Of a stretch of 64,000 nt of DNA, positions 1 to 64,000 are shown piece after piece. This stretch comes from a bacterium. Its GTDB lineage: Bacteria; Hinthialibacterota; Hinthialibacteria; Hinthialibacterales; Hinthialibacteraceae. The notes beneath the pieces are model-generated. The model searched no databases. It was not told where the DNA came from and was given only the letters and a program-made list of their open reading frames with translations. Where the stretch lies: positions 1,424,284 through 1,488,283 of the forward strand of contig CAXXMV010000006.1 of the NCBI GenBank assembly GCA_963662285.2, in the 5' to 3' direction. Within the stretch, counting starts at the first letter, position 1, and the number at the start of each line of letters is the position of its first letter. Made by a program: the position numbers and the translations under genes.

Positions 1-1326
1 TATGCCCGGATAGAATTTGCCAATGGCGCTGGTGAAGAAGGTCAAGTAGGTCGGAGCATTATCCAGGAAGCTGGAAAGGGCGCCGGTGATCCAGAAATAA
101 TGCCAGGGTTGCTGCACTGATGCGACTAAACTCGCCGCAGCGCCATTCTCTCCCGCTTTCAAAATGGCTAGACATGGAATCATGGTCATGAAGATTCCCG
201 CAAATAGGTATGCTACTTCTACAATTGGGAACCAAGTGAATTCATTATCTTTCCGCAATGATTGGGGAGTGGATTTAAGCGAAATGATGCCAAGAATTAC
301 CAATATGGCGTCGCGTAAGTAATCCTGGATTCCACGATGGACGCCGAGGATAGTAACTTCTCCCATATCGTAGAGACCACTCATCAATACCGCCCCTACA
401 ACTCCGCCAAGGAATATAAAGTTATACGAACCAGTTAATTTTAACGGTTCTTTCTCTAAAGATGCATCTGGCTTGATCCCCTCTTTTTTATACATAATCA
501 AATCGATGATGTAATAGATAATCAGAAGGATAACTACAGCGACCAGCATGTGAGGCAGAAGGTTAAATGTCCAGAAGAACGGAACGCTATGCAGGAAGCC
601 CAGGAATAGTGGAGGATCTCCCAATGGAGTTAACGAACCGCCTATGTTGGCTACCAGGAAGATAAAGAACACTACCATGAATGTACGGTTTTTGCGGTGT
701 TTGTTGGCGCGTAGGAAAGGACGAATCATCAGCATTGCAGCGCCAGTGGTTCCCATCCATGATGCCAGAAAAGTACCGATTGCAATCATGATTGTGTTGA
801 CGACTGGCGTTCCGACCAGCGTCCCACGCAGAAGAATGCCGCCTGAAATGGTATACAGCGCCCATAGCAGGATAATAAATGGGACGTAATCGAGAATATA
901 AATATGCAATATCTCATGAACAGCGCTCCCTCCATAAGCAATCAAAAATGGAATAGCTAAGGTTGCAGCCCAGAATGCCGATATCTTGGGGAAATGATGA
1001 TGCCAGAAATGAGGCGCGAATAATGGAAGCAATGCAATAGAGAGAAGTATTCCAACAAATGGAATGCAAGTCCACATCGGCAAACTTTCACCCAGATTCA
1101 CTTTAGTTCCATGACCACTTTCGCCATGTTTAGCAACTGCCTGTTCATCCTTCCCCACTGTCGAATCATTACTATGTTCGCCAGCGCTTTGGGCTTCATG
1201 GCTAGTATCTGCTTGGGCGATCAGGGTGGTCGAATCTGAAATCGGATCAGCGGCGCTAACGTCAACCGCTAAACCAGACAGACTGATAAAAAGCCCGGCC
1301 ATTAACAAAAAACAAAGTTGTTTCAT
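1..1326 (-). CDS. NhaD/ArsB/CitMHS-superfamily ion transporter (sodium:proton antiporter-type permease); the C-terminal end lies outside the window
   Basis: This gene is missing from the ORF track because it runs off the window. My reverse-complement translation from the ATG at 1326-1324 stays open in frame to nt 1 (442 codons). It starts with a signal-like N-terminus (MKQLCFLLMAGLFISLSG) and then has many hydrophobic helices. Motifs such as ANIGGSLTPLGDPPLFLGF and SSFLDNAPTYLTFF are typical of this permease superfamily. The short track ORFs 587..865 and 644..889 are shadows inside it. Confidence 0.75.
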   Translation of the reverse strand, partial: MKQLCFLLMAGLFISLSGLAVDVSAADPISDSTTLIAQADTSHEAQSAGEHSNDSTVGKDEQAVAKHGESGHGTKVNLGESLPMWTCIPFVGILLSIALLPLFAPHFWHHHFPKISAFWAATLAIPFLIAYGGSAVHEILHIYILDYVPFIILLWALYTISGGILLRGTLVGTPVVNTIMIAIGTFLASWMGTTGAAMLMIRPFLRANKHRKNRTFMVVFFIFLVANIGGSLTPLGDPPLFLGFLHSVPFFWTFNLLPHMLVAVVILLIIYYIIDLIMYKKEGIKPDASLEKEPLKLTGSYNFIFLGGVVGAVLMSGLYDMGEVTILGVHRGIQDYLRDAILVILGIISLKSTPQSLRKDNEFTWFPIVEVAYLFAGIFMTMIPCLAILKAGENGAAASLVASVQQPWHYFWITGALSSFLDNAPTYLTFFTSAIGKFYPGI

Positions 1327-1872
1327 TTCATATCACCTTTCATTAACTTGTTTTACATATATCTTTGACAAAGCCCAGATGTTATTGCTGAATTGGTTGA
1401 TCAGATAACATCTGTCATTGTTGATAAACTGATTTATAATTAATTAACTATCTTGAATCCAAATGTAGTGTGAAGTCTCGCAAAGCGCTTTTCAACATGA
1501 ACATATAAAAACCTGCGTCCTTAAAAGCGTATTTGCCTTCAAGTAAAAAGGCAAGGAACAATCTTCATTTTACGCAAATTAATCTTGTGCTTGAAACAGT
1601 TATAATTGTTTAGTGAAAAACTGTTTTGAAAAACCTTGCATCCGTTTGACGCCAAAATATATCATTAACTTAACTACTTATTAATGAATATCTTAAAATG
1701 ATATAAGATGTAATTAGCATGAATATTTATTCAATAAATTTCTAGAAAATTATCAGCATTGTAAAACTTGCTTGATTTGCTTTTAAATAAAAATAAGTTA
1801 TTTTAATGGTGTTGATGAATATTTTTTTGAATTCCACTAATCAGCATATTTTCAGCATCTTATAATCTAAAA

Positions 1873-2847
1873 ATGAGTGTGATGATAATGAACGACTTTG
1901 AAAAAAAGATTGAGAATTCGACCGGGAGTGAATTACATTGCTCTGAAATCGATATTATTCAAGTTAACATCGGGCTGATTTGCAACCAGCAGTGCGCTCA
2001 TTGCCATGTAGCCGCATCACCCAAGCGTAAAGAGGTCATGCCTTGGCCGACCATGGAACTGGTTCTTAAGGCGGCCAGGCGCGTTAGAGCCAGAATGGTG
2101 GATATAACTGGCGGCGCCCCGGAACTCAATCCACATTTCCGGCGTTTTATCGATGCTCTAGCTAAAGATGACTTTACAATCGGCGTTCATACCAATCTTA
2201 CCGTGCTGCTTGAAGAGGGTATGGAGGATATGCCGGAGATTTATAAATCTCACCGCATCCAGTTAGTTGGATCATTGCCTTGCTATCTTGAAGAGAATGT
2301 GGATCGTCAGCGGGGCAGTGGAGTATATCAACAGAGCATTGAAGCATTAAAACTTTTGAATTCAATTGGTTATGGAATTGAATCAGAGTTAAAACTGAAT
2401 CTGGTTTATAATCCCGCCGGGCCGGTTCTTCCTCCGAACCAGAAACTATTGGAAGAAGATTACCGTAGAGAATTGATGCAGCGCTTTGGAATTTCGTTCA
2501 CCAATCTTATTACTATAACCAATATGCCAATCGGTCGCTTTCAGACCCAGTTAAACAAACAGCATAAAGGAGTCGAGTATATGCAATTACTCAAAGATTC
2601 CTTTAATCCGCATACCATCGAAGGATTGATGTGCCGTCACCAAATCAGCGTTAACTGGGACGGGACAATTTATGACTGTGATTTTAATCTGGCCTTGAAA
2701 TGGCCCGTCAATCATGGATCTCCCACGAAAATACAGAATTTTGATCCATCGCCTTTGTCTTCGCGAAAAATTGTTACCGGCGAGCACTGTTTCGGCTGTA
2801 CAGCTGGATTCGGATCATCCTGTTCCGGCGCTTTAACTGATGCTTGA
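1873..2847 (+). CDS. arsS: Radical SAM/Cys-rich domain protein, ArsS-like (arsenosugar biosynthesis radical SAM family)
   Basis: The protein has a CxxxCxxC radical SAM cluster motif (CNQQCAHCH) and DITGGAPELNP. It also has GSLPCYLEENVDRQRGSGVY, LVYNP, MCRHQISVNWDGTIYDCDFN and the C-terminal Cys-rich tail HCFGCTAGFGSSCSGAL. Confidence 0.75.
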   Translation: MSVMIMNDFEKKIENSTGSELHCSEIDIIQVNIGLICNQQCAHCHVAASPKRKEVMPWPTMELVLKAARRVRARMVDITGGAPELNPHFRRFIDALAKDDFTIGVHTNLTVLLEEGMEDMPEIYKSHRIQLVGSLPCYLEENVDRQRGSGVYQQSIEALKLLNSIGYGIESELKLNLVYNPAGPVLPPNQKLLEEDYRRELMQRFGISFTNLITITNMPIGRFQTQLNKQHKGVEYMQLLKDSFNPHTIEGLMCRHQISVNWDGTIYDCDFNLALKWPVNHGSPTKIQNFDPSPLSSRKIVTGEHCFGCTAGFGSSCSGALTDA

Positions 2848-2877
2848 TGAAGATGAACCGCCCTAGAGGTGATTATT

Positions 2878-3720
2878 ATGTCAATCTACAAACGAAGCAT
2901 CGTCTTATTTACAATCATTACCATTTCTATAAGTTTTTCATGGTCTAGCGACAACAATCAATCTAATGAACTGGATTATTCTCAATATGCTTCTGTTCTT
3001 TCTATGCATGTGAATGAAAAAGGCGGTGTGAATTATAAAACTCTTAAAGTAAACCGGGAGTACTTGGATTCTTTCACCAATTCTTTAGCAATCTTGAAAC
3101 AATCTGCTTATGACGCATGGCCTGAAAATGACCAGCTGGCCTTTTGGATCAATGCATACAACGCGCTTACCCTCAAAGTTATCTTGGATAATTATCCTAT
3201 TAAAGCGTCGTTTCTTGGTTCATTACGCTTCCCCAAAAACAGCATCCGCCAGATTTCCGGGGTTTGGGATACAATCACGTTCAAGGTTATGGGTAACAAT
3301 ATGACCCTGAATGATATCGAGCATGATGTGATCCGTAAGAAATTCTCTGATCCGCGCATCCATTTCGCTTTAGTCTGCGCCTCTGGCGGTTGCCCGCCAT
3401 TACGTAATGAACCATTCATAGGCGATGAACTTGATAAACAACTCGATGATCAGGTGCGGGATATGATTGCCGTATCTTCAAAGTTTCGCGTTGATCACAG
3501 CAGTAGAACCATCTTTTTATCTAAAATTCTCGATTGGTATGGCGATGACTTCATCGGGCAATATAAGCCATCCAAACCTACTGCGGGTAATTCAGCAAAA
3601 CAACATGCATCTATCAACTTTTTGGCTAAATATGTTGATGAAACCACCAGAAAGACACTACTTTCAACTGAATACCACATCTCATATCTGGAATATGACT
3701 GGTCGCTAAACCAGCAGTGA
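2878..3720 (+). CDS. DUF547 domain-containing protein with an N-terminal signal/TM segment
   Basis: The motifs AFWINAYNALTLKVILDNYP and IHFALVCASGGCPPL are characteristic of DUF547. I prefer the ATG at 2878 because it lies 9 nt after GAGG, rather than the GTG at 2869 used in the track. Confidence 0.8.
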   Translation: MSIYKRSIVLFTIITISISFSWSSDNNQSNELDYSQYASVLSMHVNEKGGVNYKTLKVNREYLDSFTNSLAILKQSAYDAWPENDQLAFWINAYNALTLKVILDNYPIKASFLGSLRFPKNSIRQISGVWDTITFKVMGNNMTLNDIEHDVIRKKFSDPRIHFALVCASGGCPPLRNEPFIGDELDKQLDDQVRDMIAVSSKFRVDHSSRTIFLSKILDWYGDDFIGQYKPSKPTAGNSAKQHASINFLAKYVDETTRKTLLSTEYHISYLEYDWSLNQQ

Positions 3721-3831
3721 TAGTTACAAGTATCTGAAATATCGTGCTTTAAAAAATAATGACGACCGAAACGTCTCGGTCGCCACTTTCAACAATCTCG
3801 CCCGTATGGAGATTGTTTTATATAATGGGTA

Positions 3832-4719
3832 TTATGCGGATATATTCAAAAACTGATCCAATGTAGATACAAGTTTATCTAAATCAGGTTTAGCGATCTG
3901 ACAGTCTGCGCCTACCGCATCTCCTTTATTGCGATTATCTTCTGTAATGATCGAAGAGAAAATTATCACTGGCGTTTCTTTCAATTCGATGTCCGATTTT
4001 ATCAATTTAGTTAAACGCAATCCATCAAGACGAGGCATTTCAATATCAGATATTACAATATCGATAGATTCATTACTCTGGAGGTGATTCCAGGCTTCCT
4101 CGCCATCGTTGCATATTAAAACGCTGTTATAACCACCGTTAGATAACGTACCTTCGATCAAAGATCTAATTACACTTGAATCTTCCGCGATCAGAATTCT
4201 CTTGGATCCTCGAATTAACGCCAGTTCTTCAGGTAACTCTTCCTCACTTGTTTCAATCATATGTGGCGCAATTTCCTGGGTGATTTTCTCTACATCCAAC
4301 ATAAGAACCAATTGATCTTCAACATGAGCAATGCCTGTTAGACAAGTGCATTGGTGATGTTCAGTCGGCGGCTCAATATCTGACCAGGAGATGCGATAAA
4401 TATTGGATACTGTATCTACAATAAATCCAAACCATTGTTTATGAAATTCCGTCACAATTATCCGGCTTGATTGATCCTCTTCTCTGTCTTTATAACCCAA
4501 AGCTCTAAACAAACTAATTATGGGAATAATATGTTCTCGGAGATTTAAAACTCCCTCAATCATGGGGTGCGTCTGAGGAGGCAGTGTAAGATGTTGGATT
4601 CGTATAATTTCTCGTACTTTAGCTATATTTATGCCATATTTTTCTGATTCAATCCCGAAAACCAAAACTTCCAGTTCATTTGTGCCAGATTCCATTAATA
4701 TTTCTTTTTCGATATTCAT
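3832..4719 (-). CDS. cheV: Chemotaxis protein CheV (CheW-like domain fused to a response-regulator receiver)
   Basis: The N-terminal CheW-like segment reads ELEVLVFGIESEKYGINIAKVREIIRI. The C-terminal REC domain reads ILIAEDSSVIRSL ... DIEMPRLDGLRLTKLIK. Confidence 0.85.
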   Translation of the reverse strand: MNIEKEILMESGTNELEVLVFGIESEKYGINIAKVREIIRIQHLTLPPQTHPMIEGVLNLREHIIPIISLFRALGYKDREEDQSSRIIVTEFHKQWFGFIVDTVSNIYRISWSDIEPPTEHHQCTCLTGIAHVEDQLVLMLDVEKITQEIAPHMIETSEEELPEELALIRGSKRILIAEDSSVIRSLIEGTLSNGGYNSVLICNDGEEAWNHLQSNESIDIVISDIEMPRLDGLRLTKLIKSDIELKETPVIIFSSIITEDNRNKGDAVGADCQIAKPDLDKLVSTLDQFLNISA

Positions 4720-5082
4720 ATTGATAATTCTCCGATTTCACGAGTATTCCCCATGTTGTCAATCTACAATTTATTTAATTGATCTTTATCATTATATTTA
4801 CTCAAATCCATACAGGAACTTTTTTTTTGAATTATTTCTAAAATTTAACAAAATGATGCAATGCATCTGAATAAAATAATGCATTATTTTTATCTATTTA
4901 TGATTACGTATGTAAAATAAATAATATTTAGACATAAAATTCTACATATCCAGTACTTTTAACTATCAAAAAAGTGCATTTTATTTTGACAATAGTTCCA
5001 AATGTTCTATCATTATTAACAGTGAGTTTATTGGGATATGCGCGAAAGTGTATAAAGTTCATTCTCTAAAGGGTTTTTTCTG

Positions 5083-5706
5083 ATGAATACTAAAAAAGTT
5101 GGATTCACTCTTATTGAATTGTTGATTGTGGTAGCGATTATCGGTATTTTGGCCGCTATTGCCGTACCAAATTTTCTAAGCGCCCAAATCAGAGCCAAGG
5201 TTGCCCGTGCGCAGGCTGATATGAAAAACTTAAAAACCGCCTTGGAATCTTACCAACTGGATTATAATAATTTCCCTCCGGCGCGGGTTAACGCTATTAC
5301 CGGGGAGAGCGGCCAAATCGCTTTAAGTCATCGGTTATACCCGTTAACTACTCCTATTTCATATATGAGTTCTATCCCCTCTGATCCATTCTGGAGCCAA
5401 ATGAGCGCGCAAAATCCTGAATTTTTTGATACTTACGATTATTTTGATAATTGGTCAGGAGTGAATATCGACAACGGCGTTCCTGGTGGAGGAACCAGGG
5501 GATTCAGTTACCGGTTGTCCAGCGCTGGACCTGATAATGTGATGTGTTGGGGAAATCCAGCTTATAATTTTGATTCCACTCATTCGGGAATTGACTATGA
5601 TTTATCCAACGGAATTGCTTCGGATGGGGATATCGTGACGGTTGGCGGTTCGGTAGTGAACACGCGATATGTTGTGAGTTATCCTTTGGGAACCTATCCA
5701 CGGTAG
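5083..5706 (+). CDS. Prepilin-type N-terminal cleavage/methylation domain protein (type II secretion pseudopilin or type IV pilin-like)
   Basis: The N-terminus GFTLIELLIVVAIIGILAAIAVPNF is the canonical prepilin peptidase site plus hydrophobic helix. No secretion or pilus machinery genes sit next to it in this window. Confidence 0.85.
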   Translation: MNTKKVGFTLIELLIVVAIIGILAAIAVPNFLSAQIRAKVARAQADMKNLKTALESYQLDYNNFPPARVNAITGESGQIALSHRLYPLTTPISYMSSIPSDPFWSQMSAQNPEFFDTYDYFDNWSGVNIDNGVPGGGTRGFSYRLSSAGPDNVMCWGNPAYNFDSTHSGIDYDLSNGIASDGDIVTVGGSVVNTRYVVSYPLGTYPR

Positions 5707-5957
5707 AGAAATTTGCATAACAACATTCTCATACTTTATTCAACTAGCCTGTATATATAGGCTTGTTGAATAATAAACGTAGCGATAAACGAACAAATTA
5801 TTGAGAAGTGTTCTTTTTCATGGATTTTAACCGCAAGAAACTTTTGAAAATCAAAGTAATAATTCCAGTTTTAATCACACAATAGGCGCATAAACCCACT
5901 TCCAGTTTAGATTATTGGAGTTATGATAAGTGTTTTAGTCTTAATTTAGGAGAGTAT

Positions 5958-7763
5958 ATGACTACCACCGAATCAACTCAGCTCGATTTCAGCGATTTGT
6001 CGCTGAGTGAAACAGTTCTAAAAGCCATTAAAGATTGCGGTTACGAAACCCCCACCCCCATCCAGGAAAAAACCATCCCTCTTATGATGGAAGGAAAAGA
6101 CGTTCTGGGACAAGCCCAGACCGGCACGGGGAAAACTGCGGCTTTCGCAATGCCTTTATTGTCGAAGATCGATTTAAAACAGACCCAACCTCAAGTATTA
6201 GTCTTAACCCCGACGCGGGAGTTGGCCATACAGGTTGCGGAAGCATTCCAGCGATATGCTGGCCGGATGCGGGGATTTCATGTTCTGCCTATTTATGGCG
6301 GCCAGGATTATGAAATTCAACTACGGCAGTTGAGACGAGGGGTGCATGTCGTAGTCGGTACGCCAGGCCGGGTAATGGATCATATGCGGCGTGGAACGCT
6401 TAAACTGGACAACCTGAAATGCCTGGTACTTGATGAAGGCGACGAAATGCTGCGCATGGGATTCATCGATGACGTTGAATGGGTGCTGGAACAAGCGCCT
6501 GCAGAACGTCAAATGGCATTATTTTCGGCGACGATGCCCAAAACCATCCAACGTATAGCGCAAAAGTATTTGCATGATCCTGTAGTAGTATCTATAAAAG
6601 TTCATACATCTTCCCCTGAAACCATTAACCAACGCTATTGGATGGTTAGCGGATACCATAAACTTGATGCTCTGACCAGGATTTTGGAGGGGGAACCCTT
6701 CGATGGCATGATTGTTTTTGTAAGAACCAAAACCGCAACTGATGAACTTGCAGAAAAACTTGAGGCTCGAGGTTATTCTACAGCGGCTCTTAATGGTGAT
6801 GTTCCCCAGAAGAGGCGGGAAAATACTATTGCAGGATTAAAAGCCGGGAAATTCGATATCCTGGTTGCTACAGACGTGGCGGCCCGTGGATTGGATGTTG
6901 AACGTATCAGTCACGTGGTTAATTACGATATTCCTTATGATCCCGAAGCTTATATTCACCGCGTGGGCCGTACCGGTCGAGCGGGACGCACTGGAGAAGC
7001 TATATTATTTGTCGCGCCGCGTGAGAGACATATGTTGCGCGCGATTGAGATTGCCACCAAACAGAAGATCACAATGATGGAGTTGCCTTCGGTTGACATA
7101 ATCAATAACAAGCGTATTTCAAACTTCATGGAGCGTATCACCAATACGCTGGCGGTTGAAGAATCTGGTTTTTATTATCAATTGTTAGAACAATACCGCC
7201 AGGAACATAATGTTCCGGCTTTAGAGATTGCTGCAGCCCTAGCCAAAATGTTTCAAGGCGATAAACCTTTATTACTTAAAGATAATCCTGTACCTATCAG
7301 GCCGTCAAAGCCTCTCAAGTCTTCAAGGTCTTCAAAATCTGAACGTGGTGATAAATTTCATGGAAAAAGAGGGGCGACCAAAAAAGATAAAGTTTTAGGA
7401 CCAGTTGATGCTGGTAAAGAACGTTATCGGATTGAGGTTGGTTATGCTCATGGCGTTAAACCCAATCATATAGTCGGCGCTATGGCTAATGAAGGCGGCA
7501 TTGATAGTAAATACATCGGCCGTATAGAAATTTTCAATGATTTCAGCGTGGTGGATCTTCCTGATGATATGCCGCGTGAGACCATTCGCCCCTTGAAAAA
7601 AATCTGGGTGTCCGGCCAGCAAATGAAAATTTCTAAATTCAAAGAAGGCGATAAGCCTAAATCAGGCGAGAAGCCTAAGACGAGTAAAACCAGAAGCCGG
7701 TTTATTCCCAAAGATAAAAAAAGTAGTTCTGCTAGACCCAGGAAAAAGAAATCTTCATCCTGA
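5958..7763 (+). CDS. deaD: DEAD-box ATP-dependent RNA helicase (DeaD/CsdA type) with a C-terminal DbpA-like RNA-binding domain and a basic tail
   Basis: The protein has the Q motif, AQTGTGKT, PTRELA, DEGDEM (DEAD-box variant), SAT, ARGLD and HRVGRTGRAG. The C-terminal region YRIEVGYAHGVKPNHIVGAM is followed by a Lys/Ser-rich tail. The RBS is AGGAGAG. Confidence 0.92.
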   Translation: MTTTESTQLDFSDLSLSETVLKAIKDCGYETPTPIQEKTIPLMMEGKDVLGQAQTGTGKTAAFAMPLLSKIDLKQTQPQVLVLTPTRELAIQVAEAFQRYAGRMRGFHVLPIYGGQDYEIQLRQLRRGVHVVVGTPGRVMDHMRRGTLKLDNLKCLVLDEGDEMLRMGFIDDVEWVLEQAPAERQMALFSATMPKTIQRIAQKYLHDPVVVSIKVHTSSPETINQRYWMVSGYHKLDALTRILEGEPFDGMIVFVRTKTATDELAEKLEARGYSTAALNGDVPQKRRENTIAGLKAGKFDILVATDVAARGLDVERISHVVNYDIPYDPEAYIHRVGRTGRAGRTGEAILFVAPRERHMLRAIEIATKQKITMMELPSVDIINNKRISNFMERITNTLAVEESGFYYQLLEQYRQEHNVPALEIAAALAKMFQGDKPLLLKDNPVPIRPSKPLKSSRSSKSERGDKFHGKRGATKKDKVLGPVDAGKERYRIEVGYAHGVKPNHIVGAMANEGGIDSKYIGRIEIFNDFSVVDLPDDMPRETIRPLKKIWVSGQQMKISKFKEGDKPKSGEKPKTSKTRSRFIPKDKKSSSARPRKKKSSS

Positions 7764-7799
7764 ATCTGTTTTTATGAAACGTTATAGTTGATCCAATTT

Positions 7800-7836
7800 C
7801 GCCCTCACTCTCTCCCGGATGGAGAGAGTGAGGGCG
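7800..7836. terminator. Perfect 16-bp stem hairpin between convergent genes (likely a bidirectional terminator)
   Basis: The sequence is cgccctcactctctcc-cggat-ggagagagtgagggcg. It lies between the deaD stop (7763) and the lactonase stop (7866). Confidence 0.6.
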
Positions 7837-7865
7837 ATTGTCGTATTTTCTATCCCAAAAAGCAT

Positions 7866-9092
7866 TTAAGGATTTGCGTCTACCGCTGCTAAATGAATAT
7901 AAGAAGAAACGTTTGATACGCTTGGGGTATTACCCTTTATGGCGAATTTTATGCATACCGGAGCGCTGGGTAGTGATACTTTCTTAAGTGATTTTAGTAA
8001 GCCGGTGTCGGGATTAATGCTGAATGATACTATATTTTTTGAACCCTGATTGGCGGCATACAGGAACTTGCCGGTTGGATCGATGGCGAAATTACGCGGC
8101 GTCTGGCCTTGGGTTGATTCGTGTCCTATAAGTTTGAGTTCTCCGGTTTGTTGGTTTACTTTGAATATGGCGATGCTGTCATGTCCACGGTTGGAGCCGT
8201 ATAAGAATGATCCATCCGGGGAGACATGAATATCAGCGCAAGAGTTATCGCCGGAAAAACCTTCGGGTAATGTTGATATGGTTTGGATCTGTTCCAGGGC
8301 GCCATTTTGGGCATTGCATTTGAAAGAGATTATTTCACAACTCAGTTCCTCAATGGAAAAAGCGTATTTTCCGTTGGGGTGGAATGTGAAATGGCGGGGG
8401 CCTGAACCTGGTTTTACGCTGGCGAATGGGGGATCGTTTGGTTTGAGTTTCCCATTTACCAGGTCTATGGCGTAAATCATGATCTTATCGATGCCCAAAT
8501 CGGATGCGTAAGCGAATTTATTCGATGGATCAATAACAATGGAATGAGCGTAAGGGGCTTTTTGCCGTTGTGGATTTATGCTTGATCCATGATGTTGTTG
8601 CATATCGCTGGCCTCGCCGAGTTTTCCATCCTGCAGTATCGGATGAACCGCAACATTGCCGCCGCTGTAATTAGCGTTAAAAACCCATTTACCGGTTTTA
8701 TCGACGCTCACATAGCATGGCGCCTGACCTAGAGAGGATTGCTGATTCAACAGACTTAAATCTCCGTTATCGGGATTAATGGCGAAGGCGCTTAATCCGC
8801 CGCTTTTCTGACCCTGGAAATTGCCTAGTTCACTTACAGAATAAAGAAACTTGCATGTTGGATCAATCGCTAGATACGATGGATTAACCACTCCAGATAT
8901 CTTATGCAATAAGGTTAAGTCTCCGGTGGTTGAGTTCATGCGATACACGAATATCCCAGGGCTATTCTCAGACGCATAACTCCCGACATAAACATAAGGA
9001 TCATTACTGGCTTCTTGAGCGAAACCGAGCGATGATAATACAGTGATGACTAAAGATGTTATCAGGTTGGTTTTTATGAGCGATAAATTCAT
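7866..9092 (-). CDS. Lactonase family protein (7-bladed beta-propeller, 6-phosphogluconolactonase-like), secreted
   Basis: Repeated propeller blades contain FAINPDNGDL, VVIDPSNKFAYASD, HVSPDGSFLYGSNRG and FAIDPTGKFLYAANQ. I place the start at MNLSLIK (ATG 9092), which follows AAGGAGA and is followed by a signal peptide. The longer track ORF would overlap the upstream sulfatase gene. Confidence 0.85.
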   Translation of the reverse strand: MNLSLIKTNLITSLVITVLSSLGFAQEASNDPYVYVGSYASENSPGIFVYRMNSTTGDLTLLHKISGVVNPSYLAIDPTCKFLYSVSELGNFQGQKSGGLSAFAINPDNGDLSLLNQQSSLGQAPCYVSVDKTGKWVFNANYSGGNVAVHPILQDGKLGEASDMQQHHGSSINPQRQKAPYAHSIVIDPSNKFAYASDLGIDKIMIYAIDLVNGKLKPNDPPFASVKPGSGPRHFTFHPNGKYAFSIEELSCEIISFKCNAQNGALEQIQTISTLPEGFSGDNSCADIHVSPDGSFLYGSNRGHDSIAIFKVNQQTGELKLIGHESTQGQTPRNFAIDPTGKFLYAANQGSKNIVSFSINPDTGLLKSLKKVSLPSAPVCIKFAIKGNTPSVSNVSSYIHLAAVDANP

Positions 9093-9117
9093 TGATTTGA
9101 TCTCCTTGTAATTGAAT

Positions 9118-10971
9118 TTATGAATTAAATCTAATTGACATTCGATTTGCGATGCGGCGAGTGAATTCATAAGGGTTTTTCCTGGCTTTTTCAACTGCAT
9201 CCCTAACTTCAGGAGTATCAACAGCGGAAAGTTCCAGCGCCCGGATAGCATACATCCCGGCAATAAGATTGCTGTTGTTAATCTCTTTGATAATTGAATT
9301 AATATGTTGGTCTGCTTCACCTAATTTGCATAGGGCTAGAGACGCCGCAATGCGAACCGCCGATGATGAATCGTTGGTTGTTTTTGATAGTGCAGCGATA
9401 GCCGAAGCGTCTCCAAGTCTACCTAATCCTGTGGCAGCCCAATATCTTATGGATGGTTCTTTTGACTCCAGTGCAATATTAAGGGCTTTGGCGTTGCCTT
9501 GATCAGCCGCTGTGATGATCTTGATAAGTTTTCGGACTAAGTTTTTGTCGGTATGGTTTTGCAGAACAAAATATTTGTTGCCGTATTGTTTTCCCATGTC
9601 TTCTATAATTGGCTCAGGGATAAGACCTGGATCGTTGTTTTGAATCATCCATTGATATAGATCATTGCGCATTTGCTTTAAGGTTGCTTGATATTCTGTT
9701 TTGTCAGCCAGGTTGTTGATTTCATTGGGATCATTTTTGATATCGTATAGTTCTTCGGGAGGTCTTTGCGGTTGAAATATCCGGGATTGCAGCGGGGTAA
9801 GTTTTCCGGCTTTATGAAGCTGCTGCATGTTTTTGGTAATGGCTTTGTCGTCTTTGTACTGATTCGGTTGGGCGTGGGGCAGGTGGGACAGGAAATTACG
9901 GATGTATTTGTATTTTGGCGTACGGATGCAACGGATAACGTCAACCGTCTCATCGCAACGATCCCTGGCGCTGACGATCATTTTACGTGGAGTATGATGA
10001 GCGTCGAATATGTTCTCGCCCTGGACATAGCTTGGGATGTTGATACCCGCTAAGGCCAATGATGCGGCGGCGATGTCGATCTGAATCACAGGATCATGGC
10101 GATTCGTCCCGGCATGTTTTTTATCGGGAAAACGTACGATCAATGGAACGCGGATGCCCTCATCGTATAAAAATTGCTTACCCCGGATATGGCTGATGCC
10201 ATGATCCGTCCAGAAAAAGACAATGGTGTTATCCAGGACATTGCTCTTTTTAAGGTTCTCTATAATCTGTCCCACTTCATTATCGATTTGAATCCATGAA
10301 TTTAAGTAATCCGCCCAATCCTCCCGCATGGTTGGGGTATCGGGGTAGTAGGGCGGCAGTTCAACATCAGCTGGATTCACCCCATGCTTGGCGCTGCGGT
10401 TTTTTCCTCCATGCAGCATGATCTGCGCGAAAAATGGTTTATCGCCGGGGCATGATTCCCAGTTGGATGCATCATAGGCGGACTTGGGCCAAACAAAGTT
10501 ATAATCGGTCTTACCCATTTTCTGGCAGGATGGACCGTCGCCCAAGGTTACATAGTATCCCGCATCACGAAACAGTTCGGGGATAAGTTTGATGGGCAGT
10601 TTGTAACTATCATAGTAATCCCGGTTGCCTCCAGCTTTGCCGGAGTCGCTTTGGCTGCGGTGGTTATGAGCGCCCAGCGTCGTCTGGTACATGCCCGTGA
10701 TCATGGCTGAGCGGCAGGGAGAACAGACCGGGCAGGTTACGAAAGCCGCATCAAAACTAATCCCATCGTTGGCCAGAGCATCGAGATGGGGCGTTTTAAT
10801 GGTTGTTTCGCCATAACATCCGATGTGAGGCGAGGCGTCTTCGGCTAATATCCATAATATATTAGGAGGATTTTGATCCGGGGCGGCGCTTGATCTCAAT
10901 GGTCTTGCGGCCAAGGGAATGGTCATCCCCAGCGTTTGGAGTACGGCGCGTCGGCTGATTTTATTATCCAT
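9118..10971 (-). CDS. Sulfatase (formylglycine-dependent arylsulfatase family) with a Tat signal and a C-terminal HEAT-repeat extension
   Basis: The Tat motif is SRRAVLQTLG. The formylglycine motif is CSPCRSAMITG, and DHG is also present. The C-terminal part RYWAATGLGRLGDASAIAALS...AVRIAASLALCKLG is PBS-lyase HEAT-like. The start could instead be at 11013. Confidence 0.88.
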   Translation of the reverse strand: MDNKISRRAVLQTLGMTIPLAARPLRSSAAPDQNPPNILWILAEDASPHIGCYGETTIKTPHLDALANDGISFDAAFVTCPVCSPCRSAMITGMYQTTLGAHNHRSQSDSGKAGGNRDYYDSYKLPIKLIPELFRDAGYYVTLGDGPSCQKMGKTDYNFVWPKSAYDASNWESCPGDKPFFAQIMLHGGKNRSAKHGVNPADVELPPYYPDTPTMREDWADYLNSWIQIDNEVGQIIENLKKSNVLDNTIVFFWTDHGISHIRGKQFLYDEGIRVPLIVRFPDKKHAGTNRHDPVIQIDIAAASLALAGINIPSYVQGENIFDAHHTPRKMIVSARDRCDETVDVIRCIRTPKYKYIRNFLSHLPHAQPNQYKDDKAITKNMQQLHKAGKLTPLQSRIFQPQRPPEELYDIKNDPNEINNLADKTEYQATLKQMRNDLYQWMIQNNDPGLIPEPIIEDMGKQYGNKYFVLQNHTDKNLVRKLIKIITAADQGNAKALNIALESKEPSIRYWAATGLGRLGDASAIAALSKTTNDSSSAVRIAASLALCKLGEADQHINSIIKEINNSNLIAGMYAIRALELSAVDTPEVRDAVEKARKNPYEFTRRIANRMSIRFNS

Positions 10972-11206
10972 GCCATTTATCCTTTGAATATAACGGTTAT
11001 TGATATTTTGCAAACTACTCTATACTCTAAGTTTGTAATATAGTTGAACATAAATCTAGAGTAGTTGATTCGGTAGGTCAAAAAACGCGATCCTACGGGA
11101 TAGGTTTATGTAATATTGCGATATGAAGGTTCTTTACGGAATGGTTGGGCGTCCCTAAGATTGAAATGCGTATCAATACATTGAAAATAACAATCCAGGT
11201 TAAATA

Positions 11207-13987
11207 ATGAGCAGGAGAGATAATTCAATCATATTAAAGGATATTTGGCTGATTGCAGCGGGTGGTTTGCTGATATCTGTTGTATTGGGATTGGTCTCAT
11301 ATTTCAATGTTAACTTGCTGTATGCAATCGGCGACGGTGAATGCATCAACGTCCTTTACGCCAATGGTTATTTTGATTCATTAACCAAGGGCTTATTACC
11401 TGCCAACTCTGAACCTTTCCAGAACGCCAACCTGCTGACCCGGTCGCTGATTACATTTTCAACATGGTCGTTTATTCCTTATCGTGCGCTGATTTGGCTT
11501 GGACAAGCAATGGTTGGAGTATACTTTCTCTACCGATCAATGCTCTTGTTCTCTTTGATTGGAGGAGCGGTAACCGAAGAGCGGATTTGCTTCACTGCCT
11601 TGCTTTTGATTCACCCGCTTTTTTGGATAACGCTGATTTTTCATCCATCCGATGCACTGACCGCTGTCCTGGTATTGGACTACGTCAGTCGGATTGTTGG
11701 TGATAAGACTTCTGATATCACAGGATGTGCATCATTGTTTATCCTGAGCCTTAGTGGCAGCGCTGGCTTCTTGTGGGCGCTGGCCTTGGCAGTCGCCAAT
11801 CTTTTTATCTATCAACCATTATCATTTACGAAGATAAACTTCGCCCTGCGTAGGATGGGGTATGCGCTTGGATTCATCGCTCCGATTGGCATTATCTATG
11901 CAGTGCGGTCATTTGAATGGGGGATATTAGGCGGCCCCTGTCTGACGGATTATCCGACTGCCTTCTCGCAAATTTCAATCGCTAGGTTATTTGATGGAGT
12001 ATGGTCCAGTCATGCCATTGATGCGTTTAGTTGGTTTGGCAATGGATTATTGTATGCATCTGTTACTGTACCTGTTTTCGGATTTTTGTTTTTGCTCGGT
12101 TTGAGCAGTGGATTAGGCGAATCAGGTAGTAAACGAAGATTCAGTCTGATGATGGCGATGGTCGGCGCCATCTTGTTGTTCTTCTTTGCTTTTACGCCGA
12201 TTGATGTTTCGCGCCAATGGATGTTGTCATTTCTTCCTATGGGCTTGATTGGCGTCTTCGGGGGCTTGAAATGGTTGTCGCAATTTAAACCGCAGAGCCG
12301 GACGCCTGTTTGCATAGCGTTTTGCGTTTGCCTGGCGTTTTTTACTGTGTTGTCCAGCGTGAAGGATTTTCAGAATTATTTTGACCGGGCGCGTTATTAC
12401 CAGAATATCTGCGTTGCAATGCAAAAGGAACTCGGACCGGTCATGGTCAATCAGCATGAGTTCGCTGCAGTGCGTTTTGATCCCGTGGTTTTGTCACGAA
12501 CGCCATTCGCCGAACATTTATACCCGGTCGATTTGGGATGGAATATACCTTTTTCGACAATATTTGGTAAACAGGGTGGGCTTTTCTTTGATTTACGTTT
12601 CGCTCCGGCGCCGGATGAGATTATACTGTATTCCCGTTATTGTGAGAGTATAAAACAGTCTTCGGCCATGAATACGCTAAGCGCCCGAACATGGGAAGCA
12701 TCGCTGGATGAGCATTATTCTTCAACTCTTTTATTTAATCTGAAGTTATATAAACGGGAAACTGATCCGGTTAAGGTAATGAGCGACTGGCGGCTTGCGG
12801 CTATGGAAGACGGGTATCATTTTGAAACGCGGCATGAACAGAATTGGTTTGCTTCTCATTTTTTGGGAGAGCGACAATCTGCATTGGATTTTGATGACGA
12901 TGTATTGCCGCAACCGATTGGGCTGAAATGGGATTTCGAGATCGATTTCAGCAATACTCATCAAACCGGTTCTGCATTTGGCTTTGCTCCTGATTCAGCA
13001 TATAGAGCCATCGGCAACTATGGCGCTGGCAGCGGCGGCGATGATGCAGTCAGAAAGATGGGCGTGTTAGAATCGGTTCCGTTTACTATAGAGGGAGATG
13101 AACTGAGCCTTTATGCTGATATCCCATCCGATTCGACGGCGTCATTGGTTTGTTTGGCGGTTTATTGCGAAGTTCCATTCCAGGTGGATGGCGCTGAAGC
13201 GCAATTGGCCCGGCATATATATGAAAAAGAGACTGTTGAGCCTTTGTTGGGAGATGTCTTTTTCTATATTAATCCCCAGCATTTGAATTATGGTCCAGGC
13301 TGGATTCGCGGGTGGCGGGTAGTGCAGGTTTATCAACAAGCGCAACAAGATGGCTGGCGCCGGATTGAGTGGCCGCTTGATGCATGGCGCGGCAGGCAGG
13401 CTTTATGGCATGCTGCGGATCGAAGCCCCAACCATTCAATCAGTTTAGATCAAATCGCCCAATGGAAGCGGCCGCCGGGTTTATATTTTAATTTTGAACA
13501 TGCAAACTATGATGGCTGGCAATCCATTGGCGCTGCGTTTGGCGATAAACCCGCTATAGGATCAATTGGCGGGCAGGACGATATTGATGGTTATGAAGGA
13601 AATTATTTTGTTAATTCTTACTATCAGGGTTCTGATGCAGCCACTGGAACGTTGCGATCAGCAACCTTTGAACTGGAATGGGATCAGATCAGTTTTCACA
13701 TCGGCGGCGGCAATGACGCAGATAATTTATATGTAGGTTTGCGGGTAAATGATAAAGTAGTGCTGCGGGAAACTGGCGGCCAGTCAGAAAACCTGCGTCA
13801 CATAACCTGGGATGTTTCAACCTGGCAGGGCAAGACGGCGCAACTCGAAATAGCAGACTTTTCTTCCAACCCCTGGGGACATATTCTGGTTGATGATATC
13901 CAGGTGTATCAGAAGCCTGTGTTGCATCCAGTTTCTAATGAAGAGCGTGGGCGCCAAGGGCAAGACCGCAATGCGTCCAGCCCTTGA
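11207..13987 (+). CDS. Large polytopic membrane protein of unknown function; the N-terminal ~400 aa are multi-TM and the C-terminal ~500 aa are soluble with two beta-sandwich-like modules
   Basis: It is a long uninterrupted ORF with many hydrophobic helices in the first ~400 aa. The C-terminal module reads GTLRSATFELEWDQISFHIGGGND...GLRVNDKVV...WQGKTAQLEIADFSSNPWGHILVDDIQV. That resembles LamG/GH32-C-type jelly rolls, and a weaker copy lies upstream. The function is unknown. Confidence 0.7.
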   Translation: MSRRDNSIILKDIWLIAAGGLLISVVLGLVSYFNVNLLYAIGDGECINVLYANGYFDSLTKGLLPANSEPFQNANLLTRSLITFSTWSFIPYRALIWLGQAMVGVYFLYRSMLLFSLIGGAVTEERICFTALLLIHPLFWITLIFHPSDALTAVLVLDYVSRIVGDKTSDITGCASLFILSLSGSAGFLWALALAVANLFIYQPLSFTKINFALRRMGYALGFIAPIGIIYAVRSFEWGILGGPCLTDYPTAFSQISIARLFDGVWSSHAIDAFSWFGNGLLYASVTVPVFGFLFLLGLSSGLGESGSKRRFSLMMAMVGAILLFFFAFTPIDVSRQWMLSFLPMGLIGVFGGLKWLSQFKPQSRTPVCIAFCVCLAFFTVLSSVKDFQNYFDRARYYQNICVAMQKELGPVMVNQHEFAAVRFDPVVLSRTPFAEHLYPVDLGWNIPFSTIFGKQGGLFFDLRFAPAPDEIILYSRYCESIKQSSAMNTLSARTWEASLDEHYSSTLLFNLKLYKRETDPVKVMSDWRLAAMEDGYHFETRHEQNWFASHFLGERQSALDFDDDVLPQPIGLKWDFEIDFSNTHQTGSAFGFAPDSAYRAIGNYGAGSGGDDAVRKMGVLESVPFTIEGDELSLYADIPSDSTASLVCLAVYCEVPFQVDGAEAQLARHIYEKETVEPLLGDVFFYINPQHLNYGPGWIRGWRVVQVYQQAQQDGWRRIEWPLDAWRGRQALWHAADRSPNHSISLDQIAQWKRPPGLYFNFEHANYDGWQSIGAAFGDKPAIGSIGGQDDIDGYEGNYFVNSYYQGSDAATGTLRSATFELEWDQISFHIGGGNDADNLYVGLRVNDKVVLRETGGQSENLRHITWDVSTWQGKTAQLEIADFSSNPWGHILVDDIQVYQKPVLHPVSNEERGRQGQDRNASSP

Positions 13988-14441
13988 TGCGATCACCTAA
14001 GATTTTCAGTATTCCTCTCCCAAGACTGCTGAACTTTACCCACAAATATCAATATGGGAGATTATGAGAAATCCCATTATCTGAATATAGGACAATATTG
14101 GGCGCCAAGGGCAGTGTATTTTCTGCCCTTGATTGAGTTCACCCCTTATATTTCGATAATTTAATCAAGGTTTCACTGAACAAAGAGAATTATGATTAAC
14201 TTTAAAGTTGTGGTAGTTGGAACCATATGTCAATAATTCTATAAAAAAAGATAAATAATTATAAAAATTATTCAGTTTCTCTATAGTTGCCGTCAAGGGC
14301 AGAAAGGACGCTGCCCTTGGCACCCGTATTGATCTATTCATAGCAATTAATTCTGTCAAAACTTGTGGGTAAAGATCAGCCCAAGACTGGGAGAGGCCAG
14401 GTGAGGGTTGATAACAACCACCCGAATATAAAAAATCCACC
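13949..14441 (+). repeat. Mosaic intergenic element copy E0 (hairpin A, linker, hairpin B and hairpin B'), interrupted by a 351-bp insertion
   Basis: The left part (13949-14028) and right part (14380-14441) together rebuild the same ~125-bp element seen at 17506-17626 and 18206-18336. Confidence 0.85.
14029..14379. mobile_element. MITE-like non-autonomous insertion with 17-bp terminal inverted repeats and a 10-bp target-site duplication
   Basis: The left TIR is ctgaactttacccacaa (14029-14045). The right TIR is ttgtgggtaaagatcag (14363-14379), matching 16 of 17 positions as an inverted repeat. The direct repeat cccaagactg is present at 14019-14028 and 14380-14389. No credible ORF lies inside, and each arm carries one A-type hairpin (14100-14135 and 14291-14330). 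Confidence 0.75.
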
Positions 14442-14469
14442 TAAAAAAGTGCGCGAATAGCGTAATTCT

Positions 14470-15708
14470 CTATTCATGGTTAATCTCAACAAATGACATT
14501 GATGCGTAACGGTTATACTTCTTCAGCGCCTCAACCAGGCGGTCATGTGGTAGAGCATAAACCGTATTGCCGCGTATGCCGGTCATGGTTTTGCCAGCTA
14601 CCATAGCGTTGATAATCGATTCTTCCGTCGCTTCGACTGTGGCTTGGAAAAGCTGGGTCATGTGTTCATTGGATAATGCATTTAACGATAACATCTCGGT
14701 TGGCTTAAGTTTCTTGGAATTGCCCGTCGAAAATGCCAGAAAGATATCACCCGATGTGTCTGAACCGACGCCGCCCACTTTGGCGATGCCTAGAGCAGGC
14801 CGCAGCGCAAGCCGTTTTAGTTGATAGGGCAGCAGCGGAGCATCCGTGGCGACGATAACAATGATCGAACCTGATCCGGGTTCGTATGACGAATGAATCT
14901 CTGGCATTAGATCGGTAATCTCCTGACCGACCGGAACTCCGGCAATGGTCAAACCGGGGCGGCTTCCGTGGTTAGCTTGAACCAATACGCCTACGGTATA
15001 ACTGATGTCTCCAAATGTTACAATCCGCGAGGCAGTCCCGATTCCGCCTTTGAATTGATGACACACCATGCCCGTGCCTCCGCCGACATTGCCTTCTTCG
15101 ACCAGGCCGGATGCGGCTTGATCGAGAGCGGCGAAAACGTGTTCTTCTTTGACATGGAAACCATGGATATCATTCAGCAGACCGTCATAAGTCTCTGCGA
15201 CGACGGGAAGGCTGGCGCTGTAATCAGCAAAGAAAGTACTAATTAAATTATTTTGATATTGCCATTTAATAAGCGAGTCTCGAACCAGACCGACGCTGCT
15301 GGAGTTAGTGATAAGAATAGGCGCGTCTATGGCGCCGCGTTCTTCCATTATTTGCGTCCCGGTCATCTCACCGGAAGCATTCAGTGAATTCCAAGCGGCG
15401 AATACCGGATCATAGGTTTTACCGCGCGGCAGAATCGCCGTGACGCCTGTGCGAACCGGCCCCTGACCAACCACCAGGTCGCCTTCGCCCTCAATGATCG
15501 TCGCATGGCCGACCTCAAGATACGGAACGTCAGTAATCGCATTGTAAGGTCCTGGCGTTCCTTCAAATGGAACGCCTAAATCCCTGGCGCGAGGCTGCGA
15601 TTGGGCGTGGCTTAGGTTAATTGAACATACCATGAACAATGCAGTAAGGGTGAAGTTTAGCAATGACCATTGTCTGTTATACAAGGTTTTTCTCCTTGAA
15701 AAATTCAT
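14470..15708 (-). CDS. Peptidase family S58/P1 (DmpA-type L-aminopeptidase/D-esterase), secreted
   Basis: The protein has a signal peptide, NVGGGTGMVCHQFKGGIGTASR, GVLVQANHG and IVIVATDAPL, which are typical of the DmpA/S58 Ntn-hydrolase family. Confidence 0.82.
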   Translation of the reverse strand: MNFSRRKTLYNRQWSLLNFTLTALFMVCSINLSHAQSQPRARDLGVPFEGTPGPYNAITDVPYLEVGHATIIEGEGDLVVGQGPVRTGVTAILPRGKTYDPVFAAWNSLNASGEMTGTQIMEERGAIDAPILITNSSSVGLVRDSLIKWQYQNNLISTFFADYSASLPVVAETYDGLLNDIHGFHVKEEHVFAALDQAASGLVEEGNVGGGTGMVCHQFKGGIGTASRIVTFGDISYTVGVLVQANHGSRPGLTIAGVPVGQEITDLMPEIHSSYEPGSGSIIVIVATDAPLLPYQLKRLALRPALGIAKVGGVGSDTSGDIFLAFSTGNSKKLKPTEMLSLNALSNEHMTQLFQATVEATEESIINAMVAGKTMTGIRGNTVYALPHDRLVEALKKYNRYASMSFVEINHE

Positions 15709-15717
15709 AGGAAATCC

Positions 15718-15778
15718 GATGGGATACGCTGCTATGGTGATTTAAATGATAAAGTTTTTTCGCTTTGTCCCATCCTAC
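15718..15778 (-). repeat. C-type hairpin repeat, variant stem (gatgggata...tgtcccatc-ctac)
   Basis: The sequence is gatgggatacgc...cgctttgtcccatcctac. It is the same family as 23538-23570 and sits in the 83-bp gap between two minus-strand genes. Confidence 0.7.
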
Positions 15779-15791
15779 TTTTTTCTTCGTA

Positions 15792-17364
15792 TTATTTAAG
15801 ATTTATTTTTATAATGCGAGTTTTGTTTGGTTCGAGATTGATGGCAAGTCCATTATGCAGTTGGGCGCCGGTGAATGTTTTGGCGCCGTCATCCATGGTT
15901 ACGTTATAACTTTCTTCCGGTTCTACCGTAAACCATTCGGGGATGGTGTTCATGCGCGGCCAGTCTTTCTGGAATCCCATGTAGAGTCGATAGCGTGGTA
16001 TATCGAATTCCAGATGTCCTTGGTAGTTTTCTTTAGCTCGCAATGAAATAACGATGCCATTGTCTATAGGTGCGGCGCCGAGTTCCAGCCCTTGCTGCCA
16101 GGGACGCGCCAGGACGCCTTGAGTATGCATCAGCGCTTGCATGATGGTGGTGCGGACGCCGTTAGCTTGCAATTTCATGGTTCCCCAGAGCTCGCCGTTC
16201 TCCAGGCGCGAGGGATGATCAACTATGTTGTTTTTGGTTTCGCGGTCGACCCATTCAAATCCTTCTTTGACGGGAAGACGGTTGAGCATGTAAATGGCGC
16301 CTTCAATAGAATCCGCATACCCGTCAATGGATTCACCTTCCCAGGGATAGTCTTTGTATTTGGGATTCATCATGCTGGCTAGAGTCGCCTTCATGTGTGA
16401 TGTGTATGTGTTCGTCCCCATCGCCATGTCGTAGCAAAGATACCCCACATAGTTGTATCCCCATCCATCGCTCATTCTGCCATTCCGATCGTCCCTTTTC
16501 GTGAGATGGTTATACATCATGCCCACGTCAAGGATGCCTTTTTCGAGAATCGTGTCATACATTTTTTTCAGGCGGTCGCCATATTCAACCGCTTTTTGCG
16601 GGCGGTGTGTGGTGAGCACAGCTTGCAATAAACCGAGACCGCCTATTATTTCACAGCCGTGGTCGCGCAGGACGCGTCGGGACATAGTTGTCGTCGGCAA
16701 AATAATAGTCGGCCAGTCGTATTGCCCAGGTAAGATATTTTTCATCTCCAGTCATGGTGTATAACCGCGCCAGCGCTTGCAGCTGCTCGCCATTCACTTC
16801 GACATCGTTGGAGGGGATCATACCGAAAGGCGTCTCAATATCCGCGAATTTCCAGAGGTCGTCTTCAATGGCGCGCATGCGGTCAAACCATTCATCGCGG
16901 CCAGTCACTTCGACAATAGCTATAAGGCAGTCTTTGACGTATTCCGATGCCTGAAATACTAACTCTTCGTTTTTTACTTTGATAGTCTCTTGTTTTTTGT
17001 AATCATACGGCGCCGGGATGCGGCCTTTCACATTGCATAAAGAACGTTCAGCATGCAGTATGCTGCGTACCGGGCCGTTTAATGCTTCTATATCAGTGGC
17101 CCATGCCGCCCATGTCAGGAAGGGATAACAATCGGCCGCTGTATCCCGGTAATTCCAATAACCATCGGCAATGTACAAACCTGTTTTTTCGTCAATTTTC
17201 GGCAATGCGATTTCATGCAGCCAACGATGGACCTTGCTTAACGAATGGCCGGCGATTTTGGCTGACCGTGAGGCTCGCGCAATGGCGTCAGCATCTTTCT
17301 CTTGCGCCAAAGATATCTGAACCATCATGCCAGTGATTAATGTAAGTAGAATAAGACGTTTCAT
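15792..17364 (-). pseudogene. Secreted alpha/alpha-toroid-like hypothetical protein split by a 1-nt frameshift (pseudogene or assembly error)
   Basis: ORF 16651..17364 has a signal peptide and ends ...LADYYFADDNYVPTRPARPRL*. ORF 15792..16745 overlaps it in another frame. The reading continues sensibly as ...DNYVP/RVLRDHGCEIIGGLGLLQAV across 16675-16700. Confidence 0.65.
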
Positions 17365-17505
17365 AATATTATTTCCATTATCTGTTTAAAATTGGAATTA
17401 GAGAGATGATTCCGTGAAATTCTCAATTAGAATTATGCGGTTTAAATTCTAAAGAGTCAACATGATATGCATATTTCGTTATAATTGGCGGCGGGCGTCA
17501 AAAGA

Positions 17506-17626
17506 GGGTGCCAAGGGCAGTGTATTTTCTGCCCTTGATGCGATCACCCACGGATCTAAGTATCCCTCTCCCAAGATTGGGAGAGGCCAGGTGAGGGTTG
17601 ATAACAACCACCCAATCATAAAAAAA
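17506..17626 (+). repeat. Mosaic intergenic element copy E1
   Basis: The sequence is gggtgccaagggcag-tgtattttc-tgcccttgatgcgatcacc ... cctctcccaa-ga-ttgggagagg ccaggtgagggttgataacaaccaccc, followed by an A-rich tail. Confidence 0.85.
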
Positions 17627-17710
17627 CTAAACAAATGTACATGATTGGCACGCTTCTTGCCATATAACGTATCGAAGCATCAAATAAATCCAATATTCAG
17701 GAGAAGCCAA

Positions 17711-18061
17711 ATGTCTATCACGCCCCAAGCCATATCCAAATTCGATGAAAATATCATGGACGCCATGTACCACTGCATCATGAAGATTTCAGAAAACTTA
17801 AAAAAAAGATACGACCCGGATTCCCCCGAATCAAACGCCCTCTTCCGTCTCTTCTGTTCTGCATCCAGAACCATGATACAAATGACCAATAAATATCTTA
17901 AGGCGCAAGATAAGATAAATCAAAATACCCAAAATCCGCTAAACAACAAACAATCAAACTTAAACAATATCCCGGTTGATAACTCAAATTCATCCTTAAA
18001 ACAGCAAGATAACGACAAAAATCATGGAGGATCATTCTGGAGAAAAAAGAAAACCGCATAA
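17711..18061 (+). CDS. Hypothetical small protein (116 aa) with a low-complexity Asn/Gln-rich C-terminal half
   Basis: The ATG at 17711 follows AGGAGAAGCCAA. I recognise no motifs in it. It is flanked by direct copies of the mosaic element. Confidence 0.45.
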   Translation: MSITPQAISKFDENIMDAMYHCIMKISENLKKRYDPDSPESNALFRLFCSASRTMIQMTNKYLKAQDKINQNTQNPLNNKQSNLNNIPVDNSNSSLKQQDNDKNHGGSFWRKKKTA

Positions 18062-18205
18062 CCAAAACGGTTTCAAAGAAAAATAAAAACCAATTTCCCG
18101 CCGTTCCTCGACGGGCGCGGGATAGTACTGCGCGTTATCTTGCACTGACCAATATAAATGGCCGCCAATAATGGGTGGAAAGGCGATATTGTCATTAAGT
18201 TAAGC

Positions 18206-18336
18206 GGGCGCCAAGGGCAAGACCGCAAAGCGGTCAGCCCTTGATGCGATAACCTACGTTTCCCAGTATTCCTCTCCCAAGATTGGGAGAGGCCAGGAGA
18301 GGGTTGATAACAACCACCCGAATGAAAAAATCCACC
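18206..18336 (+). repeat. Mosaic intergenic element copy E2
   Basis: The sequence is gggcgccaagggcaagaccgcaaagcggtcagcccttgatgcgataacc ... cctctcccaagattgggagagg ccaggagagggttgataacaaccaccc gaatgaaaaaatccacc. Confidence 0.85.
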
Positions 18337-18425
18337 ACAAAAAGTGAGCAAAGAGCCTAATCCTCTATTGCTGACAAATCCAGTATGTTACAATCAACCT
18401 AATCCTATACATCAGGTTAAATATT

Positions 18426-20996
18426 ATGACGCCCGAAGAAAAAGCGCTTAAGAAAATCAAAGCAGCCAAACGAACCGGCGCCGATTATCTCGATCTTTCA
18501 AATATGGGTTTAACCTCGCTGCCGCCGGAGGTGTGTGGACTCACCAACCTGTCTAGACTAGATTTGGATAATAACCAACTAAGCGTGCTGCCGCCGGAGG
18601 TGTGTGGACTCACCAACCTGACGACACTCTGGCTGAATAATAACCAACTAAGCGTGCTGCCGCCGAAGGTGTGTGGACTCACCAACCTGACGAAACTCTG
18701 GCTGAATAATAACCAACTAAGCGTGCTGCCGCCGGAGGTGTGTGGACTCACAAACCTGACGGAACTGTATCTAAGTTATAACCAACTAACCTCGCTGCCG
18801 CCGGAGGTGTGTGGACTCACCAACCTGTCTAGTCTAGATTTGGATAATAACCAACTAAGCGTGCTGCCGCCGGAGGTGTGTGGACTCTCCAATCTGACGA
18901 GACTGTATCTAAGTGATAACCAACTAAGCGTGCTGCCGCCGGAGGTAGGTCAACTCGCCAATCTCACTTCACTCGATCTACGTAGCAACCAACTAATCGT
19001 GCTGCCGCCGGAGGTAGTTCAACTCACAAAATTAGAATATCTCTTTCTTGTTGGAAATAAATTACCCATACCACCTGAGATTCTCAATTATTCTCATAAT
19101 CCATCAAAAATCCTAAATTACTATTTTGAGCATATTAAAACCGAAGCGCCTAAACGGGCGCTTAATGAAGCCAAGGTGCTGTTCGTTGGCCAGGGAGATG
19201 TGGGTAAAACATCGTTGATCAAGATGCTGCTGACAGGTAAATACGATAAGAACGAGAACAAGACGGAAGGGATCGACATTCATAAGTGGGATGTGAAGAT
19301 AAAAGGCGATAAGGTGCGTCTTAACCTCTGGGATTTCGGCGGGCAGGAGATTATGCATTCCACCCATAAATTTTTCCTCACCAAACGCAGCGTATATGTT
19401 CTGGTGCTCGATTCGCGCAGGGACGATCGCGCTAACCGTTTATCCTATTGGCTGAGGCTGATCGAAAGTTTTGCCAGCGATTCTCCGGTAATCGTAGTTT
19501 GCAACCAGTGCGATGAGGATCAACTCAACCTCGATTGGCGCAACCTGCATGCTAAATTCCCGAATATCCGCCATTTCGTCAAACGCGCATCCTGCGAGAC
19601 GCCCGAGGGGATAGATGATCTAAAAGAGGCCATTCGTGAACAGGCTGCTAAACTTGATCACCTCAAAGATGTCCTGTTAGAAAGCGAGTTTGCTGTTAAA
19701 GATGAACTTGAAAATATGGAGGAACCTTTCGTCTCGTATGACGACTATCTGGAAATGTGTAAGCGACATGGTTTGACCAATGAACAGAGCCAAAACACCC
19801 TGCTTGAGTTTCTGCACGACCTGGGAATTGTGTTGCATTACAGCGATGCGCCTCACCTGGAATTTACCAATGTCCTGAAACCTGAATGGGTGACTGAGGG
19901 AGTTTATAAAATCCTCAATGCAAATGAATTTAAAAACACCAATGGCGTGGTGGAAACGGATAAACTATCCCTCGTTCTTGACCATAAAGCCTATCCCAAA
20001 GATAAGCGCATGTTCGTATTAGAGATGATGGTGAAATTCGAATTGTGTCATGAGTTTGAAGGTTCGCGTCACTCAAAATTCCTTGTACCGGATTTACTGC
20101 ATACCGAAGCACTTGATACCGGCGACTGGTCGGATGCGCTGGCTTTCCAATACCACTACGAGGTGCTCCCTCAAAGCATCATGACCCGCTTTATCGTACG
20201 CATGTTTCCGTATATGTCTGATAGCGTCTGCTGGTTGAAAGGGGTCATGCTTGAATCGGAAGACGGCAGGAATCAGGCGTTGATTAAATCAGATTTAGAC
20301 GATGCCAAAATCTTCATTAAAGTGCGGGGCCAAGAGGGAACCCGCCGCGACCTGCTGCAAATCATCCGCGCCGAATTCAGGTTGATACATGAGACATTTT
20401 CCAAACTAAGGCCAAAGGAAATGGTTCCAATCCCTGATACAGAAGCAGTGTATCCATACAAAAGTTTATTGAAATTGAAAGAAAATGTGATTGATAAATA
20501 CTATCTTCCGGAAGCTGATTGTATTATCTATCCTAATCAATTATTGGATATAGTCGAAACGCCAAAATGGCGTGAAGATCATAAAAAAATGAATTCATCT
20601 GAATCAGATGGATCAATTAATTTAAAAATTGATATTAATCAGGGAGATAAGAGAATGGAAAAATACAAGATTAATAATGAAGGCGGCGCGGTTAATATTA
20701 AGGGAACACAGAACGTTGGTTCTATCAATTTCGTTAAATCGGTTGAACAATCCACTTTAAGCGACGACCTGAAAAATGCCTTTACCGCCGCTTATCAGAA
20801 ACTAAAGGAAGGCGGTCTACCGGAAGCATACCAAAAACCTGTTGAAGACGACCTAAATACAATCAAGACGGAGATGGAAAAAGAAACTCCTGATCAAGGG
20901 GTGGTCAAAACAATATGGAATAGAATCCAACAGGTAGCTCCATCCGTAGCAACAGCGCTTGGTATGGCGGCGGCGTTAAAATCATTGTTGGTCTAA
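18426..20996 (+). CDS. Bacterial ROCO protein: leucine-rich repeats, Roc (Ras-of-complex) GTPase and COR domain, with an uncharacterised ~150-aa C-terminal tail
   Basis: There are eight 23-aa LRRs (LPPEVCGLTNLxxLxLxNNQLSV). The Roc P-loop is VGQGDVGKTS, G3 is DFGGQE and G4 is NQCD. The COR-like segment includes LLEFLHDLGIVLHY ... KFLVPDLL. Confidence 0.85.
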   Translation: MTPEEKALKKIKAAKRTGADYLDLSNMGLTSLPPEVCGLTNLSRLDLDNNQLSVLPPEVCGLTNLTTLWLNNNQLSVLPPKVCGLTNLTKLWLNNNQLSVLPPEVCGLTNLTELYLSYNQLTSLPPEVCGLTNLSSLDLDNNQLSVLPPEVCGLSNLTRLYLSDNQLSVLPPEVGQLANLTSLDLRSNQLIVLPPEVVQLTKLEYLFLVGNKLPIPPEILNYSHNPSKILNYYFEHIKTEAPKRALNEAKVLFVGQGDVGKTSLIKMLLTGKYDKNENKTEGIDIHKWDVKIKGDKVRLNLWDFGGQEIMHSTHKFFLTKRSVYVLVLDSRRDDRANRLSYWLRLIESFASDSPVIVVCNQCDEDQLNLDWRNLHAKFPNIRHFVKRASCETPEGIDDLKEAIREQAAKLDHLKDVLLESEFAVKDELENMEEPFVSYDDYLEMCKRHGLTNEQSQNTLLEFLHDLGIVLHYSDAPHLEFTNVLKPEWVTEGVYKILNANEFKNTNGVVETDKLSLVLDHKAYPKDKRMFVLEMMVKFELCHEFEGSRHSKFLVPDLLHTEALDTGDWSDALAFQYHYEVLPQSIMTRFIVRMFPYMSDSVCWLKGVMLESEDGRNQALIKSDLDDAKIFIKVRGQEGTRRDLLQIIRAEFRLIHETFSKLRPKEMVPIPDTEAVYPYKSLLKLKENVIDKYYLPEADCIIYPNQLLDIVETPKWREDHKKMNSSESDGSINLKIDINQGDKRMEKYKINNEGGAVNIKGTQNVGSINFVKSVEQSTLSDDLKNAFTAAYQKLKEGGLPEAYQKPVEDDLNTIKTEMEKETPDQGVVKTIWNRIQQVAPSVATALGMAAALKSLLV
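18519..19070 (+). repeat. 69-bp tandem DNA repeats encoding the LRR units (8 copies, several nearly identical)
   Basis: The word ctgccgccggaggt recurs at 18519, 18588, 18726, 18795, 18864, 18933 and 19002, which is exact 69-bp phasing. The in-phase 18657 copy reads ctgccgccgaaggt (one mismatch, Glu->Lys). Confidence 0.9.
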
Positions 20997-21007
20997 AATG
21001 CAACGAA

Positions 21008-21099
21008 GTAGGGTGGGCTAAAAGCGACAGCGTAGCCCACCATGATACGTAGGTGGCTCCGGTGGGCTACGCCGCTTTGCGGCTTTTAGCCCACCCTAC
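21008..21099. repeat. Two inverted C-type hairpin repeats between convergent genes
   Basis: The first unit is gtagg-gtgggcta-aaagcgacagcg-tagcccacc (21008-21041). The second is ggtgggcta-cgccgctttgcggctttt-agcccacc-ctac (21061-21099). They lie between the ROCO stop (20996) and the stop at 21132. Confidence 0.85.
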
Positions 21100-21131
21100 G
21101 GGATTTTTTTTAATCCACAACAGGATGTCTT

Positions 21132-22166
21132 TTATCCCAACAGCTCTTGCAGCATTTTCTTGCCATAGCGCAGCGTTTTTTGCATGTCGGGGACGCCGTC
21201 TTGCTCGAAGGTCAGGTAGCCGGTGTATTCTATGTCGCGCAGAGTTTTGACTACTGCTTTGAAATCCATTACTCCTTCGCCGATCCCTACGAAGACAAGA
21301 CCTTCGCTGTCGATATCGCGGATGTGGGCGTTCATCAGATGATCCTTAACCTTGAGAATGGCCATCGGTGGATATTCGCGCTGCAACTGAATCCAACCGA
21401 TATCCAGATTCATGCCTAAGCGTGGGTCTTTGATGTGATCCCACAGCCGCAGGAAAGCGGTTGAATCGTGTACTAAGGTGTGGGTGTGGTTTTCGATGGT
21501 GAAGCGCAGGCCGTGGTGGGCGGCGCGTTCGACGCAGCCCTTCATGGTATGCACGAAGGTATCCCACACTTGGTCGTAATCGAATCCCTCTGCGATATCT
21601 ATGTGGAACTTCTTACCGGCGCCTGATTCAGCGAAATAGCGCGGCAAGTAGGCGTGCGGTCCGGTCATCTCGCGGGGCCAGGGCGACACGATGTTGATGA
21701 AAGGCGCATTCAGGGTGCGCCCGATTTTGCAGCCCTCCTCGAACACATCCAGGCTGCGGTTGCGGTCGTCGGAGTTGAGACTGGAGAGGTTTTCCACGGC
21801 GGATTGAAAGAGCACAAACTGCGAAACGGCCAGGTTGTGCGAATCAAGTTTCTTCTTCATGTTGGGGATGGTGGAAGGCTGGAGCCAATAGTCTTTGAGA
21901 TCGACTGCTTCTCCGATGATCAACTCGATGGCGTCGAATCCCAGCCCGGCGGTCTGGTCTATCGCCTTATCAAAGGGATAGCCTTTGATGATGCCGCCGT
22001 AGTTCCAACACACGTTGCCCAGTTTGATCTGACCGGGCTTAAAACCGGGGGGGATGAATCTCTTAGGCTTTGCGGCGGCGCCCAATGCGGGAACGGCGCT
22101 GACAGCGGATGCCAGGGCGGCGCTTTGGAGGAATTGTCTACGGTTGGCAGTGGAAGTCGATTTCAT
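21132..22166 (-). CDS. Sugar phosphate isomerase/epimerase (xylose isomerase-like TIM barrel) with a Tat signal
   Basis: The Tat signal is NRRQFLQSAALASAVSAVPALGAAA. The TIM-barrel region is FDAIELI...RFTIENHTHTLV...NLDIGW. Confidence 0.8.
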   Translation of the reverse strand: MKSTSTANRRQFLQSAALASAVSAVPALGAAAKPKRFIPPGFKPGQIKLGNVCWNYGGIIKGYPFDKAIDQTAGLGFDAIELIIGEAVDLKDYWLQPSTIPNMKKKLDSHNLAVSQFVLFQSAVENLSSLNSDDRNRSLDVFEEGCKIGRTLNAPFINIVSPWPREMTGPHAYLPRYFAESGAGKKFHIDIAEGFDYDQVWDTFVHTMKGCVERAAHHGLRFTIENHTHTLVHDSTAFLRLWDHIKDPRLGMNLDIGWIQLQREYPPMAILKVKDHLMNAHIRDIDSEGLVFVGIGEGVMDFKAVVKTLRDIEYTGYLTFEQDGVPDMQKTLRYGKKMLQELLG

Positions 22167-22281
22167 GATTTCTACTCCTTGAAGTGTATCCTTTTGTATG
22201 CAGAATTACTAAACACTACATAAAATACTCGATATTGAAAATCAAAAAGGGCATACAATTTGTTATAATAAGTGGCTTAAT

Positions 22282-22314
22282 CAAGGGCTGACCGCAATGC
22301 GGTCTTGCCCTTGG
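22282..22314 (-). repeat. Solo A-type hairpin repeat
   Basis: The sequence is caagggctgaccgcaatgcggtcttgcccttgg. Confidence 0.8.
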
Positions 22315-22381
22315 CACCCATCTAATGTCGTGTGGGTTTTGTTGTTTTAATATATAACCTAATGTATACATCATACAGTAA

Positions 22382-23386
22382 TTATGCAACGCCAATCCCA
22401 GAGCCATCAGGCATAACGATCACGCCCCGGTCGAGCCGCATTCCCTGGAACGGGTCGTTGCTAAGCAGGGCGGCGCCGTCCAGATCAATGTAATCAACCA
22501 GCGGCGCCAGATGCGCGGCGGCGGTTACGCCCAGGGAACTTTCTATCATACAGCCCAGCATGATGCGCAGGTTGTTGGTTCTGGCTATGTCGATCATCTG
22601 ACGGGCGCGGCGCAGCCCGCCGCATTTAGCCAGCTTGATGTTGATGCCGTCAGCTAAGCCGATCCACTTGGTTATATCCTCGGGGCCGTGGACGCTTTCA
22701 TCCACGATAATGGGGATTCCGGTATGGTTGGCTTGCATGATGCGGCGGTAGCCGTCGTGATCGGCGCCGGGCAGGGGCTGTTCGATCAAGCGCACATTGC
22801 ATTGCTGCATGATGGGAAGGTATTCCAGAGTCTGTTCGGCGCTCCATCCCTCGTTGGCGTCGATGTAGAGCGGCTTGCCGGTTTTCCCGGCGATGGATTG
22901 CAGCGTTTCGAGGTCTTGGCGCCCGCCCACTTTGATCTTGAGAATGGGATAAGGCGCCGCGCGTTCGACTTTCTGCATAACCACATCCAACTGATCCATG
23001 CCGATAGTGAATGAAGAGATCAAACCGCTGAGTTGGGGGATATGCCACATTTGATCCAGAGACGCGTCTTGCTTCTTACCCAGTGCGTCATGCATAGCCA
23101 GATCGATGGCCTGCCAGAGTCCAGTCTCGCCGGGGAATTGCTGGATCAGTTCATCGAGTATGGCATCCACCGGACGCTCTAAGTCGGGTTGTTGAACCAC
23201 CCACTCGTGCGCCAGTTGAGCCATGCGCTCAACCGTCTGCCCGCGGTAGTAGATGGGCGCCCCTTCTCCCAGACCATCGCCGATGCGGATGAACAGGTTG
23301 CTCACCGTGCGCCGCATGCCGCGCGCGATGCCGAATGGATCGCGCAGCTGAAGTTCACGGATGTCTATTTCGATAGGTGGATTCAT
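22382..23386 (-). CDS. Dipeptide epimerase (L-Ala-D/L-Glu epimerase type; enolase superfamily, MR/MLE family)
   Basis: The motifs are ILKIKVGG, YIDANEGW, LIEQPL, IIVDESV and NIKLAKCGGL...MLGCMIESSLG. Confidence 0.82.
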   Translation of the reverse strand: MNPPIEIDIRELQLRDPFGIARGMRRTVSNLFIRIGDGLGEGAPIYYRGQTVERMAQLAHEWVVQQPDLERPVDAILDELIQQFPGETGLWQAIDLAMHDALGKKQDASLDQMWHIPQLSGLISSFTIGMDQLDVVMQKVERAAPYPILKIKVGGRQDLETLQSIAGKTGKPLYIDANEGWSAEQTLEYLPIMQQCNVRLIEQPLPGADHDGYRRIMQANHTGIPIIVDESVHGPEDITKWIGLADGINIKLAKCGGLRRARQMIDIARTNNLRIMLGCMIESSLGVTAAAHLAPLVDYIDLDGAALLSNDPFQGMRLDRGVIVMPDGSGIGVA

Positions 23387-23480
23387 AAGGTATTACTCAT
23401 GATATTAAAACGGAGCGTAGATTGTTCTACGCTCCGTTGATTTGCATGTTGTTGGTGGAGTGGTTTTGAGTGGGTGATTC

Positions 23481-23570
23481 GTGGTGGGCTACGCTACGCT
23501 TTTAGCCCACCCTACTTGCTATTGCATGAGTGGTTTTGATGGGACACGTTTGCGCTTTGTCCCATCCTAC
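23481..23570 (-). repeat. Two tandem C-type hairpins (canonical stem and variant stem)
   Basis: The first is gtggtgggctacgctacgcttttagcccaccctac (23481-23515). The second is gatgggacacgtttgcgctttgtcccatcctac (23538-23570). Confidence 0.85.
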
Positions 23571-23605
23571 CTTTTTACTACATACCACACACTATCCACT
23601 GCACA

Positions 23606-24541
23606 CTATTTCACTGCCTTAAAGAATTCTGCGGCTGATCCGGCGATTCCTTCGGCGTCCAGTTTGTATTCTTTGTACATATCTTCGGGGCTGCCGGATT
23701 GACCGAATTGATCCAGAACTCCCCAGCGTTTAACTGGTACGGGGAATTTCTCTGACGTCACTTCGCAAACCGCTGAACCCAGGCCGCCAATGATGCTGTG
23801 ATCTTCGACGGTGAACAGGCATCCTGTTTCCTTGGCGCATTTTACGATCAATTCTTCATCAATGGGCTTGATGGAATGGATGTTGACGATGCGAGCATCA
23901 ATCTTCTTGGCGGCCAGCAGCTCTTTGGCTTTGAGCGCATGTTGTACGGTTCCACCGGAAGCGATGATGGTCATATCAGCGCCGGGCGCCAGTTCAGCGC
24001 CTTTACCTAATTGGAATTTATAACCCTCGCCATTGACGTCGGGTAGTTTCTGACGGGTTAGACGCAGGTAAACCGGGCCGTCGTGTTGCGCGGCGAAGGC
24101 TACGGCTTGTTTGGTTTCCACTTCGTCAGCTGGTTGAATGACGACCATACCGGGGATAGAGCGCATCAGGCCGATGTCTTCCAGACCCATTTGGCTGTGG
24201 CCGTCTTCTCCGATGCCGATTCCGGCGTGGGTGCCGACGATTTTGACATTGGCTTTGGCGTATCCAACCGAGATGCGGATAGTATCGAAGCGTCCCGTGA
24301 TGAAGCAGGCGAAACTGCATACAAAGGGGACTTTGCCCGATAGAGCCATTCCGGCGCCGGCGCCGATCATGTTGGCTTCAGCGATTCCAAACTCAAAAAA
24401 GCGCTCGGGGTATTTATCGGCGAAGAGGCAGGTCATGGTGGATTTGCTTAAATCAGCATCCAGAACCACAACATTAGGATTGCTCCGCCCGATATCCACC
24501 AAGGCTTCTCCAAAGGCGAGACGAGTTGCTTTTGTAGACAT
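23606..24541 (-). CDS. Transketolase, C-terminal (pyrimidine-binding) subunit of a split transketolase
   Basis: The protein has FGIAEANMIGAGAGMA, GTHAGIGIGEDGHSQ and the C-terminal transketolase fold. It sits directly downstream of the N-terminal subunit gene. Confidence 0.9.
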   Translation of the reverse strand: MSTKATRLAFGEALVDIGRSNPNVVVLDADLSKSTMTCLFADKYPERFFEFGIAEANMIGAGAGMALSGKVPFVCSFACFITGRFDTIRISVGYAKANVKIVGTHAGIGIGEDGHSQMGLEDIGLMRSIPGMVVIQPADEVETKQAVAFAAQHDGPVYLRLTRQKLPDVNGEGYKFQLGKGAELAPGADMTIIASGGTVQHALKAKELLAAKKIDARIVNIHSIKPIDEELIVKCAKETGCLFTVEDHSIIGGLGSAVCEVTSEKFPVPVKRWGVLDQFGQSGSPEDMYKEYKLDAEGIAGSAAEFFKAVK

Positions 24542-24639
24542 ATTATCCTTCCATATCTATAGGAAAATTCTATTAATTTCAGTGTTACCCCGGTATGTCT
24601 GGTTACTCTGGTAGAACCGGGTTTGATCCAGATCAGGAA

Positions 24640-25473
24640 TTATACTTGAGCCAGTTCCTTGAGCGCCTGCTCGGTCTCTTCAGGATTGGGAGTCTTGCCA
24701 TGCCAGCCGACCTGGTTTTCCATGAACGAAACGCCTTTGCCTTTGACGGTTTTAGCCCATATAAGAGTGGGGCGGTCTTTGGTGGCCTGGGCTTCGTCGA
24801 GCGCTTTGATAACCTGTTCCATGTCATGGCCGTTGATGGCGATGACGTGCCAGTTGAATGAGCGCCATTTGGCGTCGATGGGCGTTAATGACATTACGTC
24901 TTCGACATAACCGTCGATCTGGGCGTTGTTGTTATCCAGGATAAGCGTCAGGTTGTTGAGTTTGAATTTGCTGGCGGCCATAACCGCTTCCCAGATTTGG
25001 CCTTCCTGTGATTCGCCGTCGCCGATCATGCAATATACGCGCCAGGCTTTTTTGTCCATTTTGGCGGTCATAGCCATGCCCAGAGCGATGGAGAGTCCTT
25101 GTCCCAATGATCCGGTCGAGGCTTCCATAGCGTTGCAGCGAACGCGGTCGGGGTGTCCCTGGAGGAATGATCCGAATTTGCGCAGATTGATGAGTTCTTT
25201 TTCATCAAAATAACCCGCCTGAGCCAGGGCGGAGTACCATGCCGGGACGCAGTGTCCCTTGGACATGATGAAACGGTCGCGTTCTTCCCATTGGGGATTG
25301 GCCGGATCGTGTTTCATTACTCCGAATAGAAGCGCCGCCGTGATATCCGCGGCGGATAATGAACCACCCGGATGTCCCGAACCGGCTTCAGCCAGCATCC
25401 TGATGCTATTCATGCGAATATTTCGCGCGTGTGATTTGAGCGTACTTATGTCTCTAGTGAGTTCAAAAGCCAT
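24640..25473 (-). CDS. Transketolase, N-terminal (thiamine diphosphate-binding) subunit
   Basis: The motifs are GSGHPGGSLS, SKGH, GSLGQGLS and GDGESQEGQIWEA. Confidence 0.9.
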   Translation of the reverse strand: MAFELTRDISTLKSHARNIRMNSIRMLAEAGSGHPGGSLSAADITAALLFGVMKHDPANPQWEERDRFIMSKGHCVPAWYSALAQAGYFDEKELINLRKFGSFLQGHPDRVRCNAMEASTGSLGQGLSIALGMAMTAKMDKKAWRVYCMIGDGESQEGQIWEAVMAASKFKLNNLTLILDNNNAQIDGYVEDVMSLTPIDAKWRSFNWHVIAINGHDMEQVIKALDEAQATKDRPTLIWAKTVKGKGVSFMENQVGWHGKTPNPEETEQALKELAQV

Positions 25474-26018
25474 TACTGATCCCTTCAGCCTTCTTCTCCC
25501 GAAAGGGAGGAATATTCATTCATGTAATCAGATTTAATTATGATGATATTGACTGAATGTCAATGCGGCAAGAGTGACGGAGCGATTGAATTAAAAAGTT
25601 GCCTGAAGCGTCAGTTGTGCGGTAGTTTTATTAAGAATCGTTTTTAAGCGTATTTAATAGATTATCGAGATGATGTAAGATAGTGAACGGTGTCTATTTG
25701 ATTGGATAGATATGATATTGTTTGACTTAGGCGCAAAATTTGTTTTATCCCGGAAATGATTGCTTATTGATTGACGCAGAATTAAAAAATGTCTGAATCT
25801 GGATGTCCTTGATAAAAGGATACTCTGGATGGGTGAATCTATAATCTGATGTTATCCAAATACAGGGATTCTGAATAGCCTGAAAATAGGAATAGGGCGA
25901 ATGATGAAAAATCCTGGATATCCTGCTAATCCAGGGTATCTTGATTCAGACAAAAAAAATATCTTTAAAATATATTCAAATGCATGTTGAAACTAAAATT
26001 TATTATAAAGGAAAAACT

Positions 26019-26501
26019 ATGATATTTCATCTGAACGATAAAGAGCAATGGCAACCTGTGGTTGATAAATGGCGTGAAGAGGGCAAAGTTATCGTCACCA
26101 CCAACGGAACTTTCGATATCGTCCATGTAGGACATATCCGGCTGATGACCGAAGCCAAAGCGCAGGGCGATATCCTAATCCTGGGATTAAACAGCGACAA
26201 ATCAGTTAAACAATATAAAAGCGAGAAGCGCCCCATCGTCCCCCAGGAAGAACGGGCCAAGTTGATTGAAGCCTTACGCTGCATCGATATGGTGATCATT
26301 TTCGATGAACCGGAAAGCGCCCGCTTCGTCACCGAGGTCAAACCTGATATTCACGCCAAAGATTCAACCTATGGCTATGACCTGATCGAAGCCCCCATAG
26401 TAGCCGAATACGGCGGCAAGATTTATCTGGTCGAAAAAGACGGACATTCCACTACTAATGTTATTCAGAAAATTATTGATGTTTATAAGGATGAGTTGTA
26501 G
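26019..26501 (+). CDS. Cytidylyl/adenylyltransferase family protein, RfaE domain II-like (D-beta-D-heptose 1-phosphate adenylyltransferase type)
   Basis: The region VVTTNGTFDIVHVGHIRLMTEAKAQGDILILGLNSDKSVKQYKSEKRPI..ERAKLIEALRCIDMVIIFDE carries the nucleotidyltransferase HxGH motif. I prefer the ATG at 26019, which follows AAAGGAAAAA. Confidence 0.8.
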   Translation: MIFHLNDKEQWQPVVDKWREEGKVIVTTNGTFDIVHVGHIRLMTEAKAQGDILILGLNSDKSVKQYKSEKRPIVPQEERAKLIEALRCIDMVIIFDEPESARFVTEVKPDIHAKDSTYGYDLIEAPIVAEYGGKIYLVEKDGHSTTNVIQKIIDVYKDEL

Positions 26502-26547
26502 GTAAGGGATGGACTTAATGCTTTCGCTTGTGATTTTGAGTACTACT

Positions 26548-26574
26548 CAAGGGCTGAAAATATTCTGCCCTTGG
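26548..26574 (-). repeat. Solo A-type hairpin repeat (short-loop class)
   Basis: The sequence is caagggctgaaaatattctgcccttgg. Confidence 0.7.
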
Positions 26575-26696
26575 CGTACGCGCCTATTCATGTAGTAGAT
26601 TGATATAATGCATATTATTGAAGGTTCATCTCAAAAGTGATTTGCAAATTATATATTTGCCCGTAAAATATATAATAGTTGTTCATTCCCGCAGAA

Positions 26697-26939
26697 ATGG
26701 ATAAGACGCTGATGAATGCCCTGGACATTATTACAGCGATAGAAAAACTGCCGCAAGATGAAAAACAGTTAGTCATTGATTTTGCGGTTTCTATCAGAGA
26801 AGCAATGTATCTAGCTGCTGACTATTCCCCGGAAGATGAGGAGATGATCGTTGAAGAAGCCAAACTCTGTAAACAAAGGGTAGATGTAAAAGAACATTCT
26901 TCGGCGGATGACTTGCGTAATTCTCTTGGTTTAACCTAA
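26697..26939 (+). CDS. Putative type II antitoxin (small acidic protein upstream of a RelE-family toxin)
   Basis: The ~80-aa acidic ORF ends 10 nt before the toxin gene on the same strand. No specific family motif was recognised. The ATG at 26697 is preferred over the TTG at 26679. Confidence 0.55.
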   Translation: MDKTLMNALDIITAIEKLPQDEKQLVIDFAVSIREAMYLAADYSPEDEEMIVEEAKLCKQRVDVKEHSSADDLRNSLGLT

Positions 26940-26949
26940 GAGCAATTTA

Positions 26950-27210
26950 ATGAGGTTTGTTCACCGCAAAAAATTCACCAAAGGTCTTGAAAAACTCACC
27001 CCAAACCAAAAGAAGAGCGTTGGGGAAGTTATTAAATTATTCGAAGATGATCCTTTCCATCCTAAACTCAATAATCATGCCCTTCATGGTAAACTAAAAG
27101 ATTTGCGATCTATTTCTGTCGGAGGAGATTTACGTATCACTTTTTTTGAAGAAGATAATTATGAGGTGGTCTACCTTGTATGTATTGGAACCCATAACCA
27201 AGTGTATTGA
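26950..27210 (+). CDS. RelE/YafQ-family type II toxin (mRNA interferase)
   Basis: The 86-aa protein has HPKLNNHALHGKLKDLRSISVGGDLRITFFEEDNYEVVYLVCIGTHNQVY. This matches the RelE/StbE/YafQ pattern (H.L.G.l.g.rs..v..d.Ri.f......v.l...G.H..vY). Confidence 0.78.
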   Translation: MRFVHRKKFTKGLEKLTPNQKKSVGEVIKLFEDDPFHPKLNNHALHGKLKDLRSISVGGDLRITFFEEDNYEVVYLVCIGTHNQVY

Positions 27211-27245
27211 AGATTCTTTACATTGGCGCCCCGGTATGATTTCAA

Positions 27246-27899
27246 TCAGGCTGGTTTCATTTTTAGGATTTTTTTGACAAGAAGGTCAACGTTCGTATAT
27301 GGATGCCATGTTCTACTTGATGGATTTGCAGCAGAGTTATGATGAAAATCGTTAATTCTTTCTGCACCTTTAAATGCTTTTTCAAGGTTGGGGTATAACG
27401 AATTAATAATTGATTGATTCTTTTTGTAATCTGGGATATATACTTGTAAATCATGTCTGACTTCATCGTTATCCTTAAATTGTTTTGTTGTATAAGCGAA
27501 ATGAAGAAGAAACCAGAATTCAAAACTGGGAGTTGAAAAAGCGATATTAAAGGTAGGCTTTTTCCCTTTTATATTGTTATTTATACTATTTGCTTTATCG
27601 ATGGCTTTATCGAAAGTTTCATGTGTATCGCGATCAAAAACACACCAAATGTGATCAAACAGTGCTTTATTTTTATTGAGCATTTTTTCTGCATGTTCCA
27701 CAACCTTTATTGGTGCAGAGTCACATTCTTTACCATGGATTTCTATCTGGAGTTGATGGATTTTCCTCTTTTTTCTTAGATCTTTAAAATATTGTGTTTC
27801 GGTCGTCTCTCTTTCGCATACAATCAATATTTTATTACCTGAGAATTTAGGAGCATTTTGAGTGAATTTATTTTTTGCGCGATTTTGATGTCTACTCAT
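27246..27899 (-). CDS. RloB-like protein (TOPRIM-like partner of an AAA ATPase; AbiLii-like)
   Basis: The N-terminal ILIVCERETTETQYFKDL matches the RloB signature (ilIvcEGekTEp.YF). Its ATG overlaps the ATPase stop codon (TAATG). Confidence 0.75.
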   Translation of the reverse strand: MSRHQNRAKNKFTQNAPKFSGNKILIVCERETTETQYFKDLRKKRKIHQLQIEIHGKECDSAPIKVVEHAEKMLNKNKALFDHIWCVFDRDTHETFDKAIDKANSINNNIKGKKPTFNIAFSTPSFEFWFLLHFAYTTKQFKDNDEVRHDLQVYIPDYKKNQSIINSLYPNLEKAFKGAERINDFHHNSAANPSSRTWHPYTNVDLLVKKILKMKPA

Positions 27900-29179
27900 T
27901 AGAAATCAAGCCCCCCCAGGAATGGAATAGCGCCATAGCGTCCCGCCAAGTATCCTTTTTGCAGGGCTTCTTCTTTCCGGGGCTTAAAATCGGTCAGGGG
28001 ATATAAAATAGTCGCGGCTTCTTTATTCTTCTCGGTAAACCAGACTTGGTCGCGTCGCAATATATCCGTATTCAACTGGGTTGTATCATGGGTTGTGAAA
28101 ATTAGTTGAGCGCCATTTTTATTCAACTCCTCGCTGTGCACCATCTCAATCAATTTTCTGAAAAGCATAGGATGTAAATTTGAACCGATTTCATCCAGGA
28201 AAATAGTTTTTCCTAGATTTAGTGAATCTACCAAAGGGCCGAGTAATGAGAACAAAACTCTTGTTCCTGCCGATTCTTTATTTGGAGTTAAATAGACATT
28301 TTTGCCTGTATCATTTTTCTTGTGAAGGAATTTCCATGCTATTAATTCTTCTTTTAATTTCTTAATAAACATATCCATTATTGAATTAGGTTTACTTGTT
28401 GGTGATTCTAAATTACGAAATTCATTCCTTTTCGTTTTTATATCCATAACGCCTAAATCCGCTTGTTTTAATATATTTCTAATGATAATAGACTGTTCAT
28501 TTTTATCATCAATAATTGAAGCGGTAATTTCTGAATTGGATAATGATTCAAAATAATCTAAAAATCGAAAGCAGTTTTTGAACCATTCGTAAACATTACC
28601 TAATTGCCTATGGTTAAATTGAGCGGCAGTCGATAGAAAGAGAGTTTTAAATTTTGTTTTCTCTTTCAGGCTTTCTTTCTCGCCCTTGAGGAATGTACTG
28701 AAATTCCATTCATACTCTTTTTTTTCATCATTAAAAAAACGGTAAAACCATTGCTGGGCTTTCCCATTAGGGTAGGCAATAAGCCATTCCTTATAAACTT
28801 TCTTTTTTTTTATCGCAAATCCATATTGATAACGGATTCCCTCATGAATAAAGATGATTTCGAATTCACTTAGTTCCTTTTCGCTTTTTGAATCAAATCC
28901 AAAAGGAGCAATATCAATTTCATCAAGAAAATTTCTTCGGATTGATTCGTCAACAATTAAATTTCTCATGAATTTTCCGGCTTTGTATAAATTGCTTTTG
29001 CCTGATGCGTTAGCGCCGTAGATGGCTGCGCTTTTTAGTAGTTTTACGTTAGATAATCCTGGCGCTTGGGGATCGATCAGGTGGTTGGGGTGTTCGTTGT
29101 CTTTATTGTTGGCCACCATGCTCAGGGTTTGTTTATCTTTAATGGAACGGTAATTTTTTACTGAAAATTCAATCAACAT
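27899..29179 (-). CDS. AAA family ATPase (AAA_21/ABC-like; AbiLi-like abortive-infection ATPase)
   Basis: The N-terminus is MLIEFSVKNYRSIKD. Walker A is YGANASGKSNL, Walker B is IFLDEIGSNLHP, and the signature end is QLIFTTHDT. Confidence 0.82.
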   Translation of the reverse strand: MLIEFSVKNYRSIKDKQTLSMVANNKDNEHPNHLIDPQAPGLSNVKLLKSAAIYGANASGKSNLYKAGKFMRNLIVDESIRRNFLDEIDIAPFGFDSKSEKELSEFEIIFIHEGIRYQYGFAIKKKKVYKEWLIAYPNGKAQQWFYRFFNDEKKEYEWNFSTFLKGEKESLKEKTKFKTLFLSTAAQFNHRQLGNVYEWFKNCFRFLDYFESLSNSEITASIIDDKNEQSIIIRNILKQADLGVMDIKTKRNEFRNLESPTSKPNSIMDMFIKKLKEELIAWKFLHKKNDTGKNVYLTPNKESAGTRVLFSLLGPLVDSLNLGKTIFLDEIGSNLHPMLFRKLIEMVHSEELNKNGAQLIFTTHDTTQLNTDILRRDQVWFTEKNKEAATILYPLTDFKPRKEEALQKGYLAGRYGAIPFLGGLDF

Positions 29180-29348
29180 TGTACTTGCCTATCAATTTAA
29201 TCGCGATTTCCGCATAAAAACTGCGGATGTATGGTTATAATTTACATATATATCGGATTATGTGCAAGTTTACTTGATCTTTTTTTAGATATTTATCTAA
29301 AATACTCTAATCATTTCTGAGAATATTCAGAATCATAAGTGATAGCAT

Positions 29349-29381
29349 CAAGGGCTGACTGCATTGCGGTCTTGCCCTTGG
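29349..29381 (-). repeat. Solo A-type hairpin repeat in the divergent intergenic region between the ATPase/RloB and pAgo/SIR2 operons
   Basis: The sequence is caagggctgactgcattgcggtcttgcccttgg, preceded by gtgatagcat (the conserved flank). Confidence 0.8.
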
Positions 29382-29509
29382 TGCCAGGCAATATCCTCTT
29401 TTACTGTTTTTTCTATCCAAGTAGATTATTTCGACTCATCATATTTCTAATAATAAATACCATGTTGATGATTATTGAGGTTGCTGTCGGAATTTTTTGA
29501 AACAATTTG

Positions 29510-29553
29510 TTGACATTTATTGTAACAAAGATTATGATTATTAATCTTTGTTA
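29510..29553 (+). promoter_or_regulatory. Sigma70-like promoter candidate for the pAgo operon, overlapped by a perfect 12-bp inverted repeat
   Basis: TTGACA (29510-29515) is followed by a 17-nt spacer and then TATGAT (29533-29538), about 92 nt upstream of the pAgo ATG. The inverted repeat taacaaagatta (29523-29534) / taatctttgtta (29542-29553) straddles the -10 box. Confidence 0.4.
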
Positions 29554-29629
29554 TATTCTATATTCTGTGAAACCGAAAGCAAAATATAGATAAACATTAT
29601 TTGAAAATCATTAATATTGGCGAATTAAA

Positions 29630-31531
29630 ATGAATGATCATAAAAAAATAGCTTTGAATTTCTTACCCATAGAACCACAGAATTTTGAATTCACAGTTTA
29701 TCGCAAGTTAATGATAAATAATGAACAGAGACCTTGTGAAGATGTTTTTAAATCTTCATTACCAAATGAAAAGAAAAATGAACCTTGGCCCAAATATTGG
29801 GTGTCCTTTACACAAAAAGAAGATTATGAAGAATTTTTAGTTAATACTAAAACAAACAATTATTTGACTAGAGAGTATCTTTTTCAACAATTAGTAATGA
29901 ATATCAAGGAGCATATTCCTGAACGACTCGAAAGAAATGAAGAAAAATTCTATAAACGTAGAATATTTTTTAAACTTGAAGAATTTGATATTGGCAAACA
30001 AGTAATATGGCTAGATCCATTTTATTTAAAAAAAACATCCACTTTTGGATTCTTAATTGATTTTTGTTTTATCTCTAATGATGATTCATCACATTCAAAA
30101 GAACGTCAAAAACTATCTCTTAATTTAGATAGTTCCTATCGCTCAAACAAAAATTTCCACCAAGAAAAACTTTATAAAATAAAAAATTTCATTGACATAT
30201 TTCTTGAAAAATTAAATCCAATTTCTGATAATACTGACTTGAACTTAAGGATATCTAACAAATTTTCATGCATTAATTCAAGTACATTAAGTAATAAAAT
30301 CTACAGTTTTGATAATATGAAAACTAATAATTCTCAATTTCAGGGAATCAAAGAATACGGACCCTATCAAAAAAGTAATATTAATATTCACTATCATTTT
30401 ATATTTAAGGAAGAAAATATCGATTTAGGCCGGGATCTATTAAGGGCTTTAAATGGAGAAACATTTAAACAAACTTTTCCAGGAATGGAAAAAATGTTTC
30501 ATATAAAATTAGGAAAGGATAATGTTTCAAAAATAATAATTAATTCATATAATAAAAGTGAAATTGATAAAGCAATCGAATCAATCAACAAATCAGGCTA
30601 TGAAAATAACATTGCTACTTTCATTTTCCCAGAAAAAGATTCAGATTTTTACTATAACCTAAAGAATGTTTTTCTTAATTCTGGTGTTTTAACCCAAGGC
30701 GTTCATATTGAAACCTTAAAAAATACGTCTGGTTTAAAGTGGTCGATTTCAAGTATTGCTCTTCAGTTGTTTTCAAAATCTGGTGGGGTGCCTTGGAGGC
30801 TTAAACCTAGTAATGAAAATTGTTTAATCATTGGAATTGGCAAAGCGCACCATCTGAAAAAAGATAATGGTCGAACTTTAGTTGAAAAATATTTTGCATA
30901 TTCTGTTCTGACAGATTCAAGTGGAAAATATGTTTCTATGGATGTACTTTCTAGTGAAAAGGATGAAAATAATTATCTAAATAGTCTTCAAGCAAATCTG
31001 AAAAAAATTGTAGAAGATTATAAAGATAAATATCAAAAAATCACTCTACATATACCTTTTAAAATACAACTACGAGAACTTGACGCAATAAAGAAAACGA
31101 TTATAAACATAGATTCAGAGAAAGAATTTGTTGTAATCAAAATTGATGATCAGAGTAAATATTTTGGATATAATATAGATGTTAATTCATTTGTGCCTTA
31201 TGAAAGTACTTTGTTAGAACTTTCACAAAATGAATATTTATTATGGACTGAAGGTTTAAATTACCATAATAAAAAAGTGATTAAACGATATTCAAATCCA
31301 CTCCATATAGAATTTTATTATTCAAATAAAAATTTATTAAGTCAGAGTGAAAAGAATTTATATTTACAGGATATAATGAATTTGTCAGGTGCAAGCTGGC
31401 GGGGATTCAATGCAAAGAAACTACCGATATCAATGTTTTATCCCAAGATAATATCACGATTCATAAAAGAGTTTTCAACTCGTAATCTAACAGAGATTAA
31501 TTTTCAAGATTTACCACCTTGGTTTTTATAA
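29630..31531 (+). CDS. Prokaryotic Argonaute (pAgo), catalytically inactive and PAZ-less: an N-terminal N/L1/L2-like region (~240 aa) followed by MID and PIWI
   Basis: The MID pocket pattern is FYYNLK...LTQGV...KWSISSIALQLFSKSGGVPWRL. The PIWI strands are CLIIGIGKAH, KITLHIPFKIQLRELDAIKK, EFVVIKIDDQSKYFGY, YLLWTEG, NPLHIEF and KKLPISMFYPKIISRFIKEF. Positions aligned by eye to three of the four DEDX residues read G, P and K. Confidence 0.85.
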   Translation: MNDHKKIALNFLPIEPQNFEFTVYRKLMINNEQRPCEDVFKSSLPNEKKNEPWPKYWVSFTQKEDYEEFLVNTKTNNYLTREYLFQQLVMNIKEHIPERLERNEEKFYKRRIFFKLEEFDIGKQVIWLDPFYLKKTSTFGFLIDFCFISNDDSSHSKERQKLSLNLDSSYRSNKNFHQEKLYKIKNFIDIFLEKLNPISDNTDLNLRISNKFSCINSSTLSNKIYSFDNMKTNNSQFQGIKEYGPYQKSNINIHYHFIFKEENIDLGRDLLRALNGETFKQTFPGMEKMFHIKLGKDNVSKIIINSYNKSEIDKAIESINKSGYENNIATFIFPEKDSDFYYNLKNVFLNSGVLTQGVHIETLKNTSGLKWSISSIALQLFSKSGGVPWRLKPSNENCLIIGIGKAHHLKKDNGRTLVEKYFAYSVLTDSSGKYVSMDVLSSEKDENNYLNSLQANLKKIVEDYKDKYQKITLHIPFKIQLRELDAIKKTIINIDSEKEFVVIKIDDQSKYFGYNIDVNSFVPYESTLLELSQNEYLLWTEGLNYHNKKVIKRYSNPLHIEFYYSNKNLLSQSEKNLYLQDIMNLSGASWRGFNAKKLPISMFYPKIISRFIKEFSTRNLTEINFQDLPPWFL

Positions 31532-31543
31532 AAGAAGATTAGC

Positions 31544-32596
31544 ATGAATTTTAAGGAAAACGAGATAATTTTTTTATTAGGTGCTGGGGCTAGTAAAGAT
31601 GCAGATATCCCAATGTCTAATGAAATGATTGAAAAAGTTGAAAATTTAATTTTATCTGATAAATTTTGGAAAGAGTTTAGGGATTTTTATTATTTGATAA
31701 AGAGTGCAATTTTTTATGCAGATGGTGTTCAGGGTAAGTTTAATAAAAAAGTTAACTTTAATATAGAGAGATTGTTTAATGTCTTAATTGAACTAGAAAA
31801 AAAAGAAGAACATCCACTATATCCATTTATTGGCCAATGGAATATTAAATTTTCTGAAATTGTAGGTAATGATTATGAGTTAATTAAAAAATTTCAAGAT
31901 TTAATCTTAAGTGAATTAAAAAATTGGATTACGCTAAAAATTAATAGTAACGCAGATTACTATAAAAAACTCAAAGATTTTAAAATAGAGATCAATCATT
32001 CTCTCAGGTTATTTACTCTTAACTATGATTTATGTGTAGAAAAGTCATTGTTATCAGAAGATTTTATTGTGGAACGAGGCTTCAATGAAAATCGCATTTG
32101 GGATTACAAAAAGATAATTGACTTTCCTGCTGACAATACTCCAGATATTTTTCTATATAAGTTACACGGCTCTATTGATTGGGAAAGAGATAAGAATACT
32201 GGAGAAGTCAAATATACTGATTGTAATGCACAAAATCCAGATTTGATTTTTGGAAGCGCCTATAAACTACAATATGTAGATCCATATTTATTTCAATTTT
32301 CTGAATTTAGGCACTACACTCTTAAAGCAAAACTCATAATTGTTGTTGGTTATGGCTTAGGAGATGAACATATAAATGGAATCATAAAGCAAGCGTTGGA
32401 GCAGGATGATTCAAAAAAATTGCTATATGTATCTCCTTCTGCAAATAAAGAAGAAATACAAAAATATCTTGGATTGAACAATGATGATCAATTGGAAACG
32501 ATAAAATCAAGTGCCTCGAATTACTTTCAGAAAGAATTAGAATTGAATAAATTGAAAAACTTCTTTCCAGATGATTCAGATGATTTATGGATGTGA
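31544..32596 (+). CDS. Stand-alone SIR2-like domain protein (SIR2_2 family), the predicted NADase effector partner of the pAgo
   Basis: The motifs are IIFLLGAGASKDADIP, RLFTLNYDLCVE, FLYKLHGSIDW and LIIVVGYGLGDEHIN. The gene starts 12 nt after the pAgo stop on the same strand. Confidence 0.82.
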   Translation: MNFKENEIIFLLGAGASKDADIPMSNEMIEKVENLILSDKFWKEFRDFYYLIKSAIFYADGVQGKFNKKVNFNIERLFNVLIELEKKEEHPLYPFIGQWNIKFSEIVGNDYELIKKFQDLILSELKNWITLKINSNADYYKKLKDFKIEINHSLRLFTLNYDLCVEKSLLSEDFIVERGFNENRIWDYKKIIDFPADNTPDIFLYKLHGSIDWERDKNTGEVKYTDCNAQNPDLIFGSAYKLQYVDPYLFQFSEFRHYTLKAKLIIVVGYGLGDEHINGIIKQALEQDDSKKLLYVSPSANKEEIQKYLGLNNDDQLETIKSSASNYFQKELELNKLKNFFPDDSDDLWM

Positions 32597-32751
32597 ATAA
32601 ATATAGTGATTTTAGTGGATGCTGGTTCAAAAGGGGTGATACGACAATGCCTTTTGTACGTTTGATCTTTTTAATGGATTATTTAAGAATAGTAGTTTTG
32701 TTGTAATGTGAATTGTGATATTACCAGTTGTAGGTAACAACCACACCCCTC

Positions 32752-33555
32752 TTAGAGATAGAAGATGGTGGTGAAGATCAGGTCGGTTATGATGATTAGC
32801 AGGATGGAGAAGACTACTGACCGGGTGGTGGAAACGCCGACGCCTTCTGCGCCGCCTTCTACTGAGAGTCCTTCATGACAGGCCACGATGGCGATAACCG
32901 CTCCGAAACCTACGCTTTTTATGAGTCCTGTGAATAAGTCGGTCAGAGTCAGGCTGGTTATGGTTCCGTTGAGGTATAGTCCCATGGACATGTTCAGATC
33001 GAAAATACCTACCATAAGACCCCCTGATATGCCGATGAAGTCATCAATGATGGTGAGGCAGGGCATCATGAAAACCAGAGCGATGAAACGGGGGACGACC
33101 AGGAAGGGAATCGGTCTAAGCGCCATGGTCTGCAAAGCCATGATTTCTTCGCCGACCACCATAGTTCCCAGTTCGGCGGTGATAGCGGCGCCAACCCGTG
33201 CGGATATCATGATGGCGGTTATCAGCGGCCCGATTTCGCGGCAGATAGTAACGCCGACCAGCCCGGAAACCATGTTGCCCGCTCCAAATTTATTGAGCTG
33301 ATAAGCGCTCTGCATGGCCAGGATCAAGCCGATAAGGAAATTTATTAGTATGAGAATTGGAAGCGAGCGTAAGCCCGCTTCCAGCATCATCGAAGTTGTC
33401 GCCTCGCGGCGGATGGTTTTGGATTTCGAAAATGGAGCAATTACGACATTATACATAACAGCGGAAAAAAGAATCCATAACCGTCCAATATAAATAAAGA
33501 CGCCCGCCAGTCTTGAATTCAGCATTCCGTTAGTTTTGTCTATTTCTGCTTTCAT
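32752..33555 (-). CDS. mlaE: MlaE/Ttg2B-family ABC transporter permease
   Basis: The multi-TM protein has REIGPLITAIMISARVGAAITAELGTM and GGAEGVGVSTTRSVV, which are typical MlaE motifs. Confidence 0.85.
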   Translation of the reverse strand: MKAEIDKTNGMLNSRLAGVFIYIGRLWILFSAVMYNVVIAPFSKSKTIRREATTSMMLEAGLRSLPILILINFLIGLILAMQSAYQLNKFGAGNMVSGLVGVTICREIGPLITAIMISARVGAAITAELGTMVVGEEIMALQTMALRPIPFLVVPRFIALVFMMPCLTIIDDFIGISGGLMVGIFDLNMSMGLYLNGTITSLTLTDLFTGLIKSVGFGAVIAIVACHEGLSVEGGAEGVGVSTTRSVVFSILLIIITDLIFTTIFYL

Positions 33556-33558
33556 AAA

Positions 33559-35016
33559 TTAAAAGTTATTGAGTTCCATTAACCAATCGTTGGTTGAATA
33601 AGGCGTTGCGTTGACTGATGTTAGCCCCATTGCGTTAAGTAATTGGGTGTAAACGCTGAGATAGCCATAACGGGTTGTGACGACGTTAGTCTGCGCTTCA
33701 ACCAGTTCGGTCAAGGCCTGGGTTACATCCAGGCTGTCGGCTAAACCTTCTTCGAAAAGGTTCAAGAAACGTTCGTGGTTTTCCTTGGCCACGATCTCTG
33801 CTTCCAGAGAAATTTCCATGTTGCGTTGTTCTTCCTGCAATGCTAAAGCCGATTGCTCAACCAGTGTTGATATGGTTCTGATAGCGTCTTCATAGCGTTT
33901 TTGCTGAGCGTTAAGTTGGGCTTTGGTGCGTTTCATTTTGGCTATTTTTCTGCCGCCTTCAAAAATGGGAATTTCTACCTGGAAGGATAGGGCCCATTCT
34001 TCTTGTTCAAATTCGACGCGCCCGCTTTCATTGAAACCCCAACGACCGCCAGCCGAAGCGCGGGGAGCGAATTCACCGCGTGCGATGTTAACCGACTCGC
34101 TGGTCTGGTCTACTAATAGAGCAGCCACTTTGATGGAAGGATGAGTCTCCCTGGCTATAGCAAATAGTTTTGAATAATTCTGCACAACATCAATGTTTTT
34201 GGATGATGGATTAAAATTAGCTAATTTATCAATTTGGAATGAATAGAGGTTGTCGATTGGGTTGCCCATGATCTGGTTTAGTTTCACTTGAGAATTTTGC
34301 AGAGCAATTTCGGATGAAACTACATCCCGCAGAGCTGAAGAACGGGATAATTGAGCGCGCAATACATCGGTGCGGATTCTCATGCCAACCTCAAAGTTGG
34401 TGGTAGCGCTGTTAAGTTGTTTGTCCGCTAAAGCCAGGCGTTGTTTTTGAACATTGAGTAGTTCCTGAGAGCGTAGGACGTCAATATACGCAACAACGGT
34501 ATTATAAACTACGGCCTGTTCCTGACCGGTCTCCTGCCATTTGGCTGCTTCTTGCTTAAGTTTCGATAGTTTGATTTGGCCGATTACGGAGCGGTCGAAG
34601 ATCAATTGGGATACGTTGATGCTATTGATGTAATTGGCGCCGGAGAAACCAAGTGCGCTTGGATCAAAAATGCCTGCTAAGGGAGAGTCTGCGGGCATAT
34701 CAAAATCATAACGACCAGAAGTGACTTTACTCATGCTGTTTTGAAATGAAACTTGCGGCCAATAGTAGCTATAAGCTTCGCTTTTGCCGTGTTTAGAGGC
34801 TTGTGAATCGAAACGTACGGCCATCAGTTCCCGGTTGTTTTCCAGTGAATTTTGGACTGCGTCGGATAAGGTGAGAACAGGGCGGTCGTCGGCAGTGGAT
34901 TGAATTGGATCAATCACATTAAGAGTCAAAGAAAAGATGAAAATGCTGACAATAGAAATGCAATATATAGTTGATTTGATTTTATCAACTATTGATTTCG
35001 TGCGTATAAGATGCAT
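33559..35016 (-). CDS. TolC-family outer membrane efflux protein
   Basis: The protein has a signal/TM segment. It also has two coiled-coil/beta repeats with LTLSDAVQNSLENNRELMA, PQVSFQ, and a Gln/Leu-rich heptad pattern typical of the OEP family. Confidence 0.82.
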   Translation of the reverse strand: MHLIRTKSIVDKIKSTIYCISIVSIFIFSLTLNVIDPIQSTADDRPVLTLSDAVQNSLENNRELMAVRFDSQASKHGKSEAYSYYWPQVSFQNSMSKVTSGRYDFDMPADSPLAGIFDPSALGFSGANYINSINVSQLIFDRSVIGQIKLSKLKQEAAKWQETGQEQAVVYNTVVAYIDVLRSQELLNVQKQRLALADKQLNSATTNFEVGMRIRTDVLRAQLSRSSALRDVVSSEIALQNSQVKLNQIMGNPIDNLYSFQIDKLANFNPSSKNIDVVQNYSKLFAIARETHPSIKVAALLVDQTSESVNIARGEFAPRASAGGRWGFNESGRVEFEQEEWALSFQVEIPIFEGGRKIAKMKRTKAQLNAQQKRYEDAIRTISTLVEQSALALQEEQRNMEISLEAEIVAKENHERFLNLFEEGLADSLDVTQALTELVEAQTNVVTTRYGYLSVYTQLLNAMGLTSVNATPYSTNDWLMELNNF

Positions 35017-35270
35017 GGGGGAATTCCTCCGAGATTATATTGTAAAAAGTTTAGATACAGTTTGTATGACTTAAGTAGAATACTCAACCCTTTATAAGGA
35101 ATATTGCCCAGTTTTTCTTTGGTGAATATTTGTATGTAAATAGATTCACCTGAATGTTTTTCGGAATGTGAATAAACGTTTTTATGTGAATCACTCTGAT
35201 GCAGATGGCGGCGAGATTCGTTTTGGAATCTCGCCGCCTGATATAATTAATCGGTATGCAGTTGATATTT

Positions 35271-36365
35271 CTATCGCTTTAATCCAAGACCTAATGTTTC
35301 TTTGCAATATTTAAGGCTTTGTTCGAGATCGAATTTTTGCTGACGTTGACTTAGTTCTTTTGATCCCTCGCCGGATGGACGTTCGGCTGGATGATCCCAG
35401 GCTTTGCCACGTTTGGCCATAGCGACGAAACGGGCGAATTCATGAGCGCGGGCTTTGGGGAAAACATCCCAGAATTCAGGAGTCAGGTATTTAAATTCGC
35501 GCGGCAGGCCGGAAATGATTTCCAGGATGAAAGGTACTTCGGGGCAGAGTTGTTTGTAGAGTTTGAGATATGCATCCCAATTAATTTGACCGTCGCCTAT
35601 GTTAGCCCAGGCGGTCATGGCGCCGTTTTCGGTTTCCCAGACTGCGTCATCGCGGATGCCGGTGGTGACTGCATAAGGTCCGAGGATTTCTAGATTGACC
35701 ATAGGATCTTCGATAGCCCAGATGGCGTTGCCGTTATCCATTGTGGCGCCTACGTAATCTTTGCCCGCTGCTTCAATGAGCATGGCCAGTTCCCAGGCTT
35801 GCATGTCGCCAGCGTGGTTTTCGATGGCGATTTTTACGCCAGCATCAATGGCTTGATTGCGAACCGCCTTGCAGGTTTTTACGGTTGCTTCAATATGGCG
35901 GTAGATGCCGCCTTCGCCCTTGCGGTCTGCTGAATGCCCCTGATAACAACGCGCCACAGGTGATCCCAGCGCTTTGGCGACGCGGATTGTTAGAGCCAGG
36001 TGCTCTTCGCTGGTTCCATATTTGGTGATGGCGCGGGATGAGGTGGGGCAGATGCCTCCCGTTCCAGCGTGAAGTTCGATGCCAAGGTCATCGGCTTGTT
36101 TTTTGACTTCACGCAGGTATTTATCTTCCAGGCTTTCGTATACATCCAGGTCGGAAAAGAGCACTACATCAACTTTAAGCGATGCGGCGTATTTAATGAT
36201 TTGGGGAGCTTTCCATCCAAAATCCCGGATGGAGAAATTATCGAAGCCCAATTTGATGTTTGATTGTTTGGCTGATGCGCTGGCCAGTAATGATGTATTC
36301 ATGGCGATGGCGCCAGTCGCTAGTGCGGTTCCTATGAATTTCCTTCTATTTATCGCATCACTCAT
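35271..36365 (-). CDS. Sugar phosphate isomerase/epimerase (xylose isomerase-like TIM barrel) with a Tat signal
   Basis: The Tat signal is NRRKFIGTALATGAIAMN. The TIM-barrel region is KIAIENHAGD...ATMDNGNA. Confidence 0.8.
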   Translation of the reverse strand: MSDAINRRKFIGTALATGAIAMNTSLLASASAKQSNIKLGFDNFSIRDFGWKAPQIIKYAASLKVDVVLFSDLDVYESLEDKYLREVKKQADDLGIELHAGTGGICPTSSRAITKYGTSEEHLALTIRVAKALGSPVARCYQGHSADRKGEGGIYRHIEATVKTCKAVRNQAIDAGVKIAIENHAGDMQAWELAMLIEAAGKDYVGATMDNGNAIWAIEDPMVNLEILGPYAVTTGIRDDAVWETENGAMTAWANIGDGQINWDAYLKLYKQLCPEVPFILEIISGLPREFKYLTPEFWDVFPKARAHEFARFVAMAKRGKAWDHPAERPSGEGSKELSQRQQKFDLEQSLKYCKETLGLGLKR

Positions 36366-36474
36366 GATATTCTCCCATTTATATTATGTGTCTTTGTAAA
36401 ATTGTTGGTTAAACTCGATAAAATAACTTATCATATTTCGCGGTAATTGGAAGATGGACTGGCGGTGGTTTGAT

Positions 36475-36604
36475 CAAGGGCTGAGCGCAATGCGCTCTTG
36501 CCCTTGGCGCCCATGCAGGTGGTTCAGGTGGGCTACGCTATCGCTTTTAGCCCACCCTACGCGTAGGCGTGTTTAATCAAAGGCAGAAAATACACTGCCC
36601 TTGG
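36475..36604 (-). repeat. Cluster of three hairpin repeats (A-type, C-type, degenerate A-type)
   Basis: The first is caagggctgagcgcaatgcgctcttgcccttgg (36475-36507). The second is ggtgggctacgctatcgcttttagcccaccctac (36527-36560). The third is caaaggcagaaaatacactgcccttgg (36578-36604). Confidence 0.85.
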
Positions 36605-36633
36605 CGCCCCCATCTGATGTCGGTTAGTTTTTG

Positions 36634-37311
36634 TTAACTCTTCGGCGACCCGACTGCCAGAATGTAAATCGGTTTTTCTTCCTTGGGGATGCCTAAAATA
36701 TCTTTGGCTTTGGGTGTGAGTACCGAGCCGTTTGGAACGCCTCCCAATCCTAGAGGGATCAATTGCAGCAGAAGGTTTTGCGCCGCGTGTCCTCCTTCGA
36801 GGTAGACATAACGCTCCGCTTCCTCTTTGTACTTGCTATAGGTGCGTTCGATGACGGCGGATATCACGAAGACGCAGGGGGCGTCATAAGCCGAATTGGT
36901 AGATAATCCTTCTTTGGAGAGAGCATTCCAAACATTACCTGACTGCACTTGAACTGCTGCGTGTTCATCCGGCAGGTAATGATAAACTCCATCCGCTACG
37001 ATGTAATAGATTTCCAAGGGATACGTCCCTCCTGCTGATGGCGCGGTGCGGTGTTGGTTGGCGGTGCGGTTGACTCCCTGGGCGGCCCATAGCAGTTGGC
37101 CGATTTGTTTTGTGGTGAGAACTTTATCAGAGAATGCGCGTGTTGATTTACGTTGCCATAAGGTCTCTTCGAGTGAAAGGTTGCCTTGTTTTTCCACTTT
37201 AGGGAACATGATTTTCTTCGGAGTTGGTTTTTGCGCTATGGCTGTGGATGTTACCAATCCGAGTAGAACTAAAAAAGAAAGAAGTTTGCCTGCGTATGAT
37301 AGACTTATCAT
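36634..37311 (-). CDS. SagB/ThcOx-type nitroreductase-family protein with an N-terminal signal/TM segment
   Basis: The motifs are RKSTRAFSDKVLTTKQIGQLLWAAQGV, RTAPSAGGTYPLEIY and EGGHAAQNLLLQ. I prefer the start at MISLSY (ATG 37311-37309), which overlaps the upstream stop as TAATG. The track ORF extends to 37338. Confidence 0.78.
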   Translation of the reverse strand: MISLSYAGKLLSFLVLLGLVTSTAIAQKPTPKKIMFPKVEKQGNLSLEETLWQRKSTRAFSDKVLTTKQIGQLLWAAQGVNRTANQHRTAPSAGGTYPLEIYYIVADGVYHYLPDEHAAVQVQSGNVWNALSKEGLSTNSAYDAPCVFVISAVIERTYSKYKEEAERYVYLEGGHAAQNLLLQLIPLGLGGVPNGSVLTPKAKDILGIPKEEKPIYILAVGSPKS

Positions 37312-38477
37312 TATTGTTTCTCCTGTTTTATGATGCAATCCATCAGAGGATTGAATAAGTATTCTTCCATGCCGCCCCAGAAACTATCTTTTTGCATTAA
37401 GCCGCCCACGCGGACGGCTATCAGGTCGAGACTGGGGATTACCAGTAAAACCTGATTACCGGCGCCTGCGCCCATGAAGGCGTCGCGGGGGAGTTTGGCA
37501 ATTACGCCATCTGAGTTAACCCACCAGGCCAGACCTGCGCGGGGGCAGGGGCCTTCGCCGGGGCCGCGGTATGGATCAGGCGTTCCGGCGTCGGAGGTGA
37601 CTAATTCGACTGTTTCGGGATCGAGGATTTGCTTATCCCGCCATTTGCCTTTGCGCAGCATCAACCGGCCTACGCGGGCTACGGCGCGAGCGGTGTAGGC
37701 GCCGCCGCCCCAATTGGCGACCAGCGGAAAACCATCAACGGTGTATGTTGCGTCATAACCGCACGACCATTCGGAATCGTCCACTCCGATGGGACGCATT
37801 ACCCGTTCGCGTAATAGAGTTCTGATGTCATGGTGCGGAGAATCTTTTAGGGCAACGGTCACGGCGTATGAGAGCAGCGCCATACCGGGGTTGCTGTATT
37901 CGAATGAGGTTCCCGGTTTGAATTTCATCGGCGCCCAATCGCGTGATATGGAGAAAGGATCGGGTTGTTTTTTCCAGAAGCGGGTTTTCCAGCCGCTGGA
38001 TTCGAAATGCCCCATATCTTTGACTTCGGCGTCTTCCACGCCTGATGAGTGGGTCGCCAAATGACGGATAGTGATTCCCGCGCGGGTGGGATCATCGCGC
38101 CATTGTTTGATATATTTATCTGCGGGATCATCAATATCAATCAGACCATCCTGCAACGCGAGCAGAAGAGACATGCCGCCCACCAGGGCTTTGGCCATTG
38201 ATGCGGTGTAGTGTTTTTTGTCAGGGGCGAGTTTAGGTGAATACCACTCGCAGACAACCCGGTCGCCTCGAACAATGAAGAGTCCGGCGGTGGAATGCTC
38301 TTTTAATCCGACGAGCATCTGTTCCACTTTTGCACCGGACATGCCTTGTTCATGCGGCGTGGACTTGCGCCATTGGAATTGATGTTGTGATTGGCTCAAT
38401 ACAGGATTCAATAGCAAGCCAATCATGAATATGATCAACATGATTGGTTTGGTTGTATGGAAAGTTAGGTAACGCAT
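37311..38477 (-). CDS. Serine hydrolase (beta-lactamase/class C-like family), secreted
   Basis: The SxxK motif is in YTASMAKALVG. YSN is also present, along with a signal/TM N-terminus. Confidence 0.8.
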   Translation of the reverse strand: MRYLTFHTTKPIMLIIFMIGLLLNPVLSQSQHQFQWRKSTPHEQGMSGAKVEQMLVGLKEHSTAGLFIVRGDRVVCEWYSPKLAPDKKHYTASMAKALVGGMSLLLALQDGLIDIDDPADKYIKQWRDDPTRAGITIRHLATHSSGVEDAEVKDMGHFESSGWKTRFWKKQPDPFSISRDWAPMKFKPGTSFEYSNPGMALLSYAVTVALKDSPHHDIRTLLRERVMRPIGVDDSEWSCGYDATYTVDGFPLVANWGGGAYTARAVARVGRLMLRKGKWRDKQILDPETVELVTSDAGTPDPYRGPGEGPCPRAGLAWWVNSDGVIAKLPRDAFMGAGAGNQVLLVIPSLDLIAVRVGGLMQKDSFWGGMEEYLFNPLMDCIIKQEKQ

Positions 38478-38497
38478 GTTATCACCTATGAATCATT

Positions 38498-39664
38498 CTA
38501 GAGTGAAAGTTTGGCATCCAGTTTTTCATTATCGGATAGCATTTCTTTCCAGGTATATTCTTTGCCCTGGTAAGCGGCGTTTCGTCCCATGATGGCGGTC
38601 AGAGTTGATTCGACTCCCTGCGCCGATTCGTTGATGTATTCTTTACTGACTACGCTATCGTAGAACGCTTTTACCTTGAGCGCTTCTGGATTCTCTTCTT
38701 CACCTTTATATGACCATTCGTTTTCGCCGCGTATTTTGGCTGGTCCACTCAGTGAATCAAGGGCGCCTTTGGGGCCATTGAAGCGTTCACCCGCATCTCC
38801 CCAGCCCAGTTTGAGGAATTGAGTTGATGCGAAGACGATCTCTGCGCCATTGGGATACCAGAATGTTACGCCGTAATGATCCCATGTATCGCCGACGGCG
38901 GTGCGTATTTTTCGTCCTCCGGTTCCATAGGCTTTCACTGGATGAGCATCCATTACCCAATTGCATACATCAATGACGTGGATATTCTGTTCGACCAGAA
39001 TATCGCCGGATAGCACTATGTCAAACACCCAGTTGCGAATGCGTTTTTCCTGTTCGGACATCCCCGGTTTATGTTTGGGACTGAGCCAGCCGGAATGGTA
39101 GTGGGCTTGACCGCAAGCGATTTCTCCGATGGCGCCTTGATGGACCCGTTTGACGGTTTCTTGCAGATCAGGGCGGAAACGGGATTGAAAACCGACCATG
39201 ACCGTACATTTTCCATTAGCTTTCTTTCCCGCCTGGAGTACGCGGTCGGCGCCGGGGGCGTCAATCGAAACCGGTTTCTCTAGATAGACATTTTTCTGCG
39301 CAGCCATCGCCGCTTCAAAATGCTGTGGATGAAAGTAGGGCGGGCTGGTAATGATGACACTATCCACATCGGTGGATAGTAGTTTTTCATAGGCGCCGAA
39401 ACCCTGAAAGGTTTTGGGTTTACTGTCTGGAAATCTGCTTTTAGTAGAATCAAGCCGGTCTTGATAAGGATCGGCCAGCGCGGTGATGCGGCTGTTGCCA
39501 TATTTCGTGAAATTATCCGCATCATGATTGCCTCTTCCGCCGCATCCGATGACGCCCACGGACATCGCTGAGTTCGCTTTTGAACCAAGAGCGGCTTGTG
39601 ATGTCATGACGGTGAACGCTGTTGCTGATGTATGAATGAATTTACGTCGGGTTACATTATTCAT
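38498..39664 (-). CDS. Gfo/Idh/MocA family oxidoreductase with a Tat signal
   Basis: The Tat signal is TRRKFIHTSATAFTV. The Rossmann motif is VGVIGCGGRGN, and EKP is present. I prefer the start at MNNVTRRKF (39664), downstream of GGAGAA. Confidence 0.85.
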   Translation of the reverse strand: MNNVTRRKFIHTSATAFTVMTSQAALGSKANSAMSVGVIGCGGRGNHDADNFTKYGNSRITALADPYQDRLDSTKSRFPDSKPKTFQGFGAYEKLLSTDVDSVIITSPPYFHPQHFEAAMAAQKNVYLEKPVSIDAPGADRVLQAGKKANGKCTVMVGFQSRFRPDLQETVKRVHQGAIGEIACGQAHYHSGWLSPKHKPGMSEQEKRIRNWVFDIVLSGDILVEQNIHVIDVCNWVMDAHPVKAYGTGGRKIRTAVGDTWDHYGVTFWYPNGAEIVFASTQFLKLGWGDAGERFNGPKGALDSLSGPAKIRGENEWSYKGEEENPEALKVKAFYDSVVSKEYINESAQGVESTLTAIMGRNAAYQGKEYTWKEMLSDNEKLDAKLSL

Positions 39665-39972
39665 TATAGTTCTCCTTTTTTCGTGAATCAGATTGCTTGG
39701 CATAATAACATTTACTTTCGCGTTTCGACGAATCCAGTAAAGATTGGTTTTGTAGAAGACTAAAGTCAATAATTAACGAACATCATTTAGATAACTGTTA
39801 TAACTTAACAAAGAACTACTAGGAAGTTGAGAGGAGTGAAATGTTGCGATACAATTATTTTTTTTTTGATGATTCCTGATCAATCATGCTTCATCTTTCT
39901 ATACAGAAATTAGATATCTGTGTCATACTGTAGATACATAAGTTTCTGATACTGGTCTGGAGGAGTGGGGTA

Positions 39973-41295
39973 ATGCATAGAACAAAGAGCATTTCGCGGC
40001 GTAATTTTTTGGGCGGCTTTGTTGCAGCGGGCGGAGTTTTAGCGGCGCCGTATATAATTCCAGCATCGGCCTTGGGTAAAGAAGGCGCATCGGCGCCTAG
40101 TGAACGCATTACGCTTGGGATAATAGGAACCGGCAGTCATGGGGTGAGCCGTAATATAAAACGGTTTCTTCCCGAACCGGACGCCCAGATCGTGGCGGTA
40201 TGCGATGTTGACCGCCAACGGCGCGTTGACGCTAAAAAATTGATTGAAGACCGTTATGCCGAAAAGTTTGAGGGAACTTATAAGGGCTGCGATGATTATA
40301 ACGATTTCCGCGATATTATTGCGCGGGATGATATCGATGCGGTGATGGTGGCCACGCCGGATCATTGGCATGTTATCCCGTCAGTGATGGCCGCACGGGC
40401 GGGCAAGGATGTGATGTGTGAGAAGCCGCTGTCTCTCACCATTCTCGAAGGCCGCATCCTCAGCGACGCCATCAAAACACATAACCGCGTCTTTCAGACT
40501 GCCACGGAAAATCGTTCGGACGTTAATTATCACCGCATGATTGAGTTGGTGCGTAATGGCCGCATCGGAAAATTGCATACTATCCGGGTGGATTTACCGA
40601 GTGGTTTTTCTGTCCAGGAACAGAGTTATGAAGTATGCCAGCCTCCAGACGGTTTTGATTATAATATGTGGCTGGGGCAGGCGCCTGAGGCGCCTTATTG
40701 TCCAGCCCGGATTCATTGGAATTTCCGTTGGATTCTTGATTACTCAGGCGGGATGCTGACAGACTGGGGCGCTCATATGATCGATCTGGCGCAGTGGGGT
40801 AATGATTCAGAATATACTGGGCCGATTGAGGTTGAAGGTAAAGGTGAATTTCCCAAAGAAGGTTTGTATAACACTGCGACCAAGTTCCGTATTGAATGCA
40901 AATTCGCCAATGACGTTAAGATGATCATTCGATCCAAATCTCCAGCCCTGCGGTTTGAAGGGACTGAAGGATGGATTGCCAACGATGGCTGGCGGGCGGA
41001 ATTGAAAGCCAGCGATCCCAAAATACTGGAAGAAAAAATCGGTGCTGATGAATTGAAATTGTATACCTGTCCTGAAGGCGAACAGCGCAATTTTCTGGAC
41101 TGTGTGAAATCCCGTGAGTTATGTTACGCTCCAGTTGAGGTTGGCCACCGTACTATCACTATCGCTCACCTGGGGAATATTTCTATGGTGCTGGGACGCA
41201 AGTTGCGTTGGAATCCTGATATAGAAAAGTTTATTAACGATCCGGTGGCTGATTGGCTGCTGTCCCGGCCCATGCGCGAACCCTGGACGTTATAA
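39973..41295 (+). CDS. Gfo/Idh/MocA family oxidoreductase with a Tat signal (paralog 1)
   Basis: The motifs are SRRNFLGGFVAAG, LGIIGTGSHG, CEKPLS and ELVRNGRIGKLHT. Confidence 0.87.
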   Translation: MHRTKSISRRNFLGGFVAAGGVLAAPYIIPASALGKEGASAPSERITLGIIGTGSHGVSRNIKRFLPEPDAQIVAVCDVDRQRRVDAKKLIEDRYAEKFEGTYKGCDDYNDFRDIIARDDIDAVMVATPDHWHVIPSVMAARAGKDVMCEKPLSLTILEGRILSDAIKTHNRVFQTATENRSDVNYHRMIELVRNGRIGKLHTIRVDLPSGFSVQEQSYEVCQPPDGFDYNMWLGQAPEAPYCPARIHWNFRWILDYSGGMLTDWGAHMIDLAQWGNDSEYTGPIEVEGKGEFPKEGLYNTATKFRIECKFANDVKMIIRSKSPALRFEGTEGWIANDGWRAELKASDPKILEEKIGADELKLYTCPEGEQRNFLDCVKSRELCYAPVEVGHRTITIAHLGNISMVLGRKLRWNPDIEKFINDPVADWLLSRPMREPWTL

Positions 41296-41352
41296 GAATA
41301 AATTGAGTAAAGAAGCAATTATATTTGAAAGAAATTAATTGAGGAGAAAGTG

Positions 41353-42360
41353 ATGGAAATGAAAAAGTTATTTATACGGGGATTGCTGATGACTGGTTTT
41401 TTGGGATTGGCGTTGACCTCTTTGGCGGCGGGCGACCTATGGGTTGAATATGAAGGCAAGGTAGGCATTGGCCAAGGCAAGCATATTGTTTTTGTGACCG
41501 GCGATGAAGAATACCGTTCAGAAGAATCCATGCCGCAGTTAGCCAGAATCCTGGCTAAACATCATGGATTCAAATGTACCGTGTTATTCGCTATTGATCC
41601 TAAGGATGGATCGATTGAACCCAATCAGAGTTCAAACATTCCCGGTTTGGAAATGTTGAAAGACGCCGATCTGATGGTTATCTTCACCCGCTTCCGCGAC
41701 TTGCCGGACGATCAGATGATTCATATTCTCGATTATATTAATTCCGGTAAACCCATTATTGGACTCCGTACGGCGACTCATGCCTTCAACTTCAATCAGA
41801 ACAAAACTTACGCCAAGTACAGTTACAATAACAAGAGTGAAGATTGTAAGGGTGGATTCGGCCGTCAGGTTTTGGGCGAAACCTGGATCAATCATTACGG
41901 CAATCATCAGAAAGAGAGCACGCGCGGTTTGATTGCAGAGGGCGCTGAAGGTTCACCGATCGTCAAAGGGTGCGACGATATCTGGGGTCCATCGGATGTA
42001 TATGGCATTACTACGCTGCATGGCGACAGTAAACCAATAATTATGGGTCAGGTTCTGGTGGGGATGAATCCCGATGATAAACCTAATGACGAAAAGAAAG
42101 CCATTCCAGTAGCATGGACCAAGACATTTACTGGAGATAAAGGGAAAATTTCCCGCGTCTTTACCACAACCATGGGGCATAGCGGCGATTTGCAAAGCGA
42201 AGGATTCCGCCGTTTGTTAGTGAATGCATGCTTATGGGGATTGGGGATGGAGGATAAAATCCCTGACAATGCTAATGTCGAGTTGGTTGGGAAATATGAT
42301 CCCAGTCCAATCGGTTTCAACAAAGCTAAAAAAGGCGTTAAACCTTCAGACCATAAATAG
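41353..42360 (+). CDS. Secreted ThuA-like (class I glutamine amidotransferase-like fold) protein; the family call is tentative
   Basis: The protein has a signal peptide. The region HIVFVTGDEEYRSEESMPQLARILA...ADLMVIFTRF...SGKPIIGLRTATHAF fits the ThuA-like layout. It sits between two Gfo/Idh/MocA genes, which is a common context for this family. Confidence 0.5.
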   Translation: MEMKKLFIRGLLMTGFLGLALTSLAAGDLWVEYEGKVGIGQGKHIVFVTGDEEYRSEESMPQLARILAKHHGFKCTVLFAIDPKDGSIEPNQSSNIPGLEMLKDADLMVIFTRFRDLPDDQMIHILDYINSGKPIIGLRTATHAFNFNQNKTYAKYSYNNKSEDCKGGFGRQVLGETWINHYGNHQKESTRGLIAEGAEGSPIVKGCDDIWGPSDVYGITTLHGDSKPIIMGQVLVGMNPDDKPNDEKKAIPVAWTKTFTGDKGKISRVFTTTMGHSGDLQSEGFRRLLVNACLWGLGMEDKIPDNANVELVGKYDPSPIGFNKAKKGVKPSDHK

Positions 42361-42373
42361 AGGATTATAAATA

Positions 42374-43696
42374 ATGAAAAAAACAAATCACTTACGCAGA
42401 AATTTCTTGAAGGGCGCTTTGGCGGCAGCTGTAGCTCCCTCTTTTGTGCCTTCTACCGTGTTTGGCGCAACCGCTCCCAGCAATAAATTCACTATGGGAT
42501 TTCTCGGTACAGGCAACAACGGTACTAACTGGCTGAGGGGATTCCTAAAAGATGAACGGGTGCGCGTCATAGCAGTGTGCGACGTTAATCGCGAAGGCCC
42601 TGGTTACTGGGATAATTCAATACGCGGACGGGATGTCGCCAAGCGCATCGTGGATGAGCATTACGGGGGCGTTGGTTGCGGCTCTTATGAAGATTTCCGT
42701 GATGTGATCGCGCGGGATGATATTGATGGAATCTATATCGGGACGCCGGATCATTGGCATGCCATCATGGCTATTGCTGCGGCGAATGCAGGAAAGGATG
42801 TCTATGGTCAGAAGCCGCTTTCGCTGACTATCGCCGAAGGACGCGCTATGTCCAACGCCATCCAACGTAATGGGGTCGTCTGGCAGACGGGAAGCCAGCA
42901 GCGCTCTGATTCCAATTTCCGCCGCGCCTGTGAATTGGTGCGTAATGGCCGCATCGGAAAATTGCATACTGTTCGTTGTGGATTGCCGGGAGGCATGCCG
43001 GATTATGGTCATACTGCGAATCTGACTGATCCTGCGCAGGTTCCCAAAGGATTCAATTATGATATGTGGCTTGGACCATCGGAAGAAGAATATTATTGCC
43101 CGGCTCGCGTTGGAGTCAATTTCCGGTGGAATCTAAATCATTCCGGCGGCCAACTGACTGACTGGGGCGGCCATCATCCCGATATCGCCCAGTGGGGCAT
43201 GGATACGGAATATACCGGACCAGTCGCTATCAAGAATCCCAAGGCCAAATGGGCGGAGCATCCTGTTTATAACACTGCTACGGAATACTATTTCGAATGC
43301 GAATACAAAAACGGCCTGAAATTGATTATTTCCGATAAGGAAAAAGGCGGCGTAACATTTGAAGGATCGGACGGCTGGGTTTGGGCTAACCGGGGAAATC
43401 ATAAAGCCAGTTCTAAAGAAATTCTTGAATCGAAGATTGAGGATAACGAGATTCATTTGTATGAAAGCGATGATCATATCACTAACTTCGTCGATTGCGT
43501 CTTCTCACGCAAAGAGACCATTGCGCCGGTAGAGGTAGCCCACCGTTCTATCTCTCTGGCTCATCTTGGCAATATCGCCATGATTCTGGGACGTGATATA
43601 AAATGGGACCCGGAAAAAGAGAAGATAATTGGAGATGGCGGAGCGAATTTCTTGTTGAAGCGGGCTTACCGCGCTCCCTGGGTTTTGGAAGCATAA
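42374..43696 (+). CDS. Gfo/Idh/MocA family oxidoreductase with a Tat signal (paralog 2)
   Basis: The motifs are LRRNFLKGALAAAVAPS, MGFLGTGNNG, GQKPLS and ELVRNGRIGKLHT. Confidence 0.87.
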   Translation: MKKTNHLRRNFLKGALAAAVAPSFVPSTVFGATAPSNKFTMGFLGTGNNGTNWLRGFLKDERVRVIAVCDVNREGPGYWDNSIRGRDVAKRIVDEHYGGVGCGSYEDFRDVIARDDIDGIYIGTPDHWHAIMAIAAANAGKDVYGQKPLSLTIAEGRAMSNAIQRNGVVWQTGSQQRSDSNFRRACELVRNGRIGKLHTVRCGLPGGMPDYGHTANLTDPAQVPKGFNYDMWLGPSEEEYYCPARVGVNFRWNLNHSGGQLTDWGGHHPDIAQWGMDTEYTGPVAIKNPKAKWAEHPVYNTATEYYFECEYKNGLKLIISDKEKGGVTFEGSDGWVWANRGNHKASSKEILESKIEDNEIHLYESDDHITNFVDCVFSRKETIAPVEVAHRSISLAHLGNIAMILGRDIKWDPEKEKIIGDGGANFLLKRAYRAPWVLEA

Positions 43697-43744
43697 TTTT
43701 TGTTGTTTATCTATAAACGGCAAGTAAAATGCTACTGAATTAAT

Positions 43745-43774
43745 CTCAAGCCCCTGATTTTTTAGGGGCTTGAG
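43745..43774 (+). terminator. Hairpin terminator candidate after the Gfo/ThuA/Gfo operon
   Basis: The sequence is ctcaagcccct-gatttttt-aggggcttgag, an 11-bp perfect stem. The trailing T-tract is weak. Confidence 0.5.
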
Positions 43775-44122
43775 TTATAATGTTATACATAGAAACAAAC
43801 TGCCGGATAGAACAACGCGTGTAATAATCTATTATCTATGTTTAGATCAAGATAATATGCGTAACGTTGAGGCGAACAGAAAGCCTCCTTGATATATTGC
43901 AGATTCTTTCCAGGAATAGTAGATAGAATTATTATCAATTAAACTTCGTTCATTGAATTATGTTTTTTTCTTATTAATTCTAATATGCAAAATTTTTTCA
44001 TGATTTTGTTTGCTGCTATCTCCTTTATTATTACTTTCAACATTGAATGGTCTTGGATGGATGTGTTTATTTGTTACTAAGACTGACTGATAAACTCTTG
44101 TTTTATGGAATTGAGGTGAATT

Positions 44123-45070
44123 ATGCCTATTGTAAGTTTATTTTGCGCATCGCATTGCCATGGCGAGGAAATCGCAAAGCGAATTTCTCAAAATCTTGGA
44201 TGCGAATTAATTGAAAATAAAATAATTAAATTAGCTGCAGAACGATTTGATGTTGATTATGATAAATTGCTTCGTTCCATGCATGGTCAAGTATCAATTT
44301 TTAATAATATTAGCCACGAAAGAGAACGATGCATCGAATATATCAGAATGGCCTTTGCCGCAAGATCCAAGCAAGACGATTTTATCTACTCTGGTTTTGC
44401 CGGTCATTTAATGCCTCGAAAATTCAATCATATTCTGCATGTTTGCATCGTCGCCAATAATGACTATCGGATTCGGCAAGCTGTAAAAGGTGATAACCTA
44501 AATGAAAAAGAAGCTCTACGTCGTATTCAGATAGATAACAAACAGCGCTTCGAGTGGACTAACTATTTACATAATTCCAATCCATGGGATCAATCATTAT
44601 ACGATATAAAAATCCCTATTCATATTATGCCGGTTGATAAAGCGGTAGACCTGATTTGCGAACATGCCATGGTTTCTATCCCTGAACCTGCGCAGAATAT
44701 TATGCAGGACATTGAAGATGAAATCACCAAATGCAAAGTGAAAATTTTATTGCAAGACAAAGGCTATGATGTCAATGTCTCATGCATTGATGGCATGGTC
44801 ACTGTTCAACTTAATAAATTCACTCTGCGATTGGAAAGAATGAAAACCAAAATTGCCAAACTGGTCAAATCATATCTATGTATTGAGGATATAGAAATAC
44901 GCGCCGGTTCCTGTTTCAACCGTCCCCGGATTTCTCCTTACGATTTTGAGATTCCTTCCAAGGTTTTACCAGTTGATGATGAAAAAGATTATGTTCTTAC
45001 TATGTCTAAACGCCTGCAAACAGAGGAATATAATCATTTTTTTGAAACCTTTGAATCCGTATTATTGTAA
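44123..45070 (+). CDS. Cytidylate kinase-like family protein with a degenerate P-loop and a C-terminal BON-like segment
   Basis: The layout is IVSLFCASHCHGEEIAKRISQNLGCELIEN ... RRIQIDNKQRFEWTNYLH..PWDQSLYDIKIPI. It resembles the PF13189-type family, but the GSGG loop is replaced. Confidence 0.45.
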   Translation: MPIVSLFCASHCHGEEIAKRISQNLGCELIENKIIKLAAERFDVDYDKLLRSMHGQVSIFNNISHERERCIEYIRMAFAARSKQDDFIYSGFAGHLMPRKFNHILHVCIVANNDYRIRQAVKGDNLNEKEALRRIQIDNKQRFEWTNYLHNSNPWDQSLYDIKIPIHIMPVDKAVDLICEHAMVSIPEPAQNIMQDIEDEITKCKVKILLQDKGYDVNVSCIDGMVTVQLNKFTLRLERMKTKIAKLVKSYLCIEDIEIRAGSCFNRPRISPYDFEIPSKVLPVDDEKDYVLTMSKRLQTEEYNHFFETFESVLL

Positions 45071-45250
45071 TGCCTGTATGGAAATACCCCTTCTTCATTG
45101 TCGTACTCAAATTATGTCTTAAACCTCAGATATTCAGCAGTTCTCTTTGATCTAGCATATTGCGCGCAATAAGGCCGCGCTCTATCTATAAGATATGTAA
45201 ATGTGTTAATATCGAAGTTGGATTTTATTAAAATATCTTAAGGTGAACTG

Positions 45251-47557
45251 ATGAAAAAGACTGGTCTGATAATATTTATTTGGGCGATGGCCGCGTCAAT
45301 TTGTTATGCGGTTAGTTTGGATAAACAGCTGCGTAATCCGATTCCAGTTAATACGGCTGAAGCGGTATTGGAAATATTCTGGGATCCCGATATCAGCGAT
45401 TTTTCACAATGGGAAATTACTCCTGGTGAAGCCCATGGTCTGAAAATTTTTCAAAATTGGGGCGCAGTGGATTTCCAATGGACGGTGAAACCGAAACAAG
45501 GTCCGGCGCTTCAGATGAAACGGCAGGTTTGGGCTGATTGCTCGAAATACGATAGTTTGATTCTTAGCCTGACAACCCCTCAACAATCTATAGTGAAAAT
45601 AATCGCCGGTACTGATAAGGGAGCAATTACTTTTACATCCAAACCATCCGAAGGTAAAAAATTAGAATTACTGATGGATTTAAATGGCGCCCGAATAATT
45701 GAAGAACTTACATTGGAAATCTATGCGCAGGATGAAGGTATTTCCGCCGGATGGTTGAACTGGATAATGCTGCAAAACTCAGAACAACTAAAAATCCATT
45801 TAGACCAGTGGAACCATTTTGATGATAAATGGATAAAACATCTTAAATCTGAAGATTATCAACCTTCTTTTGATCCGGCATACGGAATATTTCTAACCAA
45901 AGATGAGGTTGACTTATTGCGGGATATTCATAAAAAACAGATGAAGGAACATGGGGAATCTTATTTCTCGCGATTGGCGCTGAGCGCACGGAATTATCAG
46001 CCCGAAAAAGCCATAAAGCAATTCGCGCGGGGCAATACCCGACTTAGAGATGATAATGCTTCGGGATTTTCAAGCATTGCAAGAAAGGCCGCTGTTGCTG
46101 CTATTGTTCTAAAAGATAAGGAACTGCTGCGTATCGCGGCGCGTAATGCGCTTTCTCTGGCGGTCAGCCAGTATTGGGATCATGGTTTCAATACCCAGTT
46201 TCCATTATCCGGCTGGGAACTGAGAGCGTTTAAGCGGTCTTATTGTATGGAAGATACAGCATGGATAATGGATCTTGCCGGAGAATTGTTTACGACTGCG
46301 GGGCGTCGATTAGTGCTTCGTAAACTATCTGAAGAAGGGGCTGGTCCGATCAATTTTTGCACCTGGCGGCATGAGTATATTTTCGATTGCAATCAGCTGG
46401 CATTTTTTAATACAGGGCGCATGGCAGGGTATCTGGTGCTTGAAAGAGAATATCCCAGAGTTAAATCATATACTGATATTGCGTTTAATGAATCAATCGA
46501 AAATATCGAGCGCGCCATTGCTTCTGACGGCGGTTACTATGAAGGTCCTGGATATTTCTCCAGCGTGGTTCGGCGCAATTGCATGGTCATTCAACAATAC
46601 GCCAAAGCGCGCGGCGTGGATTATTCCGCCGTACTCCCTGAAATCTTGAAGCGAACTGATCAATTCGCCTGCGCTATTGCATCCACGACTGATAAAGATC
46701 ACCTGGCAATCTGCGATGGCGACGATGACGGCCTTGATCTTCAGGCCATGTTGATTCTCGCCGCGCTGATGCCTGACAGTTATTGGGTGACGATGAGCCA
46801 TAAAATGATGAATCGCATGACGCCGGGAAGTATGGACCCTTTCGACCTTCTCTTAAGCAGACAGATACCTCCTCAAGGCCCTGTCTTGCCTGAATTTGTC
46901 TTTTTGCCGGAAACCGGATACATGTGTTCCCATCGAAAATTAGATGGTAAAGATGTGAAACTATTTATTATGGGCAATATGAAAGGCGCTGATCACTGCC
47001 ATGAAGATAAGGGCAGCTTCATTCTTGAGTATGCCGGAGATTGTTTCGCCGTAGATATCGGCATCGGTAGTTACAAAGATCCATTGCATTTTCCTTATAA
47101 GCATTGTCAACGCCATAATATGCTGGTTCCGATTGATGATGGCGTGCGCGTGGCGCCGAAGAATCCCATACCTTTTGATATTAAGCCCGTTGGGCAGGGT
47201 GATAGCCAAAAGTTCGCCGCTGAAATTGATGCGTCTGTCGGTTGGAACGGCTATTATAAAAAATGGGTTCGACGATGGAACTCACCTTCGCCAGACCTGA
47301 TTATTATCGAAGATGAGTATGAACTCAGTAAAGGGAAGGGCGTAGAGTTTTATTGGCAGACGCTTTTACCCTGCAAGATAAACGGACGTATGGTGGAGAT
47401 TCAAGGAAAGAATGGTACAGCAATCATCGAAGCGCCGGAAGATTGCGGCATCAGAATTGAACAGTTGCCCATGCAGAAAGGCGCCGAACAAAACCGGATC
47501 GCCATAAGAAAATTATCACGATCCGGTACATTGAAAATATCTGTCAGACTGCAATGA
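45251..47557 (+). CDS. Heparinase II/III-like protein (polysaccharide lyase-like), secreted
   Basis: The protein has a signal peptide. The C-terminal GADHCHEDKGSFILEYAGDCFAVDIG matches the heparinase II/III signature (H.H.D.gSF.l...G..l..D.G). Confidence 0.75.
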   Translation: MKKTGLIIFIWAMAASICYAVSLDKQLRNPIPVNTAEAVLEIFWDPDISDFSQWEITPGEAHGLKIFQNWGAVDFQWTVKPKQGPALQMKRQVWADCSKYDSLILSLTTPQQSIVKIIAGTDKGAITFTSKPSEGKKLELLMDLNGARIIEELTLEIYAQDEGISAGWLNWIMLQNSEQLKIHLDQWNHFDDKWIKHLKSEDYQPSFDPAYGIFLTKDEVDLLRDIHKKQMKEHGESYFSRLALSARNYQPEKAIKQFARGNTRLRDDNASGFSSIARKAAVAAIVLKDKELLRIAARNALSLAVSQYWDHGFNTQFPLSGWELRAFKRSYCMEDTAWIMDLAGELFTTAGRRLVLRKLSEEGAGPINFCTWRHEYIFDCNQLAFFNTGRMAGYLVLEREYPRVKSYTDIAFNESIENIERAIASDGGYYEGPGYFSSVVRRNCMVIQQYAKARGVDYSAVLPEILKRTDQFACAIASTTDKDHLAICDGDDDGLDLQAMLILAALMPDSYWVTMSHKMMNRMTPGSMDPFDLLLSRQIPPQGPVLPEFVFLPETGYMCSHRKLDGKDVKLFIMGNMKGADHCHEDKGSFILEYAGDCFAVDIGIGSYKDPLHFPYKHCQRHNMLVPIDDGVRVAPKNPIPFDIKPVGQGDSQKFAAEIDASVGWNGYYKKWVRRWNSPSPDLIIIEDEYELSKGKGVEFYWQTLLPCKINGRMVEIQGKNGTAIIEAPEDCGIRIEQLPMQKGAEQNRIAIRKLSRSGTLKISVRLQ

Positions 47558-47571
47558 GGCGGTGGTATTCT

Positions 47572-47877
47572 TTACCAGTCAACATCATCTGGAAAGATGC
47601 TGTTGTGTTTGACGCCGATACGCTTTTGCGCCATCCAGTCTTGCACCGTTTCACGCCAGTCGAGGTAATGCTGGGTTTGTTGATGGATGCTGAAATCTTT
47701 TGGTGTTTTATAACATTCATAAAGGAAGAAGCGGTTCGGATCATCCTCCGCTTTGAGCACATCGAAACACAGGTTGCCCGGTTCTTTGCGCGTGTTGCGG
47801 GCGTTATTCAGAGTGGCCTGGATAAACTCTTCCGTGTTTTCCGGTTTAACGTGAATCGTAACGCATACTACATACAT
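47572..47877 (-). CDS. Antibiotic biosynthesis monooxygenase (ABM) domain protein / putative quinol monooxygenase
   Basis: The 101-aa protein reads VVCVTIHVKPENTEEFIQATLNNARNTRKEPGNLCFDVLKAEDDPNRFFLYECYKT. This fits the ferredoxin-like ABM fold pattern. Confidence 0.8.
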   Translation of the reverse strand: MYVVCVTIHVKPENTEEFIQATLNNARNTRKEPGNLCFDVLKAEDDPNRFFLYECYKTPKDFSIHQQTQHYLDWRETVQDWMAQKRIGVKHNSIFPDDVDW

Positions 47878-47950
47878 AATTGAAATCTCCTGGTAATTAT
47901 TTGTCTTGGTTCATTGGTAGTGATAGGTCAGCCAATTGAAGCGCGTTATT

Positions 47951-48035
47951 CCTCCCCCAAGCCTGGGGGAGGTTAGGTGGGGGTTGATCCGTCGAAGCGC
48001 AACCCCCCTCTAACTCCCCCCAAACTTGGGGGGAG
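47951..48035. repeat. Variant B-module repeat: three hairpins related to the B/B' part of the mosaic elements
   Basis: The first hairpin is cctccccca-agcc-tgggggagg (47951-47972). The second is gggggttg-atccgtcgaagcg-caaccccc (47979-48007). The third is ctcccccca-aact-tggggggag (48014-48035). Confidence 0.8.
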
Positions 48036-48112
48036 AATTTTGACATGATCGCTTTGTATAAAGCATAGTTATTATGTTGTGACTTTATATGGCTGAACTG
48101 TTAGCATCGGGA

Positions 48113-48883
48113 TTATTTGAGTTCCTTGATTTTGATATCTTTGAAGCGGATTTTTAGTTGATCGCCTTTATGGATTTGCAGGGCGATGAAGCCTTTTTGT
48201 CCGACATTCAATTTTTTATGGATCTCATCATTGAGGATGCCGTCGCCGTTGAAGTCAGTGATGATGACGCCGTTTAATTTCGCTGTAACTTTTAATCCTT
48301 CTACTTTAATTTCAAAATCATTCCAACCACTTTTTTCGTCGCTGTAGTAAAAAATGATGCCCGGCTTAGCCATGGATTCATTGACCCAGCCTTCAGCGAG
48401 ATCGGGGAATATCCAACGCTGATTGCCGCGCGTCTCATCCCACATCATGCCGGTGCGCCAGAAGCCGCTGGGATGGATATCCACTTGCGGGCCATTGAGC
48501 CAGCCATCTTGATCATTATCATCGTAACGGCTCATAATTTGAACGCCGCTGTTGCCTTTGCAGTCTCTATAAGCCTGGAATTTTAAGCGCAGCACGAACT
48601 GAGAGTATTCTTTATCGCTCATCAGCCACACGTAGTCATGACCCTTGTAATCCAGTGAATCGGCCAGAATGGTTCCCTGGTCAACTTTCCAGAATGGCTT
48701 TTCTTTGTCGGCTGCTTTGCACTTAACCGTCCAGCCGCTGAGGTCTTTGCCATTAAAAAGCGGCGTCCATTGCCCGGAATCCTCTTTTTCACTTGCAAGA
48801 GCATCTAAAGAGTACAGGCAAACCGCTAGAAGCAAAACGGATAGCAAGGCGCGTCTCATTAACAAACCGGTATTGATCTTCAT
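48113..48883 (-). CDS. DUF1080 (3-keto-disaccharide hydrolase) domain protein, secreted
   Basis: The protein has a signal peptide, WTPLFNGKDLSGWTV, WKVDQGTI, NSGVQI and GFIALQIH. Confidence 0.85.
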   Translation of the reverse strand: MKINTGLLMRRALLSVLLLAVCLYSLDALASEKEDSGQWTPLFNGKDLSGWTVKCKAADKEKPFWKVDQGTILADSLDYKGHDYVWLMSDKEYSQFVLRLKFQAYRDCKGNSGVQIMSRYDDNDQDGWLNGPQVDIHPSGFWRTGMMWDETRGNQRWIFPDLAEGWVNESMAKPGIIFYYSDEKSGWNDFEIKVEGLKVTAKLNGVIITDFNGDGILNDEIHKKLNVGQKGFIALQIHKGDQLKIRFKDIKIKELK

Positions 48884-49353
48884 TGGGTTTTCCTTTTGAA
48901 ATATATCTTTGTTAAGTAAATCTCATGAAAGGATACATCATCAGTGAGTTAAGAATCAAGCGAATGGCGTGAAACAGTTAAGGAGAGATGTGTGGCAAGC
49001 ATGAGCAAGGAGGCGGGGGATTTGAAATATCTATTGACATTACTCTCAAAATATGATTTTTCTTAAAAAGGATGAAATATCTTTAGCCAATAGTTCAAAC
49101 GCCAATAACAATCCTTAAATTTCATTCATCAACATTCTTTTTGTGTAAGTTAAGTTATCATAGTTGTTTTATGGTAAGTAATGATGATTAAGTAGAGTAA
49201 TATTGGATCGAATTACCGGAATAATATACGCCATTTCCTTGAGTGCCGTTGCATTTGGAGTGATTTTTTTGATAGTATTACTTTATCCAATAATTTGAAA
49301 ATCTGTATTAAAAACACGAAAAGGGGCTGTTTCCCTAAAAAGGAGGAAACAAA

Positions 49354-50673
49354 ATGTCAATGTTAAAATCAATCCTTGCCGAGCGGATTCCTAAATTTCG
49401 GGAAGCACGGCAACGTATTGCGAAGACTTATGGAAATTTGAAGGTTTGTGAAGTATCAGTCGGTCAGATATATGGAGGTTTGCGCGGTGTTCGTGGACTT
49501 ATATGCAACACTTCATCTGTTGAACCTGATCAGGGGTTGAGAATTAGAGATATTCCGATCAAGGAACTCACAGATAAACTGCCTGAAGAAATTCTATTCC
49601 TTTTATTATCCGGTTCATTGCCGGACGCCGAGCAATTGAAAGACTTGCAGAATGACCTGTCCAGCAGATGCAAGGTTCCCGCTTATGTGGTGGATGTGTT
49701 AAAAGCCATGCCTTCCGATTCGCATCCCATGGCTATGTTCAACACCGCCATTCTGGTGATGCAGGGTGAATCGATATTCGCCAAGAAATATGAAGAAGGT
49801 ATACCTAAGTTAGAATTATGGGATCCCGCTTTTGAAGACGCAATGAACATCCTTGCAAAATTGCCCGCAATCGCCGGTTATGTATATCGGTTGCGATTCA
49901 ATAAGGGTGAACTGATTGAACCAGATCCTTCTCTGGATTGGGGCGCCAACCTGGTTCGTACGCTTGGACTACCCGATTCAAATGGTATGTTCACCAAATT
50001 GATGCAACTATATCTTACGCTTCATTCAGATCATGAAGGCGGTAACGTCAGCGCTTTCACCAGCCGCGTAGTCGGATCGGCTTTATCTGATGCATATTAT
50101 TCGTTGTCTGCTGGTTTGAATGGTCTGGCTGGACCGTTGCACGGATTGGCCAACCAGGAATGTTTACGTTGGGTGGCTATGCTGCGCGACAAGTTCGGTG
50201 GAGTTCCTTCTGATGAAGAATTACGTGAATTCGCATGGGAAACTCTTAATAGCGGACAGGTTATTCCCGGCTATGGTCATGCTGTGCTGCGCGTAACCGA
50301 TCCGCGTTATGATGCATTCCTCGAATTTGGAAGAAAACATTGCATGGATGATGAAATTTTCCAACTGGTTTCTAAAATATTTGATATCGTTCCCGATGTT
50401 CTTAAGCAAGTTAAGAAAATTAGCGATCCCTGGCCCAATGTAGATGCTGGATCAGGCGCCTTGCTGAATCATTATGGTCTAGTGGAATATCCGTATTATA
50501 CAGTATTGTTCAGCGTGTCGCGTGCGATGGGCATTTTGGCGCAATTCGTTCTGGCTCGCGGCGTCGGAAGACCGATCACCAGACCTAAATCAGTTACAAT
50601 CAAATGGATGATGGATTTTATAGAAAAAGAGACTGGCGACAAAATTGATCGCGGCATCTATGGCGAAATTTAG
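49354..50673 (+). CDS. gltA: Citrate synthase
   Basis: The motifs are LYLTLHSDHEGGNVSA, GPLHGLANQE, PGYGHAVLRVTDPR and DAGSG. The RBS is AAAGGAGGAAA. Confidence 0.92.
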   Translation: MSMLKSILAERIPKFREARQRIAKTYGNLKVCEVSVGQIYGGLRGVRGLICNTSSVEPDQGLRIRDIPIKELTDKLPEEILFLLLSGSLPDAEQLKDLQNDLSSRCKVPAYVVDVLKAMPSDSHPMAMFNTAILVMQGESIFAKKYEEGIPKLELWDPAFEDAMNILAKLPAIAGYVYRLRFNKGELIEPDPSLDWGANLVRTLGLPDSNGMFTKLMQLYLTLHSDHEGGNVSAFTSRVVGSALSDAYYSLSAGLNGLAGPLHGLANQECLRWVAMLRDKFGGVPSDEELREFAWETLNSGQVIPGYGHAVLRVTDPRYDAFLEFGRKHCMDDEIFQLVSKIFDIVPDVLKQVKKISDPWPNVDAGSGALLNHYGLVEYPYYTVLFSVSRAMGILAQFVLARGVGRPITRPKSVTIKWMMDFIEKETGDKIDRGIYGEI

Positions 50674-50733
50674 AGGGGTTATGTCTGGAGTGGTTGCGGA
50701 TTAGCGCTCACCCAACCACGAGTGAATAAATCC

Positions 50734-50932
50734 CGTAGGGGTACCTTGTGGTTGCCCGGTTCCAGATTTTCCCATGTTAGGGTTGCTCGTAGGGGCAATC
50801 CCTCGTGGTTGCCCGGTTCCAGATTTTCCCATGTTAGGGTTGCTCGTAGGGGCAATCCCTCGTGGTTGCCCGGTTCCAGATTCTCCCTTGTGAGAGGTAG
50901 CCCGTAGGGGCAATCTCTTGTGGTTGTCCGCC
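50734..50932 (+). repeat. Tandem array of ~57-bp units (about 3.5 copies), each containing a GC-rich hairpin
   Basis: Units start at 50734, 50788, 50845 and 50903 (cgtagggg...). The core hairpin is gggcaatc-cctcgt-ggttgccc. The middle units are nearly identical and the outer ones are degenerate. Confidence 0.9.
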
Positions 50933-50956
50933 TTAGTAACCAATGAATAAAGATAA

Positions 50957-50981
50957 GAAGCGGCCTGTTATGGGCCGCTTC
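50957..50981 (+). terminator. Rho-independent terminator candidate downstream of gltA and the tandem array
   Basis: The sequence is gaagcggcc-tgttatg-ggccgcttc, a 9-bp perfect stem followed by tttcac. Confidence 0.55.
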
Positions 50982-51030
50982 TTTCACTTAAGTAGATAAA
51001 ACTTGCCAAAAAAATGAATATCCCCTTGCG

Positions 51031-51059
51031 AAAAGTTAGGCAAGCCGTAAAATATAAGG
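51031..51059 (+). promoter_or_regulatory. Iron-box-like motif upstream of dtxR (candidate DtxR-family operator/promoter)
   Basis: The sequence is aaaagTTAGGcaagccgTAAaatataagg. It shares flanks with the site at 51921-51949 and has half-site similarity to the DtxR/IdeR box TTAGGTTAGCCTAACCTAA. Confidence 0.4.
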
Positions 51060-51098
51060 TGTGACGAGTATGTTGAGTGGATACTAGAAACTATAATT

Positions 51099-51623
51099 AT
51101 GACAAATACCAAAACTCTTAGCGAAAGTCTTGAAGATTATCTGGAAGCCATTTTCCACATTGTGGATAAAAAACAGGCCGCCAGAGCTAAAGATATCGCA
51201 TTGCGTATGAATGTTAAGAGTTCGTCCGTTACAGGGGCGCTGCATGCGCTCTCTGAAAAAGGTTTGATCAATTACGCACCGTATGACCTGATTACCTTGA
51301 CTGTTGAAGGAACCAAAAAAGCTGATAATGTAGTGCGGCGCCATCGCGCGTTACGTGACTTCTTCGTCAAGGTTCTTTCGGTTGGAGAAAAAGAATCTGA
51401 AGAAGCTGCATGCAAGATGGAACATGGCGTATCACCCAATATTTTGAAGCGCTTTCGTGAATTTATTGGATTTATTGAAAGATGCCCGCGAATGAACATT
51501 CATTGGACTGAAGGAAGAGGTTATCATTGCGAGCATGGTGACCTGGTCGTCAATTGCGAAAAATGTATATCCCTATGTTTGAAAGACCTGAAAGTTGGAA
51601 AGGACAAAGCAGAGTGCAATTAA
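51099..51623 (+). CDS. DtxR/MntR-family metal-dependent transcriptional regulator with a Cys/His-rich C-terminal extension
   Basis: The N-terminal region SESLEDYLEAIFHI...ARAKDIALRMNVKSSSVTGALHALSEKGLINY is the winged-HTH. RHRALRDFF marks the dimerisation/metal domain. The tail is ERCPRMNIHW..YHCEHGDLVVNCEKCISLC. Confidence 0.85.
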   Translation: MTNTKTLSESLEDYLEAIFHIVDKKQAARAKDIALRMNVKSSSVTGALHALSEKGLINYAPYDLITLTVEGTKKADNVVRRHRALRDFFVKVLSVGEKESEEAACKMEHGVSPNILKRFREFIGFIERCPRMNIHWTEGRGYHCEHGDLVVNCEKCISLCLKDLKVGKDKAECN

Positions 51624-51667
51624 GCGCTCTCAATGTGATCCCTATGGTAACACCCAATACAACCAAA

Positions 51668-51883
51668 ATGCCTTTAGCCATGGTGGAAACTGGAAGAGTA
51701 GTGCGACTGGTTGAAATAACCGCCGGAAAAAATCTCAAGACTCGCCTGGCAGATATGGGACTGTATCCTGGTATGGAATTTACTGTCATAAAGAATACAA
51801 TGGGCGGACCATTTATTATTGCTGTAAAAGAGAGCCGCATAGCTATTGGTCGAGGTATGGCTCAGAAAATCATGGTAGAATAA
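51668..51883 (+). CDS. feoA: Ferrous iron transport protein A (FeoA)
   Basis: The protein reads MPLAMVETGRVVRLVEITAGKNLKTRLADMGLYPGMEFTVIKN..GPFIIAVKESRIAIGRGMAQKIMV, which fits the SH3-like FeoA pattern. The start is uncertain because the track ORF begins at 51554 and overlaps dtxR. Confidence 0.75.
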   Translation: MPLAMVETGRVVRLVEITAGKNLKTRLADMGLYPGMEFTVIKNTMGGPFIIAVKESRIAIGRGMAQKIMVE

Positions 51884-51920
51884 TTTAAAATATCAATATA
51901 AGAAGAGTTTTTTTTGGATA

Positions 51921-51949
51921 AAAAGTTAGGTGCTCCTAAAATATATAGG
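51921..51949 (+). promoter_or_regulatory. Iron-box-like palindrome immediately upstream of feoB
   Basis: The sequence is aaaagTTAGGtgctCCTAAaatatatagg. It is a 5-4-5 palindrome with the same flanks as the site at 51031-51059. Confidence 0.4.
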
Positions 51950-51957
51950 AGAGCCAA

Positions 51958-54507
51958 ATGAGAAAGAATAAAATGTCTTCAAAAATAAACAAAATAACTA
52001 TTGCCTTAGTCGGGAATCCAAACTCAGGCAAAACCACAATTTTCAATAAAATAACTGGCGAGCGCCAGCATGTTGGTAATTATGCAGGCGTTACGGTCGA
52101 AAAAAAAGATGGTTATTGTGAACATAAAGGGGTGAATATCCATGTAGTCGATCTGCCTGGAACATACAGTTTAACGGCATTTTCTCTCGAAGAGTTGGTA
52201 GCCCGGAACTTCATTATTGATGAAAAGCCGGATGTGATTGTTGATATCCTTGATGCATCAAATATCGAACGGAATCTTTATCTTGCAACTCAATTGATGG
52301 AACTCAACGTCCCGCTGGTTCTGGCGCTTAATATGAGCGATACGGCGAAATTGCGCGGGATAGAGTTTGACCTGAAGCTTTTGTCTGATCTGCTTGGAAG
52401 CCCAATCGTTACTACAATTGGCCATAAAGGCAAAGGGATCAATGAACTGCTGGATGCAGTGATATCTGTCGCAGAAGACGAGAATAGGGCGCCTGGCATC
52501 CAGATGAATTTAGGACGCGATATTGAGAAGCACATCAATAAGATTCAGGGATTGATTGAACGTGAACAAAAACTGACTGAGAAATGCAGTCCCCGATGGC
52601 TGGCCATAAAATTATTGGAAAATGATAAGGAAATCCACCAGGAAAACTGGCCTGATGATATTATTCAGGCAACCGAAAAAGCAGTCAGGCGTATTGAAGA
52701 AGTGCTGGGCGATTCGCCTGAAATTATTATCGCCGATAAAAGATATGGCATCATCTCCGGCGCCTGTCAGGAAGCTGTCCGCCTGACCGTCGAAGCGCGT
52801 CATACTTATTCAGATAAAATAGATGAAGTTCTCACCAATAGGATACTAGGTTTGCCGATATTCTTCATCATGATGTATATCGTTTTCCAGTTAACCTTCG
52901 CTTTTGGTGAAATCCCCATGGGGTGGATAGAAAACGGCTTCGCTTTTCTGGGTGACTCGATAAGTTACCTATGGCCTAATGGATCTGATAGCCTTTTGCT
53001 TTCATTGCTGGTAGATGGAATTATCGGCGGGGTTGGCGGCGTTATCGTCTTTGTTCCCAACATATTTCTGCTCTTCATGGCCATAGCCATTTTGGAAGAT
53101 ACCGGTTATATGGCGCGGGCGGCGTTTAATATGGATCGTTTGATGCATAAAATCGGCCTGCATGGCAAGAGTTTTATACCTATGCTGGTCGGATTCGGCT
53201 GTTCGGTTCCGGCGATTATGGCAACCCGCACCCTGGAAAACCGCCGCGACCGCTTGATTACTATGATGATTGTTCCATTGATGAGTTGCGGCGCCCGGTT
53301 GCCCATATACACTTTGATTATTCCCGCTTTTTTCCCACAGGTATGGCAGGCGCCGATTCTCTGGTTGATCTATTTGATTGGAATTATGGTTGCCATTGGT
53401 GTGGCTAAACTGCTGCGTATTGCTGTTTTTAAGGGAGAAAGCAGCGCCTTCGTTATGGAACTGCCGCCCTACCGCATCCCCACTCTTAAAGGCGTCATGG
53501 TTCATGTGTGGGAGCGTACATGGTTATACCTCCGTAAAGCGGGCACTGTCATTCTGGCCATCTCAATTGTAATGTGGGCTTTATCAACCTTCCCTCAAAA
53601 AACGGTTTATGACCATGATTATGATGCCATTACAGAACAATCCACCAATGATTATTTATCCGCTATCAGAGGTCTTAATCCACTACTTGATATATCGCCT
53701 CAATCTACGGTTCTGGTAGATGCGCTTCACGCTGAATATAACATGATTGAAGAACAACAGGCGTTTCACCCGTTTGAAACGGGATTTGAAATGGCGGAGC
53801 AAAAGAAGAATAAAACCATTGATCGACTGGTTCAGTCTGAAGAAGGAAAGAAATTAGCCGTTTTTCTTGAAATGATCGAACAGATATCAGTAGTTAGAAA
53901 TAATTTTGATGCATCCATCGAGCAAAATGAATTGGAAACAGGCACTACGAAATATTTATTGTTTGATCAGGAGAAAGATCATACTTTGGAAGCAATTGAA
54001 AAATCCAATCCGGTAATATATCAAGCCGCTGTTAAATACATAGATGATATCAAATCTCCATACGATGAGAAAATGTCTGAGATCAATCAATTAATTCACT
54101 CGGAGCAAATGACCTATTCTATTGCAGGTCGCATCGGCAAGGGTATAGAACCGGTTTTGAAGCCGCTGGGCTTCGATTGGAAAATAGGAACCGCACTAAT
54201 AGGGGCTTTCGCCGCCAAAGAAGTATTCGTGGCTCAATTGGGTATTGTCTATTCGTTGGGAGAGACCGATGCAAAATCTGATGCGTTGCGTCAGAAACTA
54301 CAGAAAGATTTCACGCCCTTAGCGGCTTTCTGTATTATGATATTTTGCTTGATCAGTGCGCCATGCATGGCCACCATAGCAACCACCAGGCAGGAAAGTG
54401 GTTCCTGGAAATGGGCTATGCTGCAGTTAGGTGGATTGACTCTGATAGCCTATATTCTCACCTTGGTTATCTATCAGTCCGGTTTATTATTTGGAATAGG
54501 AATCTAA
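51958..54507 (+). CDS. feoB: Ferrous iron transporter FeoB (N-terminal GTPase plus membrane permease)
   Basis: The G-domain has LVGNPNSGKTTIFN, DLPGTYS and NMSD. The polytopic C-terminal domain shows the typical FeoB gate motifs. Confidence 0.93.
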   Translation: MRKNKMSSKINKITIALVGNPNSGKTTIFNKITGERQHVGNYAGVTVEKKDGYCEHKGVNIHVVDLPGTYSLTAFSLEELVARNFIIDEKPDVIVDILDASNIERNLYLATQLMELNVPLVLALNMSDTAKLRGIEFDLKLLSDLLGSPIVTTIGHKGKGINELLDAVISVAEDENRAPGIQMNLGRDIEKHINKIQGLIEREQKLTEKCSPRWLAIKLLENDKEIHQENWPDDIIQATEKAVRRIEEVLGDSPEIIIADKRYGIISGACQEAVRLTVEARHTYSDKIDEVLTNRILGLPIFFIMMYIVFQLTFAFGEIPMGWIENGFAFLGDSISYLWPNGSDSLLLSLLVDGIIGGVGGVIVFVPNIFLLFMAIAILEDTGYMARAAFNMDRLMHKIGLHGKSFIPMLVGFGCSVPAIMATRTLENRRDRLITMMIVPLMSCGARLPIYTLIIPAFFPQVWQAPILWLIYLIGIMVAIGVAKLLRIAVFKGESSAFVMELPPYRIPTLKGVMVHVWERTWLYLRKAGTVILAISIVMWALSTFPQKTVYDHDYDAITEQSTNDYLSAIRGLNPLLDISPQSTVLVDALHAEYNMIEEQQAFHPFETGFEMAEQKKNKTIDRLVQSEEGKKLAVFLEMIEQISVVRNNFDASIEQNELETGTTKYLLFDQEKDHTLEAIEKSNPVIYQAAVKYIDDIKSPYDEKMSEINQLIHSEQMTYSIAGRIGKGIEPVLKPLGFDWKIGTALIGAFAAKEVFVAQLGIVYSLGETDAKSDALRQKLQKDFTPLAAFCIMIFCLISAPCMATIATTRQESGSWKWAMLQLGGLTLIAYILTLVIYQSGLLFGIGI

Positions 54508-54520
54508 AAGGAAATCTATC

Positions 54521-54718
54521 ATGTTTGAAAACATCATTGTTTTTATTATAATCTGCATCGCAGGATTTTTTGTAAGCCGTTCGTTAAGGAAATCCTTATC
54601 CGCCAAAGGTGGAGGATGTAATTGCGGACAAGGCGGCGAAGGTTGCAGCGGGCAATCATGCTGCGATTCTTCTCAAGAAACTATTAGTATTAGTAACAAT
54701 AAAGATCAAAAGAAATAA
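54521..54718 (+). CDS. FeoB-associated Cys-rich small membrane protein
   Basis: The 65-aa protein has one TM helix (IIVFIIICIAGFFV) and then GGGCNCGQGGEGCSGQSCC. It lies directly after feoB. Confidence 0.75.
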   Translation: MFENIIVFIIICIAGFFVSRSLRKSLSAKGGGCNCGQGGEGCSGQSCCDSSQETISISNNKDQKK

Positions 54719-54759
54719 AGATTGCAATTTGTTTTTCGACTTCACAGGTTTATATCTCT

Positions 54760-56499
54760 ATGCCAAGACTAAGTCGAACCAATAGGATTGAAAGTTTCAT
54801 ATTAGGCCTTTTACTTTGGTTGGGGATTTTTTGCGTTAACTCTTATGCATTGGAAATTGCTTATAAAATCTCGATGCCTAATCCTGCTGATCACTATTTT
54901 ATTGTTCAGATAGATATCTCAGGTATTGAGACTGATTCACTCGATCTTCAAATGCCCGCCTGGTCTCCCGGACATTATCAGATTTTCGATTTCTCCCGTA
55001 ACATAAGCCGTTTTTCCGCCCAAGCGAATGGAAACTCTCTTCCATTCAATAAAACAGATAAACTAACCTGGAATATTCAGATGCTTGGCGCCTCTCAAGC
55101 AACCGTTAAATATCGAGTTTTCAGCGATAACCTGACCGGAGAATTATCTCAACTCAATGATTTTCATGCTTTCCTGATTGGCGCCAGCCTGTATATGTAT
55201 GTGGTTGATCATCAAGACAATCCAGTATCTTTGGATATCGAGCCTTATCCGGGGTGGCATATTTTATCCAGCGCCGGTGAAATCGGTCAGAGGCATTTTG
55301 AGTTTCCCCATTACGACCGGATGATAGACGAATTGGTTCAAATGGGTGAATTCATTGTGGATCGTTTCACTATTGCCAATACAGAATATCGCGTCTGCAT
55401 CGCTAACACCGGAAGCGGGGAAAGACGGTTGGAGTTGGTTGAAACGCTTCGCGTACTTCAACAGTACGCCGTCGAAATGTTAGGCCCCATAGATAATGAC
55501 ATCTATACTTTCTTCTGGCATTTTTTCCCTGATTCAAATTACAGCGCCGCGATGGAGCATATGAACTGCTGTCAGATGACCCGTAGACATGCCTTGAATG
55601 ATCAAACGCCAAATATGGATATGACCATCTGGGTGGCTGCTCATGAGTTAAGCCACACATGGAACGTTAAACGGCTTCGTCCTCAAGGTTTGGGGCCGTT
55701 CGATTACACCAAAGAAGTTTACACGGATCTTTTATGGTTTGCCGAAGGGTGCACCAGTTATCTGGCTGATCTGATCATGGTGCGATCCGGCGTTTGGAAC
55801 AAAGAAGAATTTTATGATCAATTCGCTGATCAAATGACGAATTTCCGTAATTCAACGGGAATTTATGAACGCAGTCCTGAGCAGGCAGGTTTTGATAACT
55901 GGCTGATTCCAAATAATGATAAGTATAAAACTGATTGGTATAGTAATTGGACCAGTTATTATATATCCGGCGAGTTGCTAGGCATGTGCATTGATCTGGA
56001 AATCCGCCGCTTAACCGGCAATCAGAAGAATTTTGATGATTTCTTTTTGCTCTTATATAACCGCGCTTACCTGCAAGCGGAAGCGGAATCTTATTATGCT
56101 CCAGGACGCGGCTATACCACCAGCGACCTTCTGCAAGCGCTGCATGATACAACCAATACTTCCTGGGATTTATTTTATTCTGATTATATCGCCTCTTCCG
56201 GCGATATTCCTTTCGAGCAATTTTTGGCTTACGCAGGATTGGAACTGATTGATATTAATAACGAAGTCTCAGCCAACTTTTATCAGTCATCAGCTGATTT
56301 TGAAGCATACCCGGATATTTATCTTAATCAAAAAAAATTCTTCATAGAAAGCGATACGCTCTCTTCAGTGGATATCCAGAATGAAATTAGGATTTACAAA
56401 ATTATCGAATCAGATGACGCATCGCCGTTAGCTTTAGAAATACGGCAAGATTGGCTCCAACCTCAACATACAACCTCTCTCGAATGGATGCATTACTAG
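54760..56499 (+). CDS. M61 family (glycyl aminopeptidase-like) zinc metallopeptidase
   Basis: The protein has a signal/TM segment. HELSHTWNVKRLRPQGLGPFDY contains the HExxH motif plus the M61 signature, and WFAEGCTSY follows. Confidence 0.85.
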   Translation: MPRLSRTNRIESFILGLLLWLGIFCVNSYALEIAYKISMPNPADHYFIVQIDISGIETDSLDLQMPAWSPGHYQIFDFSRNISRFSAQANGNSLPFNKTDKLTWNIQMLGASQATVKYRVFSDNLTGELSQLNDFHAFLIGASLYMYVVDHQDNPVSLDIEPYPGWHILSSAGEIGQRHFEFPHYDRMIDELVQMGEFIVDRFTIANTEYRVCIANTGSGERRLELVETLRVLQQYAVEMLGPIDNDIYTFFWHFFPDSNYSAAMEHMNCCQMTRRHALNDQTPNMDMTIWVAAHELSHTWNVKRLRPQGLGPFDYTKEVYTDLLWFAEGCTSYLADLIMVRSGVWNKEEFYDQFADQMTNFRNSTGIYERSPEQAGFDNWLIPNNDKYKTDWYSNWTSYYISGELLGMCIDLEIRRLTGNQKNFDDFFLLLYNRAYLQAEAESYYAPGRGYTTSDLLQALHDTTNTSWDLFYSDYIASSGDIPFEQFLAYAGLELIDINNEVSANFYQSSADFEAYPDIYLNQKKFFIESDTLSSVDIQNEIRIYKIIESDDASPLALEIRQDWLQPQHTTSLEWMHY

Positions 56500-56700
56500 C
56501 AAAATACCTTAAATACCATTAATCTGCTTTTATTCCAATGATTTTACAAAGATAAGCCCAAAAACAATGGTTTAAGACAAATTTCATTTTTAATTGACTA
56601 TAATATTAGTAGTTGGAAAACTCAAAAAAACTGACAACATATTCGCATTTCTTCTCGTTAATATTAGTTGAACACTCTTTTATTTGATAATGATATATAT

Positions 56701-59700
56701 ATGAAAAAGTTCTTGTTTAATACTGTTTTGCAGTTATATTCGTCGATTTCTTATCGAATGGTCTGTCTATTTATTCTCGCATTGTTTTATTCTACACTGG
56801 TTTTCGGCGAATCAGTTTGGGTATCACGGTTATTCAAACCCTTCGATGGGCTTGCTTATCAAGTAGTTCGCGACATGGTTCAGACTCCCGATGGATCGAT
56901 TTGGTTTGCCACATGGGGAGGAGGACTTTCCCGTTTCAATGGCTCTAAATGGGAAACAATTAATGAAGAGAAAGATTTATCAGATTATATGATCCGCAGT
57001 CTTGCCTGCGATCTTCAAGGTGGATTATGGGTCGGCAGTATAAAGGGTATTAAATATTATGATGGTCTGCAATGGAAACAGTATTCCACCCAAACTGTAC
57101 CGGATTTGAAAATGGACTCAGTGTTTACTATACTCCCACGAAAAAACGGTGAGATATGGTTCGGGATGGATAACGGGTTTCTCTATTCATATAATTCCCT
57201 GGAAACTGCCTCTAAAGAATGGACTCTTGTTAATAATCCTGAGTTTTTCCAAAACAAAGCCATCCGCTGTTTGATTGAACTGGATGATGGATCGATCTTG
57301 GCGGGAGGAAATAGAATCTATCAATTCAATGGGCGGGAATGGAATGATCATTCTTTAGGTCAAGATATTCGTTATTTATATAAAATGAAAAATGGTCGAA
57401 TTATGGCCGCAGGACTTAAAGCGCTCTTCCAGTTTGATGGAGAGCGATGGGAAATAGTAGAAGATGCAGCTGTTCAACCACGTAGTATTTTTGAAACCCA
57501 CGATAGTTCCATCATGGTTGGTACGAAAATGGGTGTGCGTTTGTATCAACACAATGCTTGGAGCGATTTTAAACTATCCAATGACTTCGCTCAACCATAT
57601 GTGGAAATGATTCGCTCTTTTGAAGATGGCTCGATATGGATAGGTACAAGAAATGGAGTCTATTTAGTTCAGCGATCAGATTGGGCAATATTCACGCCGC
57701 CACCATCAGAATATATTTTTAAAGCGAAGCGTTTTTTTTCATCTCCACAAATTTCTCCGAGAATAATCACGCAAAAAGGTGAAATCATAAGCCCAATAGA
57801 AGATGACTGGATAAACCTTGGGACTTTTAAGAAAAACAATGATGAAATTATTGAAATCCTGCATTATGATAAGGATCGACTGACGATTCATACGAGAAAT
57901 GCTTTTATTGAATACACTGCCAACGATCTTTCAATCATACGCTCAGTTCCAATACCTGATTCTTTGAATCAATTAAATGGATATCAAACTGTTGATGGAG
58001 TATTCTGGTTATATGGTGCGGAAGGACTATTCTATTGTACTGGATTGGGCTGGAAGCCTTATGAACGGAACAATCATCAGCCAAACGAGAGAGTAAGATT
58101 ATTCAAGGAAACACGGGATGGAACAAGATGGATAGTTTTTCATGATGGTATAGAAGTGATAGGTAAAGAATATCCTTTTTTAGATATATTTAAAACGCCG
58201 CGTAATATTGGCCATGCCGTAACTGATATTTGCGTTGACCGTGATGGTTCCATCTGGTTTGGGACTAGTGGATTGGGTATTTTCGTTTATGACGGTATGG
58301 ATTTTAAGAATTATAACAGTCGCAGAGAACTTCCCAGTGACTGGATATTATGCCTGTATGAAGATTCCGGGGGCGCTATATGGGCGGGGATGGATGATTC
58401 TACCGTTGCTTCTTTCCGGGACCACAGATGGATCACTTTTTCAAAAAAAGAGATCGAATTGGAATCCCGGATAACTAAAATTACTGAAGATTCGAGCGGC
58501 GCGGTTTGGTTTGTAGTAGAACCCGCAGGTTTGGTGCGATACACTCCATCAACCTATGCCCCCGAAACCATGATTGATGTTTTTCCCAAAGATATTGTTC
58601 CGCAAGGAATGGGCATTTTTTCATTTCATGGATGGGATGCGTTGCATATGACGCTTCCAAATGAGTTGGCTTTTTCTTGGCGAATATTAGATCATCAAAG
58701 CGGGAATGATATCGTTCCATGGTCGCCATATGAAAAGAAGAATACGGTCAGTTCTCCTCCCTTGAATCCCGGAGAGTATGTATTCGAAGTGCGGGCGGCC
58801 GATAAGGAAAGAAATTTTGATCCCACTCCCGCATCCGTGCGGTTTTTTGTTGAACCGTATTTTTATATGAAAACCGGTTTCTGGATTCCATTACTTGTTT
58901 TAATTATCCTTGTATTGGTTTCATTACTCATCGTTTACCGGAAACACCGGGCATTACGGGAAAGTGAAAAATGGCTTTCTCATGCTCAGAAAATCGCCCA
59001 CATTGGTCATTGGATCGCAGATTTTTCTCAAAACAAACTGTTTGGATCAGATGAGGCTTATAGAATATTAGGAACCGCAAGGGAGAGTGTTAAAGGTTCG
59101 TACCAATCCTATCTGCATTTCGTTCATCCTGAAGATAGGAAATACGTACAGCAAACTATTCGTACGGCATTAACAGAAAAACAAACGTTCAAATTCGATC
59201 ACCGTATTATTTTAGCGGAAGGCTTATTATGTACGGTTCAGATACAATCCAATATCGTGACCAACGATTCCGGCCAACCAATTCGTATGGTGGGCACTAT
59301 CCAGGATATAACTGATAAAAGACGCGCTGAAGAAGACGCTCAAAGAATTCAAAAACTCGAAGCGATCAGAGTCTTAGCTGGCGGAATCGCGCATGATTTC
59401 AATAACCTTCTGATGGCGATTCTCGGGAACATTTCATTAGTCAAACGTTCTCTTGATCCCCAGAGTGTTGCTTATAAACGATTGCTCGTATCGGAAAAGG
59501 CCAGTCATAAAGCTCATGATTTAACCATGAAACTGATATCTTTTGGTGAGGCGAGCAAGCCAATCAAGAAATTGTGTTCTCTGGACACAATAGTGAAACG
59601 TTCATCACTCCTCGCGATTAATGAATCCAATACTCGTTTGGAGTTTGACATACAGGATCATCTCGATGCGGTTGAAGTTGATGACCGGCAAATCGACCGG

Positions 59701-60078
59701 GTAATCAAGAATGTTATAGATAATGCCAGTCAATCCATGCCGGACGGGGGGCTTATAAATATTTGTATCAAGAATATTGAAATTCATGATGAATCGATGA
59801 TTGATTTATCCAAAGGACATTACCTTGTAGTCACTATCGAAGATCATGGTTGCGGAATTCCTTCAGAACATCTATCCAAGATATTCGATCCCTATTTTAC
59901 CACTAGGGATAACGTGACTCAGAAAGGTATGGGTTTGGGCTTGGCAATCAGCTTTTCAATAATCAAACAACATAAGGGGCATATCATAGTGGAATCCGAA
60001 CCGGGCATTGGATCGAAATTTCATATCTATCTACCCGCTTATGAAGGACATCATGCCAATTCTGATAATATTGATTAG
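56701..60078 (+). CDS. Sensor histidine kinase with a periplasmic two-component-regulator-propeller/Y_Y_Y region, a TM helix, a PAS domain, HisKA and HATPase_c
   Basis: The repeats are DGSIWFATWGGGLSRFNG, GGLWVGS, DGSIWFGTSGLGIFVYDG and similar. The TM helix is FWIPLLVLIILVLVSLLIV. The PAS region is followed by the H-box GGIAHDFNNLL and the G-boxes DHGCGIP and GMGLGLA. The ATG at 56701 is preferred over the TTG at 56668. Confidence 0.88.
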   Translation: MKKFLFNTVLQLYSSISYRMVCLFILALFYSTLVFGESVWVSRLFKPFDGLAYQVVRDMVQTPDGSIWFATWGGGLSRFNGSKWETINEEKDLSDYMIRSLACDLQGGLWVGSIKGIKYYDGLQWKQYSTQTVPDLKMDSVFTILPRKNGEIWFGMDNGFLYSYNSLETASKEWTLVNNPEFFQNKAIRCLIELDDGSILAGGNRIYQFNGREWNDHSLGQDIRYLYKMKNGRIMAAGLKALFQFDGERWEIVEDAAVQPRSIFETHDSSIMVGTKMGVRLYQHNAWSDFKLSNDFAQPYVEMIRSFEDGSIWIGTRNGVYLVQRSDWAIFTPPPSEYIFKAKRFFSSPQISPRIITQKGEIISPIEDDWINLGTFKKNNDEIIEILHYDKDRLTIHTRNAFIEYTANDLSIIRSVPIPDSLNQLNGYQTVDGVFWLYGAEGLFYCTGLGWKPYERNNHQPNERVRLFKETRDGTRWIVFHDGIEVIGKEYPFLDIFKTPRNIGHAVTDICVDRDGSIWFGTSGLGIFVYDGMDFKNYNSRRELPSDWILCLYEDSGGAIWAGMDDSTVASFRDHRWITFSKKEIELESRITKITEDSSGAVWFVVEPAGLVRYTPSTYAPETMIDVFPKDIVPQGMGIFSFHGWDALHMTLPNELAFSWRILDHQSGNDIVPWSPYEKKNTVSSPPLNPGEYVFEVRAADKERNFDPTPASVRFFVEPYFYMKTGFWIPLLVLIILVLVSLLIVYRKHRALRESEKWLSHAQKIAHIGHWIADFSQNKLFGSDEAYRILGTARESVKGSYQSYLHFVHPEDRKYVQQTIRTALTEKQTFKFDHRIILAEGLLCTVQIQSNIVTNDSGQPIRMVGTIQDITDKRRAEEDAQRIQKLEAIRVLAGGIAHDFNNLLMAILGNISLVKRSLDPQSVAYKRLLVSEKASHKAHDLTMKLISFGEASKPIKKLCSLDTIVKRSSLLAINESNTRLEFDIQDHLDAVEVDDRQIDRVIKNVIDNASQSMPDGGLINICIKNIEIHDESMIDLSKGHYLVVTIEDHGCGIPSEHLSKIFDPYFTTRDNVTQKGMGLGLAISFSIIKQHKGHIIVESEPGIGSKFHIYLPAYEGHHANSDNID

Positions 60079-60163
60079 AACTAATAATTCTATAATTATT
60101 AGCAATCCCCGGCAATAAATCACCGGGGATTACTTTATTACGAATAGTTACGAAAAGGTTTGA

Positions 60164-62470
60164 TTAAAATCCTGGAGGACCTCTCATGAATCCTCTTGGT
60201 GGTCTGGCGTTTTGATTAATACCTCCAGTTATTTCACTATTATCGAGATCATTACTTTGATTGGCGTCCCAATTCTTGAACCAATCCGCCCATAATGATT
60301 TGAAATCAGATTGAGTTATATTGCCGTCATCATCCGCTTTTTCCATAAAAGGCGCCACCAAGAGCATTCCTGGAGAAAAACCTTCTGGAGGACCGAATGG
60401 CATGTCTTCTGGAGCGTGAAAGATTTGCCCTAAACCATCTGAAATCTCTTTTTCATTTAGAATTTTGCTATTGTCCTTATCCCATTCAGTAGACCATTGA
60501 ACAACCTTGTTATCCCATTCGGATTGAGGAATTTTGCCATCTTTATCAATATCAAGTACATCAAGGAGTTGTGGGCCTAAAAACATACCCGGACCAAAAC
60601 CGCCGGGACCGCCGGGACCGCCGGGGCCGCCGGGGCCGCCAGGACCGCCTCTACCACCAGGGCCGCCTCGCGTGAGTTTGACTCCTTCAGATTCTCCATC
60701 CAACTGTTGTTGGATGGATAGACGACGTCCTTCGATCCAGGAAACAATAGAAAAACTTGAGCGTATTCCCCCTGGTCCTCTTCCTCCGGGGCCTCTTCCA
60801 AAATCTGGTCTTCCTTCTCTACGGACTTCTCTGTTCTGATCTGCCCCTGGTCTATTTCCGGGAGAAAATGGATTATCTATCTCTCGCGTTATATCAATGG
60901 GTTCATCAGAGATTGCTTTAACGTATTGATCGAATTGCGAGTTCGGTTCTTCTTTTACTGTATCTTGAATGACCTTATTTATGGCGTCAATTTTGTCTCT
61001 GATGCGTTCCGGTTGGAAAATTGTTTTATTGAACTCGCGGATATATCCCAAATATTTTTCTTTCCACTGAGGTATAGCCAGTATGCGTTCAATAAGAATC
61101 TGATTAGTCGCTACAGGTTGATCTATGTTCGCTTGCATTTGATTAATGTAAGATCCAACCATGGGGAACGTGCCGAATGAATGATTCAAATCCCAAGGTA
61201 TCCATAGGTATTTTTGACTATTGGGATCGCCATAGATGTAAAAATTCTGTCCCATCGAGAGAATTCCATCGTAATTGGAGGTAACCACATATACCGATAG
61301 AAAACGCAGGAATTGATTTACATCGGTATATTTTTCGATCTGTCCTGTGAATTCTTCATCGCTCGATTCATTGACGAATTTGGTGAAATCCATAAACCGT
61401 TTGGCTTCTTTCCAGGTAACATCATCCGATTTTGGCATGTATTGTCGTACATAATTATCCCAGTTTTCGCCCAGGTATGGAAAATCTTGAAGATGTTGCG
61501 CTTTGACTAATAGACCTTTTTTTTGATCAAAATTACGTTTCAGAAAGTCTGAATCGACTTGTTCAATCATGGTATATAAACCAAGATATTCAGGTTCGTT
61601 GCGTCCTTCCACATTCAAATAAATCTTAGCCAATGCTGTTCTGGGCGCCGCTATCTGGAAATCCCTGAACATTTCATAAGCCAATGTATCGATCATGTGA
61701 GATGGAGTCATCATATTGTTATTCAGATTTAATTTTTTGATGCCAAAAAATTTCTGGTTTTTTGAGAATCTATTAAAATCAACTTTGAATGATTTCTTGG
61801 GGCTATTACGCGCCATCATAAATGTTGAATGCCCCTTAAACCGTAGACCAACATTCTTGATGGTTTGTCCTTCAAATACAAAATCTGCTTTAACGTATGT
61901 AAAATTCGTTCCTCCCATACCAGGTCCCGGGCCTCTCATTCCTCCTTCTCGGCGGTTTGGACGTTGATCTTGTGTATCAGGTCGGTCGTTAGAATCTCGT
62001 ATGTTTTGATCCGGTCGTGGAGGACGTTGATCTTGCGCATCAGGTCGAACGTTAGTATCGCGCATGTTTTGATCCGGCCGGGGAGGACGTTGATCTTGTG
62101 CATCAGGTCGAACGTTAGTATCTCGCATGTTTTGATCCGGTCGTGGAGGACGTTGATCTTGTGCATCAGGTCGAACGTTAGTATCTCGTATGTTTTGATC
62201 CGGTCGTGGAGGACGATTATCTCCATCATTCATTGGCGGACGATTGCCCATAGGAGGTCCACCGGGGAATCCACCGGAATTTTCCGGTTCGATTTTTTCC
62301 CATTGTTCAGCGGAAACCTTTAATTGTATGGTCCATAGTTTCGTCATGCCGAATAATTCATCTGATGATTTATCACCCAGCGATTTTGATTCAGCAATTT
62401 CTGGATAATAGACGCACGCCAATAGAAGAATTATTAAAGTACAGCAAATTGTGAAATACTTAGATGTCAT
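60164..62470 (-). CDS. CotH kinase family protein with N-terminal Pro/Asp-rich tandem repeats, a Gly-Pro tract and C-terminal EF-hand/dockerin-like loops
   Basis: The CotH core is YVKADFVFEGQTIKNVGLRFKGHST...KKSFKVDFNRF...KKLNLNN...PSHMIDTLAYEMFRD. A 21-aa unit RPPRPDQNMRDTNVRPDAQDQ occurs about four times. The Gly-Pro tract is GGPGGRGGPGGPGGPGGPGGPGG, and DIDKDGKI-type loops follow. I prefer the start at MTSKYF (62470) after GAGAGGAAA. Confidence 0.82.
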   Translation of the reverse strand: MTSKYFTICCTLIILLLACVYYPEIAESKSLGDKSSDELFGMTKLWTIQLKVSAEQWEKIEPENSGGFPGGPPMGNRPPMNDGDNRPPRPDQNIRDTNVRPDAQDQRPPRPDQNMRDTNVRPDAQDQRPPRPDQNMRDTNVRPDAQDQRPPRPDQNIRDSNDRPDTQDQRPNRREGGMRGPGPGMGGTNFTYVKADFVFEGQTIKNVGLRFKGHSTFMMARNSPKKSFKVDFNRFSKNQKFFGIKKLNLNNNMMTPSHMIDTLAYEMFRDFQIAAPRTALAKIYLNVEGRNEPEYLGLYTMIEQVDSDFLKRNFDQKKGLLVKAQHLQDFPYLGENWDNYVRQYMPKSDDVTWKEAKRFMDFTKFVNESSDEEFTGQIEKYTDVNQFLRFLSVYVVTSNYDGILSMGQNFYIYGDPNSQKYLWIPWDLNHSFGTFPMVGSYINQMQANIDQPVATNQILIERILAIPQWKEKYLGYIREFNKTIFQPERIRDKIDAINKVIQDTVKEEPNSQFDQYVKAISDEPIDITREIDNPFSPGNRPGADQNREVRREGRPDFGRGPGGRGPGGIRSSFSIVSWIEGRRLSIQQQLDGESEGVKLTRGGPGGRGGPGGPGGPGGPGGPGGFGPGMFLGPQLLDVLDIDKDGKIPQSEWDNKVVQWSTEWDKDNSKILNEKEISDGLGQIFHAPEDMPFGPPEGFSPGMLLVAPFMEKADDDGNITQSDFKSLWADWFKNWDANQSNDLDNSEITGGINQNARPPRGFMRGPPGF
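61959..62215 (-). repeat. 63-bp tandem repeats (4 copies) encoding the Pro-rich units of the CotH protein
   Basis: The word ggacgttgatcttg recurs at 61959, 62022, 62085 and 62148, and a degenerate copy lies at 62211. Confidence 0.9.
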
Positions 62471-62753
62471 CTTGTATTTTCCTCTCAATAATTAACTTTT
62501 ATTTTCAGGATTTTTTTTACAAATATGTTAATTTGCAAGAATGAGGCCAATAATTATTTATCCATGAGTATAAGTTGATGCATAGCAAAAAACGCTGGAT
62601 TGTTTTATTGATTTGTGGTTTATGAGAAATTAAAGTATTTTTACGAGGAAAATTGTTAATACATAAATTGAGCAAAATTAGCACATTAGCGCAGGTTGTT
62701 TGCGCAATTATTGCTCAAGGGATGAAAGGTAATATGAATGCCATTCAAGTTAT

Positions 62754-63488
62754 TTATGTATTTTGAGGATTTGGTATAAGGCGTGTTACGTAAGGCGTTT
62801 GATATAAATCATATCCATCATCTAGATGATTTTTAGGTTTCACTTTCTTTTTGGGGGATTGAATCAATTTCACTCCACGAACCACTATTACCAGGTCTTG
62901 ATAATCATTATCCCCGGTGAATTCCCAACATATTACATACCAATTCTGTTTGATGCCGGATTTTGTTTTATAAGGATATATCCGGGCTTTATGGATATGG
63001 CCATCAAAACGCGTGATGGGTTTATTCCTCTTATCCTGGGTATAAACAGTCTCTTTTTTTACTGAAAAAGTAGGATTAAATGCGGCGCTTTGCACGAAAA
63101 ATCCGAAGGGACTTGGTGGCGGAACAAACCGGTATGGCCCTCGCGGCGTTGCCGGGAGACCTGAAATCCGGCTTTGACCATCAACCTCCGATCCACTTTC
63201 GAATAATGTATGAAGGCGGGTGGGAGCGCCTAAAGAATAATAACCAAACCTGATTTTTGCAGTTTCTGGTTCTTGGGTAGATGAATATTTTGCTGCAAGA
63301 ACAATTTCTACTTTTGGTTCAACTTTTATAAATAATCCTTGTAAAGAGGCGCTATTTTTAATGTAATCGATCTGGTTTAACATAAATCCAAGATCATCCA
63401 GAACTTTTTTTACTGGCGGTTCGTTATTTTGCGCAAAACAGACGCTCGAAATAAGCGCCAATATAACTATACTGATTAGGCGCGTCAT
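62754..63488 (-). CDS. Hypothetical secreted protein
   Basis: The signal peptide is MTRLISIVILALISSVCFAQ. I prefer the ATG at 63488, which lies 7 nt after AGGAG, although the track ORF starts at 63503. No family was recognised. Confidence 0.6.
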   Translation of the reverse strand: MTRLISIVILALISSVCFAQNNEPPVKKVLDDLGFMLNQIDYIKNSASLQGLFIKVEPKVEIVLAAKYSSTQEPETAKIRFGYYSLGAPTRLHTLFESGSEVDGQSRISGLPATPRGPYRFVPPPSPFGFFVQSAAFNPTFSVKKETVYTQDKRNKPITRFDGHIHKARIYPYKTKSGIKQNWYVICWEFTGDNDYQDLVIVVRGVKLIQSPKKKVKPKNHLDDGYDLYQTPYVTRLIPNPQNT

Positions 63489-63636
63489 AAAAATACTCCT
63501 CATTTACTTTTACTATGGGAATTATCACAAACTGATTGTAATACTGATAACATTTTCATTCATCCCCCTTCAATCAGGGACTGGTTTTTGTTCAAATAAA
63601 AGCCTCTATTTTTTATCTCTGATAGGAGTTGCACCC

Positions 63637-64000
63637 ATGAGTAACATTTCACTATCCAGAAGGTCCTTCGTGACAAAGTCAGTTGCTGGAGCCGTTTTGG
63701 CGTCGAGCGTCGCAACCAATAGTCTGGCCGATTCCACCGAAGTGGTGGATGCTAAAAAAACAGACGATTCCAAAGGTTCCCAGAGGCTCAGTCTGGATCA
63801 ATTAAAAAAGTGGGAAGCTCTGCAATATGGCATGTTTATCCATTTCGGTATGAGTACCTTTGTTTCTAACGAACTTCCAACAGGTAATGATGATCCTATA
63901 GTATACGCCCCGGATCGGCTGGACGTCGATCAGTGGGTCAGCGTCGCACGGGATTCTGGGATGAAATACGCTGTATTAACTACTAAGCATGTTGCCGGTC
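63637..64000 (+). CDS. Alpha-L-fucosidase (GH29) with a Tat signal; the N-terminal 121 codons are present and the 3' end lies outside the window
   Basis: The Tat signal is SRRSFVTKSVAGAVLASS. The motifs WEALQYGMFIHFGMSTF and DVDQWVSVARDSGMKYAVLTTKHVAG match the GH29 N-terminus (GmFiHwG ... W..lak.aGakY.vlttKHhdG). Confidence 0.8.
   Translation, partial: MSNISLSRRSFVTKSVAGAVLASSVATNSLADSTEVVDAKKTDDSKGSQRLSLDQLKKWEALQYGMFIHFGMSTFVSNELPTGNDDPIVYAPDRLDVDQWVSVARDSGMKYAVLTTKHVAG

Follow-up and report, generated by a model that had tools for sequence, protein, structure and literature searches.

The 6.2-kb stretch described here is probably a small chromosomal islet at the junction of two conserved blocks, built from at least two independently moving, horizontally acquired units. 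It lies in a 64-kb stretch of DNA, hereafter the window, to which all coordinates refer. A preliminary description had presented it as one island of three stacked modules. Profile searches found all three modules where that description had placed them, but they make up no fewer than two units that move independently, TA+AbiL (unit 1) and pAgo+SIR2 (unit 2). The features of the islet and its borders are as follows.

26019..26501, plus strand: left core flank, stand-alone RfaE-domain-II-like adenylyltransferase, 160 aa (TIGR02199, 3e-46)
26548..26573, no strand: degenerate REP-like hairpin, 26-nt class, stem CAAGGGC/GCCCTTG, -18.6 kcal/mol
26662..29127, no strand: TA+AbiL unit also present on metagenome contig L144 (2475 bp at 83.7% nucleotide identity)
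26697..26939, plus strand: antitoxin candidate of no known family, 80 aa from 26697 or 75 aa from 26712
26950..27210, plus strand: YafQ/RelE-family toxin, 86 aa (PF15738, 3.6e-08; TIGR02385 RelE_StbE)
27246..27899, minus strand: RloB / AbiLii, 217 aa (PF13707, 1.6e-40; PADLOC AbiLii, 4.8e-24)
27899..29179, minus strand: AAA_21 ATPase / AbiLi, 426 aa (PF13304, 7.8e-37; PADLOC AbiLi, 5.8e-97, and AriA, 9.7e-36)
29331..29381, no strand: typical REP-like element between the units, 32-nt hairpin plus conserved flank, -29.1 kcal/mol
29510..29538, plus strand: promoter-like site 5' of the pAgo gene, TTGACA, 17 nt, TATGAT, 11/12 matches
29630..31531, plus strand: long-B-clade Argonaute, 633 aa (PADLOC pAgo_II, 6.9e-207, whole model covered)
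31544..32596, plus strand: SIR2_2 effector of the bAgaS type, 350 aa (PADLOC Aga_SIR2 class II, 4.5e-119)
32597..32751, no strand: right junction, a 155-bp AT-rich spacer with no repeat, holding a supposed B'-like motif at 32727-32748
32752..35016, minus strand: right core flank, OEP (TolC-like) and MlaE gene pair (PF02405, 3.1e-72; PF02321, 1.1e-57)

Composition and flanks of the islet

Between positions 26545 and 32750 the G+C content is 31.1%, compared with 44.0% for the 7.29-Mb genome, and of the 7239 windows of 6.2 kb in the genome only five are as AT-rich (islet G+C 0.311; SD of such windows 0.028). In 500-bp windows G+C runs at 0.25-0.38 across 26.5-32.5 kb and at 0.41-0.58 on both sides. 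The GC3 values of pAgo (0.19), SIR2 (0.23), RloB (0.26), YafQ (0.31), AbiLi (0.35) and the antitoxin candidate (0.39) compare with a mean of 0.465 ± 0.08 for the long ORFs of the genome. The four spot counts from which a deviant composition had been proposed were reproduced exactly (0.267, 0.250, 0.450 and 0.567), and windowed G+C and GC3 are both extreme for the genome. The two units also differ from each other, with a G+C of about 0.36 (0.345-0.383) in unit 1 versus 0.274 in unit 2, and the step from about 0.36 to 0.27 falls at the host REP element that stands between them.

The genes on either side belong to the host. The RfaE-domain-II-like gene is host-like in G+C (0.455) and GC3 (0.525). 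Eleven of 12 genera of the same family have an orthologue of it (67-81% identity), and in 5 of 9 genera it keeps its synteny with the split transketolase genes. On the right, mlaE follows the OEP gene in 5 of 12 related genera that were examined, and the genes downstream of the pair vary; mlaE is intact, and homology with a related contig ends exactly at its stop codon. The left block, MR_MLE-tktC-tktN/rfaE-II, and the right block are non-adjacent in every relative sampled, and the islet genes lie outside the core synteny of related genomes. The description of mlaE as an orphan holds in that it lacks its partners. The islet did not orphan it, however, since the OEP-mlaE pair recurs in other genera, and neither mlaF nor mlaD was found beside mlaE in the two genera whose neighbours were Pfam-scanned. 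Judging from these neighbourhoods, the orphan state of mlaE is ancestral and predates the islet.

A tRNA search of the 64-kb window and a search of it with six recombinase/transposase Pfam families gave no hit, in line with the preliminary description, which saw no integrase, transposase or tRNA. The incoming DNA would most likely have entered by recombination into a variable intergenic site, not by self-encoded integration. No empty site was recovered, and the insertion events are therefore presumed ones. The nearest available genomes are of other genera, with synteny already broken around both flanks.

Gene content of the two units

Unit 1 (~26.62-29.3 kb) encodes a YafQ/RelE-type toxin, which would act as an mRNA interferase, its rare candidate antitoxin, and a convergent AbiL pair. 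As in RelE/YafQ type II systems such as DinJ-YafQ, a small ORF is followed after 10 nt by the 86-aa toxin gene, and a promoter-like site lies upstream. Unlike in those systems, the antitoxin candidate falls outside DinJ/RelB and every other known family; it has no match in Pfam, NCBIfam or PADLOC and five relatives (cluster representatives) in 1.84 billion. The toxin scores 32.5 bits against the RelE_StbE model, for which the cut-off is 27.9, and is one of seven family copies in the genome, the other six being 43-56% identical.

In the second module the AbiLi stop codon and the RloB gene have 1 nt in common. An AAA_21 ATPase gene followed by an overlapping RloB-family gene is also the arrangement of AbiL (AbiLi + AbiLii) from Lactococcus, to which PARIS (AriA/AriB) and the OLD-family ATPase-Toprim nucleases are related by architecture. 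In contrast to the Lactococcus system, the islet pair is chromosomal and not plasmid-borne, the pairs in the islet and on L144 are both linked to a convergent YafQ-type TA pair, and the ATPases of these two copies have diverged much faster than their RloB proteins (68.5% versus 91.7% amino-acid identity). At the nucleotide level the comparison is a mosaic, with 95-100% identity in RloB and 50-92% in AbiLi. A search with AbiLi gave no fewer than 7987 homologues at E <= 1e-20; leaving aside its own genome, the closest of them is 57% identical. By homology to AbiL and PARIS, the ABC-type ATPase may be the sensor, translationally coupled to RloB, which we take to be Toprim-like and which would act as the nuclease effector in abortive infection of the OLD/PARIS kind.

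The similarity to L144 begins somewhere between ~26616 and 26662, and the gene order there is the same: antitoxin, YafQ, RloB, AbiLi. On its left side L144 continues into a different locus, where an orthologue of a gene on another contig (C8) of the studied genome lies together with another REP family. L144 stops within AbiLi, and what lies past this gene is not visible there.

Unit 2 (~29.4-32.75 kb, G+C 0.27) appears to be a BPAS cassette. The promoter-like site in front of it is the best match in the region, as a consensus match only. The closest solved structures to its pAgo are AfAgo and EcAgo, and it is 32% identical to, and colinear with, residues 2-393 of GbAgo, the part printed in the supplement. 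Y341, K345, Q356 and K383 do not vary among 25 homologues, in which the PIWI part has no invariant Asp. By this alignment the 5'-phosphate guide pocket, formed by MID residues, is intact and the conserved catalytic tetrad is absent; the pAgo is predicted to be catalytically inactive. The SIR2 protein is 40% identical over its full length (E = 1e-80) to the experimentally tested GbbAgaS, and keeps both the catalytic Asn (N160 here, N155 in GbbAgaS, motif TLNYD) and the HGSIDWER motif.

These features are shared with GbBPAS (2023, PMC10620215): the same two-gene order with pAgo upstream and a 12-nt gap, the same SIR2 Asn and HGSIDWER motif, and a PIWI part without the conserved catalytic Asp beside intact MID pocket residues. 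Unlike GbBPAS, the islet cassette is a distant branch, at 32-40% identity to it and at most 59% to anything public (the best pAgo homologue anywhere), and its G+C is far below that of its host. We infer the molecular mechanisms of the three modules from GbBPAS, AbiL/PARIS and YafQ. On the GbBPAS model, the long-B pAgo would restrain the SIR2_2 NADase until its guide directs it to the nucleic acid of an invading plasmid or phage; the NADase would then be released and deplete NAD+.

Repeats at the junctions

The hairpin family CAAGGGC...GCCCTTG is present 376 times in the genome, where 1.9 copies would be expected, and nine times in the window. It resembles the REP/BIME elements that go with RAYT (Y1) transposases: its members are short, GC-rich and palindromic, they occur between genes by the hundred, in two loop classes, and there are Y1-transposase genes elsewhere in the genome. 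The two hairpins that had been put forward as markers of the islet both exist and fold, the left one with only two BLAST matches in the genome and the middle one with 172 elsewhere. They are not island boundaries, however, but copies of a dispersed family that forms a whole-genome background. REP-like copies show no association with G+C steps genome-wide (p = 0.39) or with AT-rich DNA and so do not define the islet, and we rejected them as boundary markers.

At the right edge, a resemblance to the B' end of the mosaic elements had been suggested. With up to 3 mismatches allowed, the motif occurs nowhere else in the genome, and it lies five edits from the B' consensus (chance expectation ~0.02-0.03 per 155 bp); it has no match to a profile HMM of 43 B' copies (nhmmer), even at E <= 1000, and forms no real hairpin (-3.3 kcal/mol). 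The spacer that holds it has no BLAST match elsewhere in the genome. The resemblance is not distinguishable from chance.

Origin of the islet

Among 80 other genomes from more than 15 phyla, SIR2 lies directly 3' of pAgo in 79, and in none of the 80 does a homologue of AbiL or YafQ lie within 10 kb. The pAgo gene was not found in the 40 related genomes searched, 19 of them from the same family. In the tree the protein nests in a Bacteroidota/Chlorobiota-dominated clade (SH-aLRT 99), and phyla are mixed, with near-identical copies in unrelated taxa of different phyla and one copy plasmid-borne. The cassette is mobile across phyla; the tree in itself is no proof of transfer between phyla. BPAS cassettes differ from their own flanks by a mean G+C of -0.091, being lower in 98.6% of 72 loci. 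Because low G+C is family-wide, it is alone a weaker sign of recent arrival; the gap in the islet, -0.17 to -0.21, lies at the extreme end of the family. Together with the extreme G+C and GC3, the failure to find pAgo in the relatives searched and the mobility of the cassette support the proposed reading, a horizontally acquired, compositionally deviant defence island without visible mobility genes.

The islet consists of seven contiguous AT-rich genes between the two core blocks, and such a run could have arrived pre-assembled, with all three modules, in a single event. We consider this unlikely. TA+AbiL stands in a different context on L144, and pAgo-SIR2 occurs in the 80 other genomes without AbiL or YafQ nearby, which argues for two units and not one. 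The internal G+C step points the same way, as does the finding that three of the four TA+AbiL proteins have public relatives at 75-92% amino-acid identity while pAgo has none above 59%.

That the genes are long-resident and vertically inherited, their low G+C being a constraint intrinsic to defence genes, is quite improbable for the islet as a whole. The AT-richness of BPAS cassettes almost everywhere, tracking host G+C (r = 0.85), and the host REP element inside the islet are what such residence would give; the phylum-mixed tree, the missing pAgo in relatives and the extreme G+C gap are not, and over 400 nt RloB matches L144 at 95-100%, against 82-88% for core genes, suggesting recent exchange. 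For unit 1 overall, divergence from L144 resembles that of core genes from metagenome relatives (84% versus 82-88%), and this fits a common ancestor that already had the unit, with later rearrangement, as well as it fits transfer; vertical inheritance followed by loss is formally conceivable.

Foreign low-G+C DNA joined into the contig by the assembler, possibly at short REP repeats, is very unlikely to explain the islet. The assembly is a binned or draft one of 8 contigs with 3.5% estimated contamination, and a repeat is present at two of the three junctions. However, host sequence flanks the stretch on either side within a 1.9-Mb contig, and a misjoin at a 32-nt repeat is unlikely because the assembly resolves 18 identical IS copies and hundreds of REP copies. 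An independent assembly, L144, has the same TA+AbiL arrangement together with REP families of the studied genome, and a bona fide host REP element lies within the AT-rich DNA.

The composite islet resembles known defence islands and hotspots that lack mobility genes, with clustered immune genes, deviant composition and a site between conserved core blocks, and differs in being very small. The same cassette has defence genes beside it in other genomes too; these encode type I and type III restriction-modification systems. The 6.2-kb stretch is a clear but ordinary defence islet, carrying three known kinds of immune module.

Gene content and base composition

Overall, we consider the AT-rich stretch at 26545-32750 to be a genuine defence islet of known kinds that was assembled horizontally. 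Each module belongs to a known family, namely BPAS (a long-B pAgo with a SIR2_2 protein), AbiL and RelE/YafQ.

Genes of the islet and its immediate flanks
26019-26501, plus strand: rfaE-domain-II-like adenylyltransferase (rfaE-II)
26697-26939, plus strand: antitoxin candidate ORF, 80 aa, without a family
26950-27210, plus strand: YafQ/RelE toxin
27246-27899, minus strand: RloB/AbiLii (PADLOC AbiLii, 4.8e-24)
27899-29179, minus strand: AAA_21/AbiLi (PADLOC AbiLi, 5.8e-97; AriA, 9.7e-36)
29630-31531, plus strand: Argonaute (pAgo; PF02171)
31544-32596, plus strand: SIR2_2 protein (PF13289)
32752-33555, minus strand: MlaE
33559-35016, minus strand: TolC-like outer membrane protein (OEP)

The preliminary description had presented this DNA as one three-module defence island, probably acquired horizontally. 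The modules and the acquisition are borne out by family assignments in Pfam, PADLOC and NCBIfam, by the deviant G+C content and by the presence of the pAgo-SIR2 cassette across phyla. The single unit is not, as the TA and AbiL genes stand in another context in a metagenome contig and the cassette occurs elsewhere without AbiL or YafQ. The islet is instead a composite of a TA+AbiL unit and a pAgo-SIR2 unit, with a bona fide REP element of the host (29331-29381) between them.

The source genome comprises 7.29 Mb in 8 contigs with 44.0% G+C. The G+C content of the islet is 0.311, compared with a mean of 0.440 (SD 0.028) for genome windows of 6.2 kb, and only 5 of the 7239 overlapping windows are as low, all of which fall in the islet or in one other region at ~758-764 kb of contig C2. 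The deviant composition claimed earlier from hand counts is thereby upheld, and the counts themselves were reproduced exactly (0.267, 0.250, 0.450 and 0.567). In 500-bp windows the G+C content is 0.25-0.38 at 26.5-32.5 kb and 0.41-0.58 on both sides. Third-position G+C is 0.19 for pAgo, 0.23 for SIR2, 0.26 for RloB, 0.31 for YafQ, 0.35 for AbiLi and 0.39 for the antitoxin candidate, against 0.465 +/- 0.08 for the long ORFs of the genome (n=3027). The contrast looks sharper because the left flank is unusually GC-rich for this genome, the genes at 21.1-25.5 kb lying at the 97th to 99.7th percentile of the long ORFs. These sugar-metabolism genes (21132-25473; G+C 0.53-0.58) encode a TIM-barrel protein with a Tat signal, an MR_MLE enzyme and a split transketolase. 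G+C is lowest in this genome at 755000-770000 of contig C2, where it falls to 0.265; this region is a glycan-synthesis cluster rather than a defence island, with genes for an epimerase, an HldE-like kinase/adenylyltransferase, FkbM methyltransferases, a GT2 glycosyltransferase and a DDE transposase.

The two units differ in composition, at ~0.27 for pAgo-SIR2 and ~0.36 for TA+AbiL. In 72 BPAS loci drawn from 80 genomes of more than 15 phyla, the cassette was more AT-rich than its 10-kb flanks in 71 (98.6%), by a mean of -0.091, and its G+C content tracked that of the host (r = 0.85). Low G+C is therefore partly a property of the BPAS family, and we read it as supporting evidence of recent arrival rather than proof. 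The gap of the islet cassette, -0.17 to the genome and -0.21 to the flanks, is among the largest of these loci.

The pAgo-SIR2 unit

The pAgo gene is followed on the same strand by the SIR2_2 gene in a simple operon, the gene order of BPAS. The 80 best loci span more than 15 phyla; SIR2 is the next gene 3' of pAgo in 79 of them, and the other locus ends too early to show it. Relatives of the cassette are present in at least 198 species-representative genomes. The 633-residue pAgo matches positions 2-617 of the 617-position PADLOC pAgo_II model. Y341, K345, Q356 and K383 are invariant in 25 pAgo homologues, and we take their spacing, by that of RsAgo and not from a structure, to be that of the 5'-phosphate pocket of the MID domain. 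No invariant or near-invariant Asp was found after residue 330, in the PIWI part, among 25 homologues. The protein shows the BPAS combination of a PIWI domain without the DEDX catalytic tetrad and a retained MID 5'-end pocket, the pocket being assigned from the RsAgo spacing.

Compared with GbBPAS, the tested pair of GbAgo and the SIR2 effector GbbAgaS, the islet SIR2 is 40% identical to GbbAgaS over its full length (E = 1e-80), and pAgo is colinear with the N-terminal part of GbAgo at 32% identity (E = 3e-58). The catalytic N155 of GbbAgaS corresponds to N160 here, in the motif TLNYD, and the HGSIDWER motif is also kept. In GbBPAS, SIR2 alone is toxic and is bound and neutralised by pAgo, a plasmid with a CloDF13 origin triggers NAD+ loss and cell death, and N155A abolishes both the NADase toxicity and the plasmid-triggered effect (Song et al., PMC10620215). 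By homology to this system, the islet pair would couple guide-dependent sensing to depletion of NAD+.

The pAgo was not found in the 40 relatives searched, and no public homologue exceeds 59% identity. In the maximum-likelihood tree it falls in an 11-member clade (SH-aLRT 99) of seven Bacteroidota, one Chlorobiota, one Peregrinibacteria, one unplaced MAG and the pAgo of the window. Near-identical copies occur across phyla in this tree, with Peregrinibacteria beside Salinivirgaceae and a copy on a Methylomicrobium plasmid near-identical to those of Desulfobacterium and Geobacteraceae. No pAgo relative was detected in 2.9 million viral contigs. Close homologues of the cassette adjoin type I or type III restriction-modification systems, and within 10 kb of the cassette none of the 80 loci carries an AbiL or YafQ homologue.

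The TA+AbiL unit

The YafQ toxin passes the cut-offs of PF15738 (34.0 bits against 30) and of the RelE_StbE family TIGR02385 (32.5 against 27.9), and the family is expanded in this genome, with six paralogues that are 43-56% identical (C6:237746, C6:645293, C3:435235, C3:368913, C2:802001 and C1:899824). The 80-aa ORF, judged by its position alone, is the putative antitoxin of this toxin. It matched neither DinJ/RelB nor any other family in Pfam (E <= 1), NCBIfam or PADLOC, and a search of 1.84 billion cluster representatives gave only 5 relatives. The genome also holds two weak paralogues of it (29-33% identity), which do not lie beside the YafQ paralogues. In the AbiL pair, the AbiLi-type ATPase gene adjoins the AbiLii/RloB gene with a 1-nt overlap. 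The architecture and the PADLOC matches suggest that the pair would consist of an OLD/PARIS-like ATPase sensor and a Toprim-type nuclease partner.

All four genes recur on L144, a metagenome contig of 2809 bp (JGI 3300083231, Ga0675942_0063629), in the order and spacing of the islet and at 83.7% nucleotide identity to 26662-29127. To the left of the block, L144 carries an orthologue of the ribbon-helix-helix gene of contig C8 (82% identity in nucleotides), and between the two lies another REP family. Since this neighbour differs from that of the islet, the TA+AbiL block stands in two contexts in related genomes. In the source genome, the ribbon-helix-helix antitoxin gene is paired with one for a RelE/ParE-like toxin (C8:1074582-1075162).

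The identity to L144 is mosaic, at 95-100% for RloB, 73-90% for the TA genes and 50-92% for AbiLi at the nucleotide level. The encoded proteins are 92%, 84%, 75% and 68.5% identical, with RloB at 91.7% and AbiLi at 68.5%. Within AbiLi, the neighbour of the conserved RloB stretch (27259-27758), the middle part shows only 50-76% nucleotide identity. One segment is 98-100% identical, against 82-88% for other genes shared by the two genomes, and such an excess over the background speaks for a recent exchange. The contrast between RloB and AbiLi suggests either a recent recombination event or an ATPase under diversifying selection. The viral contigs yielded no copy of the conserved RloB segment.

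Borders, insertion site and origin

The hallmarks of a classical genomic island or integrative element (an integrase or transposase, a tRNA or att site, flanking direct repeats) are absent from the islet. As noted before by eye, the 64-kb window has no tRNA gene and no match to the Pfam families of tyrosine recombinases (PF00589), Y1 transposases (PF01797), rve (PF00665), DDE_Tnp_1 (PF01609), IS110 (PF01548) or resolvases (PF00239). The nearest recombinase or transposase match on the contig is ~430 kb away. Flanking direct or inverted repeats that could serve as att sites amounted to AT-rich chance matches, an Rfam scan of 24.5-34 kb returned no family (two sub-threshold chance matches only), and the DNA of the whole islet, compared with 72,556 plasmids and 50,697 phages, gave only matches of 100-150 bp in the ATPase gene. 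Elsewhere, 18 ORFs for an rve-family transposase of 393 aa, with identical scores, are distributed over contigs C1, C2, C3, C4, C6 and C8, and have the appearance of a single active, multicopy IS, each copy of which the assembly resolved.

Both flanks are conserved separately. The left block, an MR_MLE enzyme gene with tktC and tktN, is divergent from rfaE-II, and its order is conserved in 4 of the 9 other genera, with tktC-tktN alone in a fifth. The rfaE-II gene is present in 11 of 12 genera of the family (67-81% identity), and the genes 3' of it differ among relatives; in three of them a gene near rfaE-II has its source-genome orthologue at C6:1218-1220 kb, a distance of 230 kb. Of the 12 related genera examined, 5 have the OEP-mlaE pair. 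Where its neighbours were scanned against Pfam, in two of these, it has no mlaF or mlaD beside it and is followed 3' by a nucleoside phosphorylase gene in one and a pilin gene in the other. The preliminary description had linked the islet to an orphan mlaE, a link that these genera speak against, as mlaE lacks adjacent mlaF/mlaD in the two scanned and was thus an orphan before the islet existed. The left block and OEP-mlaE were never adjacent in 40 related genomes, all of other genera, which leaves no empty site for comparison; the islet sits at a synteny breakpoint. A second metagenome contig, L039, found in a search for MlaE, encodes an MlaE of 94% amino acid and 88% nucleotide identity. Its homology stops exactly at the mlaE stop codon, where a different REP family begins. 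L039 ends 73 nt further on, inside that family, and so is informative only on where homology stops.

Hairpin repeats had been proposed as the borders of the islet, a view that we abandon because the family is genome-wide, unrelated to steps in G+C and missing from the right border. The stem CAAGGGC...GCCCTTG is present 376 times genome-wide, where the frequencies of the two heptamers predict 1.9 copies; it comes in two size classes of 26 and 32 nt, with 9 copies in the window. The copy at 29331-29381 is typical (172 BLAST matches in the genome), that at 26548-26573 is degenerate (2 matches), and the right spacer, 32597-32751, has no BLAST match elsewhere in the genome. The mean absolute G+C difference between 2-kb flanks is 0.0356 at the hairpins and 0.0359 at random (p = 0.39), and hairpins are, if anything, depleted beside AT-rich DNA (2.7% against 5.1%). 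A motif at the right edge had also been likened to B', an end of the mosaic elements. We rejected it as a repeat copy and treat it as chance; it differs from the 19-nt B' consensus by five edits (matches of that looseness are expected ~0.02-0.03 times per 155 bp), is unique in the genome by exact and mismatch search, is missed by a profile HMM trained on 43 B' copies, and lacks a fold.

Further repeats were seen nearby. The 545-bp spacer between tktN and rfaE-II (25474-26018) is AT-rich (G+C 0.34) and contains a further two dispersed repeats (25785-25831 and 25901-25957) that form a 24-nt imperfect inverted pair. L039:1317-1389 and L144:227-300 belong to additional REP-like families with dozens of copies in the source genome, and both metagenome assemblies break at or near REP-like repeats.

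An assembly chimera, in which the AT-rich DNA would have been joined to this contig in error, is unlikely. The stretch is internal to a contig of 1.9 Mb in an assembly that resolved 18 identical IS copies, a REP element of the host lies inside the AT-rich DNA, and half of the islet is seen again, independently, in L144. The REP-containing intergenic spacers may be recombination or RAYT-assisted entry points for defence cassettes. Of the three islet junctions, two have a REP copy at or near them, and on L144 a member of a different REP family sits just to the left of the TA+AbiL block. Genes for Y1-type (RAYT-like) transposases are present elsewhere in the genome, with none on the contig of the islet. 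That the REP spacers of this genome act as landing pads for defence cassettes free of mobility genes nevertheless strikes us as a long shot. In a related reading, just as remote, the TA pair and AbiL would work as a single functional unit of four genes that passes between related genomes by recombination; RloB is 95-100% identical to L144, against 82-88% for the flanks of the genome.

None of these systems is new, and the islet leaves their current understanding unchanged. It offers a clean, well-delimited example of independent cassettes stacking in one variable intergenic site without an integrase, and adds to the catalogue a BPAS cassette from a divergent branch, an AbiL pair and a YafQ toxin whose putative antitoxin is of an essentially unknown family. 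Of possibly wider use are the AT-richness of BPAS cassettes together with their absence from viral contigs, and the observation that the ATPase of the AbiL pair diverges far faster than its RloB partner.

Follow-up and report, generated by a model that had tools for sequence, protein, structure and literature searches.

Does a two-gene operon that couples a PAZ-less Argonaute to a stand-alone SIR2 protein represent a new arrangement of a prokaryotic Argonaute (pAgo) defence system, or a member of one already described? The question is raised by two adjacent ORFs within a 64,000-nucleotide stretch of bacterial DNA (the window), in which the original prediction had seen an inactive Argonaute followed by a SIR2 effector in an unusual domain split. 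The lengths of both ORFs, their coordinates and strand, and the 12-nt spacer between them had been given correctly, and all of the peptide motifs quoted from them are found in the translations. The operon comprises the following features.

29630..31531, + strand: bAgo ORF, 633 aa, a putatively catalytically inactive, PAZ-less, single-chain long-B pAgo and predicted BPAS sensor
31532..31543, + strand: intergenic spacer of 12 nt, AAGAAGATTAGC, between the pAgo and SIR2 ORFs
31544..32596, + strand: bAgaS ORF, 350 aa, a stand-alone SIR2_2 protein and predicted NADase effector
29510..29538, + strand: sigma-70-like promoter candidate TTGACA-17-TATGAT (11/12 matches), the best candidate for the operon

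The 12-nt spacer indicates that the pAgo and SIR2 genes are co-transcribed and translationally coupled. The promoter candidate precedes the start codon (ATG) of the pAgo by ~90 nt; it is a consensus match only, and the sigma-70 consensus may not be the promoter type used by the host. The region has no excess of promoter-like sites (27 versus 23.5 expected), and an intrinsic terminator was looked for at the operon and not found. A strongly folding hairpin is present directly upstream of the operon.

The two proteins were compared with those of GbBPAS, which consists of GbAgo (HAG96803) and GbbAgaS (HAG96802) (Song et al., Nat Commun 2023; PMC10620215). The SIR2 protein is 40% identical to GbbAgaS (aa 1-346 versus 1-345, E 1e-80), with its N160 aligned to the catalytic N155 of GbbAgaS, while residues 6-397 of the Argonaute are collinear with GbAgo 2-393 (32% identity, E 3e-58 to 9e-58), in a comparison that covers the first 393 aa of GbAgo only; both identities are moderate. 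No match was found between the N-terminal half of the Argonaute and those of BPAN EcAgo or BPAM EaAgo, and the same held for all 80 of the related loci described below. As here, GbBPAS has the pAgo upstream, a stand-alone SIR2_2 protein downstream and an identical domain split; the present locus differs in being divergent, in lying on a 1.9-Mb contig of another host and in being known from sequence alone. Judged by these alignments, both proteins are intact and orthologous to the GbBPAS pair. The operon is thus very probably an intact BPAS system, a two-gene abortive-infection module whose predicted function is taken from its orthologue. In that orthologue, GbAgo and GbbAgaS co-purify as a stable complex, GbAgo neutralises the toxicity of GbbAgaS, and NAD+ depletion is triggered by plasmid and dependent on N155 (PMC10620215). 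The one demonstrated target of BPAS is a CloDF13-origin plasmid in E. coli (PMC10620215), and searches of the PDB and of the literature turned up neither a structure nor an in vitro reconstitution of the system. These comparisons support the functional reading offered originally, namely a dead, guide-binding Argonaute with a SIR2 NADase effector acting by abortive infection; the membership of the operon in BPAS had been overlooked, even though BPAS was named there.

A survey for relatives matched 225 genome stretches in total, and 80 related loci from species-level genomes of many phyla were examined. A same-strand SIR2 homologue lay directly downstream of the pAgo in every one of the 80 loci, at a distance of 5-31 nt in 79 and of 183 nt in the other (median ~11 nt), and a conserved third gene was not found among them. 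At least 80 species-level genomes, drawn from many phyla, carry BPAS strictly as two genes set close together. In related loci, type I restriction-modification genes often adjoin the pair. The Argonautes of the clade are PAZ-less throughout and mostly near 620-660 aa, with ORFs of 620-712 aa (median 638); a length of 633 aa, which had been taken to fall between short and long-B pAgos, is typical of them. Operons with the pAgo upstream and an og_44 gene downstream have already been published (PMC10620215). The supposedly unusual domain split is therefore the normal BPAS architecture, as seen in the 80 loci, in the PADLOC class II models and in the homology to GbAgo/GbbAgaS, and the operon is a new, divergent member of an already described system. 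The claim of novelty does not hold, since by homology the PIWI domain nests in a characterised clade with identical gene order and domain split (GbAgo/GbbAgaS, EbAgo).

There is no NCBIfam model for either protein. Within the 633-aa protein, Pfam Piwi was matched at aa 331-610 (E 8.9e-14, 51.9 bits versus a cut-off of 28.9), and the PADLOC model pAgo_II (PDLC02381) was matched at E 6.9e-207 (687 bits), with aa 5-633 aligned to positions 2-617 of the 617 in the profile. Its best sequence matches in the PDB were AfAgo (2.5e-20, or 3e-34 with a profile), EcAgo (4e-30) and RsAgo (1e-19). The AF2 model (pLDDT 92.1, pTM 0.90) had full-length RsAgo as its top Foldseek match (E 1e-30, TMq 0.72-0.75), above the MID-PIWI-only AfAgo (TMq 0.52-0.56), and therefore the N lobe aligns too. 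This structural check, one of those proposed at the outset, agrees with the original placement of the N-L1-L2 scaffold on the Argonaute polypeptide. The PADLOC, PDB and fold matches together assign the predicted MID-PIWI module to the long-B lineage.

Domain boundaries were placed by alignment to EcAgo, whose map runs N 1-92, L1 92-155, PAZ* 155-218 and L2 218-308 (PMC13535254); the MID domain would start at ~Q236 (EcAgo T308) and the PIWI domain at ~E396 (EcAgo S484).

29630..30334, + strand: N-L1-L2 region without PAZ, aa 1-235, from the EcAgo domain map transferred via profile alignment
30335..30814, + strand: MID domain, aa 236-395, with a predicted YK-type 5'-phosphate pocket (Y341, K345, Q356, K383)
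30815..31528, + strand: PIWI domain, aa 396-633, predicted inactive, with G404 at the first Asp and K606 at the fourth position

The N, L1 and L2 regions take up 235 residues here versus 307 in EcAgo, the latter including a reduced PAZ of 63 aa, and ~72 residues are absent where EcAgo carries that domain; the view that there is no room for a PAZ was correct. The four pocket residues of the MID domain do not vary among the 62 sequences of a family alignment (A1) and align with AfAgo Y123/K127/Q137/K163, and the YK-type MID motif is characteristic of long pAgos (PMC6299218). By these residues the guide 5'-phosphate pocket is predicted to be intact. At the position of the first slicer Asp the protein has G404, in a column that is also Gly in the inactive EcAgo, RsAgo and AfAgo, the profile segment cLiiGigqah aligning with ELVIGIGSAN, ELVVGMGLAE and DIIIGTGATR, respectively. 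The strand of the second Asp (K470-I-T-L-H474-I-P-F-K-I479) lacks an acidic residue. In alignment A1, G402, H474, P630, W631 and F632 are invariant and G404 is at least 90% conserved; the C-terminal PWFL is also conserved, and an identical PWFL ends AfAgo. Judged at the first-Asp and second-Asp positions, the catalytic DEDX tetrad is predicted to be lost. The DEDX positions had been read as G, P and K, of which the G (G404) and the K (K606) stand, whereas the second position is likelier to be I475 than the P476 that was named. A long-A slicing pAgo was rejected, given that G404 replaces the first Asp and no residues are spare for a PAZ.

The 350-aa protein matched Pfam SIR2_2 at aa 156-308 (E 1.4e-12, 48.4 bits versus a cut-off of 24.5), so that both of the profile checks proposed originally came out above their Pfam cut-offs, and it matched the PADLOC class II model Aga_SIR2 (PDLC02408) over its full length (E 4.5e-119). 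Its key residues are a Rossmann loop, G13-A14-G15-x-S17, together with N160, D162 and H208; G13, A14, G15, S17, N160, D162 and H208 are all invariant in a 44-sequence alignment (A2). The predicted catalytic residues lie as follows.

32021-32023, + strand: SIR2 N160
32165-32167, + strand: SIR2 H208

In the AF2 model (pLDDT 87.5), the protein contains a helical insertion, and its Rossmann fold begins at residue 8. Pfam and PADLOC detected no extra domain, and the protein is SIR2 alone, without APAZ. The original description of a minimal, stand-alone SIR2 was right as to stand-alone, but minimal is a slight understatement for a full-length protein of bAgaS type with a helical insertion. The best fold matches were to SIR2 subunits of SIR2-HerA defence systems (TMq ~0.65, E 5e-14). 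HerA was not among the neighbouring genes scanned with Pfam, and membership in Thoeris ThsA or SIR2-HerA systems was rejected, with no SLOG or HerA present and only the SIR2 fold in common.

These features suggest how the system might work. The Argonaute would not slice, but would still have its pocket for the guide 5'-phosphate and a PAZ-less scaffold of two lobes, N-L1-L2 and MID-PIWI. It would load short 5'-phosphorylated guides, by analogy with characterised inactive pAgos most likely RNA from invader transcripts, and these would base-pair with complementary invader DNA as the presumed trigger. The co-translated SIR2 (bAgaS) would be held by the Argonaute in a stable, inhibited complex until a guide-target duplex released or activated its NADase, through a presumed signal from Argonaute to SIR2. 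NAD+ would then be depleted, the infected cell would stop growing or die, and the spread of plasmid or phage would be blocked. The activation of SIR2 by the Argonaute is a conjecture. One elaboration, which we consider unlikely, is that the PAZ-less clade activates SIR2 by a route unlike the tetramerisation of SPARSA, for example through an Argonaute beta-relay that frees SIR2-HerA-like oligomers, or else that the hairpin is a regulatory or guide-related RNA. The former, if true, would characterise the family as a whole and not the present locus; the latter concerns an unverified local feature.

Alternatively, the SIR2 protein might act otherwise than by bulk NAD+ depletion, as a nuclease, a protein ADP-ribosyltransferase or deacylase, or a producer of a signalling nucleotide. 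The SIR2 proteins of pAgo operons were first annotated as putative nucleases (PMC6299218), and structurally related defence SIR2s function in large assemblies with partners. However, GbbAgaS lowers cellular NAD+ in a manner dependent on N155, the equivalent of N160 here (PMC10620215), and the NAD-binding Rossmann loop, the Asn and the His are invariant, which makes such an activity decidedly unlikely.

A further reading is that the operon is a rearranged SPARSA-type short-pAgo system, in which APAZ has shifted from SIR2 onto the Argonaute to give a new domain split. The two systems would be analogous in function, both combining SIR2 with an inactive Argonaute, APAZ is the structural counterpart of N-L1-L2 (PMC10954474), and there are weak PADLOC matches to the SIR2-APAZ model Aga_SIR2-PNTD1-PNTD2. 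Those matches are, however, confined to the 28-32 aa of the Rossmann loop, within aa 4-36. The MID-PIWI module is far nearer to AfAgo, EcAgo and RsAgo than to the SPARSA Argonaute (8in8), which was matched weakly (1.6e-4 to 5e-7) in the PDB sequence and profile searches; its MID motif is the YK of long pAgos and not the HK or RK of short ones; and the short-type pAgo_I models of PADLOC reached at most 60 bits against the 687 bits of class II. The SIR2 fold, too, is nearer to SIR2-HerA than to the SPARSA SIR2-APAZ protein, to which it is weakly similar (TMq 0.44). We regard this derivation as very improbable. Membership in SPARSA was likewise rejected, the SIR2 being without APAZ and the 633-aa Argonaute having an N-L1-L2 lobe and a YK-type MID.

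The BPAS pair is located within a low-GC defence islet, where its neighbours are AbiLi/AbiLii and a RelE/YafQ toxin-antitoxin pair. The GC content of the islet is strongly atypical (24-33% versus 45-53% in the flanks), and the proteins are without a name in public annotation, in which both are labelled hypothetical or 'Piwi domain', as might be expected if the islet had been acquired horizontally and the operon in it were decaying and no longer functional. Against this, both ORFs match their family profiles over the full length and are free of frameshifts and internal stops in translation, all family-invariant residues are kept and the AF2 models are confident; the chance that the operon is in decay is very slight. 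Finally, it is scarcely credible that the Argonaute silences plasmids on its own by guide-directed DNA binding, in the manner suggested for RsAgo, next to an unrelated defence gene for SIR2: RsAgo, the best structural match, does lower the expression of plasmid genes with no effector demonstrated (PMC10620215), but the two genes co-occur in 80/80 loci across many phyla with spacers of ~11 nt, og_44 proteins co-evolve with their pAgos, and GbAgo both co-purifies with GbbAgaS and neutralises its toxicity (PMC10620215).

With the operon read as BPAS, the label provides a correct annotation and marks a defence islet (RelE/YafQ toxin-antitoxin, AbiL and BPAS) in this genome. How a PAZ-less long-B Argonaute passes the sensing of a duplex to a separately encoded SIR2 is a question for the whole family, for which this locus is no more tractable than the cloned GbBPAS and adds nothing specific on the structural basis of activation.

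Besides GbBPAS, several known systems bear comparison with this operon. EbAgo, from Epilithonimonas bovis DSM 19482 (WP_076783222.1; L043 among the 80 related loci), is 38% identical to the Argonaute over aa 7-633 and also has a SIR2 homologue, 16 nt downstream; it illustrates the reduction or loss of PAZ in single-chain long-B pAgos, and Sir2-like downstream genes have been reported (Manakova et al., NAR 2024, PMC10954474). It differs in its basis, having been described bioinformatically and structurally only (PMC10954474). Among solved structures, the nearest MID-PIWI is that of AfAgo (E 2.5e-20, TMt 0.81), which shares the YKQK pocket and the C-terminal PWFL. The fAfAgo heterodimer (AF1318 + AfAgo-N) is the equivalent of a PAZ-less long pAgo such as the Argonaute here; in AfAgo, however, N-L1-L2 is carried by a separate polypeptide (split long-B), whereas here it is fused to MID-PIWI, and the effector encoded downstream of AfAgo is not SIR2 but a fusion protein with a helical domain. 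EcBPAN (EcAgo + bAgaN nuclease, PDB 23wq) and RsAgo are likewise inactive long-B pAgos of the same overall fold, and, like the present locus, EcAgo and RsAgo have Gly in place of the first catalytic residue and an effector gene downstream; they retain a reduced PAZ* of ~60 aa, unlike the Argonaute here, and their N-terminal halves have no detectable sequence similarity to it. SPARSA follows the same logic, in which an inactive Argonaute senses a guide-target duplex and a SIR2 NADase depletes NAD+, leading to abortive infection, but it belongs to another pAgo clade and uses a SIR2_1 rather than a SIR2_2 effector. Its APAZ, the equivalent of N-L1-L2, is fused to an upstream-encoded SIR2 and its Argonaute is MID-PIWI only, whereas here N-L1-L2 is on the Argonaute. 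SIR2-HerA (Nezha) and Thoeris ThsA provide the closest solved folds to the SIR2 protein and have Asn/His NADase chemistry in common with it; they work with a HerA ATPase or with SLOG and a signalling nucleotide, and here the partner is an Argonaute.

Both ORFs of the operon that the original prediction had described, an inactive Argonaute followed by a SIR2 protein, were found at the following positions, separated by a 12-nt spacer (AAGAAGATTAGC), and every peptide motif it had quoted was present in the translations:

29630-31531, + strand: inactive pAgo, 633 aa, matching Pfam Piwi and PADLOC pAgo_II
31544-32596, + strand: SIR2, 350 aa, matching Pfam SIR2_2 and PADLOC Aga_SIR2

The two Pfam matches exceeded their cut-offs, with Piwi covering aa 331-610 of the 633-aa protein (E 8.9e-14, 51.9 bits, cut-off 28.9) and SIR2_2 covering aa 156-308 of the 350-aa protein (E 1.4e-12, 48.4 bits, cut-off 24.5). 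When the defence models of PADLOC-DB v2 (2023) were applied, the pAgo matched the pAgo_II 'Class II' model PDLC02381 over aa 5-633 (profile positions 2-617 of 617; E 6.9e-207) and the SIR2 protein matched the Aga_SIR2 'Class II' model PDLC02408 over aa 1-346 (positions 1-340 of 343; E 4.5e-119). Short-pAgo ('Class I') models gave at most 60 bits on the pAgo, and models of SIR2-APAZ fusions matched the SIR2 protein only along its 28-32-residue Rossmann loop. A PDB sequence and profile search placed long-B pAgos as the solved proteins nearest to the pAgo, namely AfAgo (E 2.5e-20 when the query was the pAgo alone, 3e-34 when it was a profile of 62 sequences), the BPAN protein EcAgo (PDB 23wq; E 4e-30) and RsAgo (E 1e-19). 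For the short Ago of SPARSA (8in8), E values were no better than 1.6e-4 to 5e-7.

An AlphaFold2 model of the pAgo, built on a 62-sequence alignment of its family (A1), had a mean pLDDT of 92.1 and a pTM of 0.90. Foldseek comparison of this model with the PDB returned full-length RsAgo as the top match (E about 1e-30, TMq 0.72-0.75), whereas AfAgo, which consists of MID-PIWI only, gave a TMt of 0.81 and a TMq of only 0.52-0.56, indicating that the N-terminal third aligns with the N-L1-L2 lobe of long Argonautes. The domain map of EcAgo (N 1-92, L1 92-155, reduced PAZ 155-218, L2 218-308, MID 308-484, PIWI 484-731; PMC13535254) was carried over via profile alignment, in which T308 corresponds to Q236 and S484 to E396 of the pAgo, yielding these borders:

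pAgo aa 1-235, + strand: N, L1 and L2
pAgo aa 236-395, + strand: MID
pAgo aa 396-633, + strand: PIWI

The pAgo thus has 235 residues ahead of MID versus 307 in EcAgo, and this deficit of 72 residues covers the whole 63-residue reduced PAZ of EcAgo, which supports the earlier claim that the protein is PAZ-less.

Within MID, residues Y341, K345, Q356 and K383 are invariant across alignment A1 and align with Y123, K127, Q137 and K163 of AfAgo. As known from structural studies of AfPiwi, these four residues form the 5'-phosphate pocket. At the C-terminus, the PWFL is conserved in A1 and shared with AfAgo. A MID motif of the YK type, as found here, has been assigned to long pAgos (Ryazansky et al., PMC6299218). 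At the slicer positions, the first Asp is replaced by G404, in a column that also holds Gly in EcAgo, RsAgo and AfAgo; no acidic residue occurs in K470-ITLHIPFK-I479, the strand in which the second Asp would be expected; and the fourth position is K606. The reading of these positions as G, P and K was therefore essentially right, with the Gly and Lys confirmed and I475 more probable than the Pro (P476) as the equivalent of the second Asp.

An alignment of 44 SIR2 homologues (A2) shows no variation at positions G13, A14, G15, S17, N160, D162 and H208 of the SIR2 protein. The structure model of this protein (pLDDT 87.5) lay nearest to the SIR2 NADases that serve as subunits in SIR2-HerA defence (E 5e-14, TMq about 0.65) and bore only a distant likeness to the SPARSA SIR2-APAZ protein (E 2e-6, TMq 0.44).

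A word-indexed search of a 15-billion-protein collection found at least 263 pAgo homologues of 600-670 aa, the best listed at 59% identity; the SIR2 homologues numbered 2,284, the identical sequence among them. The window pAgo is filed under a 54-aa fragment, the representative of its 90%-identity cluster, and for this reason does not show up in the homologue search; this artefact of clustering could lend the protein an exaggerated look of novelty. Although a single-protein search of genome contigs with the pAgo gave no relatives, a profile scan in which each GTDB species was represented by a single genome identified 225 encoding stretches, and the best 80 of these (L001-L080) were used for locus comparisons. 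The best 80 came from Bacteroidota, Chlorobiota, Chloroflexota, Acidobacteriota, Planctomycetota, Desulfobacterota, Cyanobacteria, Nitrospirota and Verrucomicrobiota, and included a Bacillota isolate and a Methylomicrobium plasmid. All 80 of these best-scoring loci encode, directly downstream and on the same strand, a SIR2 homologue of full length (37-60% identity), at a median spacing of about 11 nt (5-31 nt in 79 loci, 183 nt in one). The N-terminal half of GbAgo, the Argonaute of the characterised GbBPAS pair, was matched by each of the 80, and that of EcAgo or EaAgo by none. Argonaute ORFs in the same best 80 of 225 ranged from 620 to 712 aa with a median of 638 aa, so that 633 aa, which the original prediction had placed between short and long-B pAgos, is ordinary. 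Considered together, lengths, synteny and the absence of PAZ make a protein of this size, a bare downstream SIR2 and a missing PAZ the rule of the clade. The correlation between Ago and SIR2 identities across the loci (Pearson 0.45, Spearman 0.09) was uninformative, since the relatives are for the most part similarly distant; beside synteny, we relied on the Ago/SIR2 tanglegram published by Song et al. (PMC10620215).

When the flanking ORFs of the best 80 of 225 loci were clustered, no third conserved gene, such as an HTH regulator, emerged among the neighbours. The commonest neighbours were components of type I restriction-modification systems (HsdS in 18 of the 80 loci, HsdM in 14, HsdR-like proteins in 10 and 6). 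Such genes adjoined the pair in 18/80 loci, mostly directly upstream and on the same strand (for example L046 4561-5991, L080 3502-5388 and L047 9187-12060); this association is recurrent, not obligatory.

The GC content of the window falls to 24-33% over the operon, compared with 45-53% in the flanks, and the dip extends over ~26500-32750 (24-40%), a region that also holds the following genes:

26679-26939, + strand: putative antitoxin, 86-aa ORF preceding the toxin, with no family match
26950-27210, + strand: YafQ/RelE-family toxin, 86 aa (YafQ_toxin E 4e-8, TIGR02385 E 9e-8)
27246-29179, - strand: AbiL-type two-gene abortive-infection system, divergent from the operon

The 86-aa ORF ahead of the toxin is presumably the antitoxin of a type II pair. 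The AbiL-type system comprises an AAA_21/AbiLi ATPase of 426 aa (Pfam AAA_21 E 8e-37, PADLOC AbiLi E 6e-97) and a RloB/AbiLii protein of 217 aa (Pfam RloB E 2e-40), whose genes overlap by one base. The GC dip together with the toxin-antitoxin pair, AbiL and the pAgo-SIR2 operon marks a defence islet, small in size and acquired horizontally. Its neighbours are a cytidylyltransferase-like gene and the split transketolase genes at one end and a MlaE/TolC-like pair at the other. No tRNA genes were found in the whole window, no integrase was present at the islet edges, and searches for flanking direct or att-like repeats gave only short AT-rich chance matches; with no tRNA gene or convincing repeat, the islet is delimited by GC content alone.

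The transketolase immediately left of the islet is split into two subunit genes (23606-25473, - strand; ORFs of 277 aa and 311 aa), named by eye from the translations. Elsewhere, the window encodes an 856-aa ROCO protein (18426-20996, + strand) with LRR repeats, a Roc GTPase, COR-A and COR-B (Pfam COR-A E 9e-42), as well as a sulfatase, GFO/IDH/MocA oxidoreductases, xylose-isomerase-like TIM barrels, ThuA and a pseudopilin. This latter set of genes merely hints at a host from the environment, perhaps a PVC-like one. No Pfam family at E <= 1e-4 was matched by a 926-aa ORF (11207-13987, + strand) or by ORFs of 317 aa and 237 aa (15792-17364, - strand).

The divergent intergenic region between AbiLi and the pAgo (29180-29629, 450 nt) holds no further ORF of note and is AT-rich apart from a hairpin:

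29274-29303: weak promoter-like site, preceding the hairpin
29345-29384, + strand: GC-rich hairpin, GCAUCAAGGGC...GCCCUUGGUGC
29510-29538: sigma-70-like candidate site, 11/12 consensus matches

The hairpin sequence is unique within the window and is followed, about 15 nt on, by a U-rich tract; a 121-nt fold containing it had a z of -4.64, and 0/200 shuffles folded as well. Rfam at gathering thresholds returned nothing across the whole window, hairpin included, and only chance-level lncRNA matches in 25.4-33 kb. Possible roles of the hairpin are those of a small RNA, of a terminator/insulator or of an operator. On the 3' side of the SIR2 gene, no intrinsic terminator was detected, and the intergenic region folded no better than shuffled sequence.

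These architectural features were compared with those of GbBPAS, which consists of GbAgo and the SIR2 protein GbbAgaS (Song et al., Nat Commun 2023, PMC10620215). By itself, GbbAgaS is toxic and depletes NAD+; GbAgo co-purifies with it and suppresses this toxicity. Cell killing and NAD+ depletion by the pair require the presence of a plasmid with a CloDF13 origin, and the effect is abolished by the GbbAgaS N155A mutation (PMC10620215). With sequences from Supplementary Data 1 of that study, GbbAgaS was found to be 40% identical to the window SIR2 (aa 1-346 versus 1-345, E 1e-80), its N155 falling in the column of N160. GbAgo, compared through residue 393, was collinear over residues 2-393 with pAgo 6-397 (32% identity, E 3e-58), and the alignment contained no indel of the size of a PAZ domain. 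The N-terminal halves of EcAgo (BPAN) and EaAgo (BPAM) gave no significant match to the window pAgo.

The mechanism of BPAS, a two-gene system of an inactive long-B pAgo and a stand-alone SIR2_2 protein (bAgaS), is the best-supported one for the window pair. At rest, the Ago would keep bAgaS in an inhibited complex, as shown for GbBPAS. The inactive Ago would bind a 5'-phosphorylated guide, a step inferred for BPAS itself; every inactive pAgo characterised is directed to ssDNA targets by 5'-P RNA guides (discussion of Song et al., PMC10620215). Pairing of the guide with invader DNA would then release the SIR2 NADase, and collapse of NAD+ would lead to growth stop or cell death, as shown in vivo for GbBPAS. 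The PDB copy searched held no BPAS structure. The earlier functional inference of an inactive Ago paired with a SIR2 NADase is sound, and it is highly probable that the operon is a functional BPAS working essentially like GbBPAS. The small probability left is shared by a different SIR2 chemistry, a rearranged SPARSA, an Ago acting alone, and decay.

In single-chain long-B pAgos, PAZ has been lost to all degrees, up to its complete absence, and many of these proteins have a ThsA-like Sir2 gene directly downstream (Manakova et al., NAR 2024, PMC10954474). Among the examples illustrated in that work is EbAgo of Epilithonimonas bovis, whose gene is our locus L043; it is 38% identical to the window pAgo over aa 7-633 and is followed 16 nt downstream by a SIR2 homologue. 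The layout that the original prediction had considered unusual is the canonical, already characterised BPAS architecture, seen in GbBPAS and in all of the best 80 of 225 loci, and the window pair is a fairly divergent BPAS member of known architecture.
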